64,000 nt of DNA from Octopus bimaculoides (GCF_001194135.2 NC_068991.1:47405631-47469630), one strand, 5' to 3'. Positions 1-64,000 are shown, counted from the first letter of the stretch. Translations and numbers: made by a program. Notes: a model not told the origin generated them from the sequence alone.

Positions 1-1330
1 TGGGAGATCATTTTGCTAATAAGACACACACACACACACACAACACAATGTTACATGAAGCCATATACATACATACATATAATAGAACAAAGAAAAGTTA
101 ATTGAAAATGCAAGAGAAATTAGCAATTACTTCACTACTGCTTCCACCACCTGGACATAAATCCTCCCACTGCCACCCTCACTGATGAGTGTAGCCATAT
201 GTGGATGCATACCAGTATTTATATGGCATGTTATGAGAATGCTTTCATTTCCACGAATCTTTGATTCTAGACACTTCCATTTCTACTCATTTTTCAACTT
301 ATTTTAAGAATATCATGACCCTTGGTGATTTGCAGGGCTTGAGAAGACTTGTCAAGCCAAGTGAAATCATAGTTGTGGCCGGTGCCAGTGACACATAAAA
401 GCACCTGTGCTGGTGACATGCAAAAAGCACCCAGGTGAGTGGTTGGTGTTAGGAAGAGTATCCCAGCCATAAAAACCAAGCCAAATTCAGCCTGGAACCT
501 AGCACAGCTCTCCGACTTACCATTTCCAGTCAAACAATCTAACCTGTGCCAGCATGGAAAGAGGACACTAAATGATGATGATGATGAAAAATTAAGAAAA
601 GGTATTCATAGTTATCTAACCCTGTATTTTTATTTAATTTGCTTGAATTAGATATAAGTCTTTCACACAATCATGAAATATCCCATTGAGTAAACATCAG
701 TAGTACAGTGCATTCGACACTGGACTACTTATAAATATAGTGGAAAGCAATTTCATTTCTCACATTTCAAGTGAAATGTACTGGTCTTCTATTAAATGAG
801 TATGCCTTCATTAAGTACAATTCTACATTACTTATGGTTACTTTCCAGTCCAAGCAATGCCAAGCATTCTGTTAGTATATATTTATGCTGACATAGCCAC
901 TACTACCACCACGCTTACACAAGTTAGATGAAATTGTGTTGAGACAGCTTTTCCAATGGCCAGATAACGAATTGCTATAAATGTACTGGAAAACAAATTT
1001 CATTTCTGACATGGAAGATAACTTTTTGAAGAGAAATTCAACCCTGTTCTTTAAACTGGTCATACCTTCATTAAGAAAAATTTATAGCTGCTTTTCATCC
1101 CAAATAGTACTAGGTATTCTGCCAGCACACGCACACACGATTACATATACATGCACACACATACTAAAACCCTTTTGTTACCATATTTCTGTTGATATGA
1201 ACATCATTTGTTTCAAATAATTTTGAAAATAACAAAGAATTTAGTAAAATAATTTTGTCATTAGTATGATGTTGTTTGGAGCAGCATATGTTAACATGAA
1301 ATTTTGATGGAAGGTTTTAATTTGGATCAC

Positions 1331-1492
1331 TTGGCTGTGTGGTAAGTATCTTGCTTACCAACCACATGGTTCTGGGTTCAGTCCCACTGCGTGGCACTTT
1401 GGGCAAGTGTCTTCTACTGTAGCCTCGGGCCGACCAAAGCCTTCTGAATGGATTTGGTAGACAGAAGCTGAAAGAAGCCCATCGTATATATG

Positions 1493-1555
<63 letters not shown>

Positions 1556-1760
1556 ATATGTGTGTGTTTGTCCCACCAACTTCACTTGACAACTGATGCT
1601 GGTGTGTTTTCGTCCCGTAACTTAGCGGTTTGGCAAAAGAGACCGACAGAATAAGTACTAAGCTTACAAAGAATAAGTCCTGGGGTTGATTTGCTCGACT
1701 AAAGGCAGTGCTCCAGCATTGCCGCAGTCAAATGACTGAAACAAGTAAAAAAGTAGAGAG
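1331..1760 (+). mobile_element. SINE family B (tRNA-like head, internal (TA)n(TG)n)
   Basis: TGGCTGTGTGGTAAG...GGGTTCAGTCC head. Related copies or fragments at about 5085-5236(-), 5790-6000(-), 31385-32229, 32620-32914(-), 34660-35010(-), 49185-49400(-), 55370-55520(+). Confidence 0.85.
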
Positions 1761-3435
1761 TTTCTAGCAACACAAAGAAATGCTTTAACTGGTTAAGGAT
1801 GAAATTACCAGTTTATCAAATCAATAGTGAATCAGAGCACCCACACCCACCCGCATTATTGATGGATTTCACTTCCTGTTCAATGGAGCCTGAAAGTCTA
1901 CCTCAGATTTCAATTTGTTCAGCAATTTCCCCAACTCATACACTATTTTTGCTAATAGTGGTGTAGTTGCAGTACAAGAATACTTGAACTTCAAATCCTC
2001 TTTGACTTAGGTTTAAGCTCATTAAGATTACTAGAGATGGCTTTCATGCAAAATGTTTAAACAGTTTTAAACCAAAGGAAGAGCTTCTTTGTATCAATCA
2101 CTCTTTAAGAAATAGAATCCAAATATCCCTCAAATCACACCTACTCTCTTACAAGAAAAGAAAAAGAAGACAGTTTTAAATCCATTAGCTGAATAAAAGT
2201 TAGAATGATCATAGCTGGAACCCCTGCTCCATCAAGTTTAACTTCAAACATAACAACAATGAAAAGCTAGTACAGATTCAGATAAGATGAAACAGGTTAT
2301 TATGATATACGTTTGACCCAGTCAACAGAAAATTAGTGACTACTAAAGATAATTTTAGGGGCATCTTACAAAGCCACCTCTACTTTATACACCCTTGCTC
2401 ATATTTATAAGGCAGCAGTTTGACAGAATAGAGCATCAGATAGAATGCTTTGGGATTCTCTGCACTCTGAGTTCAAATCCTGTCAAGGTCAATTTCGCTT
2501 TACATCCATTTGGGTGTTGATAATGAAGTGACAATACTACAATTCTTATTTCTGGAAGAAAGCACATTCGGCCAGATTCAGAGAGAGCTTAAGCACATAT
2601 CTAGATACACACACATGTATGTATTCATGCATGCAATGAAATGCAAATACCTCCTAAAATCCAAAGGCTTTTCAGGTCCAGTGCTTAGTTCTGGTTTTAA
2701 GGTACAAAAAAGGGAAAGAGAGAGAGAGATAGACCCCACTGAATAATGCTAATCTATTGCAGGTAACATTCCTAAATAACTCGGTATCTCTCTGTAGCAA
2801 GATGTCGATAAAGAGAGAAGCTGAAAGTTGTTTGTCCATACATAGTAGGGAACACTTTTTTTTTTGAAAATTGAAGTGCAACATGGGACTGGAGTAAACC
2901 CTTCAAAGTGGTATCCCAACATGGCCACAATGCAATGACAAAGACTAGTAGAAGAACAAAAGCTTTTAATACTATAAATTCTAAACACAAAGTGTGTCTC
3001 CCACCCCCACCAAACTGTGTGTGTGTGTGTGTGTGCAATCTTATATATTTGAGAAGTTTAGGGTATGTACATCCATTTTCTCTGCCCCTCAACCTCTTTC
3101 ATTTGTATGCAGCTATCACTAGCTCTTCTGTTCTCACTACAGTACTAAATCTATATGTTTTACTATTATAATTCCTCTTGCTGCTCTTTATTTGAAAACT
3201 TTCCCAATTCAAGCCTTTCTCATTCCTTTCTTCCACCCAATTCTACTTCTCTCTATTCTTGATTAATGTAGAACTGTTGCTAATAATGTTGCTATGCACA
3301 TCAGAAATTGATGTACCAATTGATTTTAACTTAAGCAGGAAATTATATTTTGTGAATGGGAGTTCCCATTTCAGTCGCAAAGAAATATAGTCTTTTATCC
3401 TAAATTTGCTATAAATGCTGCTTCCATCACTATGC

Positions 3436-4433
3436 TACAGAAAAAGAGGGTTTGCTATATGCACACATTTTGATCTGGTTAACAATTAAGATACATTCCA
3501 ATCAAGCTGATTTCATCATATCTACAGATCTCCTCTGCATTATTAAAACCCAGCCGATTCATGGTCTCTGTTGGGAACTCATCATGAATTCACTTTGCAT
3601 GGAAGACAATAACTGCACCAAATGGTTTCCATTTGTCACAGAGACCCAAACAAGTGAAGATGGTTATCCCTTCTACAGATAAAAGAGCATCATAAGTTGG
3701 AAGCTTTGAAAACTTGGTCGGACAGCAGGAAATGGGCAACAAATGGATAGCTCCCGACAATGTATTCCTGACCAAGACATAAGGTACATGTTAATTTTGA
3801 ATCCTGCAATTCAATAAGGTTAATCAAATATACTTGTAAATATGTTATCAAGAGATCTAAAATTACAGTGTTTGCCATGAGAAAAAAAAATAACGGCAAA
3901 GAAGTTACCAAATTCCAACAGGGACAATGTATCAGCAGTTATGAAGTTTTCAGGTGCTTTTTTTGTCTTTACCATTCATAAAGATACTCTAGGATTCAAC
4001 AAGTTCATTTCAAGATCTTCAAACTGTAAGTGAGAAAGTTTGTACAACCAATAGAGAGAGATGTTTGAACTTGGGTTGCTGTGAAAACTGATGTCCAGTG
4101 GAATTTAATGTAGAGAGAAGTTTTACTGAAACCTCCAGGTGTACTACCATGCAGACATCAGCTAGAAAAAGGATCCTCAATACTGCTACAGTGTAATTAA
4201 GATCAGGTGTGCTTATGCAAAAGCACAAGACTAATGATTAGAAAATTTATGCTATATGTCATTGATATACTATTATTTTCAGCAGGTACACCAAGGGAGG
4301 AGATGCAATTATATCAAGAATTCCATACATACCTACAAATGTACCCTTTCAATTTAGACAAATTCAGTTTCCAGAACACCTAAGCTTTGCCCAGTTCATC
4401 AATAAATAACAAACTTTGACAGTTGTTGGACTG
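3436..4433 (+). mobile_element. Helitron RepHel remnant (HUH Rep + PIF1 helicase pieces), internally deleted
   Basis: Translated fragments match Helitron Rep (GLLYAHILIWL; HGLC...C.K.FP...TQTSEDGYPFYR; VHVNFESCNSIRLIKYTCKYVIK; GQCISSYE). Later fragments match the PIF1 C-terminus (CPVEF; PPGVLP; RIPYIPTNVPFQFRQIQFP...SFAQFINK*QTLTVVGL). Stops and frameshifts throughout. Confidence 0.88.
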
Positions 4434-4559
4434 CTTTGCAAATTTTATGAAGAATGCTTATGTCTATCACTCTAAATAAAGTTAGTGATTAATGACTTGA
4501 GGGTAAGAGCTGGATAGACTCAGGCTACCCAAAACAGTTTAGAGAAAGGAGAGACAGAA

Positions 4560-4990
4560 ACTTTAAAGATCCATTGAAGAATTAGAAATTCAGATAGGTT
4601 TGAGTTGAGACATTAAACAAAAAGGAAGAGGAGATGGAAACTTATAACATAGACGACAACTGGGAGTTCCTTCGCGAAAAACTACCATGGGCTATAGATC
4701 AAATTTGTAACTGGAGTAATGCCTCAACCAGATAGAAGGTGATTTAGTGGTGGAATACTACTGCTGATAACACCACAAAAGAGACAGCTTCGAAAGACTG
4801 AAAGTGGCAGCAGAGTACTATACCAAGTGACTAGAAGGGAAATTGAGAGGACTGTTAATGTTCTACAGCATGAGGTGTTCCATGATTCAAAGCAGAGTCA
4901 ACTCTTGTTTTGAAGGATAATGACATGCCTGCTCTTACATTAAAAACAAAGCAGCATGGAAAAGCCTGGCTGTGTAGACAGTTGAAAAGA
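4560..4990 (+). mobile_element. RTE-type LINE fragment (degenerate)
   Basis: DDNWEFLREKL...DQICNW...WWNT, GSRVLYQVTRRE and KAAWKS pieces resemble the RTE EN-RT linker. Confidence 0.55.
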
Positions 4991-5104
4991 ACACTTTTAA
5001 CAAAAAAAAAATTAAATGATAGCATTGTAATTGTGGGTGGGCCCCCTTAGACTCCAGGCAACCAATGTTTTTAGACTCAGTCTGCTACCGTGTATGTATG
5101 TATG

Positions 5105-5144
<40 letters not shown>

Positions 5145-5450
5145 CTTTCACTTGTTTCATTCATGTGACTGCAGCCATGCTGGAGCACCACCTTGAAGGG
5201 TGTTAGTCGAAGAAATTGACCCCAGGACTTATTCTTNNNNNNNNNNNNNNNNNNNNNNNNNNNNNNNNNNNNNNNNNNNNNNNNNNNNNNNNNNNNNNNN
5301 NNNNNNNNNNNNNNNNNNNNNNNNNNNNNNNNNNNNNNNNNNNNNNNNNNNNNNNNNNNNNNNNNNNNNNNNNNNNNNNNNNNNNNNNNNNNNNNNNNNN
5401 NNNNNNNNNNNNNNNNNNNNNNNNNNNNNNNNNNNNNNNNNNNNNNNNNN

Positions 5451-5484
<34 letters not shown>

Positions 5485-7989
5485 ATGAAGATAGTTTTTC
5501 ATAGTCCAAGAGACACAGTTCTGCAATTTCTTGTTGGACAACCTGCATAAATGATTTGTTTATAGTGATCAAATGTTTGTGCTGTATATTATTTGCTCAC
5601 ACCTTCCATCAAATCAATGTTGCCCGAACAAGTACATAGTATACCACATGTCAGGTGTCAAAGTGATCACAGAGCAACATGAGGTGAATTGTTTGCTCAA
5701 GAACACAACAGACCAACTTGTTCAGGAATGGAAACCATGATCTAACCACTAGGCCATGTGCCCTCCCCCCACCACCACACACACACACACACACATACAT
5801 GATAGACTCCTGTCTACCAAATCCACTCTCAAGGCTTTGGTCAGCCCATACTATACCAGAAGACATTTGCCCAAGGTACCATGTAGTGGGACTGAACTCA
5901 GAAGCATGTGGCTGGGGAAGCAAACTTCTTTATTTCATTAAAATTCGCCAATGGAGGCGTTACAGAGAGGGGCCAAACTTCTTACCACACAACCACATAT
6001 GTGTGTATGTGTATATGTGTGTGTACACATTCAGGCCCCTTTTAAATTTCTGTAGACGGTATCACTGGCAAGCAACTGAGAAATCAATAATCACTACTGC
6101 ACGATTCTATTTGTAAAACAAACATCACCACAGATTACCTAAATACATAACCTTACATTAAATAATCTCTTTAATACCGCTATGTTTTGTTATTATTATA
6201 CGGATGTGATTAGTAGAAGTGTCAGAGAGCACTGCAGCATTTAGTTCTGCTCCTTGATGTTCTGAGTTCATATCTCACCAAGGTCAACTTTGCGTTGCAC
6301 CGTTTCAGGGCCGATAAAATGTAGCATCAGCCACGTACGCAAGTTGATAGTATTGACTGACCCCCGTCCCCTCAAAACTGCTGGCATTGTGCCTAAATTC
6401 GAAACAGTTATTGCGGGCGATAGATTGGCAGAATTGTTAAAGCGTCATACAAAATGCATTGCAGTATTTAGTTACGTCTCTTAATGCTATGAGTTCCAAT
6501 CTTGCAGTGGTCAATTTTGCAGTTCGAGGTTGATAAAATGAAGTAGCAGTCAACTACTGGGATCAATGAGATCAACTAATTCTCTCCCCTCAAAATTGCT
6601 GGTCTTGCATCGAAATTAGAAATCATTAGATAGGAACTTCGAATAATCTGACGTACTAGAATGGATGGGCAGTGGCCCCTCACTCTAATATATATAAAAA
6701 AAAAAATGTTTATATTTCTTTATTCATCTAACAAGTTATTATGAATGTATGTATACATATTCCTTATTCACAATCAATTTGTTAGAGACGATGATATTCA
6801 TCTTACAAAAATAACAACATAAACAATTTAAATTTCTGAACAGTTTTCTTGGTGATGAGTTCGCTTTTCTTTTAGTGGTTGCTTGTTTGGGTTTCACTCA
6901 ACTAGAACTACTCTTAAGATGAGTTAAATACTCTCTTGTGAAAAAGAATATTGCGCTCTTCCCAAACTCATATAATCGCAACAAACTACCTTTACGTCTC
7001 TCATATTTTTGACATTTGTATGTAGCACGAGTGCAACCGAGTGTTGTGCGCATGCATACAGGCACACACACACACAGCAACCTTATATTTGTATTCTCAC
7101 ACACTGAAAGAAAGTGGGGTGGTAGTGGTGGTCAGTGTCTAATCATGTAAGTCTCAATATAATCCCAACTCCCAAAGAAATTAACGTCATACAATGAACA
7201 ACGTTAATTTTTGCACATGTATTCAAAATACTGGCTCTCATCTTTTGAGTGGATTAGATTTCAGGTGCAAAAAAAAAAAAATGAGGGAAAATAGATTTTT
7301 ACTTCCAATTTAACAAACAAATGGACAAAATGTTGAGTTACGAAAGTGATGAGAGAAAAATGAAAACAGCGGATGGATCCTAACAGAAACTCCTTATCTT
7401 ATCCATAACTGTTCTACAAAAACCCTTCTCTCTTAGTGTTAACAGAGTTAAGAGCTGGGGTAATAACAAATATGAAGTATTGAAGCCACATGCAGACAAA
7501 TGGAAAAGAGTATTGCGTAATATTTGCAAATCTTTCAAAAATAACTTATTTCCCAGACTAGCCCTTTTCCATAAAGGATTGTATTACTTATTTATTGATT
7601 AATCTTTTCTCGATCCCTTGTCACTGTACGAGGAAATAAGTGTAAACTCGGAACTTAAATGGGACACCAAATGAAATCTTGTTCGTCCTGTTAGTTTAAC
7701 TAACGTCAGCACAGTTTGAACAAACGCATGATTAAAGGCATATCATCCTATATGTTCAGGACTATGTAACACCAACTACATTAACGTATTCTTTTCATAT
7801 GAGTGTTTTGAGGGAATTTTGGTTGCTCTTTCTCGCAGATCGAATGACCACGTAAAAGTTTTCCCCACCATGTCGAAGCCATAGACCTTATAATCAAATA
7901 TAGATATGGAATGATAACGAATAACAGAGATGTTTTTGATGAAGCCAACAGAAAGAAAGCTTGTGAATACTATCGATTATTAAACTTAC

Positions 7990-9889
7990 CTGGGTGGATG
8001 TAAGGTTCATCAAGGACTTCTAGATTACCACTTCGGGCGGCAGCGGCTGCGGCAGCCCTTCGTTCAGCTTCTTCATCTTCGCTGTACTTAAAATCAGAGT
8101 AACCCCCATCCGAATCATCATAGTCCTCGTCCCAATCAAGCACGTGGATATGTTTATAATCTTTCACCATGTGTTTAGGAGGTTTCGATACACGACCTGA
8201 CCTAGTCCTGGGCCGATGTTTTTTACGTTCCTCTTTCTCTTCCTTGCTTAGTTCGGGTCCGTCTATTTTCTCCTCTTCTTCTTTGTTCCGCCGTCGATAA
8301 GGTCTCCGTTGTAACTGATTGAACGTCACTGTTTGTTGACCCTGTGACTGAGTTTCCACTCGAGTCTGCAATGTGGTTCCGTCTGACCTAGAACTCTCAA
8401 CTTCTCCGCTGGTGACAGATTTGTGTAGTTCGGACGGATAGATCACTCTATAGACGATCCTAGTGTTGGTCTGAGGATTATACAGAATACTCGAACCCTC
8501 AGCTTGCGTGCTGCGAGCTAGCTGTTGTTGCTGTACGACTTGCATAATTTGTTGTAGTTGATCCGTAGTCAGCTGCTGCAACGGTGTATATTGATTCCCT
8601 TGTTGAATAATACGGATAGGGTTTTGGCTGGAGCCCAACGGAGCCCCACTTTCGTCATTAGAAGGTGCAAGAGTGATGCTGATACTGTTTTGTGGTGTTA
8701 TACCATTGCGAGACGAGCTGTTATCATTTGCCTCGTCGACATTTTCGTCGTTCGCCAAACATCCGTTATCGTTGTTTACAAATTGCTGTTCCACCACTAT
8801 GTTCTGTGTGCCTATATCTGAACCCATCATTTCTTCTTCCGTCTCTAAAACATCACCAGTTTGCTGTTGCAGATTCTGAAGTTGATGGTGTACGAGATCG
8901 TTTCGGTCATTGTTGTTGTTATTATTATTAACCGTGTTGTTGTTTGTTGTGGTTACTCTGTTAGTGGTAATGACATGTACAGGTAAAGTTGTAGTATGTG
9001 TGTTAACTAAATCTTGGTTAAATGTCTCCTGGACCCCTGCAGCAGCAGCATTAGCAGCCACTGCTGTTGCTACGCTATCACTACCTCCTTCATCTTCAAC
9101 ACCTGTCACAGATGATGCTACTTCACTCATAGACATAGTTTCCGATAATGACGACGGTTGTTCAGAGAGATTTGCAGTAGTAACTATAGAAAAGTCCCCA
9201 GTACCATCGACAAAACTGTTGTCAGTATTAGTGTCTGGCTGATTTTCACCGCTGTTGGCTCCAACAACGACATTTTCATGTATTTCGGGGACGAGTACAC
9301 CGTCAACAACTTGATGTCCTTTGTCATCGTTTTGTCTGGAAACAACAACCACAGTGGCAGCACGTTCCTGTTGAGATGATCCTGTCGCACTTTCTTGCAC
9401 TTGCGGCTGAGCAATGTGGACAACTTGCGGAATGGATAAAGATGAAACAACGTTGACTGCATGTTGTACAGTGTCCACAGTAGAGACTGAACCAGTAACT
9501 GACGGCGATGTAATGGTCTCTGTAGTGACAGCAGATTGAAGAACGGTACTAGTTTCCACAACAGAGTTAACAATATCTCCAGCTGGACCAACTACACTGA
9601 CGACACTTTCTGTAGAAGTGTTGTTATTGTCAATAGTGGACTGTACATATTTGACTGAAGCAAGACTTTCCTGTGGAACCGTTTCTGACATGGTTTGCTG
9701 CAAAATATCTCGGACACCTTCGGATTGTTGTTGTTCTTGGTCAACTGATTGTTCAGTTAATTCTTCAGATACAATCAGACTGTCTCCAGTAGGTACAACC
9801 ATCGCGGGCAATTCAGCAGAACTACCTCCGGCAACCACAACAACATTATGTTGTTCTATGATACCAGTAGCACTTCGCTGGTCCGCCAT
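7990..9889 (-). CDS. ZNF839: First coding exon (633 codons + 1 nt) of a ZNF839-like protein
   Basis: 639-aa open frame starting gccaacATG. Ends at a canonical CAG|GTAAGT donor (intron starts 7989, phase 1). The motif RTRSGRVSKPPKHMVKDY followed by acidic D-S-D-x-x-Y-S resembles the ZNF839 segment TRSGRxSRPPKYKAKDY...DSDDYSE (recalled). The zinc finger exon is not in view. Confidence 0.7.
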
Positions 9890-10223
9890 GTTGGCAGGGC
9901 CTTACGACAGCAGCAGCAGCGGTAGTGGCAGTAGGCTCGCAGAAAGAAGTAAGAGAGGGTGATAGAAAAAAAACAACAACGGGAAAAGGCGAAGATGAAA
10001 TATATTGTTCGTTGACTTGTATAATTAATGTATATTTTTTGCCATAATACATTCCTTTCCAGGTGGATTTTGTTCAGAGTTATTTTCCAACCACTTAAAA
10101 ACATAAATGGGTCGATATTATTTTAGTTAATTTCTCGTGTTTTTTTTACTTCCTATTAGCAGTGGGGGCAGCTGTATGAATGTATAGTAGTCATTGTAGT
10201 AATTCCTGTTGGCGCCAACTCAC

Positions 10224-10330
10224 CAAGTATAGAGCTTCTGATACGGGGCGCTGTGTGCAAAAGCACGTGATCTCTCCAACTTTCGAGTTATCTCGCTTGA
10301 CGATATACCTTTATGCCCCACCTTTTGTTA
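10224..10330 (-). promoter_or_regulatory. Candidate non-coding first exon/promoter of the ZNF839-like gene
   Basis: Minus-strand TTG|GTGAGT donor (intron starts 10223), locally CpG-rich sequence, E-box CACGTG at 10264-10269, and a long minus-strand pyrimidine tract at about 9940-10000 just upstream of the ATG. The 5' end is not defined. Confidence 0.4.
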
Positions 10331-11156
10331 TTCTCCGTTTAATATCAAATACACATGCGTAAATAAAATCTAATAATATTGCGTACTCACTATACATTTT
10401 AAATTACATAAATTATTCATAGTATAGTCTTAGATTTTTGCAAATGTTCGAAGTTGTATAATTTACATTTTAATGTCATATTTGCAAATTTTGGTAATTA
10501 TCTCAAAAATATTTACTAGATAAGTAAGGTATATTGTCAAATAATGAAAAAAATGTTTTAATGCCAAAATAATTAATTTTCCTAAAACATCTAATTTGCT
10601 TTAATTATTTTAAATATATTTATACATGTAACAAACGCAACGTTGCTTCTAGAGGTTTTGTTAGCCTCTCAAATTTTGATGCAGGTACCTTCCCTTCTTA
10701 TTTATGCGAAGCATAAAGTTATCTCTAAAACTAGAATTTTAAGAGAGGTTATCTTTTGTAATATTCATCTCTCTCTCTCTCTCTCTCTCTCTCTATTTTC
10801 TCTCTCTCTCTCCCCCTCTCTCTCTCCCCCTCTCTTTCGCATGCAGTAATTATACTCACCCATTAACAAAATATAAGCAGTTTCTGTATCTTAAGCTTTG
10901 TATAATTGCGTAAAACCACCCCATTAAAAATTGTATATACGTGCACACACACACACATCATCATCATCTTTTAGCGTCCGTTTTCCATGCTGGCATAGTT
11001 TAGACGGTTTGACCAGCGGTATCAAGCAGGAGAGCTGCACCAGGTTCCAGTCTTATTTGACTTGGTTCCTATGGCTGGATGCACTTCTTAATGCCAACCA
11101 CTTTACAGTGAGTGGTGGGTGCTTTTAACGTAGCGATATATATATATACATACATA

Positions 11157-11967
11157 CAAGGTACGGTGAATAAACTGTCGTCTAAAATTACGCAAAAATA
11201 AAAATAACACTGACATCTCATTGTAACAGATATATTTACCAAAATTACATTAAAATATTTTGAAATGCTAAAGAGTGAATTTATTCAATAAAATTGCCAT
11301 TGGCTTCAACCACAGCCTCCACTCGACTTTGGAATCTCCTGCAACTCTTGTGGACAGTCTCTTTGTTCAAGTTAGTGAATGCTGCCATAATCCTTGCCTT
11401 CAGTTCATCTTTGGTGTTACAAGGAGTTTTGTTGGTCTCTCGCTCAACTGTGTCACACACACATAATACTCAAGGGGGTTGCAATCTGGGGGGTTAGGTG
11501 GCCAGATGTTAGAGGTGATGTGATTGTAGAAATTGTCTGATAGTCATGACTGGTTTCTCCTGCTTGTGTGGCATGGTGCAGAGTCTTGTTGCTAGACATA
11601 GGGTCTTCCAGCAACCACCCTCTTGACCCAGGGCAGCACTACCTCCTCCAGGCACTTGATGTAGGTCTCCATGTTGAGTCTCAGGCCATGTGGGAAGATA
11701 AATGGAGGCACAACATTACCATTACTAGTGATCACTCCAAGCACCCTGATGTTGACTGGATGTTTGATTTTTATTGCTCTTGGTACTTGTCCTAAGATTG
11801 CACTGTCCTCAGACTGAGACCCAAACACTCTGAAATGTTCGTATTGGAGCTTTCGGTGCGAATGTCAAGCTGACCCTACCATACTGTGTAGTCAACAAAA
11901 TCAAAATCAAACAAGGAGCATGTGTGAAATTAAAAATATAAAATGACAATAATTTACCCATTACACC

Positions 11968-11970
<3 letters not shown>
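11157..11970 (-). mobile_element. Tc1/mariner superfamily (maT/DD37D-like) deletion derivative
   Basis: Ends resemble CAGGGTG TIRs within TA context. Transposase core fragments KHPVNIRVLGVITSNG..PPFIFP...PWVKRV..GRPYV and WPPN(P)PDCNPL. Confidence 0.85.
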
Positions 11971-12008
<38 letters not shown>

Positions 12009-12063
12009 GAATAAGGAGAAAATGGAGAGGTAATTAATAAAAATTATTTATTAATCTTTAGAT

Positions 12064-12434
12064 CAAAGGTTCTCAATGGGGGGGGCCATTTGGAGCTCGA
12101 GGAGGGGGGGCGTTTTAGCACAAAGGGGCTCTCATGTACCAAAGAGCACTCTTTCGATAGACAACACGTTGATCTCATAAGTGTTGCATGGAGGAAATAA
12201 ATGTAATTACCAAACTTTCAATTCATTATTTTGTTTTGTTTTTTTGCATTTCAATTTGTACATCTGTACTCCCCACTGCGTACAAGTGCATATGTAAAAT
12301 GACAACCTTTATTTTTTTAATCATTATCTACTGATATCAAAATAAGTAGTATATTAAAAAATAAAAATAATTTCTTGGGGAGCCATTTGTGACTCCAAGG
12401 GTGATAATGGGCCAAAATGGGTTGAGAACTTTTG
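12064..12434. mobile_element. hAT-like MITE
   Basis: TIRs CAAAGGTTCTCAA / TTGAGAACTTTTG and an 8-bp TSD CTTTAGAT / CTTTTGAT. Confidence 0.75.
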
Positions 12435-12705
12435 CTTTTGATAATCAATTTATAAAATTAAAATCACTATAAGATGAATCCTTTCAGAGGTAGTAAGGAT
12501 ATACCAATTAGAAATACATGTTGAGATAATGGCTATGTTACACGTTATTTCAACATGTTATGTAAATATGCTATCTCAACATGTTATCTAAATTATCTAA
12601 ATACATATTATCTCAAACATGTATTTCTAATTAGTATATCCTTTCTACATCTGAAGATATTCGTCTTATAATAAATTTAATTTTATAAATTAATTGTCTA
12701 AAGAT
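12435..12705. repeat. Foldback (long inverted repeat) element
   Basis: The left arm AATTTATAAAATTAAA...ATAAGATGAATC...AATTAGAAATACATGTTGAGATAAT is matched by its reverse complement at about 12607-12700. Confidence 0.8.
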
Positions 12706-12856
12706 TTCTGAATCGAAATAGCTATCAGGCTCCAAGCTCCAATCTGATCTGGCAATATTTCTACAGCTGGATGCCCTTCCTAATACCAACCACTCTGAGA
12801 ATGTAGTGAGTGCACAGGAGCCAGTTCGAAGTGGGGTGGCTGGCTGGCTGACTGGC

Positions 12857-12931
<75 letters not shown>

Positions 12932-13513
12932 TATATCATAAAAAAGGAGGGACCAAATAAATCAGATCATGGCGAATCAACATCAAAGCACATCACCTTT
13001 TGGCTAGACAGTTCATTCTAAATATTCCAGGTAATTAAACATTCAAGTCAGCAGTCAATGTTGAGTTGCATGGTTAGTTCACTGACATCAGATATTCTGC
13101 AAATCCAAGCATGTATCAAGGGAATAATTGGTACATTTGATGTGGTGTAATCTATAGTAATACATATGAAACAAATGGCTATTATTGGTTATTACTATGT
13201 ATGCTTCCATAGCAATTTTAATTTAGAACACAAGTACATTATATAACTTGACATGTTACAATATGCAACATCATGTAACATTATGCAAGTTCATATTTTC
13301 CTAAAATGCCACTTCTTTGAGCACTTTTTTAGTGATATGCCACAAAAAATTTAACAACAGAGAACGATTAAAAATTTATGAAATGCTGAATTTAAGGAAC
13401 TTAGAAACAGTAGAAATGCTTATTTAAGCTGGCAGCCATGAAATCCATTAATTTCACAGGCAAAACAAATTTAATGCATGCCTTCTTCAAATGGAAGTGG
13501 TCAAAATGTTGAC

Positions 13514-13574
13514 CATCATCATCATCATCGTTGTCATCATCATCATCATCGTTGTCATGATCATCATTGTCATC

Positions 13575-13629
<55 letters not shown>

Positions 13630-26557: not shown

Positions 26558-28468
26558 GTTATTTTTCAAAATGCTTAGCAGCATTTCATGTGCTGAGGTC
26601 AACTTTGCCTTCCATCCTTTCAGGGTCAATAAAATAAGTACCAGTTGAGCACTGGGGGTTGATGTAATTGACTTGCACCTGCCTGGAAGTTACTGGCCTT
26701 GTGCCAAAAATTGAAATCACTATCATTATTATTATTATTATTATTATCATCATTATTATTATTAAGGTGGTGAGCTGTCAGAATTGTTAGCACGCCGGGC
26801 GAAATGCTTAGTGGCATTTCATCTGTGTTTACGTTCTGAGTTCAAATTCCACCAAGGTCGACTTTGCCTTTCATCCTTTCAGGGTTAATGAATTAATAAC
26901 CTGTGAAACACTGGGGTCGATGTAATCAACTAGTTCCCTCTTCCCAAATTTCAGGCCTTATGCCTTTTGTTGAGCTGGCAGAATCGTTAGCATGCTGGGC
27001 AAAATGTTTAGCGGTATTTTGCCTGTTGCTACATTCTCGGTTCAAATTCTGCTGAGGTTGACTTGCCTTTCATCCTTTCGGGGTTGGTAAATTAAGTACC
27101 AGCGAAAGACCGGAGTTGATGTAATCGACTAGTCCCCTTCCCACAAATTTCAGGCCTTGTACTTATAGTAGAAAGAATTATTATTATTATTATTATTAAA
27201 GTGGCGATTTGGCAGAATTGTTAGCACACCGGGTGAAATGCTTACCGGCATTTTGTTCGTCTTCTTGTTCTGAGTCCAAATCCTGCCGAGGTCAACTTTG
27301 CCTTTCATCCTTTTGGGGGTCGATAAAAGAAGTACCAGTGAAAAACTGGGGGTCGATGTAATCAACTTGTCCCCTCTCTCAAAATTTCGGGCCTTGTGCC
27401 TATAGCAGAAAGGACTATAATTATTATTATCATTATTAAGGTGACAAACTGGCAAAATTTCTAGCATGCCGGGTGAAATACTTACCAATATATTTCCTCT
27501 GTTTTTATGTTCTGAGTTCAAATTTCACCGAGGTTGATTTTTGCTTTTCTTCCTTTCGGGGTTGATAAAATAAGTACCAGTTGAACACAGGGGTTGATGT
27601 AATTGATTCATTCCCTCCCCCAGAATTGCTGCTCTTATGGCAAAATTTGAAACCATTATTATTATTATCATTTTGTTGTTGCCATTACTGGTAGTGCTGT
27701 TATTGACATAACTATTTATTTATTCAGACTTTCCCAAGAAGGAATGACATGTCCTGTATTACCTATCAAAATACTTGAATGTACAGTATTTGTGTGCATC
27801 AACAATTGGAAGAATGATTATTCACTTCTTTGGTGTCTATTTAAGAAATATGTTTTTTTTTTTTTGGTGAGCTTTTGTAAATATGTGTATTTTTTTTCTT
27901 TTTGTAAGCTTTTTTGCTGACATATGTGTCGTTTTGTATGCATGAGACAACAGTCCCATAACTAGTTGTATGAATACACATGTGATGCAAGCATGAATTC
28001 CATTTGTGTGTGCATGCATACTACTATTGTTGTTGGCAAATTAATTGGTTGCTTCCTCCATAAATTGTGGCTTTGTGACAATTTTCGTGATTGTTGAGAT
28101 TGTCGTTGTTGTCATCATCATCGTCGTCGTTGTCGTCATCATCATCATCATCATCGTTGTAATTATCATCATCAGCAGCAGTAGCAGCAGCACCTTCGTC
28201 ATCATTGTTATCATGCCTGTTATTATTATTGTTGTTATTGCTGTTGTTGTTAAGAGAGTGAGCTTGCAGAAATATTAGCATGCCAGACAAAATGTTTAGC
28301 AGCATTCGGTCCATCTTTACATGCTGAGTTCAAATTCTGCCAAGGTCAATTTTACTTTTCATTCTTTCAGGGTCAATAAAATAGAGTACCAGTCAGATGC
28401 AGGGGTCAATATAATTGACTTAGCTCCTCCACTAAAACTGTTGGCCATGTGCCAAAATTAGAAAGAGC

Positions 28469-28499
<31 letters not shown>

Positions 28500-29160
28500 C
28501 GCTGGGTGAAATGCTTAGTGGTATTTCATCTGTCGCTACGTTCTGAGTTCAAATTCCGTCAGGGTTGACTTTGCCTTTCTTCCTTTCGAGGTCGATTAAA
28601 TAAGTACCAGTTACACACTGTGGTTGATGTAATTGACATAATCCCTTTCCCCAAATTTGAGGCTTTGTGCTTCCAGTAGAAAGAATTATTATTATTATTA
28701 TTATCATTATTGTTAAAGGCGGTAAGCTGGCAGAATCATTAGCACACTGGGCAAAATGCTTTGCAGCATTTCCTCTCTCACTACATTCTGAGTTCAAATT
28801 CCATCGAAGTCGACTTTGCCTTTTATCCTTACAGGGTTGATAAATTAAGTACCAGTCAAGTGCTGGGGTTAATGTGATTGATGGTCCCCCTTCCCACAAA
28901 TTCCAGGCCTTGTGCCTACAGTAGAAAGGATTAGTGTTGTTGTTGTTGTTGAAGAACAGTGATTGACAAAATCAATAAGGGTGCTGGATGAAATGCTTTG
29001 AACTACTTTGTTATGTTCCTTTTTACATTCCGAATTCAAATCAGGCCAAAGTTAATTTTGCCTTTCATCCTTCTGGAATTAATAAAATAAGATACCAGTC
29101 AATTATCGGGACTGATTTGATTGACTACACCATCCCCCAAATTGTGTACCATGCTTTTGC
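26003..29160 (+). repeat. Head-to-tail array of about 11 SINE family D copies separated by (TTA)n
   Basis: Unit of about 200 bp: GAGCTGGCAGAAT..TTAGCA...GTTCAAATTC...TTTGCCTTTCATCC...AAGTACCAG...GGCCTTGTGCC. Plus-strand copies start near 26143, 26311, 26565, 26765, 26970, 27200, 27440, 28255, 28498, 28716 and 28955; one minus-strand fragment at 26003-26090. Confidence 0.9.
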
Positions 29161-29299
29161 TAATTGTTTTAGGTACCTGTGTAGTCACAAACAGACAAAC
29201 ACTTCCTCATCTCTCCTACCCAGTGGCACATCTAGGATGTGACAGCTGGAGGCAGAGAGAGAGAGAGAGAGAGATAGATAGATAGAGAGNNNNNNNNNN

Positions 29300-29339
<40 letters not shown>

Positions 29340-30279
29340 GCATCACCGCTTAGCTAGTACTTGTTTTCAGCTGAGTAGACAAGAACAATATGAAATGAAA
29401 TACCCTGCTCAAAGATACAATTCCATTGCTTAGCCTCAGAATTAAACCAACAGCATTAGGATCATGAGCCATATACCTGAGGTACCAAGCCATATGTCTT
29501 CATTTGTTTATCTCTGTTAATGAGTCACCTCATCAATCTATCAATCTGAAACAGGCCAATGTTCTCTCAAGGAGAAAAGTTATATTTCATACTTTGCTTG
29601 ATGCCAACAAACCAGAGTAGAACACTGATCCTATAAATGTTACAGAGTTCAGAAGGTGTTTACATTCATAAGATCATTAATAATATATGGGAAAGATGAT
29701 CGCTATCACTACAAACCACATCTAATATCTGAGTAGTAGACTTTTCCAAAGGAATTTATGACCCACTTTGCCATATTTTTTTTTATAGAACCTATATGTT
29801 GGCATATAAAAAGCTTCCACTCCATATTGTAAAGCGGATGGCATTTGGAAGGATATCCAGCTGTAAAAACCATGTCAAAACTGACCTTGCCTGTGCTGGT
29901 GCCACATAAAAAGCACTCAGTCCACTCTGTGGGGTGGTTAGTGTTAGGAAGGGTATCCAGCTGTATAAAACCATACCAAAACAAACACTGAAGCCTGGTC
30001 CAGTCTTTTGCTTAGCTAGTTTCTGTCAAACCGTCCAACCTATGCCAGCACAGAAAGCAGACATTATATGATGATGATGATGAGGAGGAGGAGGAGGAAT
30101 ATAAGGCAGTGAATTACAAAGTTACCAGAGCTTCGCATAGAATTCCTTCCTGTATTTGTTCTGACTCTCCAATCTATGAGTTCAAAACCCACTGAGGCTA
30201 ACTTTAATTTTCAACTTTCTGGGATGATAAATACAGCACTCGTCAAGTCCTGGGGTTTGTTTTTTTTGCTTCCCTTCTC

Positions 30280-30316
<37 letters not shown>

Positions 30317-30632
30317 TTCCTCTCCCCCTTTCTCTCTATCTCCCTCTCACTCTCAAACAAATGTGTTCACAATGCAACTCCATCAATTCTTTTACTACCA
30401 CTCTGTGGACACAAGAAAGATATTTGAGTCAAGGAAAGAGCTAATTCAAACCAATGTCTATGTAGTTGCTTGACATGCTAGAAATAGCAGCCAAATTTCA
30501 CTGTTCATGACCTACTTCCTTAAAAAATGAAGGGTACATTGGATGATGTGGTTTTAAATATGCTATATTTGAATAACAGACAGGTGGGTCATGTCAGGAA
30601 TGCTTTTGATGATATGTCTACTAAATCAGGAC

Positions 30633-31015
30633 TTGTTGGCACTCCATCGCTTATGACGTCGGGGGTTCCAGTTGATCTGATCAACGGAACGGCCTGCTCG
30701 TGAAATTAACGTGCAAGTGGCTGTGCACTCCACAGACATGTGTACCCTTAACGTAGTTCTCGGGGATATTCAGCGTGACATAGTGTGACAAGGCTGACCC
30801 TTTGAATTACAGGCACAACAGAAACAGGAAGTAAGAGTGAGAGAAAGTCGTGGTGAAAGAGTACAGCAGGGTTCGCCACCATCCCCTGCCAGAGCCTCAT
30901 GGAGCTTTAGGTGTTTTCGCTCAATAAACACTCACAACGCCCGGTCTGGGAATCGAAACCGCGATCCTATAACCGCAAGTCCGCTGCCCTAACCACTGGG
31001 CCATTGCGCCTCCAC
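30633..31015 (-). mobile_element. SINE family A copy
   Basis: Near-identical to 14215-14598, flanked by ATCAGGACT duplication. Confidence 0.9.
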
Positions 31016-33059
31016 TGCATCAGGACTAACAGAGAGCTAAACAACAATGACAACAACAACAACCTTGAGACTAATGCCAAGCCATAATAGGTGTCTGCTT
31101 TGTGTCTCAAAACACAGAGGTCATTGTTATTTGCTGTGTTAGAGGTCAACTTTATTTATTATTTATTTATTTTTTTTTGTCAATCCCATCTACAGAATTA
31201 ACCTTTGTGATATAAAGCCATTATTAATTAACTTCAGTAAAACGAAAAAAATACAATAAAAAACGTCATTGTTGCAGTTTTTACTTCCTATTTACTAAGT
31301 TGACTTTGCCTATCGTAGCCTTAGATGTTGAAAAATCCAAACTGTTTCCTTCAACATATAAAAAAAAAAAAAAAAAGCACAGTCATGGGTGTGTGGGATG
31401 AATTTTGCTCCTCAACCACATGGTTCTGGGGTCAGTCCGTAGCATGGCACCTTAGCTGTGCATCTTCTACTATAGCCCCAGGCCTTGTGAGTAAATTTGG
31501 TACACAAAAACTGGAAGAAGCCTATCATATATGTGCATGTGTTTATATATCTTTTATTTGATTCAGTCATCAGAATGTGGCCATGCTGGGGCACTGCCTT
31601 GAGGAATTTTAGTTGAACCTAGTACTTGTTATTTTTTTGTAAAGCCTGGTACTTATTCAATCAATCACTTTTGCCAAACTACTCAGTCACAAGGACATAA
31701 ACGTACCAACACGTTTTGTCCCCCATCAAGCGTTGATGGGGGACAAACACATACACAAAGACACACACACACACATACACACAATGGGTTTCTTTCAATT
31801 TCCATCTACCAAATCCAATCACAAGGCTTTGGTCAGCCTTAGGCTATACTAGGAACCATGTGGTTTGGAAGCAAACTTCTTACCACACAGCTCACAGCCA
31901 TGCCTATGTATGTATGTATCTATGTATGTATGTACATATATATATGTGTGTCTTTTACTCTTTTACTTGTTTCAGTCTTTTGACTGTGGCCATGCTGGAG
32001 CACCGCCTTTAGTCGAGCAAATCGATCCCAGGACTTATTCTTTAGAAGCCTAGTGCTTATTCTATCGATCTTTTTTGCCGAACCGCTAAGTTACGGGGAC
32101 ATAAACACACCAGCATCGGTTGTCAAGCGATGATAGGGGGGGGACAAACACACACATACAAACATATACACACACATACATATATATATATTGATATAGA
32201 TGTATGTGTGTGTGTGTATAGACAATGACNNNNNNNNNNNNNNNNNNNNNNNNNNNNNNNNNNNNNNNNNNNNNNNNNNNNNNNNNNNNNNNNNNNNNNN
32301 NNNNNNNNNNNNNNNNNNNNNNNNNNNNNNNNNNNNNNNNNNNNNNNNNNNNNNNNNNNNNNNNNNNNNNNNNNNNNNNNNNNNNNNNNNNNNNNNNNNN
32401 NNNNNNNNNNNNNNNNNNNNNNNNNNNNNNNNNNNNNNNNNNNNNNNNNNNNNNNNNNNNNNNNNNNNNNNNNNNNNNNNNNNNNNNNNNNNNNNNNNNN
32501 NNNNNNNNNNNNNNNNNNNNNNNNNNNNNNNNNNNNNNNNNNNNNNNNNNNNNNNNNNNNNNNNNNNNNNNNNNNNNNNNNNNNNNNNNNNNNNNNNNNN
32601 NNNNNNNNNNNNNNNNNNNCATATATATATGTGTGTCTTTTACTCTTTTACTTGTTTCAGTCTTTTGACTGTGGCCATGCTGGAGCACCGCCTTTAGTCG
32701 AGCAAATCGATCCCAGGACTTATTCTTTAGAAGCCTAGTGCTTATTCTATCGATCTTTTTTGCCGAACCGCTAAGTTACGGGGACATAAACACACCAGCA
32801 TCGGTTGTCAAGCGATGATAGGGGGGGGACAAACACACACATACAAACATATACACACACATACATATATATATATTGATATAGATGTATGTGTGTGTGT
32901 GTATAGACAATGACACTCATTTACAACCTTCAAGTGATGTCAAAACAGGAGACACACACACACACACACACACGCATGCACACACACGCACACATGCACA
33001 CAAACACACACACACTCATAAATTTATTATTATTTAACAAGAATAGTATTGACAATGAC

Positions 33060-33760
33060 TTCAAAGCTTCAGTCAGCTAAACCATCGTTGTACTGTGGTA
33101 CGTTTGTGTTTGTCTTTGTTAAATTAAAATTTTCTAGGGTAAGCTTTCTCTTGAGTGATAGTTAGGTTGTATGATGGGTTGTGTTAGCAAAATGTTATGG
33201 AGAATTTTATTGCTTAAATTTGCGGTTGTACTATTGTTTTGAATTCATTCAAGCATGTAGAACTTTGTAATCAGGTGTATATATTTAGGTGTATCATCTT
33301 CACATTGTAGGGGGTTCACAAACGAATGTAGTTAGGTTGGAGGTGCATGTTGGTCAGTAGATATGTCATTCAGTTTAGTTGTGTTGTTTTTATCTGGATA
33401 TTATTGGGATATTTAACCTTTTGTTTTGAGAATGTGAAGATTAAATTTGAGAGCTCAGTCCAGTTTTTAAACCTTTGTAATTAGGTATGTTTATTAGGTG
33501 TGTTAGCTTTTAGGTCATGAAGATTTTAAGGGTTTACATAAGGATGTAATTAGGGGGTAAGTTTTAGTTTGTTGGCAGGTTGATGTTATTTATATTTTTT
33601 TTGAAGTAGATGTAAATGTTTTTGGTCAACATATTTATCCCTAGGGGATCATTGTTCTAAAAATTACTTGGTTACTATTTAGAAATTTTAACATTTGTGT
33701 TTAGATGGGGGTGAAGTTTATTTTTTATAAATATTTGTTCTATTCCTCTTGTGAACATTA
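33060..33760 (-). mobile_element. Highly degenerate LINE 3' remnant
   Basis: A/C-skewed minus strand with LGI..DQK and TPKYIH-like pieces; similar character to 60.0-60.4 kb. Confidence 0.35.
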
Positions 33761-33915
33761 AAACATTAGATTAACAAATTCTCCCCCTGCCTACCCAACT
33801 TGTGCACACCACCAAAAATGACCAAAGTTAGTATATACACTATTTTGGCTCTCTTTCTAGCTTCATCCTTGTTATTCTCATCCATTCTTCTGTAACATGA
33901 GTAGTTATGTAAGCT

Positions 33916-34293
33916 GTTGTTTGTTGGCACTCCATCGCTTATGACGTCGAGGGTTCCAGTTGATCCGATCAACAGAACAGCCTGCTCGTGAAATTAACGT
34001 GCAAGTGACTGAGCACTCCACAGACACGTGTACCCTTAATGTAGTTCTCGGGGATATTCAGCGTGACAAGGCTGACCCTTTGAATTACAGGAACAACAGA
34101 AACAGGAAGTAAGAGTGAGAGAAAGTTGTGGTGGAAGAGTACAGCAGGGTTCGCCACCATCCCCTGCCGGAGCCTCGTGGAGCTTTAGGTGTTTTCGCTC
34201 AGTAAACACTCACAACGCCCGGTCTGGGAATTGAAACCGCGATCCTATGACCGTGAGTCCGCTGCCCTAACCACTGGGCCATTGCGACTCCAC
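33916..34293 (-). mobile_element. SINE family A copy
   Basis: Same sequence family, with a 10-bp TSD TATGTAAGCT. Confidence 0.92.
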
Positions 34294-35091
34294 TATGTAA
34301 GCTAGTTATGTTATAAAGGAGCCCTTCTACAGCAAAACCAGAACAGAAGTTCTTCCATACTTTAACCTCTCATCTCCTAGTGTGTAACCTCACTCAGTCA
34401 GTGGTGGTGGAGGATCTTAGTCTTGCCAGCTACATGACAGCCTCACTAGTGCTAGTGCTCTGAGACAAAAGTACCCAGTATGCTCTGTAAAGTAGTTGGT
34501 GTTAGAAAAGACATCCAGCCATAAAAATCCATGCCAAAGCATACATCAGAGCATGATGCAGTCTTCTGACCTATTGGATTCTCTCAAATCATCTAACCCA
34601 TGCAAGCATGGAAGATGGATGTTTAAAAAATGATAATGATGATGACAATATATTTTATCTTTTACTCGTTTCAGTCATTGAACTGTAGCCATGCTGGAGC
34701 ACCGTCTTAAAGGATTTAGTCAAGCAAATCGACACCAGTATTTATTATTTTAAAGCCTGACCACTAAGTTACAACTAAACTACGCTAAGTTACAACTACA
34801 TAAACAAACCAACACTGGTTGTTAAGTGGTAAAAAGAGGACAAACATAAACACAATGACACACAAACACACACACACACTCACACACATATATGACAGGC
34901 TTCTTTCAGTTTCTGTCTATCAAATTCACTCATAAGATGAGGGCTATAAGTGGAAGACATGTGCCATACAGCGGGACTAAACCAGGAACTATGTGCTTGA
35001 AAGCAAATGTTTTACAAGTTTCATTTCTTATTTACTCATGTCCCATTCTGAAGTAACCTCTCACACACCTTGCCAAAATATTTACCATGCT

Positions 35092-35422
35092 GCGGAGGCG
35101 CAATGGCCCAGTGGTTAGGGCAGCGGACTCGCGGTCATAGGATCGTGGTTTCGATTCTCAGACCGGGCATTGCAAGTGTTTAAGCAAAAACACCTAAAAG
35201 CTCCACGAGGCTCCGGCAGGGGATGGTGGCGAACCCTGCTGTACTCTATCACCACAACTTTCTCTCACTCTTACTTCCTGTTTCTGTTGTGCCAGTAATT
35301 CAAAGGGTCAGCCTTGTCACACTGTGTCACGCTGAATATCCCCGAGAACTACGTTAAGGGTACACGTGTCTGTGGAGTGCTCAGCCACTTGCACGTTAAT
35401 TTCACGAGCAGGCTGTTCCGTT
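35092..35422 (+). mobile_element. SINE family A copy running into a gap
   Basis: Head GCGGAGGCGCAATGGCCCAGTGG on the plus strand. Confidence 0.9.
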
Positions 35423-35981
35423 NNNNNNNNNNNNNNNNNNNNNNNNNNNNNNNNNNNNNNNNNNNNNNNNNNNNNNNNNNNNNNNNNNNNNNNNNNNNNN
35501 NNNNNNNNNNNNNNNNNNNNNNNNNNNNNNNNNNNNNNNNNNNNNNNNNNNNNNNNNNNNNNNNNNNNNNNNNNNNNNNNNNNNNNNNNNNNNNNNNNNN
35601 NNNNNNNNNNNNNNNNNNNNNNNNNNNNNNNNNNNNNNNNNNNNNNNNNNNNNNNNNNNNNNNNNNNNNNNNNNNNNNNNNNNNNNNNNNNNNNNNNNNN
35701 NNNNNNNNNNNNNNNNNNNNNNNNNNNNNNNNNNNNNNNNNNNNNNNNNNNNNNNNNNNNNNNNNNNNNNNNNNNNNNNNNNNNNNNNNNNNNNNNNNNN
35801 NNNNNNNNNNNNNNNNNNNNNNNNNNNNNNNNNNNNNNNNNNNNNNNNNNNNNNNNNNNNNNNNNNNNNNNNNNNNNNNNNNNNNNNNNNNNNNNNNNNN
35901 NNNNNNNNNNNNNNNNNNNNNNNNNNNNNNNNNNNNNNNNNNNNNNNNNNNNNNNNNNNNNNNNNNNNNNNNNNNNNNNNN

Positions 35982-36375
35982 TGGTGGTGGTGGTGGTGGT
36001 GGTGGTGGTAGTGGCATGCAGGGGGTGGGGGCAGGGGTAGCAGCAGTTGTGATGGAGGCAGTGGTATGCAGCAATGGTAGAGATATTGGCAACAGTGGGA
36101 GCACTGACTGCGGAGATGGCAATAGTAGTGGGGGTGGTGGTGATGGTGGTGGTGATGGTAGCAAGACTGAAGTGGGGATGACAGTGGTATTGTGAATTGT
36201 AGCAATGGTAGTAGTGGCAGTAGTGGTTTTCATGTTGATAATGTTGATGATGATGATGATGGCATTATCTATTATCTGAATGAACAACTGAAGAACTCAC
36301 ATGCAGTAGTGATGGTGGTAGTGGTGTCAGTGATGCTGATGATGGCAACAATGATGATGGTGATGATGACAACAA
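35982..36375. repeat. GGT/GAT trinucleotide-derived low-complexity tract
   Basis: Read directly. Confidence 0.85.
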
Positions 36376-36916
36376 CACTTTAACATGATCTAAGTGCACT
36401 GCTAACACAGTAGTACATGGTACTGACTTATAGAATCATTTAACATACTTTGTAGTATATCATAGTTGCATAACGAAATACCGTGTGCCTACAAGTCATT
36501 AATATTTATGTAACAACAATTAGATGACAAGATGTTGCCAGCACTAATATCACCAATGATGGTATAAAGCTAGTTTTTGGAACATAAAATATTCTTACAT
36601 AAAATTATATAATGAAAGGTTTTAACTTAAAAATAAATACTTTAAAGTGAGAGGGTTTGTATCAAAATTTAGGATTAGTCCTAGGCACAGGTGTACTCAA
36701 AATAGGGGCCAAATGGTTCGGATGTTGGTCTCATGATCATTAGATAATGATTTGAATTCTTGGAATCGGTCATGCATTGTGTCTTTGAGAAAAAACACTT
36801 CATTTGATGTAGCTCCAGTCCACCCATTGAAAATGAGTACCATCTGTTGCTGGGGGGTCAACTCTAGGAAAGACAAGCATCCCAATTTAGTCTTTTTTGT
36901 ATTCTCAGTCGCTTAA

Positions 36917-37138
36917 CCCCTTTGTTACCATATTTCTGTTGAAATTCACAGCCATAGTTTCAATTAATTTTGAAAATAATGACAAATTTGGTAAAATAAC
37001 TTTGTCATTATTAAGCTTGAATTTGGGACATAAATGAACATGATATTTTGATGGAAGGTTTTAATTTAGATCACTTAAAATCATAAAGCTTGTACCATAG
37101 AACCACAGTCAGTTGCGGGTGGGTTGGTATCAAAATGG
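36917..37138. mobile_element. piggyBac-like MITE, second family (partial copies about 1168-1330 and 50997-51225)
   Basis: TTAA-CCCCTTTGTTACC ... GGTATCAAAATGG-TTAA; the internal sequence recurs elsewhere in the window. Confidence 0.65.
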
Positions 37139-37214
37139 TTAAACATACAAAAAGGCTAGGTAAGACCTGGGCTAATGAGCATGGAAGTTTGAGACAAACT
37201 TCAGTATAACGAAA

Positions 37215-37566
37215 TCGTGATGGTACCTGTGCCCGGCGTCGCCTTCCTGGCACTCGTGCTGGTGGCACGTGTAAAGACATTTGAGCGAGATCGTTGCCAG
37301 TGCCGCTGGACTGGCTACTGTGCAGGTGGCACGTAAAATACAGCATTTTGAGCATGGCTGTTGCCAGTACCGCCTGACTGGCCTTCATGCCGGTGGCACA
37401 TAAAAGCACCCACTACACTCTTGGAGTGTTTGGCGTTAGGAAGGGCATCCAGCTGTAGAAACTCTGCCAGATCAGATTGGAGCCTGGTGTAGTCATCTGG
37501 TTCACCAGTCCTCAGTCAAATCGTCCAACCCATGCTAGCATGGAAAGCGGACGTTAAACGATGATG

Positions 37567-37598
<32 letters not shown>

Positions 37599-37600
37599 AT
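37215..37600 (+). mobile_element. SINE-like family C ending in (GAT)n
   Basis: Ends TTAGGAAGGGCATCCAGCTGTAGAAA...CATGGAAAGCGGACGTTAAACGATGATG. Other copies at about 380-590, 10960-11130(-), 12725-12850(-), 13660-14120(-), 15590-15730, 29740-30090, 34430-34650, 41410-41545(-), 51680-51850. Confidence 0.8.
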
Positions 37601-38539
37601 ACTAAAATATACTAAATACAAGTAATGCAAGTAATATACTAAATACAAGTAATACAAGTAATATACTAAGTGTTTCAAATATATTCATTCATTTTATTTT
37701 TGTTTTCAATGCTAGCATAGATTAAGTGAATATATCATTGAGGCATTGTTTTACAGCTGGATACTCTTCCTGCCACTAACACTTAACTGTTTCCATATAA
37801 GAGATCTCTTCTTTCTTGTTGCTAACCCATACTTGTTTTCCATGTAAAGGATTTCTGTTCCACTTGCCTTTGAAAGTGCTAAGATACAGAACAATGCTCA
37901 GTATTATACTAAATAGAAATTAATTGTACATGCTTATAGTGGTTAACCGTACATTCCTTCTCAATAGTACTTATTTAAAACAAGGTTAGGTGAATAAGTG
38001 TCACTGTAAATAACATGCAGCTTTGCTAGAGACAAAATTACAATGAGCTAATAAGAAAGCTCTTTCACAATCACTCAACCTTTTAGAAAAAGTAGCCAAA
38101 TCCCTTCATATCATATTGTACCGTTTTACAGAAAGAAAAGTCATAATGAACAATATTATTCTACATACTTCTAAAATGATGGGATAATTACAATTGGTTT
38201 GCCTTTGATCATTGGTCTATTCAATTAGGATCAATCTGTAAATGTGCTACAACAACATATTGCAGTACTTGACTCTGGAGAAATAAAAGGCAAAGTCATA
38301 CTAAATCTGAACTTAGAACATAACGAGTTGTAATTAACTGCAGTATTTTCTTTGGCACTTTACCAATCTTGCCATCCACTACCCAATGATGATGATGATG
38401 ATGATGATGATGATAATAATGATAATGGTGATAATGATGGTGGTGATGCTGATGATGATTGAACTGAATTGAAGGCAGTAGAGGCCTTATACAACTAGAA
38501 AACTGCTATAAAATATCCACCATAGGACTACAAAAATAT

Positions 38540-39930
38540 CTGAGTCAGAACCAAGGAAAACTGATACAAATAGTCACAAAGCATGAGCAAAGTAAAAAAG
38601 AAATGTTTTCTGTTTTCAAGGAAGTTGAAAAATTCAAGGAAGAGGTCATAATATCTGACAACTATGAAGAAAAAGAAGAAACATTGAAAGTTATAAAGCA
38701 ACTAAAATCTAAACTAAAACTGGAACTACAAAATACCATGATAAAACAACGGCAAGAAAAGCCCTTACATGGCAGATACTGGGATAAGCTGTGTGTGTGT
38801 TGGCACTCCGTCGCTTACGACAACAAGGGTTCCAGTTGATCCGATCAACAGAACAGCCTGCTCATGAAATTAACGTGCAAGTGGCTGAGCACTCCACACA
38901 CACGTGTACCCTTAATGTAGTTCTCGGAGATATTCAGCGGGACACAGAGTGACAAGGCTTGCCCTTTGAAATACAGGTACAACAGAAACAGGAAGAAAGA
39001 GTGAGAGAAAGTTGTGGTGGAAGAGTACAGCAGGGTTCGCCACCATCCTCTGCTGGAGTCTCGTGGAGCTTTAGGTGTTTTCACTCAATAAACACTCACA
39101 ATGCCTGGTCTGAGAATCAAAACCGCGATCCTATGACTGTGAGTCCACTACCCTAACCACTGTGCCATTGTGCCTCCTGGGATACGCTAAACAGAAAAGA
39201 AATAGACAAAATAAAATCTCAACAGTGGTTGAGAAGTTCAGATCTTAAAGCAGAGACTGGCGGGTTTTTAATTACGGCACAAGAACAAAGTTTCCCCACC
39301 AGAAATCACCAAAAAACACATGATGAAAAATATTATAAGTAACTGCAGAATATATTATGATGGGGAAGAAATAATAAATCATATTTTCTCTGGTCGCCCA
39401 ATCGTAGACAAGAAGAAATACATCCAGAAACACAACAGAGTTGGGACTTATATACATATGAAGTTATGCCAACACTATGACATGGCAACAGGAAAAAGAC
39501 GGTCTAGGCATACACCAGAAAAGCTCTCAGAAAATGACGAAGCAACCATACTCTAAGATATGCCAATACATACAGATAGAGAGATCAAGGCCAATAGACT
39601 AGATGTTGTTATCAGAGACCACCAAGAAAGAAAACACTTTCTAACTGACATATCAGTCCCAACAGACTCTAAAAGAAATTCTCAAAATACAAAGATCTGG
39701 GAATAGAGATGACCTGAATGTAGGGCTTGAAGGCAGAAGTAATCCCTATAATAATAGATGCATTAGACATGGTTAAAAACATTACTGACAAATACATAGC
39801 AAAAAAACCCAGGACTTACAAATATATATAACATACAGAAAATAGCACTGCTAGGCACTGCATACATCCTACGTAAAGCACTTTCAGTACAGTAAAAATA
39901 ACAACACTAAAACAAACCACAACACATATC
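38540..39930 (+). mobile_element. R4/Dong-type non-LTR retrotransposon 3' fragment with nested SINE
   Basis: QEKPLHGRY, QWLRSSDLKAETGGFLITAQEQSFPTRN, HNRVGTYIH, TIL*DMPIHTDREIKANRLDVVIRD...DISVP. Confidence 0.85.
38791..39176 (-). mobile_element. SINE family A copy nested in the R4/Dong fragment
   Basis: TSD CTGGGATA(A/C)GCT at 38779-38790 and 39177-39188. Confidence 0.9.
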
Positions 39931-40060
39931 CTGAAATGTGAAACAAATTACCTGCATCAGTTGTTAGCTGCCAAGACATTGCATCCTTTAAATCCTCCAT
40001 GCTTCCTGAAATTCACCAACACTACACCCGATATCGCCGCCTCCCTATGCATACACACAC

Positions 40061-40443
40061 TTTGTGGCACTCCATCACTTACGATGTCGAGGGTTCCAGT
40101 TGATCCGATCAACGGAACAGCCTGCTTGTGAAATTAACGTGCAAGTGGCTGAGCACTCCACAGACATGTGTACCCTTAACGTAGTTCTCGGAGATATTCA
40201 GCGTGACACAATGTGACAAGGCTGACCCTTTGAATTACAGGCACAACAGAAACAGGAAGTAAGAGTGAGAGAAAGTTGTGGTGAAAGAGTACAGCAGGGT
40301 TCGCCACCATCCCCTGCCAGAGCCTCGTGGAGCTTTAGGTGTTTTCGCTCAATAAACACTCACAACACCCGGTCTGGGAATCGAAACCGCGATCCTATGA
40401 CCACAAGTCCACTGCCCTAACTACTAGGCCATTGCGCCTCCAC
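40061..40443 (-). mobile_element. SINE family A copy
   Basis: Same family, bracketed by 130-bp direct repeats. Confidence 0.9.
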
Positions 40444-40715
40444 ACTCAGAGTTGCTGAAATGCGAAACAAATTACCTGCATCAGTTGTTAGCTGCCAAGA
40501 CATTGCATCCTTTAAATCCTCCATGCTTCCTGAAATTCACCAACACCATACCTGATATCCCCGCCTCCATATGCATACACACACATATAGCATGACTCAT
40601 ACACTGATCACTTTCCTGATATTTGTCCATAATTTTATGTTCTATACATGCACGTTTGATAAGTTGTAGTGCATCTGAGCACTGTACGCAATAATTTCAT
40701 TATTATTATCATTTT
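40441..40715 (+). mobile_element. CR1-like LINE 3' end with (ATT)n tail
   Basis: TLRVAEM(R)NKLPASVVSCQDIASFKSSM resembles the CR1 C-terminal RV..WN.LP..VV.....SFK pattern. Ends in aatttcattattatt. Confidence 0.65.
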
Positions 40716-40879
40716 TTAATGATATGAGATCACAATGTTGCATACATATGGTTGTGATGCATATGCCTGGTGTACCCTTATCAGACAGGTAGTGATGGGC
40801 TTTGTATATTTTACCCAAGTGTCACTTTGATTGCATGCACTGCTCTCTCACTCAATAATAATAACAGTAAATGGTTTCA

Positions 40880-41330
<451 letters not shown>

Positions 41331-41544
41331 GCCACCGTGAATAATAATAAATCTTAAATGATGATGATGATGATGATGATGATAATAATAATAATAATCA
41401 TCATCATCATCATCGTTTAACGTCCGCTTTCCATGCTAGCATGGGTTGGACGATTTGACTGAGGACTGGTGAAACCGGATGGCAACACCAGGCTCTAATC
41501 TGATTTGGCAGAGTTTCTACAGCTGGATGCCCTTCCTAACGCCA

Positions 41545-41577
<33 letters not shown>

Positions 41578-42299
41578 TAAATAATAATAATCCTTTATAC
41601 TAGTGGCTCTCAACTGGGATCCATATGGCCCCTGAGGGTCCATATAAAATTTTTGGGGGTCCATGCAACAAAATAGTAAATTGGGGATCCCCAATAGTAT
41701 TTTAAGGACCCCTGAAAAAATTTTGCATTAGATATATGTATTGGTATGTATTGCAAGAAATAGCTAGTTTTTTTTTCTCTAACATTTTAGACAGTTCAAT
41801 CTACACAAGTTAATGTGTGAAAAACAAAATAGGATAAGACAGTGTGAACATCCACACTTAATTGGATGGAGTAAATGAGGCTACTCATTACTTGACTGGA
41901 CAGAATCAAGTCAACTGTCACTCAGCTGAGCTAAGAGGTGACATCCAACAGCCAGTACACAAAATAGCCACTATTGACCAAGCAAATTATATATCAATAT
42001 TATCACCCCCCCCCCACTCAGAGTTATGTATTATTTCTGTGCCAACATTGCAGTGTTACAGATCAGACGCACTGAATAGTTATCTGTGGTTTAATTAACT
42101 GTTATTGTTTAGACACAGGTGAGCCTCGTTTATGCAGACATATGACCATATATGTAAAATGAGTGAACATCCCATCTTTTTAGAGGTATCGTGTATGTAG
42201 GAAACATCACTGCACCAAACACCCTCTGAATATGAGTGGCACTCAGCTAGATCTCTCACAGTCACTCTAAAAGCTGGGCTTTGCAATCACTGAAGATCT

Positions 42300-42900
42300 T
42301 TCCTTGTGAAAGTACATCTTTATCATAGCTAAAACTACATCTCAAAGGCTAAGTCCTCTCATTAAAGTCAAAAGAGATTTCAACCAGAAACAGCTGTTAA
42401 GATTGCAAGGCTTAAGTGTAGCCCACAATTGAGTACTTTCCCCCATATCTTGGATGCTGCTGTTGCTGATACACACACTAAACAGCCTGGATCGTTTCCA
42501 GAGGAGAGCCACTCAACTGACTGACATTCCCTCACTTAAAGACATTCCAGCCTCTGTCCCACAGGCAATCTATCTCCTTTCTTCATCTTTCCTATTATGA
42601 AAAATGGTCTCTACTTCTGACTGGTCTTGTACCTCAGTTATTCAGGCATCCTCCAATCCACTCATTTCTCCACTTCTCATCACCATTGGTGCATCCAACC
42701 TACTCTCTCCACCCTAACCCCTGTATCCAATTTTCCACCCCCAGAACTTTGATCCTCTGGAACCTCCTCCTCACTCATGTCTTTCCTGCTGGTGTTGACT
42801 TGGAACAGTTTAAATGGAATATTAACATCATCAGTCTCACCAGTCTCAAAGAGTCTGCAAGAGTCATCAGCTTTGCCCTTTCTTCCACACTCAGCATGTA
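42300..42900 (+). mobile_element. LINE 3' fragment (similar to the 17.9-20.7 kb family)
   Basis: F.PRTLILWNLL.THVFPA.VDLEQFKWNIN C-terminal pattern. Confidence 0.5.
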
Positions 42901-43267
42901 AAAAAAGAGGACTGCATCATCTGATGTATTCTTTTTTTAAAGACAGCAGGGTCTGATTTGTGGAAGATTTCAATGCTATTTTTATTGCCTCAAGTGGTCA
43001 CATACAAACAGTTTTGTTGGCTCAACCTGAGGCTGCTTAAGTTTGGACAGTTCTGGCTTACAACTGACCAAGTATGAAAAAGATTGAGAGAAAATAAGAT
43101 CTATACAGTCAGTGCAGTAGTTTCCTAGTTAGTTTGTAAGTTAATTAGTTGTGTTTGTAAATTGTTTGTCCATTGTTCTCAGATACACTAAAGTGATTAG
43201 TAAATCGGAAAAACATATACACAATCACCTACACTCACACACACATTCAATTTCCCATTCACATGAT

Positions 43268-43310
<43 letters not shown>

Positions 43311-43687
43311 NNNNNNNNNNNNNNNNNNNNNNNNNNNNNNNNNNNNNNNNNNNNNNNNNNNNNNNNNNNNNNNNNNNNNNNNNNNNNNNNNNNNNNNNNN
43401 NNNNNNNNNNNNNNNNNNNNNNNNNNNNNNNNNNNNNNNNNNNNNNNNNNNNNNNNNNNNNNNNNNNNNNNNNNNNNNNNNNNNNNNNNNNNNNNNNNNN
43501 NNNNNNNNNNNNNNNNNNNNNNNNNNNNNNNNNNNNNNNNNNNNNNNNNNNNNNNNNNNNNNNNNNNNNNNNNNNNNNNNNNNNNNNNNNNNNNNNNNNN
43601 NNNNNNNNNNNNNNNNNNNNNNNNNNNNNNNNNNNNNNNNNNNNNNNNNNNNNNNNNNNNNNNNNNNNNNNNNNNNNNNNNNNNNNN

Positions 43688-43748
<61 letters not shown>

Positions 43749-44159
43749 TACATATATACATACATACATACACACAAACACACTTACACACACAGAGTCA
43801 CCTATTAATGTATTTAAATATTCATGTGTATATACATATATATACAGACACGCACACACACACACATAGTGGGACATATATGTATGTATATACACAGACA
43901 GGTTGATAGATACACGTACACTAAGTCACCTTGCCAATTACATACATATATATGATCATACTACATACACACATACCTTTACACTGTTGCTTTCCTCATA
44001 CACACTAATTTACCTATCTACCTCACTGTACACACATACGTTAACTTACATGTTTATTCCTCCTCTACAGATACACAATCACACACTTACTCATTTGAAG
44101 GTTCACTCAGGTGATTACAGATGCACACAATACTTAATCATCAAGTTTCTGATACATTC

Positions 44160-44362
44160 AGATGTACACACAGGCACACACAAACACGTGCGCGCACACA
44201 CACACACACAAACACACACACTCGCACACATACACTCAGACACACATGCATACACACACACACACACTCACAATCACATTCACACACACATACATTCTCT
44301 CTCACACACACACACACTCTCACAATCACATTCACACACACACACATATACAAACACACGAC

Positions 44363-44398
<36 letters not shown>

Positions 44399-44602
44399 CA
44401 CACACAACACACACAAACTCAGTCCTCTGCTTCATACTCACATACATATTTACTTATACTCAGACTTCTACCCACAGATTCACATATACACTCAGTGACC
44501 TTCATTCTAACTTCCATTATCCCCACTGCATACACACAATCACTTTATTGTTTAACAAATTTAACATTCCTAATCTCATTAGCAAGTACAAATTATAAAC
44601 AA

Positions 44603-44649
<47 letters not shown>

Positions 44650-44675
44650 ATATATATATATATATATATATATAT
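44160..44675. repeat. Compound (CA)n-derived low-complexity tract plus (TA)n
   Basis: Read directly; produces spurious His/Thr ORFs. Confidence 0.9.
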
Positions 44676-46869
44676 NNNNNNNNNNNNNNNNNNNNNNNNN
44701 NNNNNNNNNNNNNNNNNNNNNNNNNNNNNNNNNNNNNNNNNNNNNNNNNNNNNNNNNNNNNNNNNNNNNNNNNNNNNNNNNNNCTTTGTAAAATATCAAC
44801 TGCACGTGCTCAAGGTTTTTTTTTTTATCTTTATCTTTTAGTCAAGGGGTGAAAACTGTGCTCATAACCCATTACAAGGCCTCTGAAACTAGATGGGAAG
44901 GAAGGTATCCTCAAACTGGAAACCTGGTCCAGTATGAAATCTGTTAAAGGCATCCCAAAGAGGGATTCAGACTCATAATGCCAAGTGCTGGAAGAAGATT
45001 TTTATCCATCCAACATTTTTATAATTCCGGCAATCCACCACTTTAAGTTGATACATTTCTTTTATTAATCTTGAAAGGATGCGAGGCAAAGTTGAGCTCA
45101 GCAGGATTTGAACTCAGAACACAGAGATGTTGAAGCAAATACTGTGACAACACATTAACAACTCCATCAATTCACTAGATTGTCACTGCACCTCGAGTAA
45201 TGAAGTGGTAGTTTCATCATAAATATCAACCTCACTCAATAACATAATCATGGATGATATTGGGGAAACTAATTTTCCGGTAACTTGTTATAAAATATTG
45301 TGGCAGTTGTTCTGAAATAGGACTGCACTCCCTGACACTGATGGGAAATGGGATAATAGTGAGGAGTAACAAAAATATGGATGAAAATATTTCCCCCAGA
45401 GTGCATTCTGTGTTTGTTTTCATAGGCAGTTATAGTACTCATAAATTCAATGCAAATTCAGACAGAAAGTGATTTTCTTTACAAATATTTTTGTTCTTGC
45501 AATATCATGATATGATTTGATCATAATTTGTTTTCAAATATAATTCTTTTTTAATCTTGGTAAAAGACCAGCAATTTTGAAGGGAGGAGAGGAATTGATT
45601 ACATCTTGACTGATACTTTATTTTATTGACTGCCAAAAGGATGAAAAGCAGAGTCAAATATAATAACACACACTCAGAAACAAAGATTTTGCCAAGTCGA
45701 AATCTGGGGCTGTTTATATAACAGTAACAGCTGTTGTTTATAGCAGTCGATTTCAGTATTTTATGAGGGGAATTCATTAATGCTAATCTTAGAAATGATA
45801 CATTTGTAGTTGTATGTGAAATTTTAAAAGTATATATTTTTATTAGTGCTTTTTAAACAGAAGAAACTTTTGCTAAGCTCCTAGCAAGTCACTCGTGCAA
45901 CAGGAAAAGCTTACATGTTTCTCCAATTTTATTAGAACCAATCACAAAGCACCTTGTGACAATCACCATGATACATCTCTGATATTCATCTACATGCATA
46001 GACATGCACACATACATTTTACACTAATAAACTAAGGAACTGTGAGACATCTACAGATATTCTAAAATTTGCTCAGCTTGGAGCTGGAATACATCAGAAC
46101 CAAAAATAAACAGTACAAGAAAGAAGGGACAACCACACGAATAAGGCAATCCCTTTGGCTCTGCTGTCAATTTTTTGTACTGCTTCCTACAACATTTCTC
46201 TTGGGTAGAACAGTTGCAGAGGCCTGTCTGGTCCTCCGAGTAATGCTTCAGATGGCTGTTGCAATAGCTGGTCTACAATTCCCAGTCCTCTTCTTCCCCA
46301 GTTCTAGACTGCTGCCCCAGTTCTAGACTGCTGCCCCAGTATGTACAAGACTTTGAGAAAGGTTACTTACTGGAATCAAAGTAGTGGTTAACAGCAACTT
46401 GTGACTCATGATTACTTTTTCCTCTTTCCTCATCAAAACAACTACAAGCAGGAAAAATATTTTACAGTCTCTCATCCTGAATCAAGGACATTTATTTACT
46501 TCACATTACCATTCTTTGGAGACATCCTTCTCAATGACTCAATGCTGATAATTCCACTTTGGTATCATGCTTATTTCACAGATACAGCTGGAATAGAAGC
46601 CAAATCGTTTGCTATTCTGAACTCTCTACAACATCTAATATTGATTTCAAATTTTGACATAAGGCCAGCAAGTTCGGGGGATGGGGGTAAGTCAATTACA
46701 TCAACCCTCAGTGCTCAACTGGTACTTATTTTATTGACCCTGAAAGGATGAAAGGCAAAGTCAACCCCAGTGGCATTTGAACTCTGAACATAAAGACAGA
46801 TGAAATAACACTAAGCATTTTACCTGGCATGCTAATGATTCTGTCAGCTTGTTACCTTGCAACAGCTAA

Positions 46870-47697
46870 TATCACCAACTATTCATCTCTTTGACCAACA
46901 TGTCGACATCCCACATACCACATGTCAAGTCAAACTTTTTTGACCATCTGTGAGGAAAACAGCACCTTGATGCAATTCACGCTGCCAGAAATCTGGAAAT
47001 GACATGCTGTGCTGCTGGAAGCTCCAATGGAAACATTTCAGTGTGTTCAGGTCTCAATCTGAAGACATGTACTGAGAGTAATAAAAATCTCAAACATTCA
47101 GTCAATATCATTGTGTTTGGAGTGATCACTAGTGATTGCGATGTTTTGCTTCCATTCATCTTCCCACACAGCCTTAGTCTCAACACAGAGGCCTACATTA
47201 AGTGCCTGGAGAAGGTAGTGCTGCCCTGGGTCAAGATGGTGGCTGCTGGAAGACCCCAAGTCTGGTCACAGGATTCTGCACCATATCACACAAGCAGGAG
47301 AACCCAATCATGGCTGTCAAACAATTTCTGCGACCACATCACTTCTAACATCTGACCACCTAACTCCCCAGACTGCAAGCCCCTTGAATATCTTGTGTGG
47401 GGTACGGTTGAGTGAGAGACCAACAAAACTCCTTGTAACACCAAAGATGAACTGAAGGCAAGGATTATGGCAGCATTCACCAACTTAAACAAGGAGACTG
47501 TCTTGAAGAGTTGCAGGAGATTCCAAAGTCGTCTGAAGGCTGTGGTTGAAGCTAATGGTGATTTTATTGAATAAATTCGCTCATTAGTATTTCAAGATAC
47601 TTTTATGTAATTTTGGTAAATATATCTGTTAAAGTGAGATGTCAGTGTTATTTTCATTTTTGCATAATTTAAATGACAGTTTATTCATCACACCCTG
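46870..47697 (+). mobile_element. Second maT-like deletion derivative (same family as 11157-11970)
   Basis: ORF 46999-47355 reads ...FGVITSD..PFIFPH...WSQDSAPYHTSRRTQSWL, followed by PPNSPDC.PL. 3' TIR ...TTATTCATCACACCCTG + TA. 5' end uncertain. Confidence 0.85.
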
Positions 47698-48130
47698 TAT
47701 ATATGTATGTGTGTGTGTGTGTGTGTTTATGTATGTATGTATGTATGTATGAATGTGTGCACGTTTTTATTTATGTGTATAAATATATATATATAGATAT
47801 ATATATGTACATGTATATGTACATAGTCAATCCAAACATGAACAAGCAAGAAAAAACAAAAATGCGAAGACGTGGAATAAGTACAGTGTTATTGGACGCT
47901 CAGGAAAGGAAAGAAAAGAAAGACGATTTCACGTTTCGTTTCGAGCAAGTGGTGTATTGTGTTCTTGAACAAAACATTCAATTTCACGTGGCTCATCTGA
48001 TGTGTGACACACTTGTGCACCTGTACTAGCAATGCTGATATGATCACCATAAACAAATCATTTGTGCAGGTCTTTCAGTAAAAAACTGAACACTCATACA
48101 TTGTCTTCAACAGAAGAGTCCATTAGAGAT

Positions 48131-48170
<40 letters not shown>

Positions 48171-48512
48171 TATAAAAGGGATAAGTTATCCTAGTGGATA
48201 CCATATTATCTCTCAAACTGATATAGATCGATCTATGATTAATCTTTATATTTTGTATCTTTTCATTTGTCTTGCTTGCTTACGTTCTGATGTTTGCTGA
48301 ATTTTCTTGAGAACAATCTTTTCTTAGTGGTCGGACTATAGGTGGTCTACTTCTAGCAAAATGGATATCCACTTGGTGGTCATCCCTCTTATATGTATAA
48401 ATATATATATACACACACACACACATGCTCACACACATGTCTACACACACATAAACAAACACATCTTGAGATATGTAGTTATATCAGTGACATGTTTAAC
48501 ATGTACTTGCAG

Positions 48513-48695
48513 GTAAAACACATCTGCTGTATTCTTGGCTCCTGGGACAACAGGCCGTTGTCAGTACACATCCTACTTTGGAATTTAATGTGGAGAAAAT
48601 TATCACCCGAGATGGTCGTATCTTTTTGGTGTGGGATATTTCTGGGTGTGAGCGATTTCGGCCCAAACGGCGTCATTTTCTTGAAGGAACTCAAG
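48513..48695 (+). CDS. ARF/ARL GTPase exon: xKTHLLYSWLLG...PTLEFNVE...WDISGCERFRPKRRHFLEGTQ
   Basis: ttgcag acceptor and CAAG|GTTTGT donor, 183 bp, phase 1-1. Aligns with Arf G1 end, G2/switch I (PTxGFNVE) and G3 (WDxxG). Confidence 0.9.
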
Positions 48696-48809
48696 GTTTG
48701 TTTAATTTTGCTGCTTGTTCCAAAATTTCACACCCAAGAAATTTTATACATATGTTTGTGTGTGCTTTTATGGACCTCTGTGTATTTGTGTATATGTGAA
48801 TTTGTTTAA

Positions 48810-49028
48810 TCCTTTAGTATTCAGATTACTTTGTCAAAGTAATACTGATTTATTCACATTGTTTTGAATTAATCACACATTACCTTGTTGCTTTGAGATT
48901 TCAATGACGTGATTGTATATTTTTAGAATGACATTGTAGTGTAGGTGTGAGATGCTGGATATGGCCAGTTTAAATATAAAATAGGTAGAACATTTGGGCT
49001 GGATATGGTTGGTTTAAATGCTAAAGGG
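48810..49028. mobile_element. piggyBac-like MITE
   Basis: TTAA-(T/C)CCTTTAG ... CTAAAGGG-TTAA ends. Confidence 0.7.
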
Positions 49029-49394
49029 TTAACAGCTATAAATTGTTTTATCTTCTTCATGGAGCACAATATTAATTTACTGGTGCACTTGAGATTTGAT
49101 AAAAAAACATTAAAGGCACATTTCACAGGAAACGTTAAGCAAAACCATTACAAAGTTAAAAAATTTAGATTAAAATGTATTCTTTTGTTTGTTTCGGTCA
49201 TTTGATTGCAGCCATGCTGGAGCACCACCTTGAAGGATTTTAGTTGAACAAATCAATCCCAGAGCATATTTCTTAAGCCTAGTACTTATTCTATTGGTCT
49301 CTTTTGCCAAACTGCTAAGTTACAGGGATGTAAACACACCAACACCGGTTGTCAAATGGTGATGGGGAGACAAGCACAGACACAAAGACACATA

Positions 49395-49478
<84 letters not shown>

Positions 49479-49518
49479 TAGATAGATAGATAGATAGATA
49501 GGAGAAGATATATTAGAT

Positions 49519-49809
49519 CAGGGGCTCTTAGCCATTTTTTACCTATAGCCTCTTTGATTACTATTTTATTCAAAATTTCTATTTTGTTTTTCACACATCA
49601 ACTCGTGTAAGTTGAACAATGTAAAATGTTAGAGAAAGAACCCTAAATGTTTCTTGCAATACATACCAATACATACATCTAAAGCAAAATTTTTTTTAGG
49701 GATTCTTAAAATACTATTGTGGATCTCCAATTTACTGTTTTATTGCATGGACCCCACAAATCTTATATGGACCCTCAGGGGCCATGTGGATCTTGGTTGA
49801 GAACCACTG
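49519..49809. mobile_element. hAT-like MITE (related copy at 41602-41830)
   Basis: TIR CAGTGGTTCTCAA (one end degenerate), TSD TATTAGAT / TATAAGAT. Confidence 0.75.
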
Positions 49810-50088
49810 TATAAGATAATGTAGTTCTACATATCCCTAAAGTAAAAAACAGGATGATCATAAATGGAGTGCCTTTACTCATAAGCCTGCTTCATCAAGA
49901 CAGAACAAGTGAGATAAATAACAACATCTATTTCACTATTCTATTGTCATGTTATCTGTTGCCTGATTGGGTTCTGCTTGAAGGAAATACAGAACTGGTT
50001 AGTGTCTTTCTCTGTGTTAGTGCATCTCAATCAGTCAACATGCTACAATCACTAGTTCACTGATGTGCAAATGAGGGCATCTCTGAGT

Positions 50089-50421
50089 CAATGGTTCTCA
50101 AATGGGGTCTATATAAGATTTTGCTGTTAATATTTATGTGCAGTAAATTGCTTATACTTTTACAATACACAAAATATTTTAATGTTTTCATACAATTTCT
50201 AGTAATATTTAATTATAAAAATACAGTAGGATTTTTTTTATATACATATGCGCAAGTGTGGTTGTGTGGTAAGCAACTTGCTTCCCAACCACATGGTTCT
50301 GGGATCAGTCCTACTGCGTGGCATCTTGGGCAAGTATCTTCTACTATAGCCTCAGGCCGACCAAAGCCTTGTGAGTGGATTTGGTAGATGGAAACTGAAA
50401 GATGTCCATTGTGTATATATA

Positions 50422-50459
<38 letters not shown>

Positions 50460-50740
50460 TTTGTTTGTCCCTCCACCATCGCTTGACAACTGATGTTGGT
50501 GTGTTTACATTTCTGTAACTTAGCGGTTCAGCAAAAGATATCGATAGAATAAGTACTAGGCTTACAAAGAAAAAGTCCTGGATCGATTTGTTCGACTGAA
50601 GGTGGTGCTCCAGCATGGCCACAATCTAAATGACTGAAACAAATAAAAGAATAAAAGAAGAATACAATGGTTATGGAGGTCCAGTAAAACAAAATAGGAA
50701 TTAAAGGGGTCCATAGGCAAAAAATGGTTGAGAACCACTG
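50089..50740. mobile_element. hAT-like MITE carrying a SINE-B insertion
   Basis: TIRs CAATGGTTCTCAA / TTGAGAACCACTG, imperfect 8-bp TSD CTCTGAGT / CTCTAAGC. Confidence 0.7.
50244..50655 (+). mobile_element. SINE family B copy nested in a hAT-like MITE
   Basis: Full-length match to 1331-1760. Confidence 0.85.
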
Positions 50741-51383
50741 CTCTAAGCAGTCATTCCTGCATTTACCCATTTTCCCCTCAAAATCATCTGCAATAAAAAC
50801 TGAAAGATATAGCATAGTATGTTCTCTTTCAGACCCTATTGAAACCCTTAATCCTCTTGCTGAATATCAAATAAAGAATATCAAATCCAATGAAACATTA
50901 CAAAATCCTTGAGATACGTTTTATGTATTTTTTCACCAGACACTAGCTAAGAGCATCCATTATTGAAGAAATCAAAGAAATTATCCCATTTTTCAATAAC
51001 CCTTTTGTTATAATATTTCTGTTGGAATACACTGCCTTTGTTTCTTTTGATTTTGAAAATTATATGAAGAATGTAGTAAATTAATTCTTTCATTATTAAG
51101 CTGGGGGTTTGGAACATAAAATAACAAGAAATTTTAATAGAAAATTTAAATTTAGTTCTCTTTGAAACAAAACGCTGGTATCACATAACAAGTACCAGTC
51201 AGAAGCAACTTGGTTTCCAAAGGGCTCACACAATTTTTTAATATAATAGTTTTTAAAGCTATGGCACTCACATATCCCAGGTTCAAATTCATAGGTATAA
51301 AGAAATAAAACTGTAATATCCATGTCTTTTAAAAGGGCACAATTGATATACATAATAACATTTATCTATTATTGTCTTTTCAG

Positions 51384-51518
51384 CTATTGTTTTTGTGATA
51401 GACAGTGCAAAACCTTTGCAGCTAAAATTGGCAAAACTTGATCTTTGGGAGATCCTGCAAGAAAATGAACTGAAACTTTGTCCTCTCTTAGTTATAGCTA
51501 ACAAACAAGACAGCAAAG
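51384..51518 (+). CDS. ARF/ARL GTPase exon: AIVFVIDSA...PLLVIANKQDSK (G4 motif)
   Basis: ttttcag acceptor and AAAG|GTATTC donor, 135 bp, phase 1-1, in frame with the previous exon. Carries the NKQD motif. Confidence 0.92.
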
Positions 51519-52928
51519 GTATTCTTAGCTGTATTATGTTTTGTTTTTGTTGTTTTATTTGTGTTATAATTGTCATTATTGTTTTATAGTTTATCTTTTA
51601 AAGGTTTCAGTAATTCAGTTGCTGGTTTACTGAAGAATTTGATAATTTTGAAACATAATTATTTTTTAATAGCCATCTACACTCTCAGAGTGGTTGGCAT
51701 TAGGAAGGGCATCCAGCTGTAGAAACTCTGCCAAATCAGATTGGAGCCTGGTGTAGCCATCCGGTTTCAACAATCCTCAATGAAATCGTCCAACCCATGC
51801 TAGCATGGAAAGCAGACATTAAACGATGATGATGATGATGATGATGATGATCATTGATGAATCCAATTTTGTCAGTTGTGCTGTCCCGTTTAAAATGAAC
51901 GCCTGGGTATGTGTGATCAGTTAAAGATTGGATAGGTTAATGTACATAAGGCATCACATATAACTTGTAATCTAAACTAGAGTCTGGATCCAATGATAAA
52001 GCTGACCAATTTAATTGGTAATCCCATTTTCTGGCTACAGAATACAATGGTTTCTTGTTGCTTACTGCCAACCCACTTGAGTTATTATCTTCCATAGAAG
52101 GTAATAAAACAGTTATTCATATACAGTTCTCCTGATCCTTACAGTAATAAGTTTTACTTGTGTATTTGAAACTCACTATTGTAAATCAATTGGAGAGTTA
52201 GGCGCCAAGTCTATAGACACAACACAGTAACATTGATGGAATACAAACGAACTCTCAACCTTTCAGCCACTAATCTTATAATCCTCTTCCCTCAATCTGT
52301 TGTCATTCTATAATTTTATAATAATTTTAAATCCAGTGATGACAATATGGAATGACAATAAGTCTTCATTTAACTTATATCCATAACCTTGTCGTAGTTC
52401 TTGGTTGGAAGCACTTCATATACATTATTGAAGCCTTCAAGATATGCAGGAACTTCACAATTCAATAGAATGCAATTATGGATGATCCTCTTCTTTAGAA
52501 TATCTAGGTAGGTTTTAGAGTTTATGGTTGAATCTTGAAACATCAATTAAATACTAACTCTTCCTTTGAAGAAATGAAACTCCACTCCTTCATGTAGACA
52601 CAAACAATGTCATAATGGCTGAAACATTATCTAAATACCAGCTCTTCCTTTGAAGAAATGAAATCCCCTCTTCCACACAGACACACACAATGTCATAATG
52701 GTTAGGTATTGCTTGACTCTTGAAAGTGTATACCTAGGATTATACCTTGAGTTTGATGAACAATAAATGAAAAAAGATGTAGATGTAAATTATTTAGTGG
52801 ATTTCTCATCTCATCACTAAACAGTCCTTTATATTGCTTGTAACAATTATTAGTACTTCATATAAAATTACATTTCAGTAATTTTTTTACTATTATCTTA
52901 ATACAGTCTTGAATTTTTCTAATTCTAG

Positions 52929-53092
52929 AAAGCCTTCCTGTGGAGAATGTATCAGACGAGATGGGACTTAGCAACATACAAGACAGAATGTGGTCAATTA
53001 TAGCTATCAGTGCTTTAGAAACAGAAGGGGTTGATAAAGCATTGCGTGAGTTGTGTCGGCTTCTTGATGAGCACCGAGCTTCCATGCCTTAA
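52929..53092 (+). CDS. ARF/ARL GTPase terminal exon: ESLPVENVSDEMGLSNIQDRMWSIIAISALETEGVDKALRELCRLLDEHRASMP*
   Basis: ttttctaattctag acceptor, phase 1, TAA at 53090-53092. Shows the Arf C-terminal pattern (GL..I..R.W.I...SA..xEG). Confidence 0.9.
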
Positions 53093-53372
53093 TTGTTGAC
53101 AAGATATAAACTTGTCATAAAATCCAAAGAGTTGAAAACTAATGCATCTCTAAAACAAAAGACTATAAATATGTGAAAAAGGTCTTAAACCCAGAGCAAC
53201 AGACGCCCATCTGAAAATCTCATGTACAGCGCCATTTTTTGAATTGATTTGATGTGATTTTCTTTGAAGACTAGCAGCTTTCTGCTGGTTTGTGATATTT
53301 GCCTTGAAAGTGGGTAGATTCCACCAATGGCAAACGTGTGCTGAACATTATATTGGTTATTGATTTGTATAA

Positions 53373-53378
53373 AATAAA
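53373..53378 (+). promoter_or_regulatory. Candidate polyadenylation signal of the ARF-like gene
   Basis: AATAAA about 280 bp after the stop codon. The hexamer is common in AT-rich DNA. Confidence 0.2.
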
Positions 53379-53513
53379 TCACATGTTTTATCAACAATAC
53401 ATCATATTTATGGATAATATTAAAAGAATATACAATAGATTGTGTTGAGGTATACTGGAATATACATCCTGCGTATATAAGCACTCACACACACTCACAT
53501 ATATGTATGTGTG

Positions 53514-53562
<49 letters not shown>

Positions 53563-56500
53563 GGAAATATATTTAAATATTGTCAAGCAATATATTACTN
53601 NNNNNNNNNNNNNNNNNNNNNNNNNGACTGTTAAATCTTGATAACATTGATGACTATTCAGACATATTGATCAGAAGTACATGGCCTTTCTTTATGCTGG
53701 AGAATATATATAGAGCCTGGGTAGCTCAGTGTTGGTAAAAAGAAATAGAACAAAACATAGCAAAAATATTTTTTGAGAGAAAAAGAAGAGTTATTTCCAA
53801 TGAGTTAATGTTAGCCATGGGTGAAGCATGTAAACTGTGTGTGTGTGTGTATGAATATGCCATTTCCTAATTCAAAGATAGACATAGCCATGTTGTCAAA
53901 CAAATTTCTGCTCATCAGAACAGCATCCAAAAATTTTGCTTTTCTAGTTTAGGTGAGCGCTTGGATTGTGCATATGGTCTGACCATATCTGGATGGAAGT
54001 AAAAGATGCAGGCTCTGCTTAGCAGAGAGGAGTATCNNNNNNNNNNATATATATATATATGGAAATATATTTAAATATTGTCAAGCAATATATTACTGGT
54101 TATGGCATATAACTGGTCAGAAGGTTACCATCACTTTTACACTGACTGTTAAATCTTGATAACATTGATGACTATTCAGACATATTGATCAGAAGTACAT
54201 GGCCTTTCTTTATGCTGGAGAATATATATAGAGCCTGGGTAGCTCAGTGTTGGTAAAAAGAAATAGAACAAAACATAGCAAAAATATTTTTTGAGAGAAA
54301 AAGAAGAGTTANNNNNNNNNNNNNNNNNNNNNNNNNNNNNNNNNNNNNNNNNNNNNNNNNNNNNNNNNNNNNNNNNNNNNNNNNNNNNNNNNNNNNNNNN
54401 NNNNNNNNNNNNNNNNNNNNNNNNNNNNNNNNNNNNNNNNNNNNNNNNNNNNNNNNNNNNNNNNNNNNNNNNNNNNNNNNNNNNNNNNNNNNNNNNNNNN
54501 NNNNNNNNNNNNNNNNNNNNNNNNNNNNNNNNNNNNNNNNNNNNNNNNNNNNNNNNNNNNNNNNNNNNNNNNNNNNNNNNNNNNNNNNNNNNNNNNNNNN
54601 NNNNNNNNNNNNNNNNNNNNNNNNNNNNNNNNNNNNNNNNNNNNNNNNNNNNNNNNNNNNNNNNNNNNNNNNNNNNNNNNNNNNNNNNNNNNNNNNNNNN
54701 NNNNNNNNNNNNNNNNNNNNNNNNNNNNNNNNNNNNNNNNNNNNNNNNNNNNNNNNNNNNNNNNNNNNNNNNNNNNNNNNNNNNNNNNNNNNNNNNNNNN
54801 NNNNNNNNNNNNNNNNNNNNNNNNNNTATATATATATATATATATATATGTATGTACGTATGTATGTATACATACACATACATGCATACAAACATGGCAT
54901 ACATGTGTGTGTATGTGTGTATGTACATGCACACACACACACACACACACACACACAACATACACATGTATGATGCATGCATGTATGTATATGAAATGAA
55001 AATTCTCCTGCACCCTCCATATACATAGGGCTCTTATAACCTTGTACCATATTAGTTTCTATGAGTTCGTTGAAGTTCCGTAAGCAGTCTCTTTTTCATA
55101 TCAGAATCAACAGCAGTGCTTTGCAAAATCTTACTTTTGAAGAAGGTTTAATAAGATTGTGAATCTGAACACAGAACAAAAAGAGCCAAAACAGATTCCA
55201 TGAGCCATCTTGTCTCATATTCTAACTATTCCAAATAAGCACTCTTGACTGGTTCATTATTTTATCAACGCTCATAGGATGAAAGGTGAAGTTGACTTGC
55301 CAGTACTTGAAGTAAGTGTGCAGAGTCCCTGAACAAATGTCATAAAGTATTTTATTTGGCTCTTTAATGACTTTTGCTCCCCAACCATGTGGTTTTGGAT
55401 TCAGTCCCATTGTGCTGTATCTAGGACAAGTGTCTTCTACTATAACTCTGGGTCAACTGAAACCTTCTGAGTGAATTTGAGAGTCAGCAACTGAAAGAGA
55501 CCCATCATGTGTGTGTGTGTGTGTGTTTATGTCTCTTTGCCTTGACATTGCTCAGTATTTGTAAAGGAGCATCACTGTCATACAAGCGGTATTGTTTATT
55601 TCCAATCTTCATAAAAATAAGCTTGACCATGGGGTAATATTTCCTTGCTTGGAAACTGATGAAGGTTGGCAACAAGAGGGGGCATCAAGCTGTAGCAAAT
55701 ATTTCAATGAATTCCGTCTGACATGGCAACATTAAAAAGTGGACATTTAAACAATAATGAGTCTGATGATAATAATGATGATGTAATCGTTATTAAATTG
55801 AAGTGAGGTAAAATATGGCAAACATGAGCATTGTTGGCCTTATGCCTAGATTAGAAACCATTATTATCACTAAGGTGATGGATGATAGAAACGTTAGCAT
55901 ATCCGACAGAATGCTTAGTAGAATTTAGCTGGGTTCAAATCCATATAAGGTTGACTTTGCTTTTTATCCCTCCAAAGTTGTTAAAAAAAGTACCAATCAA
56001 GTACTGAGACTGAATAAAACTTCATATTATAATTTTTTATTTAGGCAAGGCACAAATCTTTTTTTTTTTTTCTTTTCATAGGAAATGGTGATGGACAATA
56101 TATACAGCTTCAATTTATTACAGGTATTTGTTTGGCCAACTCCACAATAATGCAAAATAAATTTGTCTCTAGTAGAATTTGAACTCTGTAGAACAAATAA
56201 CTAAACTTTAGATACCTGAAAACATCTAAAGTCTGGTTCTCTATAGTTTCAGCTCTCTTTCACTAAAACATGACTGCATATAACTCTAATATACTCCACA
56301 TTATCACATACGTTTTGTGCATTTTCCAAACTACTAACTGTTGCATGTATTGTCTCACCTTCACACTCCAAATCTTACTTGAGACAAGAGGGAGTCACTA
56401 TATAGTTACTTGACCAACTAGAAAAATCAACTAAATCTCTCTCAAATCACTCCCTAATGTTTAAAACAAAAGAAAGGACATACTGAATAACGTAGTCCTA

Positions 56501-57099
56501 TATAAACTATATATCTAAAAAAAAAAATTAAAAAAAAAGAAAGGAAAAGTAAAGAAAAATGATGGAATAGACATTGCTGAACACCTCTAATCAAAATTTT
56601 GCTGGAGTCTAAATAGTAACAACAGAAATGATTTTATTTCTATTTCTCCCCCACCTCTTCATTGACTTACTGTAGGATTGGTTTAGAAGTGTTGTACACC
56701 TCCACATTGTTCTGAAGGTTCACTGATTGCAGCTTCTATCCCCGATAGAAACGCAATGTGTAAAACTGTCGCCAGTTAAAAGTTATCTCCCTTTTTTTAT
56801 CTTTTTTTTTTTTCCCCCACCGTCCGACGTTTGATATTCTGTTTTCACACATACTCTTGTATAACTCTCGATATTGCACTAAAGTCCACCTCTTTGAATG
56901 CAGCCAAGACATTACTTGAAACATCTCCTGAAACAGCCTTCTATCTAGAAGATGCCACCATTAAGGCAACAACTGATTAGTTTTGCAACTCATTACTTTA
57001 ATGAGAAAGAAATCATGCTTCACAATATTTTTTTAATCAATTTTTTTTTGTTTTTGGCTGCAGTGCAAAAACTTGTGAATTACAGCTTATATATTATAT

Positions 57100-57330
57100 A
57101 CCCTTTCTGCATGTTAGGGCCTTTGAAATTTTATGCTCTTCCAATAATCATCAAGTCTATTCTTGAACTGGATGGTTGTTTTTTTACACAACCTTCTTAT
57201 ACCATTCTTTATCAAATGTGTACGTTCCTTTGTCTGTGAAGAACTAAAAGGAAAACAAGCGCCTTAAGTCGAACTTCCTCTGTGAAGACCTTCAAATTTG
57301 TATTCAGTTTGGTGGCATTCCTTTGCACAT
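57100..57330 (-). mobile_element. CR1-like 3' remnant
   Basis: KEWYK.VV..KTTIQFKNRLDDYW resembles the CR1 ORF2 C-terminus. Confidence 0.4.
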
Positions 57331-58057
57331 ATTCTGTAACTTTACATCCATTCAGGAAATTTGGTCTTCAAATCATGCTATCATGTTTAAATATCTGAGT
57401 TTTCTCTTTTATTCAAGTCATAAAAGCAACTTCAGAAAAGCTGGGACTGTTGTAATATCGAAAAAGAAAAAGATAACAGACAAACCAAAAAAAAAAAGGA
57501 GGAATCTCAGTTTTAATAAAAAGTTGTCAAGCGAAAGTTTATGCAATGCTTGAGTGAATAGTCTGTGTATAAAATATGTATGTGTATACATATCAATATT
57601 TATATCAACATGTAAGTGTGTGACTCACTTTGTATAATGACTGAATTATCCTAGAATGGATGAATGTTAGAATTATTTTTTTAAAAAGTCATAAATATTT
57701 CTACATACTATTTGTCTACAAGTAAATGTAAAGTAAAAGATGTTGAAGTTAGCTTGAAATATAATAATCCATATTTGGTTAAGTGCCTCAGATTTCTTGA
57801 GTTCAAATCATAATAGATATCAACATTGTCATCAATCTCCCTGGAGTAAATAAAATAATTACCAATTACATGAAATTCAATCCAAATCAAAAAGATTCAT
57901 ATTGAAGGGCAGAAAAACACGAGATGATTCTTATATTACCTAATAAGTAACCATAAGTCTCCAGCTGTTTCTAAACTGTAAAGTTATTTTTGTACAAATT
58001 TTTGTGTAGGTGCATGTGTAGTATAGATATACTCTCTCTCTCTCTTTTGTGTATATA

Positions 58058-59313
58058 TTGGGTCATCCCATAAATAATGCAGTTTTTTTTTTACTTCTTT
58101 TATCTTTCAAAATTAAGATAAAGTTCTTTTTTAATCTAAAATATACTCCTTCATTTTCTACAATGTTTTTCCATCTATCTGGTAAACTTGCAAGACCCCT
58201 CTTCCAACATTCACTTCTCTGTTCAGACCTTGTCTACAGCATTTATATTTTTTCCGTCAAAATGATTTTGAAGACTGCAGAATAAATGATAATCAGATGG
58301 GGTAATGTCCGGTGAATATAGTGAGATGGGCATCGCTTCCCATTCAAACTGCTCCAGCCTTTGGAATGTCATCCTCACTGTGTGGCTGAGCATTATTCTG
58401 ATGGAAGAACACTTTTCATCTTGAAACCAAAGATGGTCATTTTTCTTCAAGCGCTGACTTTAGCTGCTCAATGTGCTCACTGTAGATCTCCTTTGTTATC
58501 ATTTGGTTTGGGTTTAAAAGTTCATAGTGGACTAAACCTTTTATATCCCACCAAACAGATAACAACACCTTACATGGGTGAAGACCTTCTTTAGCCTGGG
58601 GTGCAAGTGTTTCTCCTTTCCCTACCCACTGTCTTTGGCACTTGACATTTTTATAGAGAACCTATTTCTTGTCACCAGTCACTATTCAGTCCAAAAAAGA
58701 TTCATTTGTGAGATGTGACGGCAAAGAAAAACACATATTCACTCTCTGTGCACGATTAGATGTGAAAAGTTTGTGAGGAACCCATTCACCCAGTTTGCTG
58801 ACTTTTCCAACGGCATGCAAGTGTCGATGAATGGTTGAATGATCAAATCTAAGCCTCTCTGCTAGTTCCTCAACAGTTACAATGGAATTTTGTTCCACCC
58901 TGGTTTGCTGGACATCCTTGTCAAGCTCTACAGATCTTCCAGGATGAGGCTTGTCTTTTAGTTTCGTCTGTAGCTTCTGGTTCAGAATTTCTGGAACCAC
59001 CGTTGACACTGGCTTACACTTATTGTCTGATCCCCATATACTGCATTAATATTCCTCACACTTTCTGGTGTGTTGTTGTCTTTATTGAACTCATAGAGCA
59101 AAATATGCTGAATATGCTCCTTTGTCACTTCCATTATAGCTTTGAAAAAAATAACTGTTAAAATCGAACTTTTCAAAACTTGCACTAAGAATAAGGATAA
59201 GGTAAAATTACTACCTGCTTTTATAGCAAGTTGATGCAGGAAGTTTATCCCACCGCCTTCTGACTTTTAGTTCATGCAATTGAAAAAACCACATTATTTA
59301 TGGAATGACCCAA
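58058..59313 (-). mobile_element. Full-length (1256 bp) defective mariner transposon
   Basis: TIRs TTGGGTCAT(C/T)CCATAAATAATG at both ends, with TA target duplication. Frameshifted transposase pieces: HILLYEF, HPGRS, WVPHKL, LYSPDITPSDYHLF. Confidence 0.93.
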
Positions 59314-59536
59314 TATATATTTGTATATTGCATTTTAAATGGCATGATGTATAACTGGTATCTAGAATCCTATGTGCAGCTTTATACATCAAAAAAGAAA
59401 ACTACAAAAAGTACTTGTGTATTATTGTCCGTGTTTCCTTTCACTAGTCTCCATAGTTAGAAGGATTATAGAGTAGATGTAGAAGACAAAAGGGGCAAGT
59501 TGGTTCTTAAATTATCTAAATTACATCATCTTATAT

Positions 59537-59702
59537 GTGTTTCAGTGAAGATCATGGATGAAATATGTCATCTGGGCCAGATACGTTTTTTTAAGTCTTC
59601 ACTTCAGCAGTTTGTACAGATTCTGAATCTGTGATGAAGTGAAGACCTAGAGAACTTACCTGACCCAGATTGCTTAATTCAGCCATAATCTTCATTAAAC
59701 AT
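59537..59702. repeat. Imperfect hairpin/palindrome of about 165 bp
   Basis: TGAAGATCATGGATGAA...CTGGGCCAG...GTCTTCACTTCA...ACAGATTC pairs with GAATCTGT...TGAAGTGAAGAC...CTGACCCAGA...TTCAGCCATAATCTTCA around a 1-nt centre. Confidence 0.75.
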
Positions 59703-59752
59703 GTGTTAAAATGACATAATTAAATAATTTAAGAACCATCTTTTCAGTTCTG

Positions 59753-59790
<38 letters not shown>

Positions 59791-59989
59791 TAGTAACAAA
59801 CTAAAGAAAAAGTGTTCAATACCTGTCTTATTGTTAGTCAGTTTGGCTGAAGTTGTAAAGCTATTACTCATGAGTTTGCAGATGTAAAATCCTTTTATCA
59901 GATAGCAACTGTGGTGGAGCAAAACAACAGATGTGTATATTAAATGGTAGAAACACACAAACACACACACGCTCATATTGGTAAATCCT

Positions 59990-61020
59990 GCAATGTAGGC
60001 TTAAATGTCTGGATATAAGTGCCTACACATTTGGATGCAAGGTTGGTTATATATTTGAATTGTTCCTTCTTGTTGGCTAAGTTGGTAAGCTTTGAATGTT
60101 TAAAGTTTGGGTATAAATTTCAGCTGGGGTATCACATGTGAAGTCACACCTTCATTGCAATCTGAGTATTCATAGCTGAAACAAGAGCACACTTACCTAA
60201 AAAGCTGAAGACAAATATACTGAAAGGAGTTAGGTCAGTTAGGTGTATAAATGTGACGCCAAAATTGTGTTTGGAACCAAAAATACTTAGGTGTTGGAGT
60301 CAGATTTGGTTGTTTGTTAAATGTTGTATCTGTCAATTAAATAGTCTACCTGTAAGTCTCAGTTTAAGACTTCAAAAAATACAACCTGTTAATTCAAATT
60401 GAATTAAACTTTAAATATTGAATTTAACTCCCTTACCAATTCTTGTGATCTGAATGAAGTTAATCCACTTGTGTGAAACTGACCCACTAGATGAAATGTC
60501 TCATTTAATGGCTCTTGTTTGTACCTATATTATCAAATCCTTGCCGAGTAGGGTGTCTTTTATAGAAACTTGTGTGTAACCTATCCACCAATGTGTAGCT
60601 AATCCACTCAGATGAACTAACAAATTGAAGGAAGAAAGTACAGGCTATGTCCTCTCAGCATCTGCATATAACAGATCTGTTCCTATGTAAGTGATTCACT
60701 CAGTGAAAGAGTGGTGATGAAAAAAAAAACAAGAAAGTTTGTTCTATGAGTTTGATTTTTAGAAAACTCGTTGTATTGCTTGTTTCTAAGTGCCAGGATT
60801 CTTGGCAGTTGTCCTGATGGATCAAGTATATCACCAATTTGTAATAGGAATGTGTTTTGAAGAAAAGTGTGTTTAAAAGGATTGTGATTTAAGTTTCCTA
60901 ATATGCAAACAGAAAATATTTCTTCCTTTTTGTTTATGACAGTGGTTAGCAGGGTCAGTATGTTTATTCTCAGATCACCGCTATCTCCACTACATATTGC
61001 CATAATATACTCCAATTGTG
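59990..61020 (-). mobile_element. Highly degenerate LINE reverse-transcriptase remnant
   Basis: Motif-like pieces appear in RT order on the minus strand: S-W-H near 60800, YAD near 60670, TPKY near 60290, TFKPTL near 60000. Strong A/C strand skew. Confidence 0.45.
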
Positions 61021-61394
61021 TTTTGTTGTGATATTTCTGAATTATTATCTAATTATTTATCCTAACAAAAAGTCAGTTATTCAATGAATCGTCTCTTTAG
61101 CCTGTTATTCAATTACTAGGTTTAATAACGTTTCTTTAACAACTAACTCAGATTAAGAGGTACCTCTTCTAACACAATTTACGGGATACTTTAAATTATT
61201 TCCCTTTAATTGTGATGTGAGAATTACTTCCCCTAATCGATAGCTCTAAATTTTTTTTGTTTCTTTTTTAAAGCTGAATCACATAAGAAAAGGATTTGTT
61301 TGACCAGTGAGATGTGTTCTACCATCGGATGAAGCATTCTGAGCTGCAGAAACTTCTGGGTTTTATGGCTTCAGCTAACTGAAATAATATATAT

Positions 61395-62005
61395 AGGTGC
61401 AGGCGTGGCTGTATGGTAAGGAGCTTGCTTCCCAACCACATGTTTCTGGGTTCAGTACCACTGCATAGCATCTTGGACAAGTGTCTTCTACTGTAACCTC
61501 AGGCTGACCAAAGCATTATGAGTGGATTTGGTAGACAGAACCTAAAGGATGCTTGTCGTATATATATATATGTTTACAAATCAGTAGATAGGTCCAGTGT
61601 AATCCGTGGGTAGGATAGGTGCAGCCGGTGAGTGTAGAGTTCAGAATAAAAAAATCCAGAATAAATAAATCTAGAATGAAAGAAGGTAGAGTCCAGAAAT
61701 TTGTGTTTGATTAGATCCATTTGTTGTTTACACCATCTGTCTTCGTCTGTTGTTTTTTTTGTAAATTCTCCCATATATATGTTTATCTCTGTCTGTCCCC
61801 CTCTCTCCCTACCATCGCTTCATAGTCAATGCCGGCATGTTTATGTCCCTGTAACTTAGCAGTTTGTCAAAAGGGACAATAGAATAAGTACTAGGCTTAC
61901 AAAAAATAAGTCCTGAGATCGATTTCTTTGACTAAAACACTTTAAGATGTTGCTCCAGCATGGCCACAGTAAAATGATTGAAATGTGTAAAAGAATAAAA
62001 GAATA
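61395..62005 (+). mobile_element. SINE family B copy with about 200 bp of internal extra sequence
   Basis: Head at 61395, body resumes near 61785 after non-family sequence. Confidence 0.8.
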
Positions 62006-63229
62006 TACCTATTTCCAATCCCTGCACAGCTTACTGCCCATTTGATAATTGTTGCTTTTTATATGTGAGAACAAGACTTTAGGTATATGAGGGAGGAATA
62101 TCGGTTTCTATCTGATTCACTTTTTTCTCCAGTTTATTAATAGTGATACCTTACTTAGTTTGGTCCCTAGTACCATCCTGTGCCCACCATGACAAATATA
62201 CATAATTCTCACAAGCCAACAAACAAGTCTGTATGTGGTTGTTTTACCATTAGAAATTGCAGCCAAATCTTCTTCAAAATGGACGGTCAATTGACAGAAT
62301 GTTGCACAAATACCTTGTGATGTTTGTTTCATCTTGTCTGCAGTCAACTTTGTCTTTCAACCTTCTAGGATCGATAGAGTACTTGTTATGTACTGGTAAC
62401 AATTACTCCCTCTCACTCATAATCTGCTGATCATTGTGCAATTAATTCCATTTAAATGATGCCACCAAATCCCAGCTTTGGTTAAAAGGAGATGCTAGGA
62501 ACCATCAGCTTTTCATAAAAACTAGCATGTTTCTGAAACCATCCCAGAAGCAGACATGGACAAATTCATTTGTGGTACAGCAGAAGCAGACTATAGACTA
62601 AGAGTGTGGTGAGATTTGGCTGTCTCCTGATTACAAATTAATGCATAAATTCCAAATTCCTAGAAAGTATGAATCTTTGACATGAGATTTTATCCTTAAT
62701 GAGAACTATCTTACATGCATTGCTAATATCTATTCCTCCATCCTGTAATCTCGTTAGAACTAATAAACTATAAATGGATATTTCTTACAGGGAATGATCA
62801 AGCAACTGACACTTTTCACTGCATAGAATAACTAAATATCTATTATTTTAAATTTCTGTCACCAATTAATTATGGCTAGCCACTGAAAACTTTGTCCTCA
62901 TACTATCTGTCTATGCTGTCTTAATGCTTTGGGAAAGGCATGGACATTAGACTCCTTTCCTCCTTCTACTCCAATCATAGGTTTTATGTTAATGTAGAGA
63001 TATAATGAAAATATATTTTTAAATAGACCCCTTAGGACTCATACCTGCAGCCATTGCAAGTCAGTTCAAGAAACAAGTATTCTTAAAATAAATAGAAGAA
63101 GGCTAACAGAGAAAAGTTTTTGTATATGGAAAATGCACAGGAGCAAAGAACATGAAGGACACAAGAGAAATAGGTTTCCTGAAATAATGCAAGAGGCTCC
63201 CTAAAAGTAGTGAATAGTTTCTGTTAACT

Positions 63230-63760
63230 TGGTAACCTTATTAGCATTGGAGGAGGATGCTCTGAAAGTACAGTTGCTAGAATAAGAATAGGATGGAAGT
63301 TCAGAGAGCTATTACCTCTGTTGGAAACAAAAGGTCTCTCTCCTCAAATGAAAAGCAAATTGTATGTTTCTTGTGTGCAAACAGCAATGCTACATGGTAG
63401 TGAGACACAGGCCGTGAATGCAGGAGACATGCAAAGACTAGAGGAATGAACCTAGTATTCCCCATTGGATGTGCATATATGGCAAAGTGCTAATGTATTG
63501 AGAGAAAACTTAGGCATAAAAGGAATCAAATGTAATGTACATGAGAGAAAACTGCACTAATTTGGTTATGTGACGAGTATGGATGAGGGCAGTTGCAAAA
63601 AAAAATGGTGCTGGTCACTCAAAGTGGATGGAATTTGTAGAAGAGGGAAGCCCAGGAAGACATGGGCCAAAGTAGTAGTGAAGGTTGGTCTCAAGATGCT
63701 AAGCTTCACAAAAGAGATGACAAAAGACTGAGAAATAGATTCTCTTAAATACCTGGATGT
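63230..63760 (+). mobile_element. RTE LINE 3' fragment
   Basis: LGNLISIGGGCSESTVARIRIGWKFRELLPLLETKGLS...KLYVSCVQTAMLHGSET is a typical RTE post-RT region. Confidence 0.85.
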
Positions 63761-64000
63761 CTCTTAAGAATTGAAAGAAACAGTGAGCATGCTCTCGTGG
63801 ATGTGCAATGTTAGCAAGCATGCTAAATGAGATGAGGAAAACTAGAACACACCTCTTTTCAATTCAGTATGAACATATATACCTACATCTGTTACATATA
63901 AGCATATATGGTATACACACATATACATATTTATTAAATATATATATAATATATATATATACATATTTATTATATATATATATAATATATATATATACAT

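What the first reader, a model, noticed from the sequence alone, without database searches (positions are those of the whole stretch)
48513..53092. Atypical ARF-like GTPase with the catalytic Gln and switch residues replaced
Seen: three intact, phase-compatible exons encode a complete Arf fold from the end of G1 to the C-terminus. Compared with Arf1 (recalled), PTIGFNVE becomes PTLEFNVE (G50E), WDVGGQ becomes WDISGC (catalytic Q71C) and PLWRHY becomes PKRRHF (W78R), while NKQD and the G5 SA are kept. Known: Q71 substitution blocks GAP-stimulated hydrolysis in Arfs, and W78 contributes to the interswitch/switch II surface. Inference: this is an intact but GTPase-deficient or constitutively GTP-bound Arf-like protein (or a pseudo-GTPase) with altered effector and GEF specificity, possibly a mollusc- or cephalopod-specific ARL subfamily.
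Basis: partly seen in the sequence, partly recalled or inferred. Interest (0 to 1): 0.7.

Follow-up and report, generated by a model that had tools for sequence, protein, structure and literature searches.

The report
Mollusc-only divergent Arl19-type small GTPase
This is an intact, conserved octopus gene for an Arf-like small GTPase from an unnamed, apparently mollusc-only offshoot of the little-known Arl19 group; it has lost the catalytic glutamine and the usual partner-binding surface, which is unusual in detail but ordinary in kind.

Summary
Window 48513-53092 (+) holds coding exons 2-4 of a four-exon gene. Exon 1 is at 24397-24487. The product is 190 aa. The window is Octopus bimaculoides, and the protein is identical in O. 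sinensis.

The protein is a clear Arf-fold GTPase. G1, the switch-I Thr, DxxG, NKQD and SAL are intact. The Arf1 positions G50, G69, Q71, L77 and W78 read E, S, C, K and R.

It is not decaying: dN/dS is 0.05-0.08 among cephalopod-type sequences.

It is not cephalopod-specific. Orthologues occur in bivalves and gastropods, including Lottia "ArlX1", left unclassified by Vargová et al. 2021. They share MG..C(S/T) N-termini, WD[IL]SG, an acidic 49/50 and a basic 77-79. The Q71 position varies (C/D/S/K/A/N).

Three results place its origin in Arl19, not Arl20:
- Three of three intron positions and phases match.
- It shares a one-residue interswitch insertion.
- Arl19 is the consistent best BLAST hit.

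The likely mechanism is inferred, not shown. The protein would be anchored to membrane by two lipid groups, bind guanine nucleotide, lack glutamine-dependent hydrolysis, and have a recharged effector/GEF surface. Several non-cephalopod orthologues have lost NKxD and G5, which points towards pseudo-GTPases.

Interest is modest: this is a new member of a known kind.

The parts
24397..24487 (+). Coding exon 1 (91 nt). It runs from the start ATG through MGVPLSCRGGSGGHLLGGPSKVLMVGPTKA to the first base of the Gly31 codon, followed by donor GTAGGT. It carries the predicted myristoylation site Gly2 (Ser6 fits the G-x-x-x-S/T rule) and the candidate palmitoylation site Cys7.
   Evidence: tblastn of the full-length orthologues; sequence read; same exon length (91 nt) as Mya arenaria Arl19 exon 1
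24488..48512 (+). Intron 1, 24 kb, phase 1, splitting the Gly codon of the P-loop GKT. It contains assembly gaps and repeats.
   Evidence: same position and phase in Haliotis, Lottia, Mya Arl19 and both Acanthaster Arl19 copies
48513..48695 (+). Coding exon 2 (183 nt): end of G1 (GKT), switch I, interswitch and switch II. Key codons: E54 at 48581-48583 (Arf1 G50), S74 at 48641-48643 (G69), C76 at 48647-48649 (Q71), K82-R83-R84 at 48665-48673 (L77-W78-R79).
51384..51518 (+). Coding exon 3 (135 nt): strand beta4, helix alpha3 and the G4 motif NKQD. The preceding intron is phase 1 at the Arf1 G87 position, shared with Arf1-type and Arl19 genes.
52929..53092 (+). Coding exon 4 (164 nt, stop TAA 53090-53092): the G5 motif (I-S-A-L) and the C-terminal helix. 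The preceding intron is phase 1, just after NKQDSK, as in Arl19 genes.
52906..52928 (+). Extension created by an alternative upstream acceptor, used by the predicted isoform X3 (157 aa). It shifts the frame and truncates the protein before G5, so the product is probably non-productive.
56081..56182 (+). Alternative terminal exon of predicted isoform X2 (169 aa). It replaces exon 4 with an unrelated 33-residue tail, so G5 and the last helix are lost. It lies where the neighbouring TFIIA-type gene starts in O. sinensis.

Best explanation
The locus is an intact, selectively constrained, four-coding-exon gene of Octopus bimaculoides; spliced transcripts of its 80%-identical relatives exist in other samples. 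It encodes a 190-aa Arf-like small GTPase. The gene belongs to an unnamed clade found so far only in molluscs. The clade arose by duplication and rapid divergence of an Arl19-type gene before bivalves, gastropods and cephalopods split. Arl19 is an Arf6/Arl4-related metazoan group that vertebrates lack.

Proposed mechanism; the first sentence of each point is shown, the rest is inferred:
1. The usual N-terminal amphipathic helix of Arfs is replaced by a Gly/Ser/Pro-rich linker starting MG...S-C. The protein is therefore probably held on membrane permanently by N-myristate plus S-palmitate, as G-alpha and Src-family proteins are, rather than by a GTP-driven myristoyl/helix switch.
2. In cephalopods every residue that contacts the nucleotide or Mg is kept: GxxxxGKT, the switch-I Thr, DxxG, NKQD and SAL. 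The protein should therefore bind guanine nucleotide.
3. The catalytic Gln is absent, and that position is unconstrained across the family. Hydrolysis by the Arf/ArfGAP route should be lost, leaving a mostly GTP-bound or very slowly cycling protein.
4. The hydrophobic surface of switch I and switch II that Arfs present to Sec7 GEFs and effectors (I49, G50, L77, W78) has become a conserved acidic 49/50 plus a basic K/R-R-R patch. Its partners should therefore differ from those of Arfs.

In Haliotis, Lottia, Potamilus and P0161 the G4 motif, the G5 motif or both are also lost. The conserved role of the family may therefore not need a nucleotide cycle.
For: Gene model and Arf identity.

Fold: the AlphaFold2 model has pLDDT 86 and pTM 0.84, with residues 1-16 disordered. 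The best Foldseek matches are GTP-form ARL1, ARF1 and ARF6, with target TM 0.91-0.93 and rmsd 1.5 A. GDP forms fit worse, at rmsd about 4 A.

Constraint:
- The protein is identical in the O. bimaculoides and O. sinensis assemblies.
- The two CDSs differ at 5 aligned sites with identical proteins, so all differences are synonymous. Flanking introns are 4-25% diverged.
- dN/dS is 0.076 (octopus versus P0002 transcript) and 0.046 (P0002 versus P0157, dS 0.94).
- Intron-less 573-nt CDSs in 1.2-1.7 kb Logan contigs show spliced mRNA.

Family:
- An exhaustive phmmer search puts only mollusc proteins above the generic Arf background: Potamilus, Ylistrum, Solemya and Haliotis.
- Lottia XP_009065776.1, which is LgiArlX1 and listed as 'unannotated', also belongs.
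- Family monophyly is 480/500 and 476/500 in NJ bootstraps.
- The shared derived residues are tabulated.

Arl19 origin:
- The three phase-1 introns (A|GKT, GTQ|x, NKQDxx|x) are identical in Mya arenaria Arl19 (coding exons 91/177/135/164 nt versus 91/183/135/164 in octopus) and in both tandem Acanthaster Arl19 copies.
- Arl19 is the top BLASTP hit for 10 of the 11 family members in a Lottia/Helobdella/Capitella reference set; the exception, P0157, has Arl1 first and Arl19 second.
- The +1 residue in the interswitch hairpin occurs in the 10 Arl19-type sequences tested (one of them, P0051, is mammalian ARL11) and in most of the family.

Lipidation: Lottia ArlX1 is predicted to be myristoylated and palmitoylated at C5 (PMC8358228 supplementary tables). 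All members have MG-x3-(S/T) plus a Cys at position 5 or 7. The N-terminus has a low hydrophobic moment, 0.31 versus 0.5-0.6 in Arf1 and Arl19.
Against: - No biochemical, localisation or octopus expression data were available.
- The distance phylogeny does not place the family next to Arl19. The sister group is unresolved: Arl20 24-29%, Arl19 14%, Arl1 10-12%. The Arl19 origin therefore rests on gene structure, one indel and similarity ranking.
- Restriction to molluscs is an absence-of-evidence claim, based on the top 150 representatives of 50%-identity clusters.
- Whether octopus also keeps a canonical Arl19 was not determined.
- GTPases without the Gln can still be switched off by GAPs that supply the catalytic residue in trans, as Rap and RapGAP do. 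Loss of Q71 therefore does not prove a GTP-locked state.
- Loss of NKxD in gastropod and unionid orthologues argues that nucleotide binding may be dispensable for the conserved function.
- The AF2 model was made without ligand, so it is weak evidence on conformation.
Confidence: 0.6

Rival explanations
1. The octopus protein is a true pseudo-GTPase. It keeps the fold and some motifs but acts as a membrane-bound scaffold independent of nucleotide state, as the gastropod and unionid orthologues appear to do.
For: - NKxD is replaced by NQLK/NQMK in Haliotis, NQSQ in Lottia and NTRS in Potamilus. G5 is lost in Haliotis, Lottia and P0161, yet these genes remain intact.
- The Q71 position is unconstrained family-wide.
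- The N-terminal switch helix is lost.
Against: Cephalopod-type sequences, the scallop and Solemya keep G1, the switch-I Thr, DxxG, (N/T)KQD and an S/C-A/S-L G5. The cephalopod-type sequences do so under dN/dS of about 0.05-0.08. Such retention is hard to explain if nucleotide binding were irrelevant in that lineage.
Confidence: 0.2
2. It is a normally cycling switch. Hydrolysis is provided by a dedicated, unknown GAP that supplies the catalytic residue in trans, and exchange by a non-Sec7 GEF.
For: All nucleotide and Mg contacts are kept in cephalopods. Established knowledge, not tested here: Rap, Sar1 (His) and Arl13-type proteins work without a cis Gln. The conserved basic switch II and acidic 49/50 could be a docking surface for such regulators.
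Against: No candidate regulator was identified. The family has lost the amphipathic helix that couples Arf nucleotide state to membrane binding. Several orthologues lost base-recognition motifs.
Confidence: 0.2
3. It is simply a divergent orthologue of an already named subfamily that has these residues: Arl20, or ARL11/ARF5/'ARF11' as the database names suggest.
For: - Arl20 also lacks Q71 (it has R) and W78 (F/M/L). It was the most frequent NJ sister, at 24-29%.
- Automatic names: 'ARF5-like', 'ADP-ribosylation factor 11', 'ARL11'.
Against: - Octopus, Lottia, Haliotis and Solemya each have a separate Arl20.
- The Lottia Arl20a/b introns (G24 phase 1, G50 phase 1, I74|R75 phase 0, about residue 150 phase 1) share nothing with this gene.
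- Arl20 keeps G50 and, in three of the four sequences tested, G69.
- Mammalian ARL11 (P0051) has the canonical WDVGGQ.
- ARF5-type genes keep all canonical residues and have a different first and third intron.
Confidence: 0.03
4. It is a decaying duplicate, an assembly error or an annotation artefact.
For: The switch residues are unusual. One database model (O. vulgaris, 129 aa) skips exon 2, and two predicted isoforms are truncated.
Against: - The frame is open across four exons with canonical splice sites.
- The protein is identical in two independent Octopus assemblies, with only synonymous differences.
- The Argonauta protein is 97-98% identical.
- dN/dS is 0.05-0.08.
- Spliced transcripts exist in many RNA samples of related species.
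Confidence: 0.01

Closest known systems
Arl19 (holozoan ARF-family group defined by Vargová et al. 2021, PMC8358228; absent from vertebrates; no functional study found)
   Same: - All three intron positions and phases are identical, and the coding exon sizes are nearly so.
- Both have a one-residue insertion in the interswitch hairpin, with a (S/T)P.xG-like turn.
- Both have a C-terminal helix of the M/L-x-x-L-x-x-L-V type instead of the Arf 'LDWL'.
- Arl19 is the consistent best BLASTP hit.
- Both have Gly2.
   Different: Arl19 keeps canonical PTIGFNVE, WDVGGQ and (P/Q/R)LW(R/K)HY and has an amphipathic N-terminal helix. This clade has E/D/S/A at 50, S at 69, no Gln at 71, K/R at 78 and an MG..C dual-acylation N-terminus. 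It evolves much faster. It coexists with canonical Arl19a/b in Lottia.
Lottia gigantea ArlX1 (XP_009065776.1), 'unannotated' ARF-family member in Vargová et al. 2021
   Same: It falls in the same clade, has the same three introns and the same family signature, and is predicted to be N-myristoylated and palmitoylated at C5.
   Different: It is only 28% identical. Lottia has additionally lost the DxxG Gly (WEISSK), NKxD (NQSQ), G5 and the switch-I Thr (now Ser). It looks like a pseudo-GTPase, whereas the octopus protein keeps these motifs.
Arl20 (Vargová et al. 2021)
   Same: It is an Arf1-like offshoot without Gln71 (it has Arg) and without Trp78 (F/M/L). Some members start MG..C (CteArl20 MGIGCS).
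   Different: The intron set is different. It keeps G50, generally keeps G69 (three of four sequences tested) and has a C-terminal extension. A separate Arl20 gene is present in Octopus, Lottia, Haliotis and Solemya.
Arf1/Arf5/Arl1 (best structural and sequence matches in PDB)
   Same: The fold is the same (TM 0.91-0.93, 33-39% identity). The phase-1 intron at the G87 position is shared with an Arf1-type gene. The aromatic residues F51, W66 and Y81 (here F) are kept.
   Different: The catalytic Gln, G50, G69, L77 and W78 are replaced. There is no amphipathic N-terminal helix. The first and third introns differ.
Other Arf-likes lacking the catalytic Gln (Arl13, Arl15, Arl16, Arl10/Arl9, Lottia Arl4; Sar1 has His)
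   Same: The Gln is absent while the P-loop and NKxD are intact. Palmitoylation near the N-terminus is known or predicted for Arl13, Arl15 and Arl16 (PMC8358228).
   Different: All of them keep G50 (except Sar1) and W78. None has the acidic 49/50 together with the basic 77-79. They are ancient or metazoan-wide, not mollusc-restricted.

Membership tests
ARF family (Pfam PF00025) | Significant match to the Arf profile over the whole GTPase domain, and an Arf-type fold | tested here: met
   PF00025 E=7e-34, 117 bits against a cut-off of 22.3. PDB hits to ARF5 and ARL1 at E about 4e-27. AF2 model with Foldseek target TM 0.91-0.93 to ARL1, ARF1 and ARF6.
ARF family (Pfam PF00025) | Guanine-nucleotide-binding motifs G1 (GxxxxGKT), G2 Thr, G3 (DxxG), G4 (NKxD), G5 (SA) | tested here: met
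   The octopus protein has GPTKAGKT, T52, D72-I-S-G75, N131-K-Q-D134 and S164-A-L. Actual nucleotide binding was not tested.
True Arfs (Arf1/Arf4/Arf6) | Canonical PT(I/V)GFNVE, WDVGGQ and PLWRHY, and a myristoylated amphipathic N-terminal helix | tested here: not met
   The protein reads PTLEFNVE, WDISGC and PKRRHF. The N-terminus is Gly/Ser/Pro-rich, has a hydrophobic moment of 0.31 versus 0.60, and is disordered in the model.
Arl19 | Gene structure: three phase-1 introns at A|GKT, GT(Q/D/E)|G and NKQDxx|x | tested here: met
   The octopus positions match Mya arenaria Arl19 and both Acanthaster planci Arl19 copies. Lottia ArlX1 shares three (the third is one codon off in the alignment) and Haliotis shares two. 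The pattern was established here from three Arl19 genes, not from a published definition.
Arl19 | One-residue insertion in the interswitch hairpin (F51-to-W66 spacing 16 instead of 15) | tested here: met
   It is present in the 10 Arl19-type sequences tested (one of them mammalian ARL11) and in most of this family (Ylistrum has 17). It is absent from Arf1/4/6, Arl1/2/5 and from Arl20a and CteArl20; Arl20b has a longer loop.
Arl19 | Phylogenetic grouping with Arl19 sequences | tested here: inconclusive
   NJ bootstrap leaves the sister group of the family unresolved, and Arl19 itself is not recovered (2/500). This agrees with the paper, where Arl19 is 'not a resolved clade'. Arl19 is the best BLASTP hit for 10 of the 11 members.
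Arl19 | Canonical switch residues (WDVGGQ, LW(R/K)HY) and an amphipathic N-terminus, as in the Arl19 sequences compared here | tested here: not met
   For this reason the protein is filed as an Arl19-derived paralogue, not as an ordinary Arl19 member.
Arl20 | Three group-specific intron positions (PMC8358228), and being the species' Arl20 orthologue | tested here: not met
   The Lottia Arl20a/b introns (G24 phase 1, G50 phase 1, I74|R75 phase 0, about residue 150 phase 1) share nothing with this gene. Octopus has a separate Arl20-type protein, P0257/XP_029651602.1.
ARL11 / 'ARF11' / ARF5 (names given by databases) | Orthology to the vertebrate proteins of that name, with canonical Gln | tested here: not met
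   ARL11 and ARL14 are vertebrate novelties (PMC8358228). Mammalian ARL11 (P0051) has WDVGGQ. The octopus protein is about 38% identical to ARF5. The names come from automatic similarity labelling.
Pseudo-GTPase | Loss of motifs needed for nucleotide binding | tested here: not met
   Only the catalytic Gln is lost in octopus, while G1-G5 are intact. The feature is met for the Haliotis, Lottia and Potamilus orthologues, where G4 and G5 are lost or degraded. Biochemistry was not tested.
Dual-acylated (N-myristoyl + S-palmitoyl) membrane proteins | Met-Gly start, Ser/Thr at position 6, and a nearby Cys | tested here: met
   All 11 family members have MG-x3-(S/T) with a Cys at position 5 or 7. For Lottia ArlX1, published predictors call it myristoylated (2 tools) and palmitoylated at C5 (4 tools). 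The modification itself cannot be tested with these tools.

The most novel reading that the evidence does not exclude
The clade shows a small GTPase turning into a pseudo-GTPase, with different stages preserved in different mollusc classes. After duplication of Arl19, the ancestor swapped the nucleotide-coupled amphipathic helix for a permanent myristoyl-palmitoyl anchor. It also swapped the hydrophobic effector surface for a complementary acidic (49/50) and basic (77-79) pair, possibly a salt-bridge latch that fixes the switch regions in a GTP-like shape. That made the nucleotide cycle dispensable. Cephalopods, scallops and protobranchs still bind nucleotide, while gastropods and unionids have let G4 and G5 decay. 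The protein would then be a constitutively 'on', lipid-anchored adaptor with mollusc-specific partners.
Probability: 0.25. Interest if true: 0.55.

Novelty: new member of a known kind. Interest (0 to 1): 0.33.

Why it matters
The result gives a name and an origin to a set of mis-labelled mollusc proteins. Databases call them 'ARF5-like', 'ARF 11', 'ARL11' or 'hypothetical'. Together with Lottia 'ArlX1', the one member left unclassified in the standard ARF-family survey, they form one mollusc-restricted paralogue derived from Arl19.

For GTPase biologists, the family is a natural series of Arf-fold proteins in which three things are remodelled under purifying selection: the catalytic Gln, the W78/L77/G50 partner surface and the N-terminal switch helix. 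G4 and G5 are retained in some classes and lost in others. That makes it usable material for asking how a switch becomes a scaffold.

It does not change any general principle. Gln-less, lineage-specific Arf-likes are common.

Tried and rejected
1. The word-indexed homologue search with the octopus protein alone returned only cephalopod-type hits, which wrongly suggested a cephalopod-only gene. The exhaustive phmmer search and a profile search corrected this. The profile search was patchy and did not even return three of its own seed sequences.
2. Distance (NJ) phylogeny with 500 bootstraps, run twice. Family monophyly is robust, but the sister group is unresolved. No ML program was available. 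One Biopython bootstrap run never returned a result.
3. Arl20 origin, the most frequent NJ sister: rejected by intron positions and by the coexistence of a separate Arl20.
4. Synteny. The Haliotis and Lottia genes both sit next to MCM8. A tblastx search of the gastropod flanks against the window found nothing, so synteny with octopus neither supports nor contradicts orthology.
5. The species behind the Logan transcripts (SRR27666xxx, SRR29271xxx) could not be identified. They are called cephalopod-type only because of 80-83% identity and 498/500 bootstrap grouping with the octopods.
6. P0099, a second Arl19-like gene, turned out to be intron-less on a metagenome scaffold and so was uninformative.
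7. The whole-protein splice search of the fused Acanthaster model failed. It was solved by treating the two tandem copies separately.
8. Literature searches for mollusc-specific Arf-likes or for Arl19 function found nothing beyond PMC8358228 and one preprint.
9. The model coordinates are not exposed, so the proposed E54-R83 contact could not be measured.

Full report
**Observation**

The window is eukaryotic, AT-rich (about 35% GC) and full of microsatellites and assembly gaps. It is 100% identical to Octopus bimaculoides chromosome record CM046611.1 and about 90% identical in introns to O. sinensis.

They have canonical AG/GT boundaries, and all introns are phase 1. Spliced, they give a 160-residue open frame ending in TAA. 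That frame matches Pfam Arf (PF00025) at E=7e-34 and ARF5, ARL1, ARF3 and ARF1 chains of the PDB at E about 1e-27, with 36-39% identity.

A tblastn search with full-length orthologues located the missing first coding exon 24 kb upstream, at 24397-24487. It encodes MGVPLSCRGGSGGHLLGGPSKVLMVGPTKA plus the first base of the Gly codon of GKT, followed by GTAGGT. The complete CDS is 573 nt (91+183+135+164), or 190 aa.

In Arf1 numbering the protein has I49L, G50E, G69S, Q71C, L77K, W78R and Y81F.

**Is it a live gene?**

The same 190-aa protein is annotated in two independent assemblies, O. bimaculoides XP_014772560.1 and O. sinensis XP_029643002.1. Their CDSs differ at 5 aligned sites with identical proteins, so all differences are synonymous. 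The adjoining intron sequence is 4-25% diverged. Argonauta hians is 97-98% identical.

Two further proteins of 80-83% identity (P0002, P0157) are encoded without introns on 1.2-1.7 kb contigs. These come from about 35 contigs of Logan assemblies (sample accessions SRR27666xxx and SRR29271xxx), so they are spliced mRNAs. All keep PTLEFNVE, WDISGC and RPKRRHF.

Nei-Gojobori dN/dS is 0.076 for octopus versus P0002, where dS is saturated. It is 0.046 for P0002 versus P0157 (dS 0.94, dN 0.043). Decay, assembly error and annotation artefact are excluded.

**Wider family**

An exhaustive phmmer search of 1.84 billion cluster representatives shows a gap after the cephalopod-type cluster (347 bits). 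A small set of single-domain proteins then scores 112-128 bits, above the generic Arf plateau of about 100-105 bits. These are from Potamilus streckersoni (a unionid), Ylistrum balloti (a scallop), Solemya velum (a protobranch) and Haliotis species.

A profile search added Haliotis rufescens, an unidentified Logan transcript (P0161) and Lottia gigantea XP_009065776.1. The Lottia protein is 'LgiArlX1', the single Lottia ARF-family member left 'unannotated' in the eukaryote-wide survey of Vargová et al. 2021 (PMC8358228).

The 11 sequences share several features:
- An MG-x3-(S/T) start with a Cys at position 5, or position 7 in cephalopods.
- LLYSW after the P-loop in most members.
- No Gly at position 50, with at least one acidic residue at 49/50.
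- WD[IL]SG, that is G69S.
- Any residue but Gln at position 71: C, D, S, K, A or N.
- A basic K/R-R-R at 77-79 in place of L-W-R.

In a reference set of the Lottia, Helobdella and Capitella ARF complements, W78 is invariant in every named paralogue except Arl20. G50 is invariant in all except Sar1. The combination is therefore unique to this clade.

By contrast, lack of Gln71 alone is common. Arl20, Lottia Arl4, Arl10, Arl13, Arl15, Arl16 and Sar1 all lack it.

NJ bootstrap support for monophyly of the clade is 480/500 and 476/500. Support for the cephalopod subclade is 498/500. Among the listed hits that score above the generic Arf background, every one of known origin is a mollusc.

**Origin**

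Sequence trees do not resolve the sister group: Arl20 24-29%, Arl19 14%, Arl1 10-12%. Arl19 itself is not recovered, as in the published trees. Gene structure does resolve it.

The octopus introns are all phase 1:
- In the Gly codon of A|GKT.
- In the codon after GTQ (Arf1 G87).
- In the codon after NKQDSK (Arf1 N132).

Haliotis shares the first and third. Lottia ArlX1 shares all three, with the third one codon off in the alignment.

Lottia Arl20a and Arl20b have introns at G24 phase 1, G50 phase 1, I74|R75 phase 0 and about residue 150 phase 1. None is shared. Octopus, Lottia, Haliotis and Solemya also each carry a separate Arl20. An Arf1-type gene (Conger) has G50 phase 1, G87 phase 1 and Q128|D129 phase 0, so one intron is shared.

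An Arl19 gene of the bivalve Mya arenaria (P0043) is 56% identical to LgiArl19a and has canonical WDMGGQ and PLWRMY. It has exactly the three octopus introns and coding exons of 91/177/135/164 nt, against 91/183/135/164 in octopus. Both copies of a tandem Arl19 pair in the starfish Acanthaster planci have the same three phase-1 introns.

Two further observations agree:
- Arl19 is the top BLASTP hit for 10 of the 11 family members.
- The clade and the 10 Arl19-type sequences examined share a one-residue insertion in the interswitch hairpin. The F51-W66 spacing is 16 rather than 15, with a (S/T)P.xG-like turn.

I conclude that the clade is a fast-evolving paralogue of Arl19. It arose before the split of bivalves, gastropods and cephalopods, and it coexists with canonical Arl19a/b at least in Lottia. 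Arl19 itself has no functional literature.

**How it probably works**

Shown:
- The fold is Arf-like. The AF2 model has pLDDT 86 and pTM 0.84. It superposes best on GTP-form ARL1, ARF1 and ARF6 (rmsd 1.5 A) and worse on GDP forms (about 4 A).
- Residues 1-16 are disordered in the model. They are 63% Gly/Pro/Ser/Thr/Asn and have a helical hydrophobic moment of 0.31, against 0.5-0.6 in Arf1 and Arl19.
- All nucleotide and Mg contacts are intact in cephalopods.

Inferred:
1. Gly2 with Ser6, plus Cys7, is a classical N-myristoylation and palmitoylation signal. Published predictors call the Lottia orthologue myristoylated and C5-palmitoylated. The protein is probably anchored to membrane permanently rather than through the Arf helix/myristoyl switch.
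2. It binds guanine nucleotide.
3. It has no Gln, and the family does not constrain that position, so Gln- and ArfGAP-type hydrolysis is lost. Q71L and Q67L are the standard GTP-locking mutations, as the titles of many PDB entries show.
4. The I49/G50/L77/W78 surface used by Sec7 GEFs and Arf effectors (established knowledge) has become acidic plus basic. Its partners should differ from those of Arfs. The aromatic residues F51, W66 and Y81 (here F) remain.

Haliotis, Lottia and Potamilus have lost NKxD, and Haliotis, Lottia and P0161 have lost G5. The family-wide function may therefore not depend on a nucleotide cycle. This gives the pseudo-GTPase reading real weight, though less for octopus, where the motifs are conserved under strong constraint.

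**Comparison and verdict**

The gene is not an Arf proper, not Arl20, and not ARL11 or ARF5 as databases label it. It is an Arl19-derived, apparently mollusc-restricted ARL paralogue whose only earlier mention is as an unclassified Lottia sequence.

The biochemical inference is plausible but untested. The emphasis on Q71C should shift to the family-wide changes: G69S, acidic 49/50, basic 77-79 and the dual-acylation N-terminus.

Lineage-specific divergent Arf-likes without the catalytic Gln are frequent, so this is a new member of a known kind and of modest interest. The graded loss of nucleotide-binding motifs across mollusc classes is the most attractive follow-up.

Noticed in passing
window 7970-9889 (- strand): An uninterrupted 639-codon ATG-initiated ORF in a GC-richer stretch (45% versus about 35%). 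It encodes a low-complexity Ser/Thr/Val/Gln/Asn-rich protein with a basic/acidic C-terminal region that matches Pfam DUF4764 (E=7e-9, 35 bits, above the cut-off). It is probably a large exon or an intron-less gene upstream of the Arf-like gene, on the opposite strand.
   Followed up: partly
window 49274-49398 and 50440-50564: A 125-nt inverted repeat pair (82% complementary, 1 kb apart) inside intron 2. Each arm lies next to a microsatellite: (CT)n(AT)n(GATA)n at 49400-49500 and (TG)n at about 50425-50460. They look like two SINE-type element copies in opposite orientation.
   Followed up: partly
window 52906-52928 and 56081-56182: NCBI isoforms X3 (157 aa) and X2 (169 aa) use an upstream acceptor that shifts the frame, or a distant AT-rich terminal exon. 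Both remove G5 and the C-terminal helix. The X2 exon lies where the downstream TFIIA-type gene begins in O. sinensis, so it may be a read-through artefact.
   Followed up: partly
protein P0003 (Octopus vulgaris 'ADP-ribosylation factor 11', 129 aa) versus window exons: The O. vulgaris gene model joins exon 1 directly to exon 3. It skips exon 2 (GKT, both switches and the interswitch) although the frame stays open, because both introns are phase 1. It is either an annotation error or an exon-skipping isoform encoding a non-GTPase product.
   Followed up: no
window about 56060 onwards (+ strand); locus L005 37086-39183: The downstream neighbour in O. sinensis is a TFIIA (PF03153) gene on the same strand. 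In Haliotis and Lottia the orthologous Arf-like gene is instead followed by MCM8 on the opposite strand, so local synteny is conserved between the two gastropods but not with octopus.
   Followed up: partly
window 18001-20000: A GC-rich stretch (45%) with strong negative GC skew (-0.21), about 5 kb upstream of the start codon. The 161-aa ORF at 19015-19500 has no Pfam match. It could be a repeat, a promoter or CpG-type region, or an untranslated exon.
   Followed up: no
proteins P0186 and P0318-P0331 (Logan contigs, unknown species): A further family member is seen only as genomic read-through of exon 2. It reads GKTHLLYSWLLGRNDLETVPTDSFNVERIVSGTCVYMMWDLCGCKDFRLKRRQFFHGTDG. It has Cys at both the G69 and the Q71 positions and the same exon boundaries, and it is present in 23 cluster members.
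   Followed up: no
locus L017 (Acanthaster planci DF978587.1): The annotated 390-aa starfish protein XP_022097941.1 is a fusion of two adjacent tandem Arl19 genes, each with its own Met-Gly start and the same four-exon structure. It is probably a gene-model merge.
   Followed up: partly
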